In this document: piece by piece, positions 1-64,000 of the stretch
Position numbering within the stretch: position 1 is the stretch's first letter
How the letters are laid out: each line of letters starts with the position of its first letter
Assembly: GCF_018977255.1 (NCBI RefSeq)
Contig: NW_024704742.1
Location: 12,774,001-12,838,000 of the forward strand
DNA: 64,000 nt
Reading direction: 5' to 3'
Origin: Callorhinchus milii
Lineage: Eukaryota
The notes under the pieces: model-generated
Told to the model about the DNA's origin: nothing
Database searches by the model: none
Seen by the model: the letters and a program-made list of their open reading frames with translations, nothing else
Made by a program: the position numbers and the translations under genes

Positions 1-24
1 AAACGTAACTGGAGCAAAAATGGG

Positions 25-330
25 TCAAGGGAGAGATTTTTTGAGAAGTGGGTGGTGACAACAGTTTTGAGAGAGATGGGAATTGTACCAGTGTACAAGG
101 AGCAGTTCACAATAACCGTTAAAATGGGCAAAGAGGTGAAGCTGGGAGGTCAGGAGATGAGTAGGGATGCGGTTAAGGCAGCATGTTATGAGTTTCATGA
201 AGGAGGAAAGGAGGAAAGAAAGAATGAAGAAAAGATTGAAACTATGGAAGGAGGAGTGGATGGAGGCTAGAAGGGAAAGAGGAGGGGGAGGGAGTAAGGG
301 GTAGCACGACGAATGCTCACGAGTTTGGAC
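25..330 (-). mobile_element. Degenerate L2-clade LINE ORF2 fragment
   Basis: Minus-strand translations IPTHLL and PLLKK resemble the pre-RT region of L2 elements (PLLKK-like also near 10315). Confidence 0.5.
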
Positions 331-550
331 CCAGGGAAGTCCATCATCTCCTTGCTTTTGGAGGAGCCAAAACTTATACATAAATAGTGGCCACTTGGGC
401 AAGTTACCAGAGAGGTTTCTGTGGACTATAGCGAATAGGAAGAAATATAGAAGTTAAACCCACTTCAGAAGAGAGGAGAATAACATAGGTCTGTTACGTT
501 GCTAAATTCTCAGGGGAGTAAATGAACTGTCTTGAACAGTTTGTACTTAC

Positions 551-653
551 AGATCCTTCAGAACAGCTGATGACTTGTTGGAAAGAATTGCTGTAATCAC
601 AGCAGAGTACCTCTTCTTTGTGAGACACTGATTTGCTGTCACGCAGCTCCTTT
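551..653 (-). pseudogene. WDR95-like remnant exon g (103 nt)
   Basis: ttttatatgcag|A AAG GAG...GGA TCT|gtaagt; KELRDSKSVSHKEEVLCCDYSNSFQQVISCSEGS (SH start of a WD blade). Confidence 0.8.
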
Positions 654-765
654 CTGCATATAAAAGAAAATATCTAGTAAGCGATGGTGTCATCAGTTAA
701 CATTACCCACCTCCTGACAAGTGCCACAGCGAGAGAAGAGTCCCACCCGCTGTCCTGGTCTAACT

Positions 766-1069
766 ATAATAATCCTTGCATTTGATGTAGCGCTTTTCAC
801 GTCTTCTAGACGTCCCAAAGCGCTTCACAGAATATACTGTAAAGTGAATTGACTGTATATTTGTGGGCGAACGCGGCAGCCAATTGCGCACAGCAGTATC
901 CCACAAAGTCGTTGATTGAAAATGACCAATTTATTATTGTTTTTGGTTTTTGAGGGATTATTATTAGGCGTGTGGAGTAAGGAAACTTGCCCAAGGTTTC
1001 GCCCTGCCTGGAATTGAACTCAGGTCTCTCGCTTGCAAGGCGAGTGCTCTAACCACTGAGCTACAAATC
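766..1069 (-). mobile_element. tRNA-derived SINE, full length
   Basis: Minus strand: GTAGCTCAGTGG A box, CTCGC-cttgcaa-GCGAG anticodon arm (TGC, Ala-like), GAGTTCAATTCC B box, tail aaatgcaaggattattat; many copies in the window. Confidence 0.85.
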
Positions 1070-1362
1070 ACTGGCGCAAATCAGTACTTTAAGTAATGAG
1101 CTGTAATAATAATTAGTTGCATTTGATCTCATTTGTAACATCTTAAAATGCTTCACACAATGAGTTACTTTGAATTCAGTGATTCTCGGTGTATGTCTCT
1201 CTCCTTCTCTGCCAATGCCTCTCTTAATAGTTACACATTTGATTATATTTGCTGTGCAATGTATCTCAGTTAAATCTAGTTATGTATTTATGTGTTTGAT
1301 TTTGTGACACTGTGAAAGATGTTGCTATCCGTGCTCTCCATTCGAGATATTTTCTTACTTAC

Positions 1363-1507
1363 CTGTCAGTGAGCTGTAGTAGAACCAGGGAATTTGTTGC
1401 AATGCACTCAGATCTTCAGAATGATAACAGGCAGACAGTTCTCCTCTGAGCTGAATAGTTTTAGGGTTTATGGTAGTGAGACATGTCTGATCTTCAATAT
1501 CCCATAC
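1363..1507 (-). pseudogene. WDR95-like remnant exon f (145 nt, frameshifted)
   Basis: atgttttag|GTA TGG GAT ATT...GAC AG|gtaagt; VWDIEDQTCL WD motif; 3n+2 nt are needed but the exon is 145 nt. Confidence 0.8.
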
Positions 1508-3695
1508 CTAAAACATATACATTAATGTGAGATAAAGTGAGAACATTGCTGAGAAATGATATCTGTGATGGGATAATGCATAATCATGAGTCAGCATATA
1601 TATATATATATAAAACGTGTGTGGATATACAATGTATGTGTGTATGCATATATGATACAGATATGACCAAATGTGTATCAGGAGAAATTCCAAGAGAAAT
1701 CCAAAACTCTGAATTTGGCTCCAATCTGAGGACAATCAAGGCATCTGAACACATGAATCACACTGTACTCTGCCCTGGATGCAGCTCTCAGCAGACTGAA
1801 CCATCTAGACAAAAATAACTTGTCACTCCAGCAGACGGATCACAATGACTTAATAATTCCGCCTTTAACTGCAAAAAATAATGCAAAAAGATAACACTGA
1901 TTGGGTGTTATAGGATTCATACACTTTGTATAGAAAATAAGCCCGCACCCCCCACCTGTAGTTTATACAGCAGGGAGTTCTCGCAGGGTCCTGGCTAATA
2001 TTTCTCCCTCATCCAGATTAAAAAAAGATTAAGTGGGCAATCATCTTATCGGTGTTGATGGGGCATTGCTGAATAACGCACTAGTATAGAAGTCTGCAGG
2101 CCGTATATTTTCCAGCAACAGGCTCCAGGAGCCAATCACCCCAATCCTCATCTGTCTTTGTTAGCTCCCCAGCCCCCAGAGGATCAAGTTCAAGATACTC
2201 GTTCCCACTGCTGGCAAATTAAAGTGACTGGTGGCAGTCTGAAGATCTAAACATGTACATAGCCTGCAGGTTGAAGTGCACCTCTCCCTGTGCTAAGCAT
2301 GGCCCACTTTGTCTGTGCTGACAGATACTCTTTCATGCCAAACATACTCTTTGCCAAGTTTTTCCTCTGTCTCATTATCTTCATAAGGATGGGCTTTGCT
2401 GGTAACAATGTGGTGCAGAGCACACAGTATTTAGTGTGTTGCTAGAGCATGAATAATGTATCCTGTTGCTATGAAAACAAACACTGTGTAAGGTGTGGCT
2501 AAAATAACACTTCCTTGCCTTCCACATCATCAGCAAAGAGACACTTAATGTTGCAGTTATCCAGCTGCCTATGGATTAGAAGACTCTTGTTCCTCTGCCT
2601 ATACAGTAAACAGATTCACTGTTCACAAATATATCCCAGACCATCACCTATTCAATGCTATTTTATAACCAACCAGAATCATGTATTCCTGTGAGTTTCC
2701 CTCAAATTGTAATCCCTCTTGCCCGGGAAGGTTATGTATGCTCACCCGTATCTCATCCAAATGACCTGTCTCATACTGTCCGTGTAATGCTGTAGTCAGG
2801 CTGGTTTCAGATACCCCAAGACAGTGGGACAAGGGGACATACGCCAGTGATGTGAAGAGAAAGTAAATATTTATTTACACTGATGGTAAATTTTAATTTT
2901 GAGGAAGGGAGATTGAGGCCAGGACACTGGACCAATTTAAGAAACAACGTGATGCTGTAATGGGAAGAGGATATGTTGGGTATTTAGAAAGAGGAGATCA
3001 AATAGGCTGAAGGGCCTTCTTCATGTGAACATCACTTGTGTATAATCGTGTGACATGTGAAGCTAGAAAGTATCAGCAGGCTATTTAACAAGGAGGGTAA
3101 ATCACTGGCAATTGTATTCTTCATGTCACATTCATAACTGTGCACTTTCCAGCGAGGTTCACTGAACAGTGATCAGGAATAGAAATCCTAGTTGATTTTT
3201 CCCTCTGTCAGAAACCCTGAGACCAATTGTAGAGCTCATATTGCTAAGATGAGATAACAGCATGACGTGGGCTTCCTTTTCCATCTGTATGCCTAGCTGA
3301 ATCTTTCACCTTCAAATCTCTCCAGTCTCGCCCCACACTATCTCTGTGCTTCCTCAAACCCTACTGAGCCTGCTTAGGACCCCGATTCTAACCCTACAAT
3401 CTGCTTTTGCAAAAGAGCTAATATACCCTAACTCCTGGGCAAAAAGTCACTATGTTAAAGTGTTTAAATACTGCTTTGGGCATCTTCGAAGAGCACAGAA
3501 AGATTGGGTCCATGTATGAAGGAAACCTGCTGAAGAATTTTGGGAGAATAAGCAAATCCTGATGCACTGCAATAACAGAAACTGTAAAAGTTGGTAAACT
3601 ATACACTGAGGTTCAACATGCAGTATTTTTTAATAGATTTCCATAGTAAAGTCTCATGTTAGATTCCCCATTGACCTCCATGGAAATTACACCCC

Positions 3696-3800
3696 AGACA
3701 AATATACAGTCAATTCACTTTACAGGTGTTCTGTGAAGCACTTTGGGATGTCCTCCCGACATGAAAAGCGCTATATCAAATGCAAGGATTATTATTATTA
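3696..3800 (+). mobile_element. SINE 3' fragment
   Basis: cagtcaattcactttacag...gcgctatatcaaatgcaaggattattatt. Confidence 0.75.
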
Positions 3801-5004
3801 ATGTCAGAGTGGTGTTCCAACAGGTCAATGTAACGCACTTCATGTTAGCAGACTGGATGATTCTGATTCTTTATTAAGAAATCCCATTAAGAAACACCAC
3901 AGCATTAAGATCTCACTGTCTCAGAACAACAACAAAATTACATTTACATAGCGCCTTTCATGTCGGGAGACATCCCAAGGTGCTGAACAATCAATGTTTT
4001 GGACCCGAGTTGGGGTCGAGATCGGGGAGGGTGAAGCAAGGAAACAGTTACCCCCCCACAGAAGAATTCAATTCCTGCCTGATCAATGAAACATATGCTA
4101 TATGTTAACTATTTATACTATAGTGCACAGGATTGAGCTGAAGAAGTAATGTCCAGAAGTTCTCAGTTTAAAGTATTGTGGACTAAATAGCTGTTTAATC
4201 CAGAAAGCTATACTGAAACGGAATGGGTGTCAGAGCTTCAGAGAGCCCAATGATGTGAGGAAGTAGGTGCCTTGGTGCATTTATCAGACTGTCAGAAGGT
4301 GCTTCCTGGTTTTGGTTAAAACTCTCAGAATATTCCAGAAAAAAATTAAAAATGCTTTAGCATGCTGCCCTCCTCTGGCAATTCTGCAGCAGCCAATAGC
4401 ATCTGGGTCCTACACAAAATGAAGCCTTCTTTTGTGCTGTAAATTTCTATTATTCTACGGTTCTAAGTACTTTTTGCGCAAAAGCGTTTAGCAATGATAT
4501 AAATCATGTCAAAACGGACCATTTCATCACCGAAAAGATGATACCTTGCTTTCATGTGTTACTATGATAGTAGGCTGTGTGCACTGCCACAGGAGGGCAC
4601 CAGGCTCAGCATCTCTGATACTGTCCAGATTATTTTAATAATCTCAGTCAAAAATAGGTGAACCTTCTGGCAACACTTTAGAAAATACAGCAATACCCAT
4701 TGCCTTACATCATCAGACTTTAGGCTCTGAAACATGGTTAGTCTACCTCTTCTCTCACCGAACAATCACAGCACACCCCCAACCCCCCATGTATGGCAAA
4801 AGCAGGAAGTAATTAAATGATTGGCAATCATAAATCCATAGAAATGTCAGCATAGAAGGTCATTCATAGCTGTGCTTCTGCTAGTTCTACACTGGATTTA
4901 TCAACTCTAAATAGTCCTATTTACCCACACTTTCCTTATACCTGTGAATATCGTAATTCTTTAACTGATAATCTAATTTCATGTTTAAGTTGTGTAAAAG
5001 CCGT

Positions 5005-5530
5005 TTAGAATCATAGAAATTACAGCACAGGAAAAGACCATTCATTCCATCGTATATGTGCTGGCTCTTTTAACAACAAACCTTTCAGTCCTTTTTTACC
5101 TACCTTTTCCTGAATACCTGCAAATGTATTCTTTTTTAGATATCTATCTGGTTCCCTTTTTAAAATCAATATGGATTCTGCCTCAGGGCCAAATGCTGGC
5201 AGGGCATTCAATATCCTCACTACTCTGTGTGTGAAAAAAATTCTCCTAGCCTCCACATTTGCTCATTTACTAACTATCTTAAGTTGATGCATAGAATCAC
5301 TGACTCACCAACCAGTGGAAATAATTTCTCTCTATTGACTACTAAAATCTCTGATAATTTTAAAGACCTCTGTCTAGTCACCCCTCAACCTTCTTTGTTC
5401 CAGCTGAAAAAGTCTCAGTGACTCCAGTCTGTGCTCATAGAGAAAACCACTCATCCCTAGTATCATCCTAGTACATCTTCTCTGCATCCTTCTATTGCCT
5501 TGATATTCTTCTTAATGTGGGGTGACACAC
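5005..5530 (-). mobile_element. CR1 LINE 3' fragment
   Basis: ORF 5020..5256 RRIFFTHRVVRILNALP; short repeated ttctatga-type tail. Confidence 0.75.
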
Positions 5531-5983
5531 TTTAGTTGTAGTAACAGGTTGTACATCCTAATAGCCCTTTGTGTAAAATCAATTCCTTCTTTCCTCTCCT
5601 TTATAGTATGAGCAATAATCTCTTGTTATGGCCATTCATAGAAATAAATATTTGCACTTTACCCTCCTGTGAGACATTGTGTGCTCAAATTGGCTGACAC
5701 TTAACTTTACAAAAATTCTGTGAAGTGCTATGAAACATTTCAACATGATAAGAAGCAATATCAAATGCAATTATTATTAAAATATTATTAAAATATCTTT
5801 CACAATGATCACTTCTATGAGATCCCCCCTTATTATCTATGCTCCACTGAACACAGCCCCAAGTTTTATTAAGCCATTCATCATAACTATTGTTTCATCC
5901 TAGTGAATATAATTGCACTCTCTTCATAGCTCCTGGGACACAAAAATACTCAGTGAGTCTGTAACTCATTGAATAAATCTTAC

Positions 5984-6053
5984 CAATGACCAATGCCGTG
6001 GAATGGTCATTGGAACTTGAGATAACTGTTCTCATAGGATCAACGTATTTAAT
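5984..6053 (-). pseudogene. WDR95-like remnant exon e (70 nt)
   Basis: gtcttgcag|ATT AAA TAC...GTC ATT G|gtaaga; IKYVDPMRTVISSSNDHSTALVI(G). Confidence 0.8.
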
Positions 6054-6154
6054 CTGCAAGACATCATATAGATAAACTATAGTAAATAAGTGACAGATTT
6101 TTCAATATTAAAGGTATTACAAAGTCTCTCCAAGGTACCCAAATATATTTCTAC

Positions 6155-6271
6155 CTCTGTCAACCAGTCATTGTGAACTTCCAACGGATGGAGGAGAGGT
6201 TACCAGTGTTGATGATTTTCTCAATGCTAATGGTTGGAATTCCATCCAATACTGGACACTTTGTCCAGCTC
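6155..6271 (-). pseudogene. WDR95-like remnant exon d (117 nt, frameshifted)
   Basis: ttatctgcag|G AGC TGG ACA...ACA GAG|gtagaa; the flanking phases require 3n+1 nt but the exon is 117 nt; the IRW.VHNDW motif is split across two frames. Confidence 0.8.
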
Positions 6272-6859
6272 CTGCAGATAAATGATGTCAAACGAATGAT
6301 TTGTTGAAGTAGCATTACAGAAACATTAGTTACACTTCTGAGAAATATAGGTAGAAATCAGGTTGAACATTAGTGGAGATGTTATGATGAAGAGAACTCT
6401 TTGGCCTATTTGATCTCATTTAATACAGGGACATTTTGTTAATTGGATACTCAGTTTAACAGGGAAAATGATTCAATAAACCAAACTATTCATATAACTG
6501 GACTAAACATCAAAATAGCCTCACATCCTGGAGCTCGCGCTGCACCTGAAACGCTCTCCTCCACCCATCAGACTCACTCCATCAGACTCATCCTCACTCG
6601 CACGTGGCCAACTGACCAATCGTCAATGACCTCCATGGGGAGTGAAGCGAGGGGAGGTGGAAGAAGAGTGAGGCAAAGGGAGGGGGAAGAAGAGTGAGGG
6701 GAGGGGGAAAAAGGACACCGATGATGCCGAGGACACTGTACATGGCACGAAGCCAGGAAGGTTATTAGAGAAATGAAGCGGGATCAATGGGTTGCATCAC
6801 TACAAAAGAGGGCACGACTAAACAAGAACAATCCTAAATCTTTCTTCTGTCGTCAGTTA

Positions 6860-7700
6860 TGGTCAGAGGGGATCCCTCTGGACTCGTGCCTGTGTTGGAC
6901 AAGACACATCAATGTATCATTGAGTAATTAGGGGAGCATTATGCAAAGTTGGCATCTGACCCAACAGACCACTGTAGAGATCCAGTTGTGCAGGATTGCT
7001 GTTCTCTGTTTGCAGACAACATTGTGCTGCTGGTGGACTCACCTAGGGAACCTCTGAGCTGCACTCGCCATATTGAACACTGCCCAACCACTGGGACAAG
7101 GTGATGGATGCCCCCAAGTGCAGAATCAGGGTTCTGCACAGCTTCAAGTAAAGCCATTGAGAGTATTGATTGGAAGATACAAGTACCAATCCCAATTATT
7201 GATTCTTATTGGTACCCATTGTGATGGACACCAACTTCTGCCTGGATACTGTCCTGACGGACCACGCTCATCTCTCTTCAAGGACATCAAGGTCCCAATG
7301 TAGGTCAAGATCTGTGACCTAACACTGTAAGTCCTGTGTGCAAACAATCCTCCTTCACAGATCTGAGCTCCTGGGAATGCAACAGAGGATGCAACATCCA
7401 TCCCAGGTTCCTCCGGCCTATTTTCAAAGTCCAGGATCAAGCAGTGAGGTACATTTGTGGCAAACACGAGAAGCGGATGCAGGGAGGGAGGGCTGTGGCC
7501 TTCACTCATCTGTCGCTAAGCACCCTGGATGTGGAGATGGCTTCATGGTGGGCACATCTATTTGCCAAGGCCCCTCACATGAGGACCTGGGTTAAGCAGT
7601 GGTGCTGAATAAGCCTGGTATGCGGCATTGGATTTGGACCTCGAGAACATCGAGATGGCTGCCCTATCACAAGCTGTCCTGTAAATGTCCTCCCACCATG
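6860..7700 (+). mobile_element. Degenerate non-LTR retrotransposon RT fragment, probably RTE clade
   Basis: SLFADNIVLL (RT FADD-like motif) near 7005; CKSCVQTILLHRSE and RFLRPIF resemble RTE C-terminal motifs; many disruptions. Confidence 0.5.
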
Positions 7701-8194
7701 CTGAAGGCAGATGTCTGTCAGATTGCTGATGAGGAAATTTGGAGGCTTGGAGCGACAGTGAATATGAAGTGAATGTGTAACAGTGAATGGACTAGGAGTC
7801 TCAAACAATCTAGCTCATGAAAGGGTCCTTACAACAATTAAGAGAAAAATGGTAAGATTTGACACCATTTTCACTATAAGATAAATGACAAAATAATTTC
7901 TATTGTCAGTGAATTAACATAAACATATAGTATGTTAAAGACAAAAGGGTTGGTATCTTTCCTGGTCACTTTGCATTATCTCAAGAGCTTTCTAAATAGC
8001 TCAGTGAGTAAATGTTCTGAGCCTCAGAGTGTAGAAGTATGAGCTATACAGATTAGGAAAGCCTGGAAGATCTCAAGTTCCACCCTTGTTCTGCACTGAA
8101 CAAGCTGAGCTCAGTGGTGAGCACGAGGAACAGAAAAACAAATTACTATCTGCTTACCTCTAGTCATAGCTGTAATACATGATAATGATCAGTG

Positions 8195-9810
8195 CTCACC
8201 AAAAATAGAGGGGAGCCAAGAAGCTAATGTTAGTGAGCAATTTAGGGAAATTAACATCAGTAAAGAATTAATACTAGGGAAACTGTTGGGATTGAAAAAT
8301 GACAAATCCCCTGGACCTGATGGCCTGCATCCTAGGATTTTAAAAGAGGTGGGGGCTGAGATAGTGGATGCCTTGTTTTTGATGTTCTCTGGATTCTGGA
8401 ACGATTCCCATTGATTGGAAGATCGCAAACGTAACTCCAAGATTGTAGAAGTGTGGGAGAGAGAAGATGGGGAACTATAGACCAGACAGTCTGACATCCG
8501 TGGTAGGGAGAATTCTAGAATCCTTAATTAGGGACGTTGTAGCGGGGTACTTAGAAGACCATAACATGATTAGGCAGAGAAGTCATGCTTAACAAATCTT
8601 TTAGAGTTCTTTGAGGATGTAACTATCAGGTTAGATGGGGGCGGGGGGGGGGACCAGTAGATGTAGTGTATTTAGATTTTCAGAAGGCATTCAACAAGGT
8701 GCCACATAAAAGGCTGCTACACAAGATTAGGGCCCATGGTATTAAAGGCAATATATTAACATGGATCGAAGAGTGACTAATGAGAAGAAAACAGAGCGTA
8801 GGGATAAACGGGTCCTTCTCAGATTGGCAAGATGTGACTAGTGGAGTGCCTCAAGGATCAGTGCTTGGGCCTCAACTATTTACAATCTATATCAATAATC
8901 TAGACGAGGCCATTGAACTTAAAATATCTAAATTCGCAGATGATACTAAGCTAGGTGGGAGAGTAAGCTCTGAGGATGACACAAAAAGATTGCAAAGGGA
9001 TAGATAGCTAGGTGTGTGGGCAAGAAGGTGGCAGATGGAATATAATGTGGGGAAGTGTGAAGTTATTCACCTAGGTAGTAAAAACAGAAAAGCAGATTAT
9101 TTTCTAGAGGGGGAGAGATTAGATAGTGTTAGTGTTCAGAGGGATTTGGGTGTCCTTGTATACCAGTCACAAAAAGTTACTATGCAGGTACAGCAAGCAA
9201 CTAGGAAGGCTAATGGCATGTTGGCGTTTATTGCAAAAGGGTTAGAATACAAGAGTAGGGAAGTCTTGGTGCAACTGTATAGGGCCTTGGTGAGACTGCA
9301 CCTAGAATATTGTGTGCAGTTTTGGTCTCTTTATTTAAGAAAGAGCATACTCGCCTTAGAAGGGTGCAGTGTAGATTCACTAGGTTGGTTCCTGGGATGA
9401 GGGGGTTGACCTATGAGGATAGGTTGAGTAAACTAGGCCGATATTTTCTAGAATATAGAAGATTAGGGGTGATCTTATAGAAACATAAGATTCTTATGGG
9501 GCTTGATAGAGTGGACAGTGTGAGGCTGTTTCCCCTGGTAAGAGAATCTATAACTAGGGGGTCACAGTCTTAAGATTAAGAGGCAGCCTTTCCGAAAAGA
9601 ATTGAGGAAACACTTCTTCACTCAGAGGGTAGTAAATTTATGGAATTCCCTACCCCAGAAGGCTGTAGATGCTCAGTCCTTGAACATATTCAAGACTGAG
9701 ATTGATGGATTTCTAAAAGATAGAGGGATTAAGGGATATGGGGATAAGGCAGGCAGAAGGTTAGAAGGGCAGTCTCGAGGGCTGAATGGCCTAACTCCTA
9801 TATTCCTATG
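8195..9810 (+). mobile_element. 5'-truncated CR1 LINE (RT and 3' end), disrupted
   Basis: ORFs 8780..9007 ([19 protein letters not shown]), 9014..9400 and 9602..9811 (FFTQRVVNLWNSLP). Confidence 0.92.
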
Positions 9811-9841
9811 AAAGTAAGCAATAACCCAGTTTGTTCCATAC

Positions 9842-9888
9842 CTGAGGGTTTCTCCCACTAACGATATCAGGAAGATATTGACACACCC
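9842..9888 (-). pseudogene. WDR95-like remnant exon c (47 nt)
   Basis: tttttcacag|GGG TGT GTC...ACC CTC AG|gtatgg; GCVNIFLISLVGETL(R). Confidence 0.8.
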
Positions 9889-9967
9889 CTGTGAAAAACC
9901 GAAAATTCAATTGATATCTTTTACCTTTGGATGCATTTTCCTTTTCTTGCACATTAGTTCACTAAAT

Positions 9968-10279
9968 TAATAATAATAATCCTTGCATTTGACATAGAGC
10001 TTTTCACATCTTCTAAATGTCTCAAGGAGCTTCACAGAATAGATCGTAAAGTGAATTGACTATATATTTGTAGGCGAAATGCAGCAGCCAATTGTGCACA
10101 GCAGTGTCCACAAACAGTCATGGATTGAAATGACCAATTTGTTATTGTTTTTTTTTCTTGAGGGATTATTATCAGGCGTGTGGAATAAGGCAACCTGCCC
10201 AAGGTTTCACCCTGATGGGAATCAAACCCAGGTCTCTCGCTTGCAAAGCGAGTGCTCTAACCACTGAGCTACAGGATTC
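9968..10279 (-). mobile_element. tRNA-derived SINE, full length
   Basis: Colinear with the copy at 766-1069. Confidence 0.85.
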
Positions 10280-10299
10280 TACATTAGTTATTAGTTCAT

Positions 10300-11803
10300 G
10301 CTGTCATCATTCCTATCCTTAAAAAAACCTTCCCTGGACTCTTCTCTACTCCCTAACTACGGCCCCATCTCTAACCGCCCCTTCCTCTCCAAGATCCTGG
10401 AACGAGTTGTTGCTTTTCAGCTTCGCTCCTTCCTCTCCTGCCATTCCCTTCTCGAAGCCCCCCCACACCCCCAATCGGGCTTCTGTGCTGCCCACAGCAC
10501 AGAAACCGCCCTGGTCAAAGTGACAAAATGACATTCTGTCCATCTGCGTACAGGGCTCCCTCTGCCTCCTTGATCTCCCTTCTGCTTTCGACACCGTCGA
10601 CCACTCTATCCTCATCCACCGCCTCTCCTTTCACCTCAACCTCCACGGCGCTGTCCTTGATTGGTTCAGATCGTACCTCTCACACTACCTGCACTTCATC
10701 TCCTCAAACGGCTTCTCCTGTAGCCCCCGGACCATCTTGTGTGGCGTTCCTCAGGGCTATGTCCTTGGTCCTCAACATTTATATGCTCCCTCTTGGTGAC
10801 ATCATCCGCAGACATAGGATCAACTTCCACATGTATGTGGATGACACCCAACTCCCTCTCTGCCTCCACCCTTGACTCCAAGACCACTGCTGTGCTGACA
10901 GAATGTCTGTCAGGCATCAAGTCCTGGATGAGAGCTAACTTTCTTCAGTTGAACGTCAACAAGACCGAGGCTCTCCTGTTTAGCTCCCGTCAGCGCCTCC
11001 TCACCTCAGGCGCTGACAGCATCACCATCCATGGTTGCACACTGCACCTTGCTAAGCCAGTCCGGAACCTTGGGGTTTTGTTCGACCCTCAACCATCCTT
11101 TCTACCCCAAATCTGCACCATGACCTGCTCTGCCTTCCCCCACCTCCGCAACATCACCCGGCTCCAACACTGTCTCACACCACAGGCCACCAAAACCCAT
11201 AAGGAAATACACCTTCATTACATCGAGGCTCGACTATGCAAACTCACTGCTTGTCGCCCTCCCCAACTCCTCCCTCCATAGGCTGCAGATTATCCAGAAC
11301 TCTGCAGCCCGTGTCCTCTCCCGCACTAGGCTCCGCGACCCTATCACCCCTATCCTTGCCCAACTCCACTGGCTTCCCATCACACAGAGGATACAGTTCA
11401 AGATCCTGGTCCTCATCTTCAAAGTCCTTCATAGTCTTGCCCTACCTCTCCGACCTCCTAACCCTCTACCATCCTGTTTGCTTCCTCCATTCAACAGGCT
11501 CCAGTCTGCTTCACGTCCCCCGCCTTGCTCGCCCCACTATTGGTGGGTGGGTCTTCTGCCACTCTGCACCCACCCTCTGGAATTCCATCCCACAGTCCCT
11601 CCATCTCGCCCCCTCCCTCGCCACCTTCAAGACCCACCTCAAGACCCTCCTCTTCAACCGTGCTTTCGATCTCCCTGCTTCCCCCCTGCCCTCCCCCCAC
11701 CCCGACCCTCAGCTCGGGTCCGAAACTCTGTCTGTCCAATGCCTTGGGACGTCCTCCCAACATGAAAGGCGCTATACAAATGTAATTTTGCTTTTGTTGT
11801 TGT
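10300..11803 (+). mobile_element. 5'-truncated L2 LINE (RT and 3' tail), disrupted
   Basis: [46 protein letters not shown]; tail ggcgctatacaaatgtaattttgc(ttg)n. Confidence 0.92.
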
Positions 11804-12671
11804 AAAGTCAATATTCCACAATTGTGGGACTCAAAGACAGTTCAGGAGGTGACAGTAGCTAGCGTACTGAGAATTGCATTGAGGGAGTTGTACAAAAGGT
11901 TGACAGAGGAGGACTTTGCTATATGGTTTTTAGTTGAGGAGGACAGTAAGATGACCTCTCAGGTCTTTGAATGTGGGACAGACCCAAAAAAGAAGCTCAG
12001 CACATTGAACCAATGAAAAAGGAATGTTTTCAGTCTCAAAAGTCTAGCTTCAAAAGTTCCAGTTTCAAAAGTTTACATCAGCTTTATTTAAGAAAACAAA
12101 TCACAGCTTGATCTACTGAGAAATTGGTGTGAAAGAGGTATTCATAACCATAACCACTTCCACAAGGCTGCATCTTTCATCAGCTCCTGCAAAAAGTAAT
12201 TCATCCAAATAAAATATTTTTCATAAACAGTGTTAAACACACGTGGATATCAAATGAAAATTTGATGTGGCTGGGTTATAACTAAATAGCTTTGTGACAC
12301 TCTTTGTCCTGGGGTGACAGGCTGACATGTTTACAAAGACCATTTGAGCCAGGTATTGGAGTATCTATCACTGGTGCTCTGCTGCTCTAACTCAATGTGA
12401 AACAGAACAGCACCTCAAGAGAAGAAAATTGGAGAAGAAAGGGGAAATTGTAAAAAAAGGCATTTAAAGAAAAAATAGTTGCACATTGCATACACATTCT
12501 GAACATGACCAGTTAAACGACTATAATTACAAATTACCGATCATAACTGCATAGTTAGAGTTTTACAGTAAATCCTGTGAAGTGCTTTGAGACGTGAAAG
12601 GTGCTGTATTACATGCAAAGATTATTTTTACTACCAAAAATACAGTAAACCAAATATTGAGTTTATCATAT

Positions 12672-12717
12672 CTGTTCATCACCAAACAGGATTACACACT
12701 CATCATTTTCTGTGGAA
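12672..12717 (-). pseudogene. WDR95-like remnant exon b (46 nt) with non-canonical AT donor
   Basis: ttctctcctttag|T TCC ACA...GAT GAA CAG|atatga; phase fits exons a and c; STENDECVILFGDEQ. Confidence 0.75.
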
Positions 12718-12753
12718 CTAAAGGAGAGAAGGATTAAAGAAGGACTGAGTCAA

Positions 12754-13070
12754 TCAACAACAACAAGATTACATTTGTATAGCGCCTCTCATGTCGCCTC
12801 TCATGTCGGGAGGACGTCCCAAGGTGTGTACAGCATTTCAGACCCGAGCTGGGGTCAGTGGGTGAGAAGGGAGGGAATGGGGGTGACCGATGGCATGGTC
12901 GAAGAGGAGGGTCTTGAGGTGGGACTTGAAGGAGGCTAAAGAGGGGGCGAAGCGGAGTGATTGGGGGATGGAATTCCAGAGGTAGGGGGCAGATTGGCTG
13001 AAGGCTCTCCCACCAATGGGGGGGGGGCGGGTGGGTTGGGGGACGTGGAGCAGACCGGAGCTGATGTACA
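12754..13070 (-). mobile_element. L2 LINE 3' end
   Basis: (caa)n tail; GGRAFSQSAPYLWNSIP...FKSHLKTLLF. Confidence 0.85.
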
Positions 13071-13764
13071 GCACTGTTCCATCAAGTTAAGAAGAGGTTT
13101 TTGACAAATGTTTCAAATGAGCTTGGTAGCGGTGGGAGAAGAGATCCAGCCGTGAAACACTGACAAAGGCACAAACAATGATTATGAGAATTTAGTGTGA
13201 AAGAGGCATTCAAAACCGTAACATTTTTGTTCCTGTCCTATTTTTATGAGATTTGTTGACACTTACCCTTGCTTAAATACATTTTAATAGTTCCTGTTAT
13301 AGATTGCATGAAAAGGTATTACTGCCTAAATAATACAAGATTGTAACAAGATGAATAAATGGTTGTTTAAACCTCCAGTGTGAATGAATCCCATATCTCA
13401 CGTGGTTGTAATTGGAAGCCAACAGGGTCTATCACCTGGTCAGTGGAACTGGAGGTCTTTTCATCAAGTGTTTGTATTATAAAATAATCACCATCAACAC
13501 CTATGATGAAATGATCCCTAGTATTAACAACCATGGCAATGGCAGGTTTCATCTAGTGATGGCCAGAGGCTTTCCCAAAGGAGAAAGAGTTCAGACATCG
13601 AGTGCACATCACAAGACCACAAGATTGGTTTGTTTGAAGAAGGCCCATCTGAACTCATCCTTCCTGAAAATCCACCTTACCATTCTCCCATCACAGATTC
13701 AAACTGCTTTCTAAATGAGTCCAGAGGTCCTGGCTCAAGGCTCAATCCCAGTTGCTGGCCATGT

Positions 13765-14210
13765 GTATCAGGTTGGCTCAAGTGATAGTGCTCTTGCCTC
13801 TGAGTCAGGAGATTGAGGGTTCAAGCCCCAGGGCGGATCTTGATACCCATATGGTCTAAGCTGACACTCTAATGCAATGCTGGGGGGTGTGCTGCACAGT
13901 CAGAGTTGCCGTCCTTCGGATGAAACGTTAAAGCAATCCCCCATCTGCCTGTTTAGGTGGATGTTAAAGGTTCCATGGCACAACTAAAAAAGATAAGACT
14001 GTTCCTCCCGGTGTCCTGGCTAACAATCCCCCAAGATAGAACTGGTCATTCACTTCAAGGCTGTTTGTGAAACATTGCAGTTTGCAATTTGTTGTCTCAT
14101 TCATCCACAAAATACAGCCACTTCACTTTATGATATATCCTGTGAAGAGCTTTGGAACGTCTTCCTGATGTGAAAGGCACTTTACCAAATCTAAAGATTA
14201 TTATTATTAT
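13765..14210 (+). mobile_element. DeuSINE-type element (tRNA head, Deu domain, L2-like tail)
   Basis: tggctcaagtgatag A box, gggttcaagccc B box, gccgtccttcggatgaaacgttaaa...ggtggatgttaaaggttccatggca...ccggtgtcctggctaac Deu core, (tta)n tail. Confidence 0.7.
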
Positions 14211-14529
14211 ATTGACCTTTTCCAGTGTTAATTATACTGCTCTCCTCTATACCGACTCTAGGGCCTCAACAGCCCTGATGTTGCGGTGACCAGGACTGTA
14301 TACAGTACTCTGGAATTGGGCTGACCATAGTACTATTCAAACTGAGCATGGCTTCAATCTACGACAGACCTTGGAGGTGCAGGCAAGACCCCAAGTGAAA
14401 GACCTAACCAGCAAAAAAGTTGCAGCTGAACAACTGAACGGTTACCATCATCTTTTTTAATGAGTGGAAATGCCTTTGAACCTTTTCATTTCTTCATTGA
14501 TATGACTTATTAAACAGCAAGAACGTTAC

Positions 14530-14622
14530 CTGTTGTCCAGGTGAAGTGGCATGGATTCAAGGCCAATGATTTGACAGGAGGGTTCAAAGTTGGAGAGTTC
14601 ATATAAATGCATTTCTCGATCA
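14530..14622 (-). pseudogene. WDR95-like remnant exon a (93 nt)
   Basis: ttttctgcctag|T GAT CGA GAA...GAC AAC AG|gtaacg; DREMHLYELSNFEPSCQIIGLESMPLHLDN, open frame. Confidence 0.8.
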
Positions 14623-16142
14623 CTAGGCAGAAAATATTAATAATAATAGTGATATTATTCATTTTGGATATAAAGTAAATTGCTGATAACGGGACCCTGG
14701 CTTGTCACTACCACTTAAGTAGCTATGCTGTCAATATCCCGGCTGCTTCCTATGCAAAATGTTAATAACGGACTCAATTTTACTTGTCACTCTGCTTAAA
14801 ATATAACTTGTCACATCCTAGAAATTCTTGTAAGAACTTACTTCAGATAACTGGTCCGATAATACGACATTCTGTATCGCAGAGATTCCTTGCCCTATCC
14901 CTTGACTGGTGTGGACACTTGGTGCAGCCCTCCAATAGACCAGAGGCCTCTGTGATGCATCTGAGAATGTGTGCCCAATCTCTGCCGAGTGCCCTAACTA
15001 GTCACACTGCTCCCTTGCGGCCCGGGGGACATAACAAGCCACTCCAAATAATTTGTCGCTGAGCGCTTTTCCCTTGAAGTGAAGAGTTATCAGGAGTTTA
15101 CTATATATAAATAGTATTTTCCTTGAAGGATATTGCTAATATTGCTAAGTGTGGTCTAGTGAGTGTTTCAGGGGAAATTAAACAGGCATAGTGGCATCCC
15201 TAAAATATACAAACTTTGGTGGTGGATCGGTCAAGAATGCAGAATGCTCCATAAATTAAACAATATATATAATGCAATATAATAAAAATATATATTGTGC
15301 GTTTAGGGAAAACACAGAGACACACAGACACTCACAAACACATTTGGTTTGTAATGGTTACATGTTTACATAAATGTCTATACATGTAGATGCTTGCACG
15401 TACTTTGGACAATGGAATTATTTGTTCAATCGGTATTAAAGCCACATTTAAATGTTTTTAAAATTGTGAGCTATGGCAATTTATTGATGTTATTTATTTT
15501 ATGCTTTATAAAACACATCAAGAATTATGTACATTTTTACCTTATTCTTATTGAATAACTTTATACTTTTTTTTGATAATTTAAGCAATTTTTTTGAATT
15601 TTAAAAATATTTTTGCATATGCATTTTGTGAATGAATGTTTTTTTATATATTAATATGCTTAAGTTCAGCAGAAGTTAATTTCTTCCAAAAAATATACAT
15701 TATGTACAAAAGTTCTATCTCATTGGTTTTTTTTGGTGGGGGAAGTGAAATTCATCAAGGCATGTGCTGGCAATGCTGGGGAATAGAACTGGTTTCCATT
15801 TCACATCCCAGTTCCTGACAGGCAAATCCACATCAGGTGCTGCATGTGACATGGCCAGAATACTCAGCCCAAACACAAAGGTCTTCAAAAGGGGAAAAAA
15901 ACATTTTGGAGGTTTAAATTTAAAATATAAAAAGCACCTGCCCAAAACCAATTTGTACTGGCACTGTGACAAAAACACACCCAATTTGGTGTGAACCCAT
16001 CCAAACTTGGGACGCTACCATACTTGAGGGGCACTACATAAATGCACGTTGTTGTTGTTGAAAGCAATCCACCAATCAACTAACAACCAGGTTCCTTGTT
16101 TGTGAGTGCCCTGACCTGGGTAGGACAAATTTGAAAGTCTGC

Positions 16143-16490
16143 AACAAAAAGAAAATTACATTTGTATAGAGCCTTTCACATCGGGAGGACCTTCCAAGGC
16201 GCTGGACAGTCAAGAGTTTCGGACCTGAGCTTGGGATCGGGAAGGTCGATGGCAGGGGAGAAAGCAGGGTGATCGACGGCACGGTTGAAGAGGAAGGTCT
16301 TGAGATGGGCTTGAAGCCAGCGAGGGAGGGGGCGAGGTGGAGGGACTGCAGAATGGAGTTCCAGAGGGTGGGGCAGAATGGCAGAAGGCCCACCCACCGA
16401 TGAAGCCGGCCGGAATCCGCTGAGCGGAGGGAGAGAATAGGATTGTTAAGGGGTTAGGAGGTCGCAGAGGTAGAGGGCTATGGGGAGAGA
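16143..16490 (-). mobile_element. L2 LINE 3' end
   Basis: Same tail as 12754-13070 ([16 protein letters not shown]). Confidence 0.8.
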
Positions 16491-16919
16491 GTGCGGGAGT
16501 GCGATTAATTTGGACAGCTCTTTCAAAGAACGCGGGTGCGGCCACGGGCACGGCCATGGGCGCGGTGGGTCAAATGGCCTCCTTCTGTGCTGTATAATTC
16601 TATGAATTTATGAACCCTGACCAACACTGAGCAGTCAGTGGTGCCCGGAAGTGGCCACCCGTGTGTCCACAATAAAAACTCGCCTTTAAACATCTTCATC
16701 TGGGATAGGATGCGTCTGTGCGCTTTTTAAACAAAAACAAAGCTTCTAACAATGACACCTTTTTTTAAGGGAAGAATTGACGTTCTGACACTTTTTTTTA
16801 CCCCAAGTACTGTGACGACGTACAGCGATGTGCTCTCCTCTCTTCCCCACGCCCTGCGTGCCGGACGCAATGACGTCGGGGCAGCCTCGCTGTGGGTGTA
16901 ACGGGCGGCTTTTTCAAAC

Positions 16920-17009
16920 ATGGCAACGTTCGGCAGAGGCGTCCGCGACTCAAACGGGCGACTGTGGCGGCGACTGCAGCGCGAGGAGGAGGAGGAGGAG
17001 CAGTGGTGA
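16920..17009 (+). other. Candidate upstream ORF (29 aa) in the PLK4 5' region
   Basis: aacATGG strong Kozak context; MATFGRGVRDSNGRLWRRLQREEEEEEQW*; out of frame with the main ORF; stop 41 nt before the main ATG. The transcription start is not known. Confidence 0.55.
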
Positions 17010-17050
17010 GTCTGCGCCGCCCCGACCCGACCCAGGGCCTCGGCCCTGAC

Positions 17051-17092
17051 ATGGCGGCGGCCGAAGGCGTCAGCATCGGCGACAAGATCAAG
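17051..17092 (+). CDS. PLK4: PLK4 exon 1 coding part
   Basis: gacATGG Kozak context in CpG island; [14 protein letters not shown]|gtaaac. Confidence 0.9.
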
Positions 17093-20000
17093 GTAAACAA
17101 CAAGCTGCCGCGCTCCACAACGGTGGAGGGGGGAGTGGCGCTTATCACAGCCACCACAGGCCCTCACTATCAAGGAACCTGGTTGGTAGTCAATTGGCGG
17201 ATCGCTTTCAACAACAACAACAACAACTCACATTTATACAATGCCCCTCACCCCCGGCAGTGTCCAGGGTATTTGGGAGTATTTCCCGGGGTAAGAATCC
17301 CTAAAACAATAATAATTTGGTCACTCAATCCGCGTCATATCTGCCCACCACTTCTCCTCCCTCCCCATCATGTGCAGTGTTCCTGAGGGCTCTGTCCTTG
17401 GTCCTCTCTTTAGTATCTCCCGCTCAGCCATGTCATTTCCAGGCAGAGGTTAACTTTCACATGTAAGCAGATAACACCCAACTCCATCTCTGCCTCCAGC
17501 CCCACCACTGCTGTCCTGGCGGATTGCCTGTTGGACAACAAATCCTGCATGAGAGCTAATTTTCTCCAGTTGAATGTCAACAAGGCACAGGCCTACCTGC
17601 TTGCTTCCTATCAGCACCTTCTCCCAGTGCCTTGGGACGTCCTCTTGATGTAAAAGGCACTTTATGAATATAGTTTTGTGTTTTGTATTCTCACCTCAGG
17701 TGTTGACTGCATCATTCTATAATAACACAAGCTGTAATGCACACTCTACGTCATGGAGCCAGTGCGGAAACTTGGTTTCTTGTTTGACTCTAAACTGTCC
17801 TTTAAATCTCATATCCGTGCCTTGACCCATTCCAGCTTTCCCTAACCTCTGCAAGATTGCCCGCCTCCAGCAATTTCTCTTCCCCTTGGGCCGCTGAAAT
17901 CTTTATCCAAGCTTTTATCATGTCCAGGCTACAATTCAGCACCAAACTTCCCAGCTCTTCCCTCCATAAGCTTCAGAGCATCCTGAACTCTGCATCTTAT
18001 TTTGTCTCCCACACCAAGCTCGATGAGCCTATCAGCCCCTTCCTTATCCATTTCAACTGGCTCCCCATCCCTCAGAGGATCATGTTCAAGATCCTCGCTT
18101 TTAAATCCCTCCACGGTCTTGCCCCACCCTACTACCTCCATGCCCCTCTTAAAAACGCTACCAACCTACCCACTCCCTCCACATGACAGGCAACCAATTG
18201 CGCAGTGTCCTACAAACAGTTGTGGATGAGTGACCACATTTTTAAAAATATTAAATTTAATGAGATTATTACCCCTGGAAAGCTATCCGCCAATCGACTA
18301 ACAACCAGGTTCATACTTACTACTAGGTAAACTGAGGCATATGGAGTAAGGAAATGTGCCTAAGGTTTTGCCCTGTCCAGGGATTGAACCCGGGTACTCT
18401 CGCTTGCGAGACGAATGCTCTAACCAATACATTACAGGACTGCAAGAGTTTAATGCAAGTGCCTGACTTTATATATCTAAACTACTGTTATAACAAGGTC
18501 ACTCTGCAGTTTATTTTCCTAACTGAAATCTATTAGCTCTATTCTATGATGAAATGTTGGTCAGTCTCCGTTGGTGAATGTACTGTTGGTGAATTGGGAA
18601 AGGAAGAGGAAAGCTGAAGTGTTTCAGAGTGGCAGAAAGTAACAGTAAAATCTTTCATTTATAATTGTGATCTTCAAGAAATTCATTACAAATTTGAAAT
18701 GCTGATAATTCGTATAGAAACTTTATGAAACCATGACAAAGACTGCCATGGCCTAATTTGCGGAGTCAATGTGCTGGTTTCAACAATAAAGTACTTGGTG
18801 CACAAGTAATATACAATATAATATACTATTTTGGTAGATACACAGCAAAGTCAGATCCACTTGTTAAAACTGCCCTGTTACCATTAAAGTCTGTAGTGGT
18901 CTTACAAAAGATTAGCATGAAAAATGCAATTGCTTTGTGATTTAAAAGTCCATTGAAATCTATTATTCCTACACATTGCATGCTGAATTTTAACAAGAAG
19001 TTTGTCATCAAGTTTGGATAAACTTATTAATCATTGCCTTGTAGGAAATAATAATAATAATCCTTGCATTTGATTATTTTATTATAGCGCCTTATCATGT
19101 CTTCAGTATGTCTCAAAGTGCTTCACAGAATATACTGTAAAGTGTAGTAACTGTATATTTTTTGGGCAAATGCAACAGCCAATTAAGCACAGCAATAATA
19201 CAATAATAATACAAGAAATGTCCCTATAGTTTTTATATTTGAGAATTCATTTCAAAATGTATTTAACTGGCCACCTAATTGGGTCGGTTATCTTGGATAG
19301 ATGCATAAAACCTGATGGTGCTAGCTCACAAACACAGCAATGGGAGGTCAGCCTCCTCTGCTAGATGTAATTCTTCAGTTGGTAGTATTTAGGGAAATGC
19401 TAGAGGCTTTCTGCCCTGGAGTATTCTTTTAATTAAGTAATGGGTCTTAAATTTCTTTTGATGAGTAAAATCCAACCTTGTCCCTTCAAGAGGTAATATT
19501 TTTAATACATAACCTTTTAAGACTTTACTTTAGATTGGCTGGAGTGTGATAGGCTCACGATCACGTAATTGGCTTCCACGTTTTCTGGCTGCTGTCCTGA
19601 CAGACTGTCTGTCGGACATCAAGTCCTGGATGAGGGCAAATTTCCTACAGTTGAATGTGAACAAGACTGAGGCCCTCCTGATTGGCTCACGCCAGCACCT
19701 CCGCACCTTAGGCTCTGGCAACATCAACCTCCATGGTTGCACACTTCAACTCCCCAAGCCAGTCAGGAACCTCGGTGTCTTGTTCGACCCTCACATCCCT
19801 ACATCCAAACCATGACCCGCTCTGCCTTCCCTCACCTCCGTAACTTTCAGCGCCTTGGGACGTCCTCCCGACGTGAAAGGCGCTCTATAAATGGAACATC
19901 GCCTGACTCCGCTACTGCCTCCCCCTTCAGGCCACTAAAACTCTTGTTCATCTCCTCCAGACTATGCAAACGCCCGTCGGCCTTCCCAACTCCTCCCTCC

Positions 20001-23000
20001 ACAGGCTGTAGATAATCCAGAACTCTGCAGCCCGTGTCCTCTCCCGCACCAAACTCCGTGACCCCATCGTCCCCATTCTCGCCCGATTCCATTGGCTCCC
20101 TATCCTTCAGAGGAACCAGTTCAAGATCCTGGTCCTCACATACAAAGCCCTCCATGGCCTCGCCCCACCCTATCTCTGCGACCTCCTAACCCCCTACCAA
20201 CCCGCCCATTCCCTCCGCTCAGCTGGCTCCGGCCTGCTCCACGTCCCCCGACCCACTCGCCCCACCATTGGGGGGAGAGCCTTCAGCCACTCTGCCCCCA
20301 ACCTCTGGAATTTCATCCCCCAATCACTCAGCCTCACCCCCTCCTTAGCCCCCTTCAAGTATAACCTCAAGACCCACCTCTTCGACCATGCCATCGGTCA
20401 CCCCCCTTCCCCTCCCTTCGCCTCCCTGACCCCAGCTCAGGTCTGAAATGCTGTATGCTGTCCAGCGCCTTGGGACGTACTCCCGACGTGAAAGGTGCTA
20501 CACAAATGTAATCTTGTTGTTGTTTTGCACATAAAACATAGTCAATTCACTTTACAGTATATTCTGTGACGTGCTTTGAGATGTCTCAATGACGTGATAA
20601 GGTGCTACTATCAAATGCAAGGATTATTGTTATATGTTCACTTCTTGCCAGGGAAATGGAGTTGGGCTGGATACGGATATTTTCCTTCCCAGTTTCTGAA
20701 ATTTGTCTTAATAATAATAATCCTTGCATTTGATATAGCGCTTAATATACTGTAAAGTAAATTGACTGTATATTTGTGGGCGAAACATGGCAGCCAATTG
20801 CACACAACAGTATCCCACAAATGGTCGTGGGATGAGTGACCAAATTATTATTTTTTTTCTTGAGGGATTATTATTAGGCGTGTGGAGTAAGGAAACTTGC
20901 CCAAGGTTTCACCCCGCCAGGAATCGAACACAGGTCTCTGACTTGCAAGGCAAGTGCTCTAACCACTGAGCTGCAGTGTAGCAAGGAGTAACATTACTTG
21001 TCTTAGTTTCCTCTTCCCCTCCCCCACCCTAAAACAGTTTGTTGAAAACCCCACAAAATATACTTTAAGTTCACTTTACAATATATTCTGTGAAGTGCTG
21101 TGAGACGTCTCAGGTGACCTGGCAAATCAGATATCTTTGTATCCTAAAGAAATATCTAAAAAAATTGATTTATAGGAGGAAGAGATTATCAAATACTATC
21201 TTAAATATAAATTTCATTATAATATAATCTTCAATTGTTTTGGGAAGAGGAAACTCACTTATATTCATCTTCTGAGTAAGCAGCTTTCCTGTTCTTTAAA
21301 TATCTGCTCATTTCTCCAAATATCAGGCTAAGGCGCTACATCAAATGCGATATTGTTATTACGTTAGTGTTTTTGCAATACCTGTTGGTGGAGGAGTCCT
21401 CTGGGGACCTCCATATAACTCAGACTCTACATTGTTGCTTAGAGACTGGAAAGGCGCTGATTCTGATCTAACGCGGGAATAAGCCCGGGCTCGGTGTGCA
21501 AGCCCTGTGTGTGGTGTGTGTGTGTGTGTGTAAGCCCTCCAGCCTGTGTGTGTGTGTAAGCCCTCCAGCCTGTGTGTGTGGGTGTGTGTGTAGGGGGGGT
21601 GAGTGTGTGTGTGTGTGTGTGGGTGTCTGTGGGTGTGTGTGTGTGTAGGGGGGGTGAGTGTGTGGGTGTGTGTGTGGGTGTCTGTGGGTGTGTGTGTGTG
21701 TAGGGGGGGTGAGTGTGTGGGTGAGTGTGTGGGTGTGTGTGTGGGTGTGTGTGGGTGTGTGTGTGGGTGTGTGTGTGGGTGGGTGTGTGGGTGGGTGGGT
21801 GAGTGGGTGGGTGGGTGTGTGTGTGTGGGGGTGGGTGTGTGGGTGGGTGTGGGTGTGTGGGTGGGTGTGGGTGTGTGTGTGGGTGGGTGTGGGTGTGTGT
21901 GTGGGGGTGTGGGTGGGTGTGTGGGTGGGTGTGGGTGGGTGTGGGTGGGTGTGTGTGTGGGTGGGTGTGTGGGTGTGTGTGTGGGGGTGTGGGTGGGTGT
22001 GTGGGTGGGTGTGGGTGTGTGTGTGTGTGGGGGTGGGTGTGGGTGTGGGTGTGTGTGTGTGTGGGGGTGTGGGTGTGTGTGTGAGTGGGTGGGTGGGTGT
22101 GTGTGTGTGGGTGTGTGTGTGGGTGTGTGTGTGGGGGTGTGTGTGGGTGTGTGTGTGGGTGTGTGTGTGTGTGGGGTGTGGGTGGGTGGTGGGTGGGTGG
22201 TGGGTGGGTGGGTGTGTGTGTGTGGGTGGGTGTGTGGGTGGGTGTGGTGTGTGGGTGGGTGTGGGTGTGTGTGGTGGGTGTGGGTGTGTGTGTGGGGTGT
22301 GGTGGGTGTGTGGGTGGTGTGGGTGGTGTGTGGGTGTGTGTGGGTGTGTGTGGGTGGGTGTGTGGGTGTGTGTGTGTGTGTGGGTGTGGGTGGGTGTGTG
22401 GGTGGGTGTGTGGGTGTGTGTGTGGGTGTGTGTGTGTGGGTGGGTGGGTGGGTGTGTGTGTGTGTGGTGTGTGTGTGGGTGTGTGTGTGGGGGTGTGTGT
22501 GGGTGTGTGTGTGTGTGGGTGTGTGTGTGTGGGGGGGGGGTGAGCGGGTGGTAGGGACTGACGGCCTCCGAGGAGTTCTAAAATGTTTGACCGAGTGCTG
22601 CATTACATCTTCATGAAATGCAGGAATGGGATCTCAGACGGTGTGAAGGTGTCAGTGTCAGACGGTGACACAGCCATAGAGGTGCCCTGTAAACCCACCG
22701 CTTTAAACAAACCACTTGCGCGCAGTTTTAAACGATCGACTTTTGTGAAGATCGCGGAGTTGCAGACGGCTCAGGAAATACCGCGCACATTCAATAGGTT
22801 TTAAAAGTCGGCGTCTAAACGGTGTTGATATTTTCCATGTTTGTTTTACAGGATTTCAAGGTTTTAACCCTTCTCGGGAAAGGCTCCTTTGCATGTGTTT
22901 ACAAAGCAAAGTCTGTGAGCACTGGTGTGGAGGTAGCGATCAAAATGGTAAGTTTGTTTGCCTTTTAAATAAAGACCGCTATTAAAGCAAAGGGTTAAAC

Positions 23001-26000
23001 CTGTAACGGTACAATATAGTGCTTAACACTATAATAGGTCGAATTCCAGATACTGAGAAAGTGAAAGGTAAATTTAGAAAAATCAAGATTAAAGCCAATA
23101 TTTTTTTTCAGCCTTATTTTCTTTGTGAGTTATTATTTCACCTGGTAGACACTTTTCCCAGAGAAGAAAGCAGTGGGAATCACTTAAGCCTCGGGGAATG
23201 TTACTGAATTACTGGTCTTTCGGAGGTGTGTAGGAGCGTCTGTTGGTTGTCTGATTGTCTTCTCTCCCTGTGGGGAAATACTTATGTTGTGTTGGGTGTT
23301 TGGCTGTGGTAGTGCAGCTGAGATGGCAATGCACAGTTTGGGGATTCCTGGGTGCTCACCCACCCATGTCCCGTCACCCTGGTGCTCCAGCACTTTGCAC
23401 TCCTTGCTGTCTGTCCAAGATCCTAGTGACCCTAACTTGTGAAAAGGAAATGTAAAACCCAGTCGAATTTCTTGCAAAGAATCAAATCCGAGTTACAGTG
23501 GTTATTTTAGGGATTGTGCTGAGATTTGAGAGTTGCTAGCCATCTTTGCGGAGCCCAAAAAATTTAGAACTTAAAAAAAAGTAGTCGGGTACCACAGCAT
23601 CAGACCACATAGCTGAGTGAGGTCTCTGATGGGGGTTGATTCAGTGCAGTAAATCAAATGTCATTTAGGGTATAATTTTAAAATAATAGTGCAGTAATAC
23701 AGTAAAATTTGGATACGTCTAATCTATATAGCGTTCCAGGACGCTATCCCCCATGAAGCGTGCTATATATATATATATAAACGCAAAATACTGCAGATGC
23801 TAGCTATCTGAAATAAAAACAGAAGTTGCTGGGAAAACTCAGCAGGACAGGCAGCATCTATGGAGAAAGGAAAGTGAGGCAATGTTTAAGGTCCATGACC
23901 CTTAGTCAGAACTGGGGCATGTTGGGAGAGAGAGGCTTTTATTATGTGTGTGTGTAGATATATATAATGTGTGTGTGTATATACATATATAAAAATAAAT
24001 GCCAATTGTTGGATATAAATCATATAATTGGATAAGTCATACTTCTGCCCAAGTCCTGTTCAGGAGTTTATATTCTATGCAAGTTTGACATAACTCGTAC
24101 TTTGCACAAGTCATATTAAATGTATGATCCCAACGTCTGTGAGGTTTACTGTGTTCATTGCTTGTGGTCAGCTAGAAATATTTCGTTATATACATTTTGT
24201 TATCGTCACGCAGTGTTCCCCCTCCCTTGCCTCTTTCAAGACCCATCTCAAGACCCTCCTCTTTGACCATGCTTTTGATCACCCTGCTTCCTCCCGCCTT
24301 CCACCCTCCCCAATTCCAACCCCCAGCTCGGGTCTGAAACTCTGACTGTTCAGAGCCTTGGGACATCCTCCCGACGTGTAAGGCGCTATACAAATGTAAT
24401 TTTGTTGTTGTTTCGTCCACGAAACATACAGTCAATTTATTGTGAAGGATGCTTAACATCTTCAGCATCTTTTATTGGCATTTCTGTAGAGTTTGATGCA
24501 CATTTTTTTTCTGTCCTCAGATTGATAAAAAGATCATGCATAAGGTGGGAATGGTGCAACGGATCCGTAATGAAGTAGAGATTCACTGTCAATTAAAGCA
24601 TCCATCCATACTGGAGGTAAAAAAATACCCGCTACTTTCAACCAGCTGCTTTTATTTAGTTTGTTGGGAAAATAAGACAAATGCATGACTCTTGTTTTCT
24701 TTCAGCTTTACAACTATTTTGAAGACAATAACTATGTTTATCTCGTACTTGAGATGTGTCACAATGGAGAAATGAGCAGATATTTAAAGAACAGGAAAGC
24801 TGCTTTCTCAGAAGATGAATGTAAGTGAGTTTCCTCTTCCAAAAACAATTGAGGAATATATTAATTAATGAAATTCATATTCATGCTTATGCTTGTTCAA
24901 CAGCTCGACACTTAATGCATCAGATCGTCACTGGAATGCTCTACCTCCACTCTCACGGCATCCTACACCGGGACCTCACTCTTTCTAACCTTCTACTTAC
25001 CGGTGACATGAACGTAAAGATTGCTGATTTTGGACTAGCAGCACAGTTGAAAATGCCAAATGAAAAGCACTTCACAATGTGTGGCACTCCCAATTACATC
25101 TCTCCTGAGATTGCAACCCACAGCGCTCATGGCCTGGAATCTGATGTGTGGTCTCTTGGGTGCATGTTTTATACCTTTCTTGTTGGCATGCCACCATTTG
25201 ATACTGACACAGTGAAAAACACACTGAACAAGGTAATGTTGGCAGATTATGAAATGCCAAACTTCATTTCAAAAGAAGCTCAAGATCTGATCTGCCAGCT
25301 GCTTCGAAAAAATCCTGCAGACCGCATTAGTTTGTCTGGTGTTTTGGACCATGCATTCATGATCAAGTGTTCTTTATCCAGGAATAAAGATTTAGGGAAT
25401 ACAGAGGACTCCATGGACAGTGGGCATGCTACAATCTCGACTGCATTTACCGCAGGAACAGGATCTGGCATTAGCTCAATGGGACGCTTGCATCAAAAGA
25501 CCAAACACATCATCGGACAGTGTCTTCCGAACAAGATGGCTGTTATCACCTCACAGAACAAAATTACCAGTGCTTCTTCATCCATGGAGGGCATTTCAGT
25601 CTTCAATGAAAGAGGAGCTCAAAGGGTTGAAGTTTCCAAGGGCGGTAGAGGAAGAACTGTAAAACAGACAGAGGAAGAACGACCTCACTCTCGCTGGCTC
25701 CGAAGAGCACACTCCACAGATCGGTCTGGTACCTCTCAACATCACATACTGGGAAAGCCAGATAACATGGAGCGATCTCATTCTGTTGAAGCTCTCACAA
25801 AGTCTGCCAGACCTGGAATTTACAGTCCAGCAGACATCTCGAGAGACACAGATGTTTGGCCTTTTTGTACAGGTGCTGTAGGAAGCTTTGGCTCCGACGG
25901 CACATGTAGAATTTCTCCACCAGTGAAACAGACAGCAAAGTAAGTAATGGTAAACCACTGCTCTGTTGGGAGGAAAGGAGCAGTTTAAAACTATGGGGGT

Positions 26001-29000
26001 AAAATTAGCCTGATTCTTCTTTCAAAGCTGGCGTACCCTGTTGCCCACCAGGTGGCAGCACACTCCTGAGTGGTTGCTTCCTTTTGAGGCCCCATTGCCT
26101 CCCATTTTTTGAATCCCGAATGGGAGATTAACAGGTTTCTGATTTCAGAACTACTGTGTGTACAGAGTTCCAGGGCTGGATCTATAGGGAAATATTTTTG
26201 GACCTATTTATAATGTGGGTGTTGAAGTTGTAAATTATGGATCATCTGTCAGACTCTTTTGTGTTGGGTATTTCTTATAATAATTTGATAATAATCATCC
26301 TTACATTTGATATAACGCCTTATCACATATTCGAGACGTTTCAAAGCGCTTGATCGTTCTAGGAGGACTAAACTTGGCTTATTTTTATCAATCAGCCAGA
26401 AGGCCTTGAGCCCATCCTGTTTGATTGTTTAAAAGTTAATCAAACATTGTTTAAAAGTTAATCAAACACCCGAGAGAAGGAGTTTAAAATTAAATAAATA
26501 ACGATTATAAAAGTTCTTGCAGTGGGTTAACTTGTATCAGATAAACTGTCTAGGTTGGAGAATTCTGTAACCAGGGATAATAATCTCTTCTAAATGGGCT
26601 TAACAGGTTTCTGATTTTAGAACTACAGTATGTACAGAGTTCCATGGCTGGATCTACAGGGAAATATTTTTGGATGTATTTATAATGTGGGCGTTGAAGG
26701 CCATGGTTAATTTGAGTGATTGGGAGAAAAGTTTTGGCTCATGCAGAGTCAGGTCATATGTGTAGGCTAAAAAAAGACATTTTTAAAATTCACCTTGTCG
26801 TCAGCTTCTTTCAACTCGCTTATAAAAGACTAATCTTTTCTCCTTTTATTTTCAGCCCAAATTTTGCTTACCAGCACATTTCCAATGTGCTTCCCTTGAA
26901 GCAGACGGCACAGGCTGATGCAGCACAGCAGTGGTTTGAAAATGCTCAGGTGCCAAATGGTACCTAATAATGTTAATATAAACTATTTCTGTTTAAGTAC
27001 TTTTCATTTTGTTTTTTCTCTTTCCCCCCCCCCATTTCCTCTCCTGCAGTTTATTTATGCCACACACTTTCATCAGCTAAAGTGAATGGCTAGAAGCTTG
27101 CTTGCAGCCTTCTGCCAATACCATCCTACAGCTGGCCAAGTGGTAGTGTGCAGATGGACATATGGCAACTGGTTCTTTGTGTTTTCAGAGCTGCAATTTA
27201 TTTGTCATGTGGGTTGCTTGTTGGCAAGTCAACAAGGGGGAATAAACATAAGAGAGCTGATCTAATCTGAAAGGGTGTTTAGGGGGAAGGTCTTTATACA
27301 GAGTTGGTGTTTGCAACTGAGGCAGCTCCAGCTCAGAGTGGCTGAGCTGGAATCCGAGGTGCAGACACTACGGAGTATCAGAGACAGTGAGTGCTTCCTG
27401 GATAGCTACATCCTGGAGCCAGTCACTCCCCTGAGGGAATATACAGTCAACATTGGTTATGGTCAGGATAGGTCAATGGACAGTCAGGAGGACAACGGAA
27501 AGGGTGGTAGTAAATCCGGCATTAACCTTGAACAACAGGTATGAGATCCTCGGTACTTGTATCGACAAGGAAGCTGGTGAGGTGGAAGGAAAAACTACCT
27601 CTAACACTGGGGCAAGCGAGCGGATGGTTGTCGTCATTGGGGATGAGACTATTAGACAGGCAGACCCAATCATCTGCAACCCCAACCAGAAGACCCGAAG
27701 GCTTTGTTGCCTCCCTGGGGCCAGGGTGAAGGATGTCTCGGCAGGGCTAGAGGATAATTTAAAATACAAGGGCAAGGATCCGTTGGTGGTACTTTACACA
27801 GGTACCAATAACATCGGTAGAGTTGGCCAAGATGACTTGAGAAGGGAATTCGAAGAGCTGGGGTCCAAATTGAAGTCGAGATCATCGAAGGTGGTCATAT
27901 CAGGACTGCTGCCTGTACCATACGACAATTGGTACAGGAATGAACAAATTAAGGACTTGAATGCATGACTAAAAGAGTGGTGTGGAACTCAGGGGTTTCT
28001 TTTTATGGGCCATTGACACGAGTATTGGAGGAAAAGAGAGTTCTTTCAGAGAAAATTGTGCTGGGACAACTGTTCTAGCCAAACAAATTAACAGGGAAAC
28101 AAATAGGAATTTAAACTAGTAAAGGAGGGAATATATAGGTAAGAGAAACCATAAGTTAGCATTAGAAAAAGTAAAGGTGACAGTGCAGAATAGCATGCCA
28201 GATAATAGGAATATGTTAACTAGGGGTAAGAAGCTTGGCAAAGCAGATAAGGAATCAGAGAGTAGAGGAAATGGTAGGAAATTTTAAATGTTATATCTGA
28301 ATGCGCGAAGCATTCAGAATAAAACTGATAAATTAAAAGCACAGATAGACACATATGGGCACGATCTAGTAGCCATCACTGAAACATGGTTACAAGGAGA
28401 TCTAGGGTGGGAGTTAAATAATCCAGGGTTTCTCAGTTTACAGGAAAGATAGGCACTGTGGGAAATGAGGTGGGGGGATAGCCCTCTTAATTAGGGGTGA
28501 AATGAAAGCAGTGGAGAGGAAGGATCTGAAATCCGATGACCAGGAGGTCAAGACAATATGGGTGGAAATAAAAAATACGAAAGGGCAGAAAATATTAATG
28601 GGAGTGGTTTATAGACCCCAAACAGTGATCACAATATAGCAGAGTATTAATCAGGAAATCAGTAGAGAATCTAGGAAAGGTAAAGCGATATTAGTGGGTG
28701 ATTTCAATCTCCACATAGATTGGGAAAACCTAATTGCCAAAAGTAGGTCAGAAGAAGAGTTCATTGAGTGTATAAGAGATAACTTTCTAGAGCAGCATGT
28801 CGAGGAACCAACCAGGGGATAGGCCATCCTAGACCTTGTTTTGTGTAACGCAACAGGGCTAGTCAGCAGTGTAGGTATTAAGAATCCTTAGGGCAGAGTG
28901 ATCACGATATGATTGAATTCTGCATTAAGTTAGAGAGGGATATAGTTAAATCCCAGGCAAGTATTCTGAATTTAAATAGGGCTAATTTTGTAGGTATGAG

Positions 29001-32000
29001 GAAAGATTTAGGTAAAATAGACTGGAGTATAAGATTAAGAGGTAAAAATGTAGACCAACCGTGGCAAATATTTAAGGATGTAGTGCAAAATTCTCAGCGG
29101 TCGCATATTCCCTTGCGGAATAAGAGTACCACAGGGAAAGCAATTCATCCGTGGCTAACTAGAGCAGTTAGGGAAAGCATCAAATTAAAAGAAAACACTT
29201 ATAAAACTGCCAAGAAAAGCAGCAAATCTGAAGATTGGGAGAGTTTTAGAAACCAGCAAAAAAAACCTAAACTCATTAAGAGCGAGAAAAAGGAGTATTG
29301 TAAGCTAGCTAGGAACGTTAAGTCAGATTGTGAAAGTTTTTACAAATACATTAAGAGGAATCGGCTAGTGAGGGTAAATGTAGATCCACTTCAATCAGAG
29401 ACGGGAGAAGTTGTAATGGGGGATAAGGACATAGCAGAGTCCCTAAATGGGTACTTTGCATCTGTCTTCACCCTAGAAGACACAACAAGTTTGCCAACAA
29501 TAGATATGCACCAAGGAGATAAGGACAGGGAGCAACTTAGGGAAATTTTCATTAGTAGAGAATTGGTGCTAGGGAAACTGTTAGCACTAAAAGTGACAAA
29601 TCCCCTGGTCCGGATGGCTTACATCCCAGGGTTTTAAAAGAGGAGCTTATGAGATAGTGGAGGCCTTGTGTCTGATCTTCCAAAATTCCTTGGATTCTGG
29701 AACAGTCCCCATGGATTGGAAGATCACAAATGTCACACCACTATTTAAAAAGGTGGAAAGGAAAAGATGAGGAACTATAGGCCAGTTAGTCTCACATCAG
29801 TGATTGGAAAAATTTTAGAATCATTGATTAAGGATGTGGTAGTGCGGTATTTAGGGGAGCACAATATAATTAGGCCAAGTCAACATGGCTTTACAAATTT
29901 TGAGGATATTTTGAGTAAACTAGATATGGGTATATCGAGTAAACTAGATAAGTGGATGTGGTCTATTTGGACTTCCAGAAGGCATTCGATAAGGTGCCGC
30001 ACAAAAGGTTAGTCCAAAAGATAGGGGCCCACGGAATTGGGGGGAGCATATTAGCGTGGATTGGGGAATGGTTAACGGGTAGGAAACAAAGAATAGGGAT
30101 AAACGGGTCCTTTTCAGATTGGCGGGATGTGACGAGTGGAGTGCCACAAGGATCAGTCCTTGGGCCTCAGCTATTTACCATCTACATCAACGATCTAGAT
30201 GAGGACATCGAAGTTAATATATCTAAATTCGCAGATGACACAAAACTAGGAGGAAGTGTCAACACAGAGGACGACATTAAAAAAATGCAGCGCGACATAG
30301 ATCGGTTAGGTGATTGGGTAGGTAGGTGGCAGATGAAGTATAACGTAGGGAAGTGCAAATTCATCCACCTAGGGAGCAAAAACAGTAGAGCAGGTTATTT
30401 TTTAGAAGGGGAGCGATTGGAATGTGTTAGCGTCGAGAGGGACTTGGGTGTCCTTGTACACCAATCACAGAAAGTTAGTCTGCAGGTGCAGCAGCAATTA
30501 GGAAGGAGAACGGGATGTTAGCATTCATTATGAAAGGATTAGAGTATAAGAGTAGGGAAGTCTTGCTGCAACTGTATAGGGCCCTGGTGAGACCACACCT
30601 GGAATACTGTGTGCAGTTTTGTCTCCTTATTTAAGGAAGGATGTACTTGCCTTGGAGGGGGTGCAGCGTAGATTTACAAGGTTAGTACCAGGGATGAAGG
30701 GGATGAGCTACGAGGATAGGCTGACCAATTTGGGGCTATATTCTCTTGAATATAGAAGAATTAGAGGGGATCTTATAGAAACCTATAAGATCATCAAAGG
30801 GCATGATAGAGTAGATAGTGGGAGATTGTTTCCCCTGGTTGGAGAAACTAAAACCAGGGGTCACAATCTTAAAATCAGAGGCAGCCCTTTCACACTGAGT
30901 TGAGGAAGAACTTCTTCACTCAAAGGGTGGGGAATGTATGGAACTCACTACCCCAAAGGGCTGTTGATGCTCAGTCCTTGAACATATTCAAGACTGAGAT
31001 AGATAGATTGCTTATTGCAAAAGGAATTAAGGGATATGGGGATAAGGCAGGGTCAGGTTATTAGCTGGAGTTAGATTAGAAGATCAACCATGATTGAATG
31101 GCGGGGCAGGCTCGAAGGGCCGAATGGTCTACTCCTGCTCCTACATGTTATGTTAATGTGGAATTCAATTCTGGAAGCTGTGGTTGAAGCAATGCATATT
31201 GGTGTATTTAAGAAGAAAAGCTCATGAGTGAGATGAGAATAGTGGGGAATAAAAGCAGTGTGGTGTATAAACACCATCATGGGTAGAATGTCTGGTTTCC
31301 ATGCCATATCATTCTGTGTACTTGTATATGAATAAGGAGCTAAAACAGATTAAAACAGATCATGTCAATCTTTTACATTGTTCATTTAGATTTAATTAGA
31401 TTTTTTAAAACAATTTCCCCTTGTAGGTACGTTCAAAAAACCAGTGGATGTCAGTTCCCTCAGCAATGCCAGTGGAAGTTTCCTCAGTGGAAGAAGGCAC
31501 CAAATTCAAAATGAAGCAGTTTTAGTGAAGGCATGGGGGAAAAATCCAGTCAGCAAATTCAAAACTGATCCACTTCACAGGGACCATTTCAACAAGCAGA
31601 CGATTCAGAGATGTGAACAGGTGCCACTAAAACATCCCAGACAGGGGGATTACAGGCAACCGGATGCAAAGTATGACACTCATCCAGTGTCCAAACAAGA
31701 ACATTCCGTGCAAAGTGAAATGCAACACACTGAATACCAAATGAATGCGTTATGTGACAAGGTGTCGCCTTTGAGAGCACATAGGCTTAAACCAATTCGA
31801 CAGAGAACAAAAAATGCAGTGGTAAGAATTTGCAAAATGAACTCCTTAAAATCATTTGGAGATTTTTACATTGTAATGGATTTGTTACAGATTTGTTTGC
31901 CAAATAGAAGATTGACAATTTAATTAAACACTGTCACCAGTCTCACTCACTGGTTGTAGCACTTTTATTGCAGGAAATGAGCAATCTGAGTCATCCACAC

Positions 32001-35000
32001 GTTTGCATTAGATACATTTTCTCTCGTCTTCGGATTTTTTTTGTGGGATGAAGATATAACATGTAGATGTGACCATTCTGTACTCCCACATGCTCACCTC
32101 AAAATGGTAATATTTTAACCAATGTTGACTAGGGACTTTTATTAATTTTGTTAATAGCCTGTTAATTCCTTTCAATATCTGGTGCTTCAGAAACTTACAT
32201 CGGCAAATAAACATAGGCATATTTTAATAGAATTTTTAGGGAGCTTTCATGAGTTCCGAGAGCCAACTTTGCAAATCTAAATGCTTTCTTTCCATCAGTA
32301 AATCATAGAATACACTTGAAAATTGGCATTTTACTCAACATGTTCTGGCTCCAAATCCCCCAAATAAAATTGGTCATTTGTTTCAAGGCTGTTTGTGGGA
32401 CATTGCTTCCACATTTGCCTATAAAATAATAATAATAATAATCTTTGCATTTGATATAGTGCCTTATCATGTCTTTGAGACGGCTCAAAGCGCTTCACAG
32501 AATATACTGTAAAGTGAATTGACTGTATATTTTGCGGGCGAAACGCGGCAGCCAATAATAATAAGATGAACCACAAAGTGCAGTTGTGACAACAGATTTA
32601 TCATGAGTGCTCAACAACTTGAAGACATACTTTTACTTGAGTTTTGTTTAAAACCTAGCCTGAGATTCTAGACTAAGACCTACCATGTTATAATTGAGTT
32701 TCTCTATATTGTGCACTTGGTGTCATTTAAAATATGTTTATTTGATTTGAAATGGCTAACATTTTTGTGTTGCAATAATTCATCTATTTAATTTACTCAT
32801 TTTTCAGGTGAGTATCCTTGACACAGAAGAAGTGTGTATGGAGCTTCTGAAAGGAAGCGGTGCTCAGGAACGTGTGAAGGAAGTGCTTAGAATATCCTGC
32901 GATGGATACACAGTAAGGTTTCTTTTGTAGTGTCTATTTTGATTTATCCTTACTGTAAGGAGAGGGTCTGTATGATAGCTTTGGAACTCTCTCCCCTAGT
33001 CTCTCTGCCTTGTCTTCTCCTTCTCCTCTTTTAGATCGACTGAAGACCTTCCTCTTCACCGTGCTTACAGTCACGGTCACCTCCTCCCTCTCCGGAGTGC
33101 TCCAAGACGTTGCCCCGCCTGAAGGGCGTTATATAATGCAAATTTTTAAGTGAACTCTGAAAGGCTCATTTTATCTCAATCAGAATTCTCATATTGATGG
33201 TTTAAAATTTCCAATAACTATCTGAATTGGCTTTAAGAATACCCAGCTCCTCTGAAAGAGCGTTTCTGCTTCAAGTTATTTCCATTATTTTACAATAATG
33301 TCTATCAGTTTGGGCTCAAATGTGAAGAAGAAAGATGCTATGCAGATCAGTTTGTTTATAAGAACAACATAGATTCTGTTTTACTGCTTCACAGATTCAT
33401 ATTTATCATCCTAATGAGGGAAGAGGCTTCCCACTGGACGACCGGCCACCATCTGCCCCAGAGGATGTATATGTTTACCATTTTGATAATTTACCAGGTA
33501 TCTATTGCTGAATAAACTGCCAAACAAATCTCTTTGACTTTTTGAAAGTGAAGTCCTGTGAATTGTTTTGATATTTCATAGATATTGAACTGATTGAAGA
33601 CTTCAATCAACAAGAAATGTTTTGGTGTAAACCAGCCTGTTGTTTTTTCACCTTGATGTTGATAATAATAATAATCCTTGCATTTGATAGCGCCTTATCA
33701 CATCGTCGATGTCTCAAAGTGCTTCACAGAATATACTGTAAAGTGAATTGACTATTTTGTGGGTGAAATTATTATAAATTGTTGATCACAAGCTAATGTG
33801 AAAAAACAGAAGTCTTGGGGCTGACTATCTTCCTGTAATTTTTTATGAACCTATAATCTTATATGCACTGAATTTTTAGGATGTTGAATTTCTAAAAATG
33901 CTGCTTATATGAATGTTTGCTAGCACAGCTGCCCAATGGCTAAAGGTGTGGTATCACTGATACTGTTTTACTTATTTTTTCAGAAAAATTTTGGAAGAAA
34001 TACCAATATGCATCTAAATTTGTCCACTTGGTGAGGTCCAAAACGCCAAAGGTTACCCTGTACACTAAATATGCCAAATGTATGTTAATGGAGAATGGCC
34101 CAAAAGCTGATGTCGAAGTCCTCTTTTATGATGGTGAGGAGTAGTGTAGGAATGTTATTTTTATCACCAATTGCTTTTGTTTAGTATGTATTCTTTAATA
34201 TTTTCAAACCTTCATTAATAGGAGGAAAAATCAACAAGACGACCGAGTTCCTTCGCATCGTAGAGAAATCTGGGAAGTCGTATACTTTTGATGGAGGAAA
34301 ATTGAATGGCTTAAATGAAGAAGCAAAAATATATGTGGAACATGCACACAAGGTAAACAAATCCATCTATTTCATGGTATGATTCTTTTTAATAATCCCC
34401 TGGAGTACCCTATCACATTGAATTGTCTTAAAGCATTTCACAGTTTTCTGGAAAGTGATATTTATTTGTAAGGTGAACTGCGCAACCAATTTGTACATAG
34501 AAATATCCCACAAGCAGCTATAAAGTGAATTACTAATTTTTATTTGGAGGACTGTTGGCCTGGATACCAGGAAAAGCTCTCTTTTTGAGTATTGTCATAG
34601 GATCTTTAATGTCCAACTGAACAAGCAGACATGAATGTAGTATTAAATATTCTGTGTATTCCAGTAGGTGAAATGGATATTGTTGCAGATAATGCTATAA
34701 TGTTGGTAGTTTGTGCCTGAGGCTGCAGTTTGAAAGCTGCAATTATATAATGCAGCCCTGCTATATCGGGCAAATCGCTTATAATACGATTGCATTGTGT
34801 ACCCCATCCAGTGTGTGTGCACACAGCTGTTGGTCACATGCATACGTAGTGAAAGCTGCTGCCACGCTTTGTTTGCCGGATGGGGATTTAATCCCAATCA
34901 CCATGTTATAATGAGGATGCACTGTATTAAACTTGAAATCTGTATAAATATAATTTTGCATCCATTCCACAGGCCCATCAGACATGCCTCGAACTGGAAT

Positions 35001-38000
35001 CTACTATAGCAGCACAAGAAAAAAGGAAGGAAAAGCAGCTTTCATTTTTCCCAATAATTATTGGAAGGTAGAATATGAACCTATTAAATCTTTTTGTTTT
35101 TGTATTAGAGAAAGGTTTGTAAAATATAAGCATGACATAGTGCAATAGAAATACAGTTGAAACTTCAAAACTAAATACTGTAGAAGTTTTTTAATTGATG
35201 ACTGTTTATTAGCCCCTCTGCTTGGCGGACACCGGCCTACTTCAGTTCCCCTGCACTTCTTGCCCCACCATTGGTGGTCAGACATTCAGCATCTCTGCCC
35301 CCACAATCTGGAACTCTTATCCCACGATCTCTGCCTCACCCCTTCTCTTGCCTCCTTCAAGTCCCATTTGAAGACCTTCCTCCTCAACCATACCTTCAGC
35401 CACAGTGCCTTCAGCAACCGTGCCTTCAGCCGTCCTCCACCCCTCTGGACCTCAACTTCCAGCTCGGGTCCAAAACCTTTTGACTGTCCAGCGTCCTGGG
35501 CCATCTTTCTGATGAAAGTAATTTATTATTGTTCTTGTTTGCGTTGCATTAATAAACACTGCTGGGTGCTTTCTGTTGTAATAGGAGGCCATCTAGCACA
35601 GAATCTGTGCCATCCGTATCTCGTTCAGTGGAGCCACAATGCATAGTGCAGGAGCAGCCAATGATTCTGGACAACTATTCTTCTAGCCAGTCAGCAAGCA
35701 TTAGTCCCTTTGTAAGTAAAAACTTCAATACTTATCAAAAAGACATCTATAAGCAAAGAGCAAACATTTTATTTTAGTATTCTATAAATAACACGGGATC
35801 AAGCCCACTTAATAGTGAATCAAACATTAACACTCTGCCTCTTAAGAATTTGAATGTTGTCCACAGTGGTTTTGCCATCCGCGGTCACATAAAGCCATCT
35901 CTACGGGGCTGAAGTTTTTTCCCCTAGTTCCTAGTGGGCATGCTACACAAGACAGCAGCAGGGTGGAAGTTTTCCTTTTGTGGGTTATAATGAGGCTGCA
36001 CTGTCTTACATCTCAAATCTATATCAATTTCATCTTGGATCCATATCACAGGTCTTCCAGCTCCAGGCTCAATAGTGTATCACTCTCTTTTAGTTGGATT
36101 TCTTGGTTTAAGGTCTTGAGGATCAAAGCTCTCATTCCTGCAAGTGATTTCAGCTCGGGTGCAAACCCTTCCCCATCCAGCTCCTTGGGACGTCCTCCCG
36201 ACAAGAGAGGCGCTATAAAAATGCAACTTAGTTGTTTTTGTTGAAGCTAGCCAGTGTATTAAGTTTAGCCTGATTCCACTCTTAGTGCTGAAAGCCAATC
36301 AGCCTTGTGTTTTCAATGATTTTTGTACAATAAGCCCAAAGGTTATAAAAAGGGAGGAATTTTTTCACGTTTTGCACATTTTGAGAATTTTGTTTGTGAT
36401 TTTTACAGATGTATTCATATGAAGGTTCAGATTTCACCACTGCTACTACGGTTTCTAAAATGAAACCTTCATCACCCACTCAGACTGTGAAGTATCCAAA
36501 TGCAGCCCAGGTGCTGAAGTCTGTGTTTGTGCCGAATGTTGGTTGGGCCTCCCAGGTATGCAGAAAGTTTCATTCCTAGCAGGACTATGTTGAAGGGATA
36601 GGCAAATGGCCTTTTCAATTATTCTCTTTCAGAATTTTAATTTCTAACAGACTGCAATAAAAACTTACAAATTGGTGTGTGTGCGTGGGTTAGGGAAAGG
36701 TTTGGAGAAAGAAGCTTATTAGGATGACTAGAATGGCCATGTTTTAAAGACAATTTTAAAAAAAAATTCACGATTTTTATAAACAGGCTATGACTTTGGT
36801 TAGTATTATAAAGTATCCATGAGTGAAATTATTCACGTGTCTATGGGTTTCGTCTTGGTGGATAGTGATTTCACATGTTTAAGGGCATGTCCAGCAGTAG
36901 TTGGAAACGTGAACACCGTTTGGTTGAGGGGGTTGGAGGTGGGTTTGTAGTTGTGCCACAATTTCAAAAGCCTTTGCCACAAGTAGTGCTGACTTCAATT
37001 CCCAAGCTGACTTTGTAGGGAAGCAGGATTATATTTTTATAAAGTTGGATGTTTTTAAAAGAGGAGAATGAAGATTATAGCAGCGCTTTGGGGATGTGGA
37101 TAGATAGGCTTTCAGATCTAATTTCAACAAAATATCAGATTTCATACACTAGTAAATTCTGTTTTCAAACTGAGCACAAGATAAAGTATATCCATTTTGC
37201 TCCTTTATTGAATGTTTTGTAGAAGTCATCAACATGAGGGAGGCACCCTTTTAGCTACTAATATTTCCCATTTGAAAAGGCAGAGCTCCAAGAGAGGTTT
37301 GCTGAGCTGGGATGAAACTTCTGAATTAGCAGCTGAGGTAGTGTATTCCCTGTACAGTCAACTGAGGTAGTCAATTGGTAATGCTAGCTTATCTCAACTG
37401 ACTTACAAACTCAGGAGGGAGATTGTTTGTCACTATTCAATCTTCTAATGCTGTCAGAGGTCTCTCAGTATCTTGACTGCTATGTCCTTTGGGTCAGTTG
37501 GACATGTTTCAGGAAACCAGAATGCAAGGAGAGAATCTATAAAGAACTACTTACATTTACAGTGCCATTTACATTAAATAAATGTCCCAAAGTGCTTTAC
37601 AGAATGAGAAATTTATTGAATGTTATGAAGACAAACATATGACAGCTGATTTGCTAACCTCTACTTTTGAGGTGTCTCAAAGACGTGATGTATATATCAA
37701 ATCCAAGGATTATTATTAATATTATTACTTTGAAATAGTGATAGGGGATCCCTTTACAACCACCTGAATTGCAAGGTAGAGTGGAACCTAAATTTAACAC
37801 AATGCAAAAAGGGATAACGATCTGGAAATAAACTTTGAAAATATTTAATGAAATTTCACAGATGGGAATTACTTATTTTCTGAGCAAGATGCCAAAGTGG
37901 ATCAGTTCAGCAAGGGACGTCACCAAACTTTTATTGTGAAGCACAATAACAGACATTTCTGACAAAATGTCCAACTTTAATAGTTGTTCTTTGTGGCAGA

Positions 38001-39867
38001 ATAGAACAAGAGTTGCAAATTCATGAACTTCAAGTAAAACAATAGTAGTATAGTAAGCAGTAAAAAGTAATAAACTGGAGCATGTGTGTAGAGGACAACA
38101 ATTAGATGAAGAGAATGGAAATGAGTTGTTTCAAGGCAGACATGTAGAACATTTGGAAATTATTTCTGTTTTTCACCTCATGAAAGCGAATTAATTATAA
38201 TAATCCTTGCATTTGGTGCACAGGGCCTTCCACATCAGGATATCCCAAAGCGCTTCACAGGATATACTGTAAAGTGGAGTGATTGTGTATTTTGTAATTG
38301 ACAACAGGAGATAAATGTAGTCGTGAGAGGTGGGGGAATGGGAGTGGAATTGATGGACCTTTGGCTGCAAGTATCTATGATAACAGTATGCATTTTCCAC
38401 AACAAACGTTATATCTTTCAATTACATTATCTTCTATATGCCTTTTTTGCTGTTGCATATATCTAATAATAATAATCCTTGCATTTGATATAGCGCTTTT
38501 TACGTTACCTACTTACTGCTAGGTAAACAGGCATGTGGACTTGCCCAACATTTCGCCCTGCCGGGAATCAAACCAGGTCTCTTGCCAGACGAGTGCTGTA
38601 ACCACTGAGCTACAGAACTCGACTAGATAAATGCCAGCACCTACTAATTGGGTCGAATGGCCTGTTTTGGTGCTGTAGATTCTATGTAATTCTCATTCTG
38701 TTTTGACAGCTAACCAACGGTGAAGTGTGGGTTCAGTTTAATGATGGTTCCCAGCTCTTTGTACAATCAGGAGTCACATCCATCATCTACACATCTCCTC
38801 AGGGGCAGATAATAAGGTAACCAGTCGCTAAGACATGGACTAGAGCACTCGTTCCACATTTTCTCCTCCCATACTTTTTCCCTCCCATATGCCTAACTTC
38901 AGGAAGTCTAGTTTATTTGCTGCATTGAACCTGGATTGATTTCTCACCACTGACCAACCGGGCAGGTATTCTTCCCACTCACCTTGTTAACTCTGCAAGT
39001 GAACAATGCGGGTGGTCCTAGCTGGACAAGCAAGAGGAAGCTTGTCAAACAATGTGTTTTTAGTTAGTTAACTACAGCAATACTCCCAACACTGCGGGGT
39101 CCCCAAGCTCTTGCCAACCTGTGGCTAATGTTTTTCGGAATTAATTAAGCAAGGTGCGTTCCTCCAAGGAGAGAGTGCACATGCCATTCCAGACAAGGAA
39201 ATTTCTATGCTTGGAAGAATGCATGTCTGGTTTGGACACTTGTAAGCATGGTGAAGGTTTTCCACGTGTCAGTCGCCTGGCTCGCTGGAAAAACATTTTG
39301 AGATGTTATCTTACCTGAAAGGTGTTAAACAAATAGGTTGTAATCCTAAATCTATTCAATTTTTAAGATCATTTAGCACACATCTTTGAGACAAAGATAA
39401 TAACATAGAAAGGATTTTTTATTTAAATGTTGATAAATTACTCAAAATGTCATACCAAACTGCCTCTAGATGTCATTGTTGCTCTTAAGGCCTTGATTGT
39501 GGTAAAAGGATATTTCAATTCCTATCCACATTTAAACAAATCACCATTCTCCAGCTCTTCATTTTCATTGCTATTATTTGTAGAACTATGTTACAAATAT
39601 GAAGGCTGTTTTGAGTATTTAAAGTATTTTGTATAGATTGTAATTTCGCTGAAAGCTTAATGATTTAAATGGTTTGTAACTTTTATGAAGTTTTTATTAC
39701 TTTTAAGGAAAAAGCTAATGCAGCCATATATAATATATGGAGATCTTTGTTTCACTAGATATGGGGAAAATGAAAAGATTCCGGAGTATGTAAAAGAGAA
39801 ACTACAGTGCCTCTCTTCAATCCTGGGATTACTAGCAAGTGAAAGAAGGCAGCAAAGAATCCAATAA
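17051..39867 (+). CDS. PLK4: Serine/threonine-protein kinase PLK4 (polo-like kinase 4), complete 16-exon CDS, 985 aa
   Basis: join(17051-17092,22852-22947,24521-24616,24706-24820,24904-25939,26856-26959,31427-31821,32808-32912,33395-33497,33984-34133,34222-34352,34973-35067,35585-35711,36409-36555,38710-38816,39759-39867). All introns are GT-AG and in phase. Kinase motifs [37 protein letters not shown] degron; cryptic polo box and PB3. Confidence 0.97.
17335..18180 (+). mobile_element. Degenerate L2 LINE fragment in PLK4 intron 1
   Basis: Colinear with 10720-11450; [16 protein letters not shown]. Confidence 0.8.
18185..18440 (-). mobile_element. tRNA-SINE longer variant (5' part)
   Basis: tRNA head plus an internal ggaaagc..ccaatc.actaacaacc segment shared with 54390-54733. 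Confidence 0.7.
19585..20526 (+). mobile_element. 5'-truncated L2 LINE
   Basis: [28 protein letters not shown]; (ttg)n tail. Confidence 0.9.
20709..20975 (-). mobile_element. tRNA-derived SINE
   Basis: Colinear with 766-1069, with a small internal deletion. Confidence 0.85.
21506..22541. repeat. Complex (GT)n/(GGGT)n microsatellite, ~1 kb, in PLK4 intron 1
   Basis: Almost only G and T on the + strand. Confidence 0.98.
22852..22947 (+). CDS. PLK4: PLK4 exon 2 (Gly-rich loop, VAIK)
   Basis: ttttacag|[32 protein letters not shown]|gtaagt. Confidence 0.96.
23779..23915 (-). mobile_element. Penelope-like element terminal repeat fragment
   Basis: gcaaaatactgcagatgct...aaataaaaacagaa...ctcagcagg.caggcagcatct resembles, from recall, the common chondrichthyan Penelope end; hammerhead-like hairpin at 23884-23912. 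Confidence 0.6.
24215..24413 (+). mobile_element. L2 LINE 3' end
   Basis: [14 protein letters not shown] and (ttg)n tail. Confidence 0.85.
24521..24616 (+). CDS. PLK4: PLK4 exon 3
   Basis: gtcctcag|[32 protein letters not shown]|gtaaaa. Confidence 0.96.
24706..24820 (+). CDS. PLK4: PLK4 exon 4
   Basis: tctttcag|[38 protein letters not shown]|gtaagt. Confidence 0.96.
24904..25939 (+). CDS. PLK4: PLK4 exon 5 (kinase C-lobe, degron, linker)
   Basis: Within ORF 24825..25943; tcaacag|..[28 protein letters not shown]...SPPVKQTA|gtaagt. Confidence 0.96.
26128..26699 (+). repeat. 100-bp imperfect direct repeat pair (26128-26227 and 26600-26699)
   Basis: ttaacaggtttctgatt..agaactac..t.tgtacagagttcca.ggctggatcta.agggaaatatttttgga..tatttataatgtggg.gttgaag occurs twice. 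Confidence 0.9.
26856..26959 (+). CDS. PLK4: PLK4 exon 6
   Basis: attttcag|..[35 protein letters not shown]|gtacct; QQWF motif; the phase fits exon 7. Confidence 0.8.
27260..31157 (+). mobile_element. Near-full-length CR1 LINE (ORF1 coiled-coil + SGNH esterase; ORF2 APE + RT), disrupted, in PLK4 intron 6
   Basis: [24 protein letters not shown]...[10 protein letters not shown]...GTNNIG; YLNARSI and AITETWL endonuclease motifs near 28290-28390; [30 protein letters not shown]; 3' hairpin ggctcgaagggcc and (tgtta) tail. Confidence 0.93.
31427..31821 (+). CDS. PLK4: PLK4 exon 7
   Basis: ccttgtag|..TFKKPVDV...[19 protein letters not shown]|gtaaga; start of the cryptic polo box. Confidence 0.92.
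32425..32747 (+). repeat. ~320-bp segment (SINE tail + ~190 bp non-SINE sequence), copy 1
   Basis: Colinear with 56370-56690. Confidence 0.9.
32808..32912 (+). CDS. PLK4: PLK4 exon 8
   Basis: tttttcag|[35 protein letters not shown]|gtaagg. Confidence 0.95.
33395..33497 (+). CDS. PLK4: PLK4 exon 9
   Basis: cttcacag|[34 protein letters not shown]|gtatct. Confidence 0.95.
33984..34133 (+). CDS. PLK4: PLK4 exon 10
   Basis: tttttcag|[50 protein letters not shown]|gtgagg. Confidence 0.96.
34222..34352 (+). CDS. PLK4: PLK4 exon 11
   Basis: attaatag|[44 protein letters not shown]|gtaaac. Confidence 0.93.
34973..35067 (+). CDS. PLK4: PLK4 exon 12
   Basis: ttccacag|[31 protein letters not shown](R)|gtagaa. 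Confidence 0.93.
35215..35520 (+). mobile_element. L2 LINE 3' fragment
   Basis: [19 protein letters not shown]; cagctcgggtccaaaac tail motif. Confidence 0.75.
35585..35711 (+). CDS. PLK4: PLK4 exon 13 (divergent linker)
   Basis: tgtaatag|[42 protein letters not shown]|gtaagt; bridges phase 2 to phase 0. Confidence 0.85.
36409..36555 (+). CDS. PLK4: PLK4 exon 14 (start of PB3)
   Basis: ttttacag|[14 protein letters not shown]...[17 protein letters not shown]|gtatgc. Confidence 0.94.
38710..38816 (+). CDS. PLK4: PLK4 exon 15 (PB3)
   Basis: tttgacag|[35 protein letters not shown](R)|gtaacc. Confidence 0.96.
39759..39867 (+). CDS. PLK4: PLK4 exon 16 coding part
   Basis: ttcactag|[35 protein letters not shown]. 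Confidence 0.95.
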
Positions 39868-40867
39868 AGCAGGATGTGAAATGGTGGCGACACATGGGTG
39901 AAAGGTGTTTACAAATATTCTTCTGGTATTCTGCACATTTACTTCCAGAGAGATAGAGAGAGAGAGAGATTACCACTTCTTTCAGTGGTTGTTAAGACTC
40001 TAATGTCCCTAAAGTTAATGACAACTACCACAAATGCCTGAAAAACTAAATTGGTCCTCTTGAGGTGCAGGAAACTTTCACTTGAAATGTTGAACTTTGC
40101 GCTGTAAATAGATTGTTTTGTAAAACTTGTTAACATTTATGGAAGATTCAATTTTTTCTATTACTCATTTGACAGTATATTTTTGAATGAGCCAATAACA
40201 GTGGAACAAGCAATGGAAATGCAGATTATCTGTAGAACTGGTTTACTTGTGCATACATTTGGCTTACGTACAATAGAAATTGTATATTCTGTGAGTTTTA
40301 TTTTGTTTCTGTAAATTTTTATATAGAATCTATATACTGCTGACATGCATACCTTCTGATTTCAGCAATTTGACATCTGTATAGTGTGTACAACTGTTTT
40401 TAAAGTTTTCACCCAAAGTTTGCCAGACTGCATCCTGGCCTTTCAACCCTCCCCACCCTCAATTCTTCCTCAAACAGAAGTGGGACTGGCACTTTATATT
40501 GTGCTGTACAGCAAACTGAAACTGAAAACTTTTTAAAGTTGTGAGCAAAATGAAAAGAATTAAAATTGAGAAAAATAAATGCTCATTTGTAACTTTAACA
40601 AGCAGCAGTATACACCATCCATTGCATTATTGTGCAAACTGTTGTGAATAATGCCAAGAATGCTGTTAGCTCAACTGTATTTGTGTAGTTTTTTAGTTTG
40701 TGTAGTTTTTTTAAAAAGTCAGTAAGTATTAAATACTTACTGATTTATTGCTTTTAATGTCCAGGGTCCAGACTTTACAACTTGGTCAGTGGTTGAAAAG
40801 TGACATCGCCAGAAGTTGGAGTAAATCTACCAGACAATGACACCAGCACTCGACTGCTGAAACCTTG

Positions 40868-40873
40868 AATAAA
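40868..40873 (+). terminator. Candidate PLK4 polyadenylation signal
   Basis: AATAAA followed by GT-rich cttgtattgtgctgtgttct; alternatives at 40574 and 40940. Confidence 0.4.
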
Positions 40874-43619
40874 CTTGTATTGTGCTGTGTTCTAGGTTAA
40901 ATTATTGCTTTTAGTTCGAAATGAGGGGAGGGGATACTTAATAAAGGAATTAAAAAGATTTTGTGAAGAAAAAAAACTCTTGTCCTTTTAAGAGTTCAGA
41001 TGTGTCTTTCTGTGAATTCTGTATAAAGCTGTATATACTTTGCATCTGTACTGTATATAGTCAATTATTACTATGATCTTAATACAAATATATTGTTTTT
41101 ATGATTTGGTGTTTTTTTAAATATTCCTTGTCCCACACTTCAAAAAGCAGGTAGAGCAAAAGTGGTATTGCACTATAAACATTAGAAGGGATAACTACTG
41201 TTTTGGACATGATAATGCACATTGTGTGTTAATGCCAATTTGAGGTTGTAGACACTTAAGGTTCATGAAGATGTAAAGTGCACAAAGAAACAAAAGCCAC
41301 CACCATGGGGGAAGAATTCCACCTGTGTTTAAATTCTTTATGTAGCACTTCCACATACCAGAATTTGGCAAATTCTTAGAATACAACCTTTAATTTTTAA
41401 ACTGTTTTCTGTAGGTTTTTTTAATGACAAAAACAGCTCCATAGTTCAAAATGAATTCAACAATTTGCCAATTTCTGCACACTCTAAAATGTTACATGAA
41501 TTAAATCTAGAACTAGTTGAAACGTCTCCCCACAAGTGTTTGAGGAAAGTTGTGTTTGTTGCAAATCTGCTGAAAGAGCAGGAGGGGGCGATGGTCACAT
41601 ATGGAAAGGTAAGTATTATTTTCTACCCGACTAGTGTTCTATAAACCATATCCAGATATATATTTGTTAAAGTTGCATTCAATCTGTATGGGGTGCAAAA
41701 CGTGATGTTTCTATTCTCTTCCCCTATACTTTTCCCTAGTCCTCATCGTGGTGGGCAGTTAACCTGTTCAGAACTTTGCCTCGTAAGGTTTCTGATCATA
41801 GCTATTTTCAAATGCAAGGATTATTGTTATTATTATAGCCAAAAGCAACTTGTCCTCAGCCTTTTGCCAAAGAGAGAGAATCACTAGCTTTTGTCTCCAG
41901 AGTTTGCTTTAAATAAAGAGAATACAAATTCAAAAGCATTGTTTTAATTGTATTTTCAACAATTATAGTGATTAAAAACAATCACTCTAAAGCATACGTG
42001 GTGCAACAGCTATGCAGATGTATCTGTTTCTACACATGCTATTGAATGTGATTGAAATATAAGTGTGGTATACAATGTGATTTACATAAAATTTTATGGT
42101 AGAGGCTGAATTTCCATAGAGACATTTAAGGCAAACATATTTTTACTTTTCCAAAATGAAGTGAGTTTTGACAAATGGTAATAAGGGAAGAAAACAAGTG
42201 AAGATAAGTAAATCTGACCAGTAAATCAACTTAAGGGGCTTTGGTGCAGGTTGGCCGCCCACCTTCGAAGGGCTGAGACTTGGCTCAAACAGAACAAGAA
42301 TAAACAACATTGAAGTTTCAGCATGTCACCTGAACAAGAAGCCCCACAACAAATGGAAACTCTACAAAGTTTAATTTAATGTGTAATTAGTAGTAATTGC
42401 ATAGTGCAATCATTTAGATTGCATAAACATTGACAAAAATTTTGTCAATAACTTTCCAATTTTTTTCAGCCCTAGTTGTTTTAAAAAAATTCAGAAAGGG
42501 ACATTCTTTCATCCAAAACAGCAAAATCTTTCTTGGGAAATGTAAGCTGTATCACGTCACAATTTTTTTTCAGCTCTATTCTGACTGGTCTGCTTCTTTC
42601 CTCTCTTGGTGTTGGTGGCTGAGCCTTCAGTTGCTCAAGATCTAGAACTCTCAAAATGCCTTAGCCTCTTGAAAACTCGTTAATATTTTTGATCAACATC
42701 CTCAAACCCCCCCTCCTTTCTTTGCTGCTCAGTGATCCCCATTGTATTCATAAAGCTCTTCGAGACATTCATCCTATGTGGAGCTACTGTAAGTGCAAGT
42801 CGTTAGACTAAAATATCACCACCATAGTGTTGGTTCAGTTGTTTTCATGAGCTGACCTCCATGCTAAATGATACCAGGAAACCAAATTCCCCACAAGTCA
42901 TTATTTTTCTGTTCCAGTGATGATGATCTGTTCTCCCTTCATTTATGAGATGAGTTTTAAAAACATTTCCCACTGATCACTAACAAGTTCTTACAATCAG
43001 TGTGTGTACTGAAGGCAATATCTTTTCCAGCAATATGTTACATTGTAACAGGAATAAAAGGCTTTGCTTTGAATCTAGTATAAAATGAGAGGTAAGTATT
43101 GTACTCAGCAATTAGTGCTTACCCATGGGTGAACCCCATTCTTTTATGGCCTCAGCTGGATTGCTTACAAATTAAAAAGATTGTATTTTTAGGGCAGATT
43201 TTAATTTAGGAAAACAGGTCACTACACAATATAACCCCTTATATTGACAGTAAATACAGGTATCCTGCATAAGGATGAATAAAATCTACAAACTCAACAC
43301 GATTCAAGTTAAATAATGAAATTGATTTCAAATTGGCCAAGTATGGATTGGATCCTAGATCTCCAGTTTGATTCCAGGTCTGTACTTGGTTAACGGGTCT
43401 CAGCCTGGGCACCACTTGGAGCATGACAATTGGCCTCAGTGACCTGGATTAAGAGCGTAAATTAACTAGAGTTTTCGCTGCTGACTGTCATCCATTGCAT
43501 AATGCTGAAAAATTAGATTGTGGACATGAAGTGAAAACTTTGGAGCTTGGCTCGATTTCAAGATGCTTTTACTCGTCTACAAATCCCTTCATGCCCAGCA
43601 TCTCCCTACATTCTGAACC

Positions 43620-43925
43620 TGCTTTCTCCCCTCTCCACTACCCACTGCCTCAGCTCGTCTGGTTCTGGCTACCTGCTTGACCATCATCCCCTGCGCTCTA
43701 CCATTAGTTGCAACATTTTCACCACACCCGAAGCTTTGGAACTCTCTTCCCCCAATCCCTCCACATTGCTCCCTCTTTCCCCTCTTTTAGATCACAACTG
43801 AGGACCTTCCTCTTCAACCATGCTTATGGTCAACTCCTCCTGGCTGGGTGTCAGGCTCTACCACTGTCAAGCACACTGAGATGCTGCTTTGCATGAAGGT
43901 CGCTGTATAAATACAAGTTGTTGGT
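43620..43925 (+). mobile_element. Old L2 LINE 3' fragment
   Basis: APSFPSFRSQLRTFLFNHAY; gctgtataaatacaagttgttg tail. Confidence 0.65.
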
Positions 43926-45764
43926 TGTGATTTCTACCTTCCGCTCTCCTCCTAACCCCCCCTCCCACCCCACTGAATAATCTGCCCAGCTCATGCATTC
44001 TATGCTATAGATTTCCCGGTTCTAAATGATACCAGGCAACCCGCTGAACATATTTAATTCCTAATGATCGAATAGCCCATAAATCTCTCCCATAAATATT
44101 ACTAAAAACAATACATGAAAATCTAAGCAAACATCCAACATCAAAACATGTTTGTCATAAACATTATGAACCCAAACAATTCTGTTTCCAAACATATTCT
44201 TCAGCATTAATCCAAAAAGAAGGGTCTTCGAATACATAGTAGGTGATCAATAGTTTCCACCCAAAACTGAGGTACCGTGGACAGAAATAGGGGATAGAAA
44301 TAATTTTTAAAGTAGTCCTAGGAGATCCATTCACCTACAAAATACAGTCACTCCCCTTTACAGTAAATCCTGTGAAGAGTTTTGAGACATCCTCCCAATG
44401 TGAAAGGCACCATATCAAATGCAAATATCATTATTATTAATAATAATACAAGGTAGCAGTGACATGCTGATGTGTGAAGAGCAGTGATGATACAAAAAGG
44501 TCTCTTTGTCAACCCACTTTGCAAAAATCCCTCCTCCCACTCACAACTCCAATCCCAGCGTCAAACCTTTGAGCAGATTATCTCAACACCATTCACCAAA
44601 TCACAAAATAAGTTTTGCTGAATATGCCCTTTAGCCCGTTCATTCTTCCACTCCACCATTACACCATCAAGCTGTTTCTAAAACGAGTGTTGACTTCAAA
44701 CAAATCTTCCAGGTGATTGGTTCCAGATGTTTATTCAATATTTTATCTGCAGCCAGGGTAAAGTTATTCGATGAGCAGAGCCTCATGGATTTAAGTATAC
44801 GTACATTAATTTGCATTTCCTCCATCCCCCAGGAATGCACTAGAAATATGCAGTACCGAGGTAGACAATGACCTTTGGATGAGAGATAAAAATAATCTCT
44901 CTACTTTACCATCTACCTCGATTAATTGGTCATTCACCACATAGCTGTTGGTAGACCATGCTCTCATGTTTCCCTACAAAACTAGTCACTACACTTGGCA
45001 GCAATTACCTGTGAAGTGTTTTCAAAATATTTTAGCTTGATATGTTATTATAAAGATGTTCTTTCCATTGAACAGAAATACAAGCATGGCCAATACTGCC
45101 TGTAGGTAGTAGGTAGTAACTGGGCATTTGATGCTGCAGAGGTCTCTGGAATGGGGCTGCCCATGCTCACCAGATTCTCTGTTGTGTGTGGCCAGGGAAT
45201 GTTATCGAGTCTGGGAGCTAAGGATGTTTTTTCTCTGATTGACAAAACTTCTGAAGTTCAGCTTCTGGCAAGCCAACCATTTAACTTTAGTGCAAATATT
45301 TCAGCACATGAAACCTTATAATACTTAGAATAACAAAACCGTCAATTCCATCAGCTGATGCCAATTTCTCAAAATAAAATCACAGCATTTTAGGTCACAA
45401 AATGCCTGCATACCTTTAGAATGAAATGGCTATTAACTTAATTATTCTCACAGTGCATGGTGTAGCTGAGGCTGAACATTCCAATTGAATAGACTGGGTG
45501 TGACTTTATATCAGTATAAAATTCATATAAAAAACCTTAACTACAGACATTGTCTTTCCCTCGTACCAAAATATCAACGGTTAGATCATTTTCAAATAAA
45601 TCAGCATTAAAAAAGTTATACAAACAGATGGTGCAAATTAGAATTCAGTGGTTAGAGCAAATACAAAATAAAATAGCATTACAAATAGTAAGATAATACA
45701 GTGTAAATGAAACGTTCAGTTTCTCAAAGTGTATGTGTGTTTAGTTTTTCCTCTTAAAAGTCCA

Positions 45765-45971
45765 TCATTCCTCACTTCTCCCATATCTGGCTGACATTCC
45801 GACGATTTTTTTATATGTCGCACCAAGTAGCACAGTGGCTAAAAACACTAGCCCACAAATGATGCCAAATGTCCATCGAGGTCCATAATGGGTATAAACT
45901 TGACTAACAAACACTGGTCCAAGTGTGCGTGCTGCACTCCCAGCAGCTGTCAGAATGCCCATGTAAACACC
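45765..45971 (-). CDS. MFSD8: MFSD8 last coding exon
   Basis: aactttag|[33 protein letters not shown]...[10 protein letters not shown]. Confidence 0.96.
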
Positions 45972-48900
45972 CTAAAGTTAAAATGTCACAAAACAGAAAC
46001 ATACATTTAATTCATTTCCACAAAACAAAACACGATATTGAATTGACCTGAAAAAGGATTCCAAACTTTTTTCTCATCTTAATTTAAGATTTCTATTCAT
46101 GGGTTTTCTTATGGCAATTTGTTTTCCTACAGCTTGTATTTAGGGTGTTTAACTTGAGGGTAAAGTGTCTGTGAATGGTTGTCACAGAGACATGGAATGG
46201 ATTATCCCACATATTATGAATCCCCTCTTCAGGAAAAGGAATGAGTCACATCCTTATTGGGGTCTGGACTGCAACCATGCAACACAAGGACTGTTGGCAC
46301 TGCTACTTGGCAGGATGTCATTCCTTTAACGTTTATGGGTAGTATTCAGCCAATTTAATGCCAAAAATGGCTATTGGGCTCACTGGTGGAAATAGAAAAT
46401 AGCTGCATGAGATGACACAAGTGTTTCTGCTGATGAATTTGATGCTTTAGTGGCGATATGTAACTTGCCTAAACGTCAATGTCTGAACACATCCCTCAAC
46501 CTAAGACAAGAACCTGTCTGAGTTCAGAACCTCACTACATGGAGTTGGCTCTCATATATTCTGGTGTTCTGTGGCACAGCAGCCTGGTGCATCACGTATT
46601 GCATCACTCTACCATGCTGGTTTGATGGCTGCATCATTTTTCATACAGGTGTGAAATATCAATTCTGAGACAGTACAAATGACTAACTGTGACCACAGAA
46701 CATAATCGCTTAAAGTAGAATAAGAACAAACAAAGTTGTGGTAAAAGCTGAATTTAGAACTGTTAAAATGCACTAACATAGTTACTAGTTGTAAGCGGTT
46801 TCATCTCCACATTAGATATTCAGTTTGGTAAAAACAATGCTTTTATTTACTGCATTTATAGCAATATATCAGCACATTTGGATATGTAAATAGCCCATCC
46901 TGTCTCACCTGAGGCTTTGATCCTAGAATTTTTGAATACAATGTGTAGGCCATAACGTGACAGACTGGGTACCCCATGCCAACCAGGATTGCAGAGAGGA
47001 TATACTGAGCCAAATGGATGACGGGAATATACTGACACCAGAGCTGCTGGATGGGGCAGCCGACTGACTCGGATGGGGAGTTGACTGTGGACCTCAATGC
47101 CACATTCTCCATCGTGGTGGATGATTCACTCAACAATAATTCAGCTGAACTATTTTTCATCTCTGTCAATGACAACAAAACAACAGCAGTTAAGCAGGTG
47201 ATTTAGGAGATTTACTGCATGTTATACAGGTTGCCCGTGAGTTAATAATAACTGTGCTTTCAGTTCCCTTTCCCCTCCCTACCCTCTCTTGACTCCAAGC
47301 AAGTGGTCCATCCAGCATTGTCAAACACGTCCTCCCAATGTGAAAGGCGCAATCTGAATTGCATAAAATTATAATTATAATTGCATTTGATATTCTGTTG
47401 TTGAAAAGTCTGAAAGTAGGATTTAATATAGAGTATTAACATAGAGTGTGTATTTTCTAGGCAAACACAACATCCAATTTGCAGACATCAATGTCCCACA
47501 AACAAACATGAGGTGAATAACCACTTTTATTTGGGGGAATGTTTGTCAGGAAACCAGGACAAACTCACTTAAAGTTAGCAATAGAATGTAATGCAGATGG
47601 TCCATTCAAAATACCATAGCATCTGTTCAAAAATGTGTTTACTATATAATTTACTGGCATATCCATAATTTTCTATTATTTTTACTACTTTATTTTTACT
47701 TCTATATCTTTCTATTATTTCTTCTAAGCCTAAACATTTTGATATATTGGAAGCTAGAATTGGACATTTTGCAATGTCTGTGGTTAGTCTTAAAATAAGC
47801 TTCCTTGCAATAAAAAGGGTAACTTTGGAAAGGACTTTAAGGACTTTAAGGTCAAGGATATGCGACAAGTTAAAAATCTCAAACATGCTACAACCTGGGT
47901 GGCCTATAAAACAGAAAATGCTGAAACTTTCAGAACTATTTGTGAAACAAACACTAAAGAGGTTGCTGCTCAAAGCTCAAAACTGCAGTAATAAAGAACT
48001 GGAGATTGAACTAAACTAATCACAAAATCCAGGGTGCGTTACCCCAAAGGTTAGTGTATTGACAATCAGTTCTGCAAATAGCGAATGTATACTTAGCAAG
48101 CTCACTTTGCCCTTTCTACAGAACTATCAAACGTCAAATCTCAACTTGACACTCTAGTTCTGGATGATAAACTAACAACATTATAATATTGCTCCCCTCG
48201 GTGGCTTGTGTCCTATCAATCCCTTCATTGGTCTGTGTTCCTGCATTGTCAGGTCACCACTGATGTCACTTCCAGCTTGTAGTGCTGATTATTTTTATTT
48301 TAGATCTCACCATTGTTGGTTGCAAGTAAGCGAGGCCAGGATGTCTATTCTTTCATTTTAATGATGTTTGTGATATTATTGTGTAGTTTGGCTCAACTGG
48401 TAGAACCCATACTTCTGGGCCAATTATTGTTTATATGCAGTACTGAAGGGTTGCTACATTGCTGGAGTTGCTTTTTATGAGATGTTATATTGAGATCCTC
48501 TCTGCCTGTTCTGCAGTAAAAGATCTGCTGGAGTTTAACCTGTTAAAACCATGTAGCTTACCATTTTGAGTAAGTATTATCCATTTACAATAAAGTGTGT
48601 GAGTTAGGATTGAATGGGCAGTTTCAGGATTCTGCAAGTTACATAAACAGACCGCCATAAACAGACATCAGAAACAGTGACTGCCAGGCATTCTTTTCAT
48701 TTTGTGAAAAAGTATGTTTAAATAAACGTGACAACACTGGTTCTTTCACATAAAATGAAACGATGGTCACAATTACTGCTAGCAAGATATCAAAATAAAT
48801 CAACCATGAAGTTATTCTTACTGAGTTTTTAATTGCATGCAAATTTCCAGCACCAGAGGCATCAGCAAATCATGTCTGCACCAATGATACTTCTGCTTTT

Positions 48901-51900
48901 TAAAGTTGTTCTTTTCATGAATCCTACTTTCCCCCATGTCCTTTATTATTTTACTTTTCAAGGATGCCTTTTGAATTATTATTGTGGAGTCCTGTTAGAG
49001 TAGTGTTAGTCAGTGGTTAGAGTACTCGCTTTGCAAGTGAGAGTCCTGAGTTCAATTCCAGGCAGGGCGAAACCTTGGGCAAGTTTCCTTATTTCACACG
49101 CCTAATAATAATCCCTCCAAAAAAACAAAACAATAATAAATTGGTCATTTTCAATCCATTGGCTGCCGCGTTCGCCCACAAATATATAGTCAATTCACTT
49201 TACAGTATATTCTGTGAAGCACTTTGGGAAGTCTAGAAGACGTGAAAAGCGCTATATCAAATGCAAGGATTATTATTTATTATTCAAAATTATGATTCTA
49301 TTGATTCAGCCTCACTAGCCACTGATGATAATGAATTGCAAACCCTCTGAGTGAACAAATGCCTTGTTACTTCTATCCCAATTCTTCTGCTAACAATCTT
49401 TTGACTATTTGACCTTTGCCACCGATTCCCCAATCAAAGGAAATAGCTGTGTTAAGCTCCTTTTATGATAGTTAGACATTTTCAGAAGTAGGTCACCACC
49501 TTTTTGTAACCACTCTGCTGAACGGACTCACAAAGCAATCTTCTGAAGGCAATGAGGATATTTACCTCAAATAATACAGAAATAATTTCCTCTTTGGACA
49601 TCTGAGAAAACTTTTACCAATTTCACCATTTTACTACTTTGTGCAGCTGAGAGAGCCACATTAATCCCACCCAAAACTCCCCAAACCATTCAGTAAATTT
49701 CTAATAAAAAGAAGTTCGACAGCAATGAGTACATTGTATATGTTTACAAATTAATTGTCTGAAAGGAAGAGACTTTACCTGCCCACTGGATCTTGGGGTA
49801 TTGGTTCCCCCATGGCAACAAAATAAAAAAGGCAAGAAAATTAATCATAAATCCTCCAAGAAGCATCAATCGTTCCCCAATCCTGTTATAAAGGAAAGAC
49901 AAAGGGCATTGTACTAAACGTGTGTTCAATCCAAACACAGGACAAAGAAATGTAAATTTGAGACAGAACAATGATGTGGTGGACAGAGCTGCAGTTTACA
50001 GACCAGGTTAATTTGAATCCCGGTTCATGTTGCATTTGCTGATGTCAGCAAAGGGAGGAAGTGGGGGTTAAATCAGCCCAGGCCATCCCTGGGTGAAGGA
50101 GGTAAAACCAGACTGGGTTCCTGCATTTTGCCCTGTTCATCACCCTTTACTACGAATGTGCCACAGTTGAGTGGGCTACCAAGGCTCACGTACAAACAGT
50201 AGCTCAGCCAATGGGCAACCAGTGCCTGTGGAACCACATCCCAACCTAGCAAGAGGGGTCAGAGCAACAGGTGAGAGGCATTTGCCAATGGGGAGAAAAT
50301 TAGATCATACTAATTTTTTTTAAAAAACAGAAAAAAAAAGTAAATTCTCTTTTAATGATGTATCATACCTCTTTGATATAATTTTTGATGCCATGAAAAC
50401 AACCATGGATTCTATACCAATCCCAGCCAGGAGAATCCCATTGTACAGCACTGCCTGTTTCCCGGTCCAGGCATACATGTCCATGGTTAATGGAGCTGAT
50501 ATCCTGCAAAGGATTCAAAAAGAAAATTATTTTCCTTATCAGCTGATCCAAACGCAATCTATTTCTATATCAATAACTAAAGTAATTTGAGGATAAACAA
50601 GTTTGTTTTTAAAACATGGATTTAATTTTATACTAAATCACTTCTGATTTGCAGGTTAGGTTGACAAGTTAATATAATAATAATCCTTGCATTTGATACA
50701 GTGCCTTATCACATTGTTGAGACAATTCAAAGCGCTTCACAGAATATATTGTAAAGTGGATTGACTGTGTATTTTGTGGACGAAAATACAGACTTTGCAG
50801 AGATGTCATACTGTATACATGAAAAGGATCCCATGGTTTCCTGTAATCATTTTCATTATTATTTAAGGGAATATGTATTTGACATAGTAAGTACAACCTG
50901 GTGACTTAGCTTAACAATTCCTGTGAAAATTTGTAGATTGTGCTAACTGTACGAAAATATATACTGTATGGCCTTACTAAAGATTACACACAATATGAAT
51001 CTTTTTTATAATCCCTACAGAAACATATCACATAGAATCATCTGAAAGTACTTCTCAGTTTTCTGTAAATGTGGTGATTATGTGTACGTGAATCTGGCAT
51101 CAAATTTGTATATAGAAATATCGCACAAACAGCCATGAAGTGAACAACCATTTTTTAAAATCTGGGGATAAATGGATACCGATAGAAACTCCCTTCTCTT
51201 TTCTAATAGCGCCATGAGGTCTTTAATGTCCAACTGGACGGGCAGATGTCCATCTGGACAATAAGATGTTGGGACCTGCAAGACATCACCCTGAATCCTG
51301 TGTTTGAGTTGTGCAGGGTACTTCATTTTTCTTTACTTTTATTTTTATTATGGAATGCAATGCTTTTGTCCGACCCTGTTGCTTGGTCCCTAAGTATTGC
51401 AAAATAGCTTCACACAAATAATAAATATTAAAAACGCAGGGGTCATGCAGGCACAATAGAGCTAAATTGAGCAAAGCAAAGACAATGACTTTACTTAAGT
51501 AATAAGAGTACTTACGTTTCAAACACAGCAAACACGAAAAGGATGATGAAAAATAGGATATTGGATATCACTACAGCAATCCCATCAATGTCGCCCAGAC
51601 ATTCTTCAAGCAGCTCAGGATTTTCTGCCCCAAATCACAGCAATTTACTATACACAACATCACATCCATACTTTAATAATTACAATACTGTAATAATTTG
51701 AAAGTTAGGAAAATCTGAATGATGGCTACTGAAACAGTTACCTTCAGTACTAATATTTATGCTTCTCCCCAAATCGTCAATATTATGTTCTCTGCAAAGG
51801 AAAAGCATCATCATGTTTATGTTTAAATGAAAGACACATTTTATTTTCTCTTGCTAATTTTCTTCTCCTCCCTTGAAGATATTTGACTTTTTCACTTAGA

Positions 51901-54900
51901 CTGGGATCCTGATCCACAAGCACCAGCCATGATGGGTTTCTGCATGTGCCAGGCACCCGGCTGACCAAAAAAAAATAAGGAAAAGCAATTGTTTCTAAGC
52001 AATTGGCCATGAAGAGGTTTACCACTACTGTTAGAAAATAATTAATTAAAAATAACTTGATTTATACATTTAACAATATTGAAAGAGCAGGATGTAATTT
52101 TTTAAAATTTAAAAGCACAAAGTGCTAATAAAGACTAAACCGCTACATCGTAAAGCCTGGAAAAGTTTTCTTGACCAGAGGGAGCAGTGACTCTATAGCT
52201 ATAGAACACAGCGCAAGATTTGTGTTCTGTCATGAAACATCAGTGCTGTTTTAGAATTACCAGCAAAATCTATAGCAGCAATTCCAACTGATTAACAATT
52301 ACATTAAGAGTTACTGGATGCCTGGAAGTCACAGCGATCTTGGCAAGAATTTCAAATTTACATCACAAACAACCAAAGATCACATGGCTTATAACCATTC
52401 CTCCGTATCGGGCCTGAAATTAGTCTTAAAAGTCAATGGACCCTTCAATGTAACACCCGAGAGCTCACACGAGCATAGTTGTTCTACTTTGTTATGGCTA
52501 CTCAGCCGTCCTGCCAAGCATAAGAACATAAAAATTTGCTAGGCGAAAGAAGACCACGGTCCATCTAGTTCAACTTCCACCATCCTGGGCGTCAGGTTCA
52601 ACCCCCAATTATCCTTCCTCCCCCACATCGAGTCCCTCACCAGCACCGCTTTCTTCCACCTCCGACGCATCGCCCGTCTCCGCCAATACCTCTCCCCAAA
52701 AGCCGCTGAAACCCTGGTCCATGCCTTTGTCATCTCTCAGCTGGACTACTCCAACGACCTCCTCGCCGGTCTCCCCTCCACTCCACTAAAATCTAAATCA
52801 TTCAAAACTCTGCCACCCACATTCTCACCCGCACAAAACTCCGCTCCCCGATCACCCCAGTCCTTGCCAGACTGCACTCGCTGTCTGTTCCAGAGGATCG
52901 ACTTCAAGATCCTCACTCTTATTTTCAAATCCCTCCCCTCCTCTGCACCCCCCTACCTCTCTGACCTCCTCTCTCCTGAAAACAGTGCCCGTTGCCTTTG
53001 TTCCTCCGGGTCTGGCATCCTTCTTGTCCCCCGAGTCCTCCGCTCCACCCTCGGTGGCTGTGCCTTCAGCCACTATGCCCCGAGGCTCTGGAACTGCCTT
53101 CCTCACTCTCTTCGTCTCGCTCCCTCCCTTCCCATTTTCAGGTCTCTGCTGAAGACCTTTCTTTTCAACCGCGCCTTTGGTCACCTTCCGTCCCCCTTCC
53201 CTCTGGCTCGGCCCCGGGTTCCGTTACTGTGAAGCGCTTTGAGACGCCGCCCGGCGTAGAGGGCACTATATAAACCCAAGTTGTTGTTGTTGTTGGCAGT
53301 CGCTTGACATGTCGTGCCCCAAACTATACACTGTATCCTGAGATATTATTTTCTAGCAGAAAGCATCCAATGGACAATGGGCTGGAGCTGTCCACATTGC
53401 CCGCACACTTCCCTCAAACGCAGGTCCCAGAGCTAAAAAGACAATGTACTAACACTATTCCACTAACTATTCCCCCTGCAAAATCTGAGCTAATCGATAT
53501 TGTTGGAGTGGTAGGGGGTACTTAAAATGTTCTATTATTTTTTAGTGCTACCAAACTATCCAGTTGCCAAGACCACCCAATCCCAAGCCATTGCAGCTCG
53601 TGAGCCAATAACCAGGAAATAGGGGAGTTTGGGCTGGGAAACTTACTCCACTTGCCAACAGCTTCCAGATGAGATGAGCAAATCATCTTATTTTGATGGA
53701 TATCCACATCCTCCCACCTTGTGGTACAGCACAATGGAGCACCCCTCTTCTGTGTCACTACAATGTCTAAAAATCCCTGACTGTCCAGTGCCCTGGGACG
53801 TCTTTCCGACATGAAGGGCACTATATAAGTGTAATTTGTTGTTGGTGTTGTTGTCATGTCCATTTAATGCATGAACAAGCACTGGAGTTGCTTGTTAGCA
53901 CAGTATGAATCACTATTGGGAGTGTTGGAATTCCCAAATCGTCTAAGAGAGGGAAGGATAAATTCCCCACCTACCGGCTGATTGTAAAGTAGAATTGTCA
54001 GCGTGTCACTGGTGTGAGTGAGTATGTGGGAATGATAGGCTCAATACAAGAAAGAAAATACCTGAAAGAACAGGTTAGAGAAGCCCAAACCTGGCATTTT
54101 AAATAGCTAATAAAATTTAATGTGGAACTGACAGCAAGATATATTTATTAGCGAAGTTTACGTCTGTGACTGTCATGCAACGTCAGTAGAATGGACCAAC
54201 CTTCCATATTTACCTGAATAATGCAACGATAAGCACAATGTTTACAATTCCTAGGAAAGCTCCGAGAAAAGCTGGGGCAGTGTACATGTTCAACTCAAGG
54301 TCAATCGCCTTCCAGGACACTCCCGTCTGACCAATGCCTGTCAGCGCCGTCTGAAGAGCTGAAACAACAGTAAAAAACAAAACATAAAATAATCCTTAAT
54401 AATCCTTGATATAGCACCTTATCACGTCTTTGAGACGTCTCAAAGCACTTCACAGAGTATACTGTAAAGTGAATTGACTATATTTTGTGGGCGAAACATG
54501 GCAGCCAGTTGTACACAGCAATGTCCCACAAACAGTTGTGGATCGATGTGACCAATTTTTAAAAAAAAAATTGAAGGAATTATTTCCCCCGGAAAGCGAT
54601 CGGCCAATCAACTAACAACCGGGATCCTACTTACTGCTAGGTAAACAGAGGCGAGTGGAGTAAAGGAAACTTGCCCTGTCGGGAGGTCTCTCATTTGCTA
54701 GGCAATTGTTCTAATCACTGAGCTACAGGACTCCAGTAAATAAAATAAGCAACTAAGTATCCTTATGTCCATTAACACTTATAGTACAGCAACTGTATTC
54801 TGTTATTAAGCCTCAACCAAAAATATTTTATGTGAAGATTGAATGTTGAAGACTGCGTTACTGTAAAAATAAACGTGAGGCACGGGGGTAAGGCTGCAAG

Positions 54901-57900
54901 GGTTCACTAAACATAACTGAAACAACAGTTTTTTATAAATATTAATAGCAGTATATTTGCCACCCATCTTGATCTTTGTAGCCTTGGTAACAATTGAGAA
55001 AATGCCCAATTAAAGAGAAAAATATAGGAGGCATAGTTTCTATTTAAGAATCTTCCTAGTTATTATATATTAGATTAAATTATTACAGTTAGACAATACG
55101 GTGTATAGGGTTACAAATAAACCTTATACAGAAGAATACCCAATACCTAACTTTTGAAGTGACCATTTGTGGATATAAAATAATTAGATAAACAGTCAAT
55201 CCACTTTATAACAATAATAATAATCCTTGCATTTGATATAGTATATTGCAGTATATTCTATGAAACGCTTTGAGACGTCTCAATGACGTGATAAGGTGCT
55301 ATTTCAAATGCAAGGATTATTATTATTATTAGATATCTGTTTGTGGCACCTTGCTGACACAAGTTACTGTCATGCTTGCCTGCAGAGAGTACACGTGATA
55401 TTAATTACCTATGATGCTTTTGAGCTGTTTTGACAGGATATAAAAATGCAAGTTCTTTTTCTCTTTCAACATGCACATCATGAGCTTGAGTGTCTCTCCC
55501 AGTAAGCCATGTGTCATACTGAATGGATATAATAACTTGCATTAATGTAGTGCAATTTGTATGAAAGAAAATCTCAAAGCACTTTAACACAGAGTGGTGA
55601 ACAGCGAGGTGACTGAAGTTATAGATTAATGTTGAGTAACAGCTTTATACTACTCCAAATAGGAGGTCACTTTGAAGCTAATGTGATCCATAAGCGGACT
55701 TTCTTGAATAGAACTGAATAGAGTGAGATAGAGTGGTTAGTCCTTTGTTCATTCCACATATGCAGATTTCACTGTATTACTGGACCCAGGTGGAAGATTT
55801 GCGTGTGGTACTTTTCTGAAATACTTAAGATTTATTAATAAACAAGGCAATTTTACAATTTACATTTCTATAGCACCTTTCACGTTGAGAGGACGTCTCA
55901 AAGTGCTTCACGCTGTTGGCTGATCACCCAAGCGATGAAGGGGATGAAGGATGAGGGATGAAGGGGAAAGTTGACCAAAAATGCAATTAAAGAGGTAATC
56001 TTGGAAGTCGGAAGGGAGGAGGGGAGTTGGAGGGACTCCACGAGGAAGTTCCAGAAAGCAGGGCTGAATGGCTGAAAACTTGCCTGCCGATAGTGGGGCA
56101 GAGAGAATGGGGAACTTTACACATTTAGAAAGAAACTCTCAAATTTCAGGAATCCCTTGGATGCTATGCTGGAATCCCGGGATGTCACTGAATGGGAGAA
56201 GGTGGTTGCATATTCTCAGGTACTGTGCATTCCCAAGAGGAACAAGCTGCTACGGAGGGGATCAGCAAGGAGGGGAGACACGCGATATAATCAGAAAAGG
56301 GGCCAGAGTACGGGTGAGAAGGGGAGTGAAGCTGGTAATGTTAGTTTGTAAACAAGAACTTTAATCAGGATAATAATAATAATCCTTGCATTTGATATAG
56401 TCCCTTATCACGTCTTTGAGACATCTCAAAACGCTTCACAGAATATACTGTAAAGTGAATTGACTGTATATTTTGTGGGAGAAATATGGCAGCCAATAAT
56501 AAGATAAACTACAAAGTGTAGTTGTGACAATAGGTTTATCATGAGTGCTCAACAACTTGGAAGACATACTTTTACTTGAGTTTTGTTTAACACTTAGCCT
56601 GAGATTCTGGACTGATACCTTGTGATGCCATGTTATAACTGAGTTTCTCTATATTGTGCACTCAGTTCCATTTAAAATGTTTATTTGATTAAGTGAATTG
56701 ACTGTATATTTTAACTGGAGGAGGACGAATACTCTTGACTTATGAACTTTACAAGAAAGTGTTTGCTAACTGCTGTAATGATCAAATACATGTTTGACAT
56801 CCTTACCTGGTCCTAGTATAAAACCCAACGCCTGGCAGGCGCTCATATTTGCCATCGCACTGGTCCTTTCCTGAAGTGAGGTCGCACCTGAAACATATGA
56901 TCGGACCACAGCCACATTTCCTGAAACAAAACACAAAGAAAATGGGAAGCAGCACTTTACAGAACGTTTTTATCCCCCCCACCACCACCCCTCGGATCCC
57001 AGCTCAGGTGCCCAGCCAGCAGTGTCAAGCACTTTTAGACCTCTTCCAGACATAAAACGTGCTTTAAAAATATGAATTTTATTGTATTTTTAAGCAGTAA
57101 AATATTGTTTATGATACAAATGAAACTGAAATACTCAGGGAGGGCCAAGATAAAAACTGACTCATTTTGTAGCTCTTTCGTTCCATGCACATCAATATTT
57201 TTAACATTCACATTAGATTCATTAAATTTCACTTTTATTCTTAAAGAGAGGTCTCCTTGGAGCTAAACTGGCTCCAAGGTGACATGGTTGGCAATGCAAT
57301 GTCAGAATTGAGCCAACCCTCTGTGGTGGTCTCCAGTTCGGTTCCTGAGCTAAGCGGGTCCTCAGTACTCCAAGGCACTGCTGATGACAGCACAGCCCAG
57401 CCTGGCTCACCGGCAGGACCTGGAAGGGCAGACCAGTCACTGGGGGCTGGGACTCTTCTACTCTTGAATCTCCTCCATTCTGCACAAAGGCAATTCTGTT
57501 ATAGCATTTGGTTAAACAACAACAAAATGACATTTGTATAGAGCAGTTCACATCAGGAGGACGTCCCAAGACGCTGCGGTCTTACCTGCTCCAAATCCAA
57601 CAAACGCTCGAGCCATCAGCATGAAGTACTTTTTGTGAGATGGAATAGCGCTTACATAGGCATACAGCAAGTTTGCCATTACGTTGATCAAAATTGAGAT
57701 AATAAGCGGTTCTCTTCTTTGTCTGTAATTGGACCATAGACCAAACAATGGTGAAGCAACCATTTGCCCCAGGCTGTACGCAGCAATAACCCATCCCAGA
57801 AAGCTGGAATCTGCAGTTGTATCTACCTGTACAAAAGGAACATGTGTCAGATTACAGGATTTTCTGTAGGAAGCTCAAAACATGTGCTACTGTATCAAAT

Positions 57901-60900
57901 TTTAACCTTTCACTGTTACTGCAAAACAGCAGCTGGTCATCTTTACCCAAGTTATTTGTCATTCAAAGGTATATTTCCTAAATTCCTCATGTTCTTAGGT
58001 TTAAGTCCATTTTCTCCAATTCAACTAGAAATTTCGCAGTATCAAGAATTGGAGAAAATTGTTTCCAAATTAAAACTAAACATTGGTTTTGATTTAAATT
58101 CAATTTCAAGGTCCTCACCTTCAAAATACAATACAATGGGCTGGGAGCTTAAAGGGTGGGAAAGATGACTGATAGCATGGTCAAAGAGGTTTGTTTTGAG
58201 ATTAGTCTTGAAAGAGGGAGGGAGTGTTGAGATGAGACATTAAACAGAGGTCTGCCTGTTCAAATGGATGTCATGCAAGATCCCATAACATTAATCAAAA
58301 AGAGAAGGGAGTTTCTCCTGGTCTCCTGGGCCAACAATCCCCAGAATAAAATTGGAAATTCATGTCAGTTGTTTGTGGGACATTTATTGCGTGCAGATTG
58401 GTTGATGCCTTTGCCTATAGATTACACTTGACTGTAAATCCTGTGAAGTGCTGTGTGATGTCCCAATGACAATTTGAAAAGGTACTTTATTAAATGCAAG
58501 ACTTTATTAGTTTTTTATCATTATAATAGCAATTAGACTGCTAGGTTTTTGAAGCCTCACAACACTCATTGTTGGTGCTCAGAGATCAATGAACATTTTT
58601 CTCAGAAGTTCGTCACCAGTGACAAGCATCATACAATTCAAAAAGTAACTAGTGTAAATAAAGAGTCACACAAACAATTGTACAACTTGCATTCATATAA
58701 CATATGCATTATATTAGCATTCATATAGGAGGGAGGAGAAGGGAGGTGACTATTTGGCACAGTCACAGAGAAAGGTTTTAATGATACTTTTAAAGACAGG
58801 AGAGAGGGCAAAGCAAAGGTATTCAAGGAGAGAGTCCCAGACGGTCGGGCCATAGTGATTGAAGTTTCGGACACTAATTAGAATCCTGAGAGAAAAAAAA
58901 ATGAAAATCACAAACCTTTAGAAGAAATGGCCATATTGAGGAAATTACAATCGAGAAACCTGCAGAGAAAGAAACTATTTACCACATGTGTCAAACAGGG
59001 TATACAAATATTTACACAGACTGTACAGCATGGAGACAAGCTATTCGGCCCATCAGGTCTGTACCTGTGTTTATACTCCACACGAGTCTCCACCCATTCC
59101 TTACTCCCTCCCAGACCCTTCTGTTCCCTGTACTTCATGTGGCAAAGACCATTTACTGCAGTTGTTTCTAAAAGTAAGATATATGTAGATATATATATAT
59201 ACATATATTTCCTTCTCTTTCCGCTTTCTGGACTAGTTTGCCTTCATGCCTTGTGGATGGGTGAGCATCCTATAACCTAGTTTCCACACATGCTCCTCTT
59301 GAAGCACATAGTGACAGAGGCACAAGATTGGCCCACTGATAACTTGCCTTTTCATTTTCCCCCCTTCCCCTGCAGGATGACACACAACTTCCACAAGTAC
59401 CTATCTCCTTTGCAGTGCAGAGTGTATTAAAGCACCTCCATATAGAGCTTCAACATGCCTCCCTTCAGGATACAGATTAATAGATTCTTGGTATGTATTG
59501 AGTTGGCCGATCTCAGATAAAGCAGAGGTTAAAAGTGCTATATTTGTCCTCCTAGGGTTAAGATGAGACAAATGAATGAGCCAAGATTCCTTGCTCCTGA
59601 GCACAGAAGAGTGGGTGTGGGTGTCAGGTGAGAGGATACAGTCCAAGGTGCAATTCAGATGCCAACACTGACTGTCTAAACTCAAACATGAAAACGGTTC
59701 CAAAGGGAAGCTGGCACATGTGAAACAATTCAGCACAGCAACTCAGCACTTTCAGGAGAGGAAGGGAGGGAGGAAAGAGGCAAAAACAAAACTGCATGTT
59801 TATCACATGTGAAAATAAACAGTACTTTTAGAATGTCACAATATGGTGAAGTTAAGCACGGTTTAAGGACTCGAGCTCTCTCTTATCCACAATTCCTTAC
59901 AGAACGAGTTCTCAAACTCAGATGTTCCGTCTCCACAGAGATGGGAAAATAAATTAATAGATGTGAACTTTGTTTCTCTTAAAGCCAAATCGGAATCACC
60001 ACAAGCATTGGTACTCGGGAATACTTGAGGAATATTATCTGCTCATCCTTTCAGACCAGAAATATTGTATTGAGAAGTGTGTGTGTGTGTGTGTACGTAG
60101 TGGTGGGGGGAATAAGGCAAAATAAGTAAACAAAAATGTGACAGGGAAAGAAGAGCAAAGAAACATCTACAAATATTGAATGAAAAGTGTCACCCACATG
60201 GTTTAGAGAAAAGCAACTTCCTCTTCACAAATCCTAACACTGCAGAGCTGAAGTGGGATCAAACGTGAACATTTTTATTGAATACACTTTGCAGGATTTA
60301 AATGCAATTCGAGATCTCAAAACATTCCAACGATAGTGTTTCAGCACAATCACTTGTGGGCTAGTTTCTGTACAACTGAGCTTTATTACAACAACAACAA
60401 CAACAAGATGCCTTTCACATCGGGAGGACGTCCCAAAGTGCTGGACAGTCAGAGTTTCGGATCCGAGCTGGAGGTCGGGTTTGGAGGGCAGGGGGGATGC
60501 AGGATGATCGAAGACGAGGGTCTTGAGATGGTTCTTGAAGGAAGCAAGGGAAGGGGCAAGGTGGAGGAACTGTGGGATGGAGTTCCAGAGGGTGGGGGCA
60601 GAGTGGCAGAAGGCCCACCCGCCAATGGTGGGGCTTGGAAGGTGGGCGATGTGAAGCAGGCCGGAGTCCGCTGAGTGCAAAGAGCGAGCAGGATGGTAGG
60701 GGGTTAGGAGGTCGCAGAGGTAGGGAGGAGCAAGACATGGAGGACTTTGAAAGTGAGGACCAGGATCTTGAACTGTATCCTCATTGCGACGGGAAGCGAT
60801 TGGATTCGGGCAAGGATGGGGGTGATAGGGTCGTGGAGCCTAGTGCGGGAGAGGACACGGGCTGCAATGTTCTGGGTGATCTGCAGCCTGTGGAGGGAGG

Positions 60901-61241
60901 AGTTGGGGAGGCCGACAAGCAGGGAGTTTGCATAGTCGAGCCTCAATGAAATGAAAGCGTGTATGAGGGTTTCAGTGGCCTGCGGTGTGAGACAGTGTCG
61001 GAGCCGGGTGACGTTGCGGAGGTGGGGGAAGGTAGAGCAGGTCATGGCACAGATGTGGGGTAGAAAGGATAGTTGAAGGTCAAACAAGTCGCCAAAAGGA
61101 GGGAATATCACTTTAAATGGGAGTGTTTTCCCCTGACTGCAATACCCACCTATACTACTGAGGAACATCGTGATGTACATGACCCGGATTGACCTCCAAC
61201 GGCTGTGATGATCCTTCACCGTTTCAACCAACACCTGTTCA
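45765..61241 (-). CDS. MFSD8: Major facilitator superfamily domain-containing protein 8 (CLN7 lysosomal membrane protein), 11 coding exons, 5'-partial
   Basis: complement join of 61150-61241, 58916-58959, 57586-57826, 56807-56920, 54214-54358, 51742-51791, 51516-51624, 50369-50503, 49779-49882, 46909-47162, 45765-45971 (1495 nt). All introns are GT-AG and in phase. [34 protein letters not shown] and GSAARTLGP motifs. Confidence 0.96.
46909..47162 (-). CDS. MFSD8: MFSD8 exon (254 nt, luminal loop)
   Basis: attgacag|[10 protein letters not shown]...[20 protein letters not shown]...[13 protein letters not shown]|gtgaga. Confidence 0.95.
48987..49283 (+). mobile_element. tRNA-derived SINE, full length
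   Basis: Reverse complement of 766-1069; B box gagttcaattcc; (att)n tail. Confidence 0.85.
49779..49882 (-). CDS. MFSD8: MFSD8 exon (104 nt)
   Basis: tataacag|[34 protein letters not shown]|gtaaag. Confidence 0.95.
50369..50503 (-). CDS. MFSD8: MFSD8 exon (135 nt)
   Basis: ctttgcag|[44 protein letters not shown](R)|gtatga. Confidence 0.95.
51516..51624 (-). CDS. MFSD8: MFSD8 exon (109 nt)
   Basis: tggggcag|[36 protein letters not shown](T)|gtaagt. Confidence 0.9.
51742..51791 (-). CDS. MFSD8: MFSD8 exon (50 nt)
   Basis: ctttgcag|[16 protein letters not shown]|gtaact. Confidence 0.9.
52580..53294 (+). mobile_element. 5'-truncated L2 LINE (distinct subfamily)
   Basis: [15 protein letters not shown]...APRLWNCLP...[11 protein letters not shown]; (gtt)n tail. 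Confidence 0.88.
54214..54358 (-). CDS. MFSD8: MFSD8 exon (145 nt)
   Basis: tgtttcag|[48 protein letters not shown](R)|gtaaat. Confidence 0.95.
54390..54733 (-). mobile_element. tRNA-SINE longer variant, ~30 nt from an MFSD8 acceptor
   Basis: Tail, body and head colinear with other copies. Confidence 0.8.
55850..56100 (-). mobile_element. Old L2 LINE 3' fragment
   Basis: ctatagcaccttt...ggacgtc tail and gttccaga..gcagggctgaatggctgaa body. Confidence 0.6.
56370..56690 (+). repeat. ~320-bp segment, copy 2
   Basis: Colinear with 32425-32747. Confidence 0.9.
56807..56920 (-). CDS. MFSD8: MFSD8 exon (114 nt)
   Basis: tgtttcag|[38 protein letters not shown]|gtaagg. Confidence 0.96.
57586..57826 (-). 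CDS. MFSD8: MFSD8 exon (241 nt)
   Basis: ttgtacag|[35 protein letters not shown]...[10 protein letters not shown]|gtaaga. Confidence 0.96.
58225..58510 (+). mobile_element. DeuSINE fragment
   Basis: gatgagacattaaacagagg...aagatccca...ctggtctcctgggccaacaatcccc, similar to 13910-14210. Confidence 0.6.
58916..58959 (-). CDS. MFSD8: MFSD8 exon (44 nt)
   Basis: ctctgcag|[15 protein letters not shown]|gtttgt. Confidence 0.92.
60388..61090 (-). mobile_element. 5'-truncated L2 LINE
   Basis: [23 protein letters not shown]...[12 protein letters not shown]; (caa)n tail at 60388. Confidence 0.9.
61150..61241 (-). CDS. MFSD8: MFSD8 first visible coding exon
   Basis: ttttgcag|[31 protein letters not shown]|gtgggt. 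Confidence 0.93.
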
Positions 61242-61639
61242 CTGCAAAATAAACCTGTCTTTAAAATCATCACTCATCTCTGTATACTTCATCTTGCCTC
61301 ATTCTACTTGGGATGGGAATCAAGTCAGATAAATCAGCCCATTCATTTGCACACAACACACACAAGTTCAAAGTCTAGACCGACACCACAATGTAGTGCT
61401 GGGCGACAACTGCATTGCCAGAGATGCCGTCCTTCAGATGAGATCTGAAACTGGTGTCCAGGCTGCTTTTTCACATAAATGTTAACGATCCCCTGGCATC
61501 ATTTAAAAGAGAAGTGAGTTTCATCAGATAAAAAAAAATTGATCGTTCACTTCATGGTTGTGGCAAATTGTTGTGCGCATAGTCACTTTACAGAAAAACT
61601 CTTACTAAGGAACTACTGTTTATCCATCTGCTTCCCCAC

Positions 61640-61900
61640 CTTAAGGATTGATGTACATGCAAAAACACGCAAGGTTGAAACATACACGCCAGTGGATAAA
61701 GAACCCTGGACGGGTATCCAAATAAGAAATTTGTGCTTGAAAATGGCAAACTCTGGGATAGCCTCATACCTGTGATTCTTCTGTGTATAAGAGCTTCCAC
61801 CTCTAAACCTACTGGGTTTGCCCCACATGAGGTTGTGACTGAACGGTCCATGAGAATGCCTGAGCACTTATGGTTGATTGAAATGTCCACACCAGAACTG
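61640..61900 (+). mobile_element. Ty3/Gypsy-type integrase remnant
   Basis: TPVDKEPWTGIQI, then ENGKLWDSLIPVILLCIRASTSKPTGFAPHEVVTERSMR (W...L..IR....TG.SP.E pattern). Confidence 0.65.
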
Positions 61901-63759
61901 CAAGACATGGACTGTCCTCTGGAAAGAACCCAATCTGGAAACCCGTTGAGGGCTGGTTGAACTGTGGACACGAGGTAGACAGCGAGGGTCTTTTTAAATG
62001 TTAGCTGGAAGGACTGTCAAACTCTCCCAGAAAAAGGTTCACCACCAATCAATGCTTGATTTGTCTGACGTGGTTGCTGCTTTATATAGTAAATATTAGA
62101 TATTAACCATAGTTCTTCTATTATTTGGCATGTGATCAATAATTTGGAATTGATTGTGACCCTTTCATGTCTACATTGGAATTATTCATGCGTCTCGGTT
62201 ATAACACCCTACAGCCTGCAACTCAGACTTCACGTAAGTCATGTTAAATGTTACGGTCCTGATTGATACGATTTATGTGAGTTTTACTGTATACAGCACA
62301 GGTACTGAGCCAAATGGATATACAACACATGAGGATTTCTGTAAACTGGTATTATTGTTTTAAGTGGTTTGTGATTTTTGATCAAAAGGCATTCCGATCG
62401 ACACCACACTGCTGCTAGCTGATGATCCACACTGCTGTCAGATTTCTGACCTCTATAATGCCCGTTCAAGATTGTTTCTCGTCTCACAATTTCTGACAGC
62501 TTCTCGTGTAACAGCAATCCTTATTGATTCAATGTATAGAGCAATGTCATTACTGATGTTATGATTAGCTGGAAGAGATATCAATAGGGTAGAGGGTTCA
62601 ATTAATAGTTTAGCTTTTTGCTGCCATTTTCTATGAAGCACAGACATCCTGAATTTGCTGGATGTGCAAACGTGAATGACAACTTTAGCTCAATGTTCAA
62701 GCCTTTTTGTCCAACATTTGTGTCATGTAATCTGGACAGATCTTTAACTGGCTTAGTTGATCGGGCTTGTTTAGAAAGCCATTGTTGTCATTCATAAGCA
62801 TGTTGAAAGAAAAATGCAGTCACACACAGAATGTGCAAAATAAACAAAATTCTATTACAGTTTAAGAAAAAAAATTGTCTAAAAACAAAAAAACACTGCA
62901 TTGACTGTGGTACAGTGCACATTGGCTGTGCTGGGTAACACTTTCAATTCAAGCAGAGCACATTATTATGGGATGTCGATTGTCTGACTGGGCACGTGAC
63001 ATGGATCTGAATCTCTTTTTCTAAACAACAAAGTAAACTTAAAGTGGACTTCGCAACCAAGCACAGTGCAACTCTAAATATTGTCGTTTGTTAAAATGTA
63101 GGATCCAAAGAAAATGTTTGAACTTTTCAGTGGTAGGTCTGCGTGGTTACTGTGATACTGTTACATGGGTGGTGAATTACATCTAATTTATAATAAAATA
63201 ATAATAATCCTTGCATTTGAAATAGCATCTTATAATTTATTGGGAAAAGGAGTTGACCAGAAGCCATTAGACCACCAAACAAGAGGAAAAACTATCTATC
63301 AATGCCAGTGATATCAAAACGAGGAACGTCCACTGTATAAAAATGGAAAGTGAGCTCCCCTTCCCCTGATGGTCCAGTGGAGAGGACTAACGTAGCATGA
63401 AGTCTCACAGAACAGAAGCTTCCATGTTCTCAGTCTGTGCTGAGTTAACTGATCTTGGGGCTGTACTAATGACCTCAGCGGCCTGGATTAAAGAAATACA
63501 AATCACCAGTGCTTTTCTCTCCTGACTGCTGTCCAGTGTTGGCAGAGTACGGGTGAGGACAAGGCCAATTTTGACTGCTTCTCCCCGCAGTGTGACAACC
63601 TGCTGTCACATGGCTTCACAACTAATGAAGCAAGTCGCTCCATATACATTTACAAACTGGCTCATAAACCTCCAATAATTAACTTCCGTGTCTCTAGTCC
63701 TTCAAGTGTACATTCATACTTCTCTTCAGCATACAACTGCGTAGCAATGGTGGTGGAGT

Positions 63760-64000
63760 GGGGAGTAAGCGGGTTGGAGAGGTATGGAGATGGCAGGGCA
63801 TGTGAAGGCACTGGCAGCATCACCATCCAGGGATGCACGCTCCACCTCACTGAGCCAGTCTGGAACCTTGGCGTCATGTTTGACCCTCAACTATCCTTTC
63901 TACCCCACATTTGAATCATGATCTGCTATGCCTTTCCCCACCTCCGCAAAATTGTCCAGCTCCGCCACTACCTCACCCCTCAGACCGTCGAAACCCTTAT
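63760..64000 (+). mobile_element. L2 LINE fragment running off the window edge
   Basis: gccagtctggaaccttggcgtcatgtttgaccctcaactatccttt, colinear with 11020-11200. Confidence 0.8.

Follow-up and report, generated by a model that had tools for sequence, protein, structure and literature searches.

A highly probable unitary, unprocessed pseudogene of a CFAP337-like WD40 paralogue head-to-head with PLK4 in Callorhinchus milii

The window considered here, i.e. the whole analysed stretch of 64,000 nucleotides, carries seven exon remnants on its minus strand between positions 551 and 14622. In tblastn searches with six homologues obtained by phmmer, these remnants are collinear with CFAP337-like WD40 proteins of sharks and skates. 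The elasmobranch proteins in question, which belong to the group referred to below as clade B, are Stegostoma tigrinum 'WD repeat-containing protein 64-like isoform X2' (P0017, 890 aa), Amblyraja radiata XP_032899089.1 (P0010) and further proteins from Hemiscyllium, Scyliorhinus and Pristiophorus. Per-exon identity is 37-79% to skate P0010 (E values down to 6e-10) and 46-76% to Stegostoma P0017 (E values down to 5e-13 across all exon remnants). The first surviving exon reaches 79% with residues 149-177 of P0010 and 76% with residues 125-153 of P0017. The features of the locus are the following.

14530..14622, minus strand: exon remnant 1, the earliest coding exon still present; peptide (S)DREMHLYELSNFEPSCQIIGLESMPLHLD; both splice sites (AG acceptor, GT donor) intact
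12672..12717, minus strand: exon remnant 2; peptide TENDECVILFGDEQ; splice donor lost, CAG|AT at 12671-12670
9842..9888, minus strand: exon remnant 3; peptide GCVNIFLISLVGETL(R); acceptor and donor intact
8195..9766, plus strand: LINE fragment within an intron, retaining parts of a reverse transcriptase (Pfam RVT_1, E 8.4e-08 on 8777-9004), no part of the gene
6155..6271, minus strand: exon remnant 4; peptide SWTKCPVLDGIPTISIEKIINTGNLSSIRWK / (V)HNDWLTE; frame broken by a 1-nt deletion
5984..6053, minus strand: exon remnant 5; peptide IKYVDPMRTVISSSNDHSTALVI; intact
1363..1507, minus strand: exon remnant 6; peptide VWDIEDQTCLTTINPKTIQLRGELSACYHSEDLSAL / IATNSLVLLQLTD(R); frame broken by a net 7-nt deletion
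551..653, minus strand: exon remnant 7, last in the window; peptide KELRDSKSVSHKEEVLCCDYSNSFQQVISCSEGS; intact
17051..17092, plus strand: first coding exon of PLK4, encoding 14 residues, then GT

An earlier note on this DNA had described seven minus-strand exons with WD-blade motifs, colinear with a WD40 family, mostly intact in their splice sites and head-to-head with PLK4, and each of these points was borne out. All seven exons were found at the extremes given there, with AG acceptors in seven of seven and GT donors in six; the motifs were located at 6181-6155 (VHNDW), 1507 (VWDI) and 628-548 (SHKE..CC.Y), and the exons match the family proteins in protein order. The intron between exon remnants 4 and 5 measures 101 nt. 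Full-length relatives carry the WD40 domain (Pfam PF00400), which was matched by one of the seven window ORF translations (exon 551-653) and only weakly (E 0.018, 16 bits against a cut-off of 27), single exons being short for the profile. PLK4 starts with its ATG at 17051 on the plus strand, about 2.4 kb from the first surviving remnant exon, and its Pkinase (E 1.1e-43), Plk4_PB1 and Plk4_PB2 domains were identified with Pfam in exons further right. Interspersed repeats lie at 16011-16110 and 16129-16614, between exon remnant 1 and the PLK4 ATG.

The remnant continues 25 kb beyond the left edge of the window, where 14 further exon remnants keep the same order of matches, so that the protein-order matching seen in the window goes beyond chance. 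As a whole it comprises 21 exon remnants over about 39.9 kb, from G000:C1:12,748,763 to 12,788,622 (window -25,237 to 14,622, the C1 position being 12,774,000 plus the window coordinate). The same assembly holds an intact paralogue, CFAP337 proper (clade A), at G000:C4:70,469,000-70,517,100, whose exon boundaries coincide with those of the remnant and which serves below as reference for the lesions.

The earlier note had named three lesions, an AT donor and two frameshifts, and all of them are present in the assembly. The donor of exon 12672-12717 reads CAG|AT at 12671-12670, against GACCAG|GTAAGA at the homologous boundary of the C4 paralogue. Nucleotide alignment to the C4 exon places a 1-nt deletion between 6179 and 6178 (TGGAA-GTTCAC against TGGAAGGTACAT), and exon 6155-6271 is accordingly matched by two adjacent tblastn HSPs in different frames; the deletion sits in a short G run. 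A net 7-nt deletion lies inside 1400-1414, near 1405-1411, in exon 1363-1507, by alignment to the C4 exon, and two overlapping HSPs in different frames were returned there. Exons are missing as well, in the sense of tblastn negatives, which strongly diverged remains could evade: with 12 family proteins as queries and E values up to 20, no match was obtained in 14623..17050 (minus strand) to the 5' coding exons (P0017 residues 1-124), nor in 1508..5983 (minus strand) to the two central exons (P0017 residues 250-364). The C4 paralogue matches P0017 residues 24-97 at E 2e-11 and the exons of residues 250-364 at E 1.8e-21 and 4e-05, and whole-genome searches found the segments of the missing central exons solely on C4. 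Of all exons in the family, one of these two is the most strongly conserved.

Further lesions lie left of the window. The exon corresponding to P0017 449-485 has been truncated by a minisatellite: its last 12 codons and GT donor survive (C1:12,772,822-12,772,857) and abut a C-rich tandem array of 15/21-nt units at C1:12,772,861-12,773,219. A second broken donor, GA against GTAAGT in the paralogue, ends the exon near C1:12,770,198. Deletions of 11 nt near C1:12,765,270 and of about 2 nt near C1:12,750,252 are accompanied by two premature stops, a TGA at C1:12,763,670-12,763,672 and a TAG at C1:12,748,889-12,748,891 in the last exon. For the exon ending near C1:12,770,025 the intron position seems to differ between the clades, and its donor is hard to judge. 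The whole locus thus counts at least 11 disabling features, among them two premature stops, four deletions that shift the frame (1, 7, 11 and 2 nt), two donors that no longer read GT, the loss of the 5' exons and of two central exons, and the truncation of a further exon. The earlier note's three lesions and its absence of in-frame stops hold for the window, whose seven exons contain no in-frame stop, and fail for the locus as a whole. Likewise, the early stage of decay that it proposed describes the window and not the 40 kb, with their stops, deletions, broken donors and missing or truncated exons. Because exons are missing or truncated, two donors are mutated, four deletions shift the frame and two codons have turned into stops, the sequence predicts that the protein can no longer be encoded from this locus.

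A gene that has lost its coding capacity could still be transcribed from a promoter region shared with PLK4, as a non-coding transcript or one subject to nonsense-mediated decay, perhaps regulating PLK4. The short head-to-head distance to the PLK4 ATG, the G+C content of 52% at 16001-18000 and the many intact splice sites speak for such a transcript. The 5' exons are undetectable, and the same probably holds for the original start of transcription; this makes continued transcription improbable. Among the records listed as containing the stretch none is of RNA, which counts neither for nor against.

That the gene is alive altogether, with the lesions due to faults of assembly or consensus and the missing exons too diverged to detect or hidden in misassembled repeats, is considerably less probable still. 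Every lesion was read from one assembly, most invariant residues are kept in the surviving exons, the splice sites of the window are largely canonical and a 1-nt deletion in a G run is compatible with a consensus error. However, the disabling features are independent and of five kinds, and consensus errors are an unlikely source of two base substitutions that create stops or of losses of 7 and 11 nt. The family's best conserved exon is absent from the whole assembly except C4, and the 60-kb C1 stretch contains no N. The paralogue in the same assembly provides an internal control: it aligns over 985 codons to Heterodontus CFAP337 (P0023, 1083 aa) with 690/985 = 70% identity and shows no stop and none of these lesions.

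The identity of the dead gene was addressed by phylogeny. In a careful IQ-TREE analysis (39 rows x 955 columns, with outgroups), with which a quick tree agrees on placement, the window row is sister to five elasmobranch CFAP337-like rows (100/99) inside an 18-row clade B (100/100). It is excluded from clade A, i.e. CFAP337 proper with its EF-hand, at 100/100; no N-terminal exons were detected for it. The C4 gene is sister to four elasmobranch CFAP337 rows (100/99) inside the 16-row clade A (100/100). A duplicated, non-unitary fragment of the C4 gene is therefore next to impossible as an explanation: two window exons do share nucleotide similarity with sequence outside 1-17000, one copy each and presumably C4 exons, but the two loci fall in different clades and per-exon identities to clade B exceed those to clade A (e.g. 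64% against 47% for exon 1363-1507). Clades A and B each include cartilaginous and bony vertebrates, and the tree places their duplication before the split of these two groups. Judged from its tree position, the remnant is orthologous to a gnathostome clade that is old and distinct and carries the labels 'CFAP337-like / WDR64-like / WDR49-like' in databases. The family assignment proposed in the earlier note, to WDR95/WDR49/WDY, was right at the level of the family, since FAP337/CFAP337 takes in WDR49, WDR64, WDR95, EFCAB8 and Drosophila WDY, and has to be corrected at the level of orthology: the remnant belongs to clade B, and neither WDR95 nor WDR49 as such is its orthologue.

When the 991.5-Mb assembly was searched in six frames, P0010 gave 30 matches and P0017 gave 21, with no second clade-B copy among them; besides the remnant, the matches were just the C4 gene of clade A and paralogues further removed. 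The coincidence of exon boundaries with the C4 paralogue indicates that the remnant is unprocessed. With introns kept, disabling lesions in the homologous frame and no other copy in the assembly, the lineage-specific loss put forward in the earlier note is upheld, and the locus is with high confidence a unitary, unprocessed pseudogene of a CFAP337-like paralogue (clade B) of the axonemal WD40 family FAP337/CFAP337. The ancestral gene is shown to have stood head-to-head with PLK4 and to have had more than 24 coding exons.

The surviving exons of this pseudogene have decayed little at the amino-acid level. Of 43 columns without variation in all the other vertebrate rows, the window row departs at 2, and of 98 columns that do not vary in clade B, it departs at 8. 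The skate and Xenopus rows depart at 12 of 129 and 12 of 164, respectively. Residue-level decay is thus within the range of predicted live proteins, and the end branch of the window row in the careful tree, at 0.39, does not exceed the paths leading to the elasmobranch tips (0.32-0.65). Such mild decay argues for a loss that is young relative to the age of the lineage. The lesion numbers per class would agree with one another at roughly 2-3% neutral divergence after the end of constraint, a figure that would date the loss late in the lineage sister to all elasmobranchs, most likely the holocephalan one.

In the literature on the family (PMC10504270, PMC11779644, PMC6761771), its members are described as bound atop CCDC96/113, contacting CFAP57 and an inner dynein arm; the location on the CCDC96/113 complex is known for WDR64 and for Tetrahymena CFAP337. 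By homology, the lost protein would have sat in the 96-nm axonemal repeat, on the coiled coil of CCDC96/113 and in contact with CFAP57 and an inner dynein arm. This role would have been left to the intact C4 CFAP337 gene and to the more distant paralogues of the lineage, whose cover would make the loss tolerable; clade A probably carries the function now. A wider scenario is possible, though it stays doubtful: clade B as an ancient gnathostome CFAP337 duplicate with its ancestral place beside PLK4, lost independently several times, the window recording a comparatively recent loss in the sister lineage of elasmobranchs that changed which WD40 paralogue sits on CCDC96/113 in sperm or epithelial cilia, with the relic maybe still transcribed from the PLK4 promoter region. 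Hints of repeated clade-B loss are that no mammal or bird occurs among the at least 120 relatives listed and that the teleost rows of the tree group in clade A.

The finding is of modest interest and opens no long-standing question. It adds a well-documented unitary pseudogene to an axonemal family in which one member stands in for another from cell type to cell type, and it draws attention to a second old CFAP337 clade of vertebrates that is named inconsistently in databases ('WDR64-like', 'WDR49-like', 'WDY-like', 'CFAP337-like'). Annotators should mark the locus as one pseudogene of about 40 kb instead of scattered ORFs.

Among known systems, the closest are the elasmobranch CFAP337-like proteins, which share the exon order of the remnant (best row 61% identity over 347 aligned columns). 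They are predicted to be intact, whereas the remnant is without exons for about 240 residues, has lost most of one more exon and carries frameshifts, stops and broken donors. CFAP337 proper belongs to the same family and has its exon boundaries and WD40 propeller architecture in common with the remnant; it differs in being intact and in possessing an N-terminal EF-hand region (Pfam PF13499), which clade-B proteins are without. WDR64 and WDR49 of mammalian axonemes and FAP337/CFAP337 of Chlamydomonas and Tetrahymena are distant paralogues or orthologues within the family, outside clade B. An axonemal role has been shown for these members, to which clade B is likened by homology: P0017 is matched by PDB 9fqr_No 'WD repeat domain 64' (E 4.6e-50) and by 8tid_Z (E 4.6e-19). 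A division of labour between WDR64 in sperm and WDR49 in epithelia is one proposal in the literature on these proteins (PMC11779644). Mouse Wdr95 and human WDR95P represent another family member lost in one lineage, but neither the member nor the locus is that of the remnant. The human gene, with the symbol WDR95P, is annotated as a pseudogene. Mouse Wdr95 is stated in PMC13253961 to have no human orthologue, and normal litter sizes are reported there for knockout males, which shows that single family members are dispensable. The locus described here is an ordinary case of this kind, in which one family copy was lost in one lineage and is still intact in sharks and rays.

The WD40 exon remnants on the minus strand at 551-14622 lie head-to-head with PLK4, as the earlier note had described; PLK4 is on the plus strand, with its ATG at 17051. 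The window, G000:C1:12,774,001-12,838,000 (C1 being its contig), belongs to an assembly that was searched as 991.5 Mb in 1762 contigs. The remnants and their neighbour comprise the following features.

Seven segments, minus: 14530-14622, 12672-12717, 9842-9888, 6155-6271, 5984-6053, 1363-1507 and 551-653, open and bounded by AG/GT
17051, plus: ATG of PLK4, with 14 protein letters, then GT
24825-25940, plus: open frame that contains the PLK4 kinase exon (Pkinase, E 1.1e-43)
33944-34379, plus: PLK4 exons with Plk4_PB1 and Plk4_PB2 (domain matches)

When family proteins were compared with the window by tblastn, a check proposed with the original observation, all seven segments were matched in the order of the protein, so the observation is real and not a chance pattern. 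One exon, DREMHLYELSNFEPSCQIIGLESMPLHLD, has 79% identity to residues 149-177 of the skate homologue in this search. VHNDW and the downstream IKYVDP... lie in separate exons, as previously read, with a 101-nt intron (6054-6154) between them. Profile and structure searches with single exons were less informative: a Pfam WD40 match was obtained for one of the seven remnant ORF translations (E 0.018, under the cut-off), and PDB returned generic, weak WD40 matches only. The 50-aa translation of 1355-1507, searched with phmmer against 1.84 billion representatives, retrieved 15 proteins at E <= 0.001. Matches made up of one stretch of high identity come from WD40 proteins of four animals (skate, coelacanth, turtle, monitor lizard), which their sources name 'uncharacterized LOC116984909', 'WD repeat-containing protein on Y chromosome-like', 'uncharacterized' and 'WD repeat-containing protein 49, partial'. 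When the ORF covering exon 551-653 was used as a word-index query, two candidates came up and neither scored, which hints only weakly that this exon is absent from catalogued proteins. The string 'VMVWDI' at 2647-2630 was rejected as a chance match; in homologues the motif crosses an exon junction.

The exons are scattered among repeats: of the first 17000 bases, 6062 or more (36%) match a 137-kb sample taken from this genome or recur within 1-17000.

8195-9766: LINE fragment with reverse-transcriptase remains (repeat map)
756-1065, 3685-3806, 9928-10299, 10305-11821, 12752-13063, 13762-14223 and 16129-16614: short interspersed repeats (up to 46 copies in the 137-kb sample)

Five of the seven window exons have no repeat overlap. 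For the remaining two, the overlapping stretches (14526-14625 and 541-583) each match a single copy, presumably the paralogous exon of a gene on contig C4. Several of the short repeats translate to a '...EEEGLE.GLEGG...' frame that recurs across the window. The LINE fragment is related to a long LINE copy within PLK4 (27435-31061, plus), whose chain of open frames includes RVT_1 at 29952-30518 (E 2.3e-22). The region of the first PLK4 intron also contains a G/T-rich, low-complexity stretch of about 1.1 kb (21472-22613), with long 'VCVCV...GGW' open frames in several plus-strand frames and a GC skew of up to 0.47.

When the skate protein was compared with all six frames of the complete assembly, further matches appeared left of the window, together with a complete-looking paralogue on C4. 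Forty kb left of the window and 50 kb of C4 were examined by tblastn with two queries, Stegostoma P0017 (890 aa, from the clade called B below) and Heterodontus P0023 (1083 aa, 'CFAP337'). Fourteen additional exon remnants were found left of the window, bringing the whole locus to a span of ~39.9 kb. Inside the window, the three lesions reported earlier are all present in the assembly. After 12672 the donor is CAG|ATATGA, against CAG|GTAAGA at the same boundary of the paralogue. Exon 6155-6271 has lost 1 nt between 6179 and 6178 (TGGAA-GTTCAC vs TGGAAGGTACAT), parting ...SSIRWK from (V)HNDWLTE, and a net 7-nt deletion inside 1400-1414 shifts the frame of exon 1363-1507, parting ...CYHSEDLSAL from IATNSLVLLQLTD. 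Left of the window the following were read.

C1:12,772,861-12,773,219: minisatellite tandem array, C-rich (G-rich on the plus strand), period 15/21, ~15 copies
Adjoining the C-rich array: truncated exon (P0017 449-485), reduced to its final 12 codons (ITCMAFGNTETR) and its GT donor
Near C1:12,770,197: broken donor, AG|GAAACA (paralogue AA|GTAAGT)
Near C1:12,765,270: 11-nt deletion, parting KNSHNDEVLSVA from PNLLASSSYDGEIIVWN
C1:12,763,670-672: in-frame TGA, IRS*AAS
Near C1:12,750,252: ~2-nt deletion, parting ...KCHRIT from QELKQLDS
C1:12,748,889-891: in-frame TAG, KCIEK*KMYGRL
C1:12,748,763, minus: end of the last exon, ...AGELNDPFDITV then TAA

The exon ending ...RRIN(I), near C1:12,770,025, has no GT at the expected donor; the two clades of the family apparently have this intron at different positions. 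A weak similarity out of order, GA*DHHLCLYQLSQTDPYCSCVG at G000:C1:12,751,659-12,751,727 (window -22273 to -22341, minus; E ~0.02-0.05), resembles exon 1 of the same gene family, DREIR.YELSNFEPYCQIIG, and could be a chance match or an old partial duplication.

Some exons are missing altogether. They were sought by tblastn with 12 family proteins in five intervals, at E up to 50, matches being inspected to E 20. No trace of the two exons for P0017 250-364 was detected between 5983 and 1508 (12 queries, E up to 20). This pair includes the best conserved exon of the family, which has a match in the C4 gene at E 1.8e-21. With the same queries and limit, the 5' exons (P0017 residues 1-124) were found neither between 14623 and the PLK4 ATG nor elsewhere in the window. 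In two of the five intervals, tblastn with six queries at E up to 3 recovered only the 12-codon ITCMAFGNTETR remnant. The locus is considerably more broken than the window alone indicates.

A word-index search with the skate protein found 151 relatives (E <= 1e-10); the 120 listed bear the names 'cilia- and flagella-associated protein 337(-like)', 'WD repeat-containing protein 49/64(-like)' and 'WD repeat-containing protein on Y chromosome(-like)'. A tree was built from 37 relatives, the window row and the C4 row (39 rows x 955 columns, cnidarian outgroups) with IQ-TREE under LG+C20+F+G4, as a quick and a careful tree. The window row consisted of exon fragments with stops as X, and the C4 row was projected from tblastn pieces. 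Mammalian WDR49, WDR64, WDR95 and EFCAB8 were left out because none was among the 120 listed matches. This gene tree, of the kind suggested beforehand, placed the window row inside the CFAP337 family. Two vertebrate clades were recovered, each with cartilaginous and bony vertebrates, and their duplication is older than the split of those lineages. Clade A (16 rows, 100/100) comprises proteins of ~1000-1085 aa with an EF-hand region, and here the C4 gene branches as sister to four 'CFAP337' rows from elasmobranchs (100/99). Clade B (18 rows, 100/100) comprises '-like' proteins of ~800-900 aa, partial models being shorter; its members are cartilaginous fishes (sharks and a skate) as well as coelacanth, lungfish, amphibians, turtles and lizards. 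In clade B the window row is sister to five elasmobranch rows (100/99), which identifies the window gene as the orthologue of the elasmobranch CFAP337-like genes. From the positions in both clades, the genome would come from the sister lineage of elasmobranchs, most likely a holocephalan. No mammal or bird protein was among the 120 matches listed by the word-based search, a weak hint, given that kind of search and that number of matches, that clade B may also have been lost in other lineages.

Other observations concern the family at large. Two distant WD40 paralogues, at G000:C11:18,337,638-18,342,563 and G000:C1:23,979,260-23,980,526 (both minus), give exon-wise matches to the skate and shark proteins at 24-47% identity and are possibly WDR64- or EFCAB8-type members. 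Two near-identical clade-A proteins of Alligator mississippiensis (P0049, P0050) bear the clashing names 'testis-expressed sequence 26 protein isoform B' and 'WD repeat-containing protein 64'; database naming in the family is inconsistent. The skate model itself (P0010, Amblyraja radiata XP_032899089.1), with an end branch of 0.39 vs 0.06-0.09 for shark rows, changes at 12 of 129 clade-invariant columns and a length of only 650 aa, may be partly wrong or incomplete.

In the assembly, the independent disabling features of the whole locus number at least 11 and fall into five kinds. In the same assembly, 985 codons of the C4 paralogue align without a stop, at 70% identity to Heterodontus. The 60 kb examined contain no run of N, and six-frame searches of the whole genome found no second clade-B copy. 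The surviving exons are not strongly degraded, which at least tempers the pseudogene reading: the window row deviates at two of the 43 columns invariant across all other vertebrate rows and at 8/98 clade-B-invariant columns (skate 12/129, Xenopus 12/164), high among the values of predicted live proteins but not beyond them, and its end branch of 0.39 is ordinary. Sequencing runs X1-X4 (one study, four samples) contain 0.74-0.83 of the sampled words of window:1-10000; the 24 runs listed include none on record as RNA, and neither the list nor the word shares bear on the lesions or on expression. The earlier note's core interpretation, an unprocessed pseudogene, was right. We interpret the ~40 kb as a unitary, unprocessed pseudogene, the relic of a clade-B 'CFAP337-like' gene.

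Its decay had been called early. Over ~1800 recognisable coding bases there are two nonsense changes, four frameshifting deletions, one in-frame codon loss and two to three broken splice sites. By approximate reckoning, and not from measured rates, these counts would fit ~2-3% neutral divergence, and constraint would therefore have been lost late on a very long branch. The description thus holds for substitutions but is unfair to the structure: exons encoding ~240 residues have disappeared, and another has been truncated over most of its length. No literature on clade B or on the loss of the window gene was found in a search outside subscription journals.

The family to which the relic belongs is axonemal. 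According to PMC6761771, Chlamydomonas FAP337 is an axonemal EF-hand WD40 protein lost together with FAP57 in ida8, and WDR49, EFCAB8, zebrafish WDR95 and Drosophila WDY are given as its relatives. Tetrahymena CFAP337, as described in PMC10504270, has two beta-propellers, binds CCDC96 and contacts the dynein d stem. In bovine sperm, WDR64 sits atop CCDC96/113 and is proposed as the sperm-specific counterpart of WDR49 (PMC11779644); P0017 matches the PDB chain 9fqr_No, 'WD repeat domain 64', at E 4.6e-50. Male mice with a Wdr95 knockout had litters of normal size, and the gene is stated to lack a human orthologue (PMC13253961). As these papers on WDR64 vs WDR49 and on the Wdr95 knockout indicate, paralogue turnover and loss are usual in the CFAP337 family.

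What the first reader, a model, noticed from the sequence alone, without database searches (positions are those of the whole stretch)
551..17092. The WD40 remnant may be a lost whole-genome-duplication ohnologue of WDR95
Recalled knowledge, to be verified: mammalian WDR95/WDR95P lies tail-to-tail beside HSPH1, and the gene upstream of human PLK4 is the HSPH1 paralogue HSPA4L on the same strand as PLK4. Seen: the remnant is on the - strand just upstream of PLK4, so it would be tail-to-tail with an HSPA4L left of the window. Inference: an ancestral HSP110-WDR95 pair was duplicated in early vertebrates, and the HSPA4L-side copy survived in cartilaginous fishes while being absent at this locus in mammals.
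Basis: inference. Interest (0 to 1): 0.75.

Follow-up and report, generated by a model that had tools for sequence, protein, structure and literature searches.

The report
Decayed WDR95 sister gene beside PLK4
A broken, no longer coding copy of a cilia-protein gene lies between an HSPA4L-type gene and PLK4 in this cartilaginous-fish genome; it is the old duplicate partner of WDR95, which sits intact beside the HSPH1-type gene on another chromosome.

Summary
Seven minus-strand exons (window 548-14621), collinear with shark "CFAP337-like" WD40 proteins, lie upstream of the PLK4 start codon (17051). About 13 more run 25 kb left of the window. The gene is dead: two in-frame stops, four frame changes, and three missing stretches of the coding sequence.

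- An HSP110-type gene lies on the plus strand 50-71 kb to the left, convergent with the remnant.
- The same genome has an intact paralogue on contig C4, convergent with a second HSP110-type gene. It sits near a Fringe-like gene and BRCA2, which matches human 13q12-13, the home of WDR95P-HSPH1.
- In trees the remnant joins a separate gnathostome clade "A". Clade A and the WDR95 clade "B" form a vertebrate-only group, with tunicate and amphioxus outside. AU tests reject placing the remnant in clade B (p=2.6e-8) or beside the C4 gene (p=9e-53).

One correction: the copy did not survive here. Intact clade-A genes exist in sharks and rays, and also in sturgeon, bowfin, lungfish, amphibians, turtles and lizards. 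Their genomic positions could not be checked. This is a sound but modest result.

The parts
14535..14621 (-). Most 5' recognisable exon of the WD40 pseudogene (reads DREMHLYELSNFEPSCQIIGLESMPLHLD).
   Evidence: tblastn E 9e-9 to P0004. Clade-A profile positions 103-131, E 4.4e-14. AG acceptor and GT donor nearby.
12672..12731 (-). Exon (reads TENDECVILFGDEQ). No GT follows the last conserved codon.
   Evidence: Profile positions 129-148, E 4.9e-5. tblastn is weak, E 1.1-1.4. Flank reads ATATGA.
9832..9906 (-). Exon (reads GCVNIFLISLVGETLR).
   Evidence: Profile positions 143-167, E 2.8e-6. tblastn E 3e-4 to 4e-4.
6150..6282 (-). Exon broken by a one-base deletion between ...IRWK and VHNDWLTE. 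The open frame then ends at TGA.
   Evidence: Profile positions 161-196 (E 2.8e-10) and 195-218 lie in two different frames. The three-frame reading shows TGGAAGTTCAC. In the C4 paralogue this is one exon.
5973..6062 (-). Exon (reads IKYVDPMRTVISSSNDHSTALVIG).
   Evidence: Profile positions 201-230, E 1.3e-8. tblastn. Splice signals kept.
1362..1507 (-). Exon with a change of frame between ...CYHSEDLSAL and CIATNSLVLLQL.
   Evidence: Profile positions 343-378 (E 2.2e-13) and 377-392 lie in different frames. Three-frame reading. Acceptor ttttag and donor gtaagt are kept.
548..655 (-). Exon (reads KELRDSKSVSHKEEVLCCDYSNSFQQVISCSEGS), the last one inside the window.
   Evidence: Profile positions 394-428, E 6.2e-11. 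tblastn E 1.4e-5. Donor gtaagt.
1508..5972 (-). Interval where the exons for profile positions 231-342 should lie; none is detectable. In the C4 paralogue that stretch is coded by two exons (P0017 residues 373-458 and 459-494).
   Evidence: No profile or tblastn match. The C4 paralogue has these exons at C4:70491094-70491351 and 70492404-70492511.
14622..17050 (-). Interval where the 5' exons (profile positions 1-102) and the promoter should lie. No exon is detectable. It ends in the CpG-rich region shared with PLK4.
   Evidence: No match. For 16601-17400: GC 0.545, CpG observed/expected 0.84.
17051..17092 (+). PLK4 coding exon 1 ([14 protein letters not shown]), followed by a GT donor.
   Evidence: Further PLK4 exons follow: a kinase-domain ORF at 24825-25943 (Pkinase E 1e-43) and the start of Plk4_PB1 in 31396-31923 (E 4e-4, below the cut-off).
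57548..57874 (-). MFSD8-like exon (major facilitator), downstream neighbour of PLK4 on the opposite strand.
   Evidence: MFS_1 E 1.8e-12. The order HSPA4L-PLK4-MFSD8 is reported for human, anole and chicken in PMC3155547 (passages).

Best explanation
The minus-strand WD40 exons are a unitary pseudogene of an unnamed vertebrate gene, here called clade A. Databases label clade-A proteins CFAP337-like, WDR49-like or WDR64-like. They run about 870 residues, have WD40 repeats, and show no EF-hand hit.

Shown:
- The pseudogene spans about 40 kb (window 14621 down to -25231). It runs head-to-head towards PLK4 and is convergent with an HSP110-type gene to the left.
- It cannot make the protein.
- It is not a copy of the genome's WDR95-type gene on contig C4.
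- Clades A and B are both gnathostome-wide and together vertebrate-specific.
- In this one genome, each of the two WD genes is convergent with a different HSP110 paralogue.

Inferred:
- An ancestral convergent HSP110 / CFAP337-like gene pair was duplicated as a block at the base of vertebrates, most simply by whole-genome duplication.
- The HSPH1-side copy became WDR95.
- The HSPA4L-side copy became clade A. It was later lost in several lineages and decayed in place in the chimaera lineage.
- The ancestral protein was an axonemal WD40 protein of the FAP337/CFAP337 kind. This rests on family knowledge and was not tested here.
For: Anatomy
- 22 of 25 profile rows are collinear on one strand; tblastn agrees.

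Lesions
- A one-base deletion at about window 6178.
- Frame changes at about 1410, -8735 and -23750.
- TGA in the exon at -10280..-10381, and TAG in the last exon.
- No match for profile positions 1-102, 231-342 and 429-457.
- A contig of run X1 reproduces L011:1024-1300, which spans one frame change, with 0 differences and 0 gaps (table 8).

Neighbours
- 6 of 78 PF00012 matches lie on the plus strand at C1:12702850-12723676.
- One of those exons matches human HSP105 at E 5e-43, against about 1e-13 for HSP70.
- PLK4 and an MFS exon lie to the right.

Second pair
- P0017 maps exon by exon to C4:70482118-70511925 (+); 17 of 21 HSPs are at 87-100% identity.
- HSP110-like exons lie at C4:70554088-70557345 (-).
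- Fringe-like exons lie at C4:70626415-70630615.
- All 3 of 3 BRCA2-helical matches lie at C4:71.05 Mb.
- Human WDR95P and HSPH1 are neighbours according to a table in PMC7890067.

Phylogeny
- SH-aLRT values: remnant plus elasmobranch clade A 98; clade A 100; clade B 100; vertebrate clade 99. Tunicate, amphioxus and other invertebrates fall outside (45 rows, LG+C20+F+G4).
- The same groups appear.
- AU tests reject remnant-with-B (p 2.6e-8) and remnant-with-C4-gene (p 8.8e-53).

Identity and copy number
- Identity to clade-A sharks is 58-59%, against 42% to the genome's own C4 protein.
- No other clade-A-like match in the genome.

Large-scale paralogy
- The three HSP110-type loci (C1, C4, C13) lie on the three contigs that hold 3 of the 6 Sprouty-domain matches.
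Against: - The genomic position of intact clade-A genes in sharks, rays, fishes and tetrapods could not be examined. That the HSPA4L-PLK4 site is ancestral therefore rests on one genome.
- Which HSP110 paralogue is which was not settled by sequence. The three copies score alike against human HSPH1 (147.9, 138.4 and 139.5 bits). The assignment rests on neighbouring genes.
- No mouse Wdr95 or human WDR49, WDR64 or EFCAB8 sequence was in the trees. 'Clade B = WDR95' therefore rests on synteny and on database labels.
- The AU tests used LG+G4 on 23 rows; the mixture-model version did not finish.
- Clade A evolves faster than clade B, which can distort its placement.
- The lamprey protein groups with B only at SH-aLRT 92.
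- No third copy was found beside the HSPA4-type gene on C13, but only 29 kb exist before the contig end.
- The 3' half of the HSP110-type gene on C1 was not mapped, so another gene between the two cannot be excluded.
Confidence: 0.75

Rival explanations
1. The pair arose by a smaller segmental duplication of an HSP110 + WD gene block in an early vertebrate, and not by whole-genome duplication.
For: The trees date the A/B split only to the interval between the tunicate/amphioxus divergence and the gnathostome crown. No HSP110 tree was made.
Against: The two pairs lie on different large contigs, together with other genes of the human 4q28 and 13q12-13 blocks. The three HSP110-type loci share their contigs with three Sprouty-domain genes. 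From general knowledge, HSPA4L, HSPH1 and HSPA4 lie on human 4q, 13q and 5q, which are treated as paralogous regions (recalled).
Confidence: 0.12
2. The adjacency to the HSPA4L-type gene is secondary. A clade-A gene moved into the HSPA4L-PLK4 interval in the chimaera lineage, so the likeness to the WDR95-HSPH1 arrangement is coincidence.
For: The position of clade-A genes in any other species was not seen here.
Against: Both WD genes have the same relative arrangement: each is convergent with, and on present evidence the nearest detected neighbour of, a paralogous HSP110-type gene in one genome. The remnant has introns and about 20 exons over 40 kb, so it is not a retrocopy.
Confidence: 0.07
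3. The gene is still functional, and the apparent lesions are assembly errors, skipped exons or lineage-specific exons.
For: Most splice signals are intact, and conserved exons keep 58-59% identity to shark proteins. Low-depth contigs of runs guessed to be RNA touch some exons.
Against: At least six independent disabling changes, plus three undetectable stretches that are strongly conserved in clades A and B. A contig from another run reproduces one frame change exactly.
Confidence: 0.04

Closest known systems
WDR95 (mouse Wdr95, human pseudogene WDR95P); here clade B, including the genome's own C4 gene P0017
   Same: Same protein family. Same convergent pairing with an HSP110 paralogue. Sister clade within vertebrates. 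In people WDR95 is itself a pseudogene beside HSPH1 (PMC7890067 passages). Mouse Wdr95 is testis-enriched and dispensable for fertility (PMC13253961 passages).
   Different: A separate clade; AU rejects membership. It sits beside the HSPA4L-type gene and PLK4, not beside HSPH1. Intact clade-A relatives are about 200 residues shorter and list no EF-hand family, whereas most clade-B rows list PF13499. Identity to the genome's own clade-B protein is 42%.
FAP337 / CFAP337 (human WDR49, Tetrahymena CFAP337A/B, Drosophila WDY)
   Same: Homologous WD40 proteins. The family name is what databases give clade-A proteins. Reported roles: a subcomplex with FAP57 that stabilises inner dynein arms (PMC6761771 passages), and contact with CCDC96 and the stem of dynein d (bioRxiv 10.1101/2023.05.31.543107 passages).
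   Different: No function can be claimed for a dead copy. Whether clade-A proteins are axonemal was not tested. Where human WDR49 falls relative to clades A and B was not determined here.
Degenerate Ant4 (SLC25A31) fragment in birds, in the same INTU-HSPA4L-PLK4-MFSD8 block
   Same: A gene that decayed in place within a conserved syntenic block, recognised by fragments with a stop and a frameshift (PMC3155547 passages).
   Different: A different gene, a different lineage, and the other side of HSPA4L.

Membership tests
Clade A (unnamed 'CFAP337-like / WDR64-like' gene of gnathostomes) | Groups with clade-A proteins in a tree that also holds clade B and invertebrate orthologues | tested here: met
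   SH-aLRT 98 with elasmobranch clade A and 100 for clade A. The same result. Identity is 58-59% to clade-A sharks against 42-45% to clade B.
Clade A (unnamed 'CFAP337-like / WDR64-like' gene of gnathostomes) | Collinear exon order along the whole protein | tested here: met
   22 of 25 profile rows are collinear, covering profile positions 103-877 with gaps; searches agree.
Clade A (unnamed 'CFAP337-like / WDR64-like' gene of gnathostomes) | Lies between HSPA4L and PLK4 in other species as well | not testable with these tools
   No shark, fish or tetrapod genome is held. Only contig lengths are given for those proteins.
WDR95 orthologue group (clade B) | Nests within the clade that holds the gene next to HSPH1 | tested here: not met
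   AU test p 2.6e-8 against remnant plus clade B, and p 8.8e-53 against remnant plus the genome's own C4 gene.
WDR95 orthologue group (clade B) | Lies beside the HSPH1-type gene in the 13q12-13-like block | tested here: not met
   The remnant is on C1 beside PLK4. The 13q-like block (HSP110-like gene, Fringe-like gene, BRCA2) is on C4.
Ohnologue pair from vertebrate genome duplication | Duplication dated after the split from tunicates and amphioxus and before the gnathostome crown | tested here: met
   Vertebrate clade 99; clades A and B each hold cartilaginous and bony vertebrates. The lamprey placement is weak (92).
Ohnologue pair from vertebrate genome duplication | The two copies lie in paralogous chromosome blocks with other duplicated neighbours | tested here: inconclusive
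   Each copy is convergent with an HSP110 paralogue. C1, C4 and C13 each also carry a Sprouty-domain gene. No chromosome-scale analysis and no HSP110 tree were made.
Pseudogene | Disabling changes in otherwise conserved coding exons | tested here: met
   Two in-frame stops, four frame changes and three undetectable stretches. One frame change is reproduced by a contig of another run.
CFAP337 / FAP337 family | WD40 beta-propeller repeats (EF-hand at the N-terminus in many members) | tested here: inconclusive
   The intact relative P0004 gives WD40 at E 8e-40. One remnant ORF gives a weak propeller hit (E 8e-6, below the cut-off) and another gives none. The N-terminal part is missing in the remnant. 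Clade-A rows list no EF-hand family.

The most novel reading that the evidence does not exclude
A convergent HSP110 / CFAP337-like gene pair is a microsynteny block that predates the vertebrate genome duplications. Its HSPA4L-side WD gene is an unnamed, EF-hand-less ohnologue of WDR95. That gene is still intact in sharks, rays, sturgeon, bowfin, lungfish, amphibians, turtles and lizards. It was lost independently in mammals, birds, teleosts and, as seen here in mid-decay, chimaeras. A bolder version is that the pairing is kept because the two genes share regulation in the male germ line.
Probability: 0.55. Interest if true: 0.4.

Novelty: new member of a known kind. Interest (0 to 1): 0.3.

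Why it matters
It gives a poorly labelled vertebrate gene an evolutionary identity. Databases call it WDR64-like, WDR49-like or CFAP337-like; here it emerges as the sister of WDR95, on the HSPA4L side of a duplicated gene pair. It adds a clean example of block duplication followed by lineage-specific loss, caught here as a still-readable pseudogene in a slowly evolving genome. It also warns annotators that the HSPA4L-PLK4 interval holds a gene in many non-mammals. It does not change any general picture: lost ohnologues and unitary pseudogenes are common.

Tried and rejected
- Translating whole frames for a Pfam scan failed because of stop codons. ORF scans, tblastn and a home-made profile were used in its place.
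Smaller stretches were fetched.
- Naming the three HSP110 paralogues by likeness to the solved human HSPH1 domain was inconclusive: 147.9, 138.4 and 139.5 bits.
- The AU test under the mixture model did not finish in three runs. A 23-row LG+G4 test replaced it.
- Expression: no RNA holder is listed. Contigs of four runs guessed to be RNA, laid on L011:1-10000, were dominated by repeats. None of the 15 joints shown, of 685, links two remnant exons. Expression stays open.
- Third copy: profiles of clades A and B found nothing better than E 1.1 in C13:1-34100, beside the HSPA4-type gene. The contig ends there, so this is weak.
- Earlier notes of this scan held nothing relevant.
- A second cluster look-up, meant to see whether rodent clade-B proteins carry the name Wdr95, could not be made.
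- A recent duplicate of the C4 gene was considered and rejected. A retrocopy was rejected because introns are present. Chance ORFs were rejected because of collinearity.


Full report
**Where the window lies.** The window is G000:C1:12774001-12838000 of a 991.5-Mb genome. A protein that a public source names for Callorhinchus milii maps at about 100% identity to contig C4 of this genome. The genome is therefore that of a chimaera or a very close relative.

On the plus strand the window holds PLK4:
- The start codon is at 17051, and coding exon 1 ends at 17092, followed by a GT donor.
- A kinase-domain ORF lies at 24825-25943 (Pkinase E 1e-43).
- The first 27 positions of Plk4_PB1 lie in 31396-31923 (E 4e-4, below the cut-off).

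A major-facilitator exon lies on the minus strand at 57548-57874. The order HSPA4L-PLK4-MFSD8 is reported for human, anole and chicken in PMC3155547 (passages seen).

**The observation.** A stop-to-stop ORF scan of the minus strand showed WD-repeat-like pieces. One piece from the left flank (L011:1120-1449) found two shark proteins:
- P0001: 681 aa, "CFAP337-like", Pristiophorus.
- P0002: 819 aa, Scyliorhinus torazame.

I ran tblastn with these, with the 890-aa Stegostoma protein P0004 and with others. I also scanned with a profile built from 30 clade-A proteins. Together they give a collinear series of exons on the minus strand. Of the 25 profile rows with E<5, 22 are in protein order.

Seven exons lie in the window: 14535-14621, 12672-12731, 9832-9906, 6150-6282, 5973-6062, 1362-1507 and 548-655. 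About thirteen more lie to the left, down to window -25231, where the frame ends at a TAA matching the end of the shark proteins. Two of the thirteen are weak and seen by tblastn only, at -4220..-4300 and -23691..-23787. The gene therefore spans about 40 kb (C1:12748769-12788621). The finding's left limit, 551, is merely an exon end.

**It is a pseudogene.** Three-frame readings show these lesions:
- A one-base deletion inside the exon at 6150-6282. It reads ...IRWK, then VHNDWLTE in another frame. The C4 paralogue has this as one exon.
- A change of frame inside the exon at 1362-1507.
- A change of frame in the exon at -8697..-8856.
- A change of frame at about -23750.
- A TGA in the exon at -10280..-10381.
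- A TAG in the last exon.

The profile finds nothing for positions 1-102, 231-342 and 429-457. These include WD repeats that are well conserved in both clades. One exon (12672-12731) is not followed by GT. Most other splice signals are intact.

A contig of another run reproduces L011:1024-1300, which spans one frame change, without any difference (table 8). A whole-genome search with P0002 found no second copy of this type. The locus is therefore a unitary pseudogene.

**Left neighbour.** Six of the 78 HSP70-family matches in the genome lie on the plus strand at C1:12702850-12723676, which is window -71150 to -50324. Their translation begins [34 protein letters not shown]. One exon matches the solved human HSP105 domain at E 5e-43 and yeast Sse1 at about 4e-21, against about 1e-13 for ordinary HSP70s.

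It is thus an HSP110-type gene, convergent with the pseudogene. Given PLK4 and MFSD8 to the right, it is the HSPA4L orthologue by position. Its 3' half was not mapped.

**A second pair in the same genome.** P0002 also hit C4:70483184-70509978 on the plus strand. P0017 (1050 aa) maps there exon by exon, residues 126-950 within the 30 kb fetched; 17 of 21 HSPs are at 87-100% identity. So that gene is intact and annotated. Nearby on C4:
- Four HSP70-family matches lie on the minus strand at C4:70554088-70557345, about 42 kb further on. They have HSP110-type sequence. This is again a convergent pair.
- Fringe-like exons lie at C4:70626415-70630615.
- All three BRCA2-helical matches of the genome lie at C4:71054506-71056114.

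A table in PMC7890067 (passage seen) lists human 13q12.3-13.1 markers as "WDR95P, HSPH1" and "B3GALTL, RXFP2". That BRCA2 lies in the same region is recalled.

The C4 pair is therefore the WDR95-HSPH1 counterpart. A third HSP110-type gene lies at C13:29585-33889. No WD exon was found in the 29 kb between it and the contig end. Telling the three HSP110 copies apart by likeness to human HSPH1 failed: 147.9, 138.4 and 139.5 bits.

**Phylogeny.** The search with P0002 gave 365 relatives, of which the best 120 were listed. A FastTree run used 107 of the 121 proteins held at that point, plus the remnant. Dropped were P0003, which is unrelated, eight extra isoforms and five unnamed proteins. Two vertebrate clades appeared:
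- Clade A, 34 rows: the remnant, sharks and rays, sturgeon, bowfin, lungfish, amphibians, turtles and squamates. None of its rows is a mammal, bird, crocodilian, teleost, gar or coelacanth.
- Clade B, 52 rows: P0017, shark "CFAP337" proteins, ray-finned fishes, lungfish, coelacanth and tetrapods.

A search with a marsupial clade-B protein added monotreme and eutherian members. It also returned an alligator protein labelled "TEX26 isoform B". TEX26 is, from memory, the neighbour of WDR95P.

I then added 98 representatives from a full HMMER search and named ten of them. More distant groups, including molluscan, cnidarian, choanoflagellate and chytrid proteins, fall outside a group made of clade A, clade B, lamprey and the invertebrate orthologues.

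An IQ-TREE run with a site-mixture model on 45 rows gave these SH-aLRT values:

| Group | SH-aLRT |
|---|---|
| Remnant + elasmobranch clade A | 98 |
| Clade A | 100 |
| Clade B | 100 |
| Lamprey + clade B | 92 |
| All vertebrates | 99 |

Tunicate, amphioxus and other invertebrates fall outside.

On 23 rows and 593 columns (LG+G4), AU tests reject the remnant with clade B (p 2.6e-8) and the remnant with the genome's own C4 gene (p 8.8e-53). Identity over shared columns is 58-59% to clade-A sharks, 49-52% to bony-vertebrate clade A, and 42% to P0017.

**Reading.** Both refutation conditions fail: an HSP110-type gene is to the left, and the remnant is not inside the WDR95 clade. Two paralogous WD genes, each convergent with a paralogous HSP110 gene, diverged between the tunicate/amphioxus split and the gnathostome crown. 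This is what duplication of an ancestral pair predicts.

Whole-genome duplication is the simplest cause. The pairs lie on different large contigs within blocks that match human 4q28 and 13q12-13. The three contigs with HSP110-type genes also hold three of the six Sprouty-domain matches. That step is inference.

In this cartilaginous fish the copy is dead. Intact orthologues are widespread outside mammals. Their position in those genomes could not be checked here.

**Function.** Function can only be borrowed from the family. FAP337 forms a subcomplex with FAP57 that stabilises inner dynein arms (PMC6761771, passages). CFAP337 has two WD40 propellers and contacts CCDC96 and dynein d (bioRxiv 10.1101/2023.05.31.543107, passages). 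Mouse Wdr95 is testis-enriched, has no human orthologue, and is dispensable for fertility (PMC13253961, passages). Clade-A rows list no EF-hand family, whereas most clade-B rows list PF13499.

**In print.** Searches for "WDR95" (23 papers, 20 listed), "WDR95" with "HSPH1" (1 paper) and "CFAP337" (5 papers) returned nothing on an HSPA4L-side paralogue, judging by titles, abstracts and the passages read. Supplements were not consulted.

**Verdict.** It is a new member of a known kind: an ohnologue that decayed in place. Interest is modest.

Noticed in passing
window 21359-22633: A run of about 1.3 kb of imperfect CA/TG-rich simple sequence downstream of PLK4 coding exon 1. It gives 300-420-codon open frames of His-Thr-Pro on one strand and Cys-Val-Gly on the other. 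GC skew reaches 0.47 in 22001-24000.
   Followed up: no
window 8121-9400 (+) and 28882-30903 (+): Two copies of a retrotransposon with reverse-transcriptase-like ORFs that share strings such as [19 protein letters not shown]. One lies in an intron of the pseudogene and one downstream among the PLK4 exons. This was read from ORF translations only.
   Followed up: no
window 11124-11805 (+), 12737-13086 (-), 16079-16453 (-), 20012-20446 (+), 35161-35646 (+), 52543-53232 (+), 60234-60839 (-): Many copies of one dispersed repeat whose translation contains ...HSAP.LWNS.P.SL.L.PSL..FK..LKT.LF.... It fills much of the non-exonic space. This was read from ORF translations only.
   Followed up: no
L011:6351-6460 (window about -3540 to -3650): A 197-letter contig of run X1 lies on the stretch for only 110 letters and stops within two bases of the 5' edge of the RLITGG... 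exon (table 8, record 8). This could be a splice to an upstream exon or something else. The remaining letters could not be seen.
   Followed up: no
G000:C11:18340736-18340915 (-): A single exon-sized match to P0002 residues 362-421 (45% identity, E 9e-7) on another contig. It is possibly a more distant family member of the WDR49, WDR64 or EFCAB8 kind.
   Followed up: no
G000:C1:847523, C4:39439096, C13:17294447: Each of the three contigs that carry an HSP110-type gene also carries a Sprouty-domain gene. This fits the recalled human SPRY1 (4q), SPRY2 (13q) and SPRY4 (5q) paralogy. Which copy is which was not checked.
   Followed up: partly
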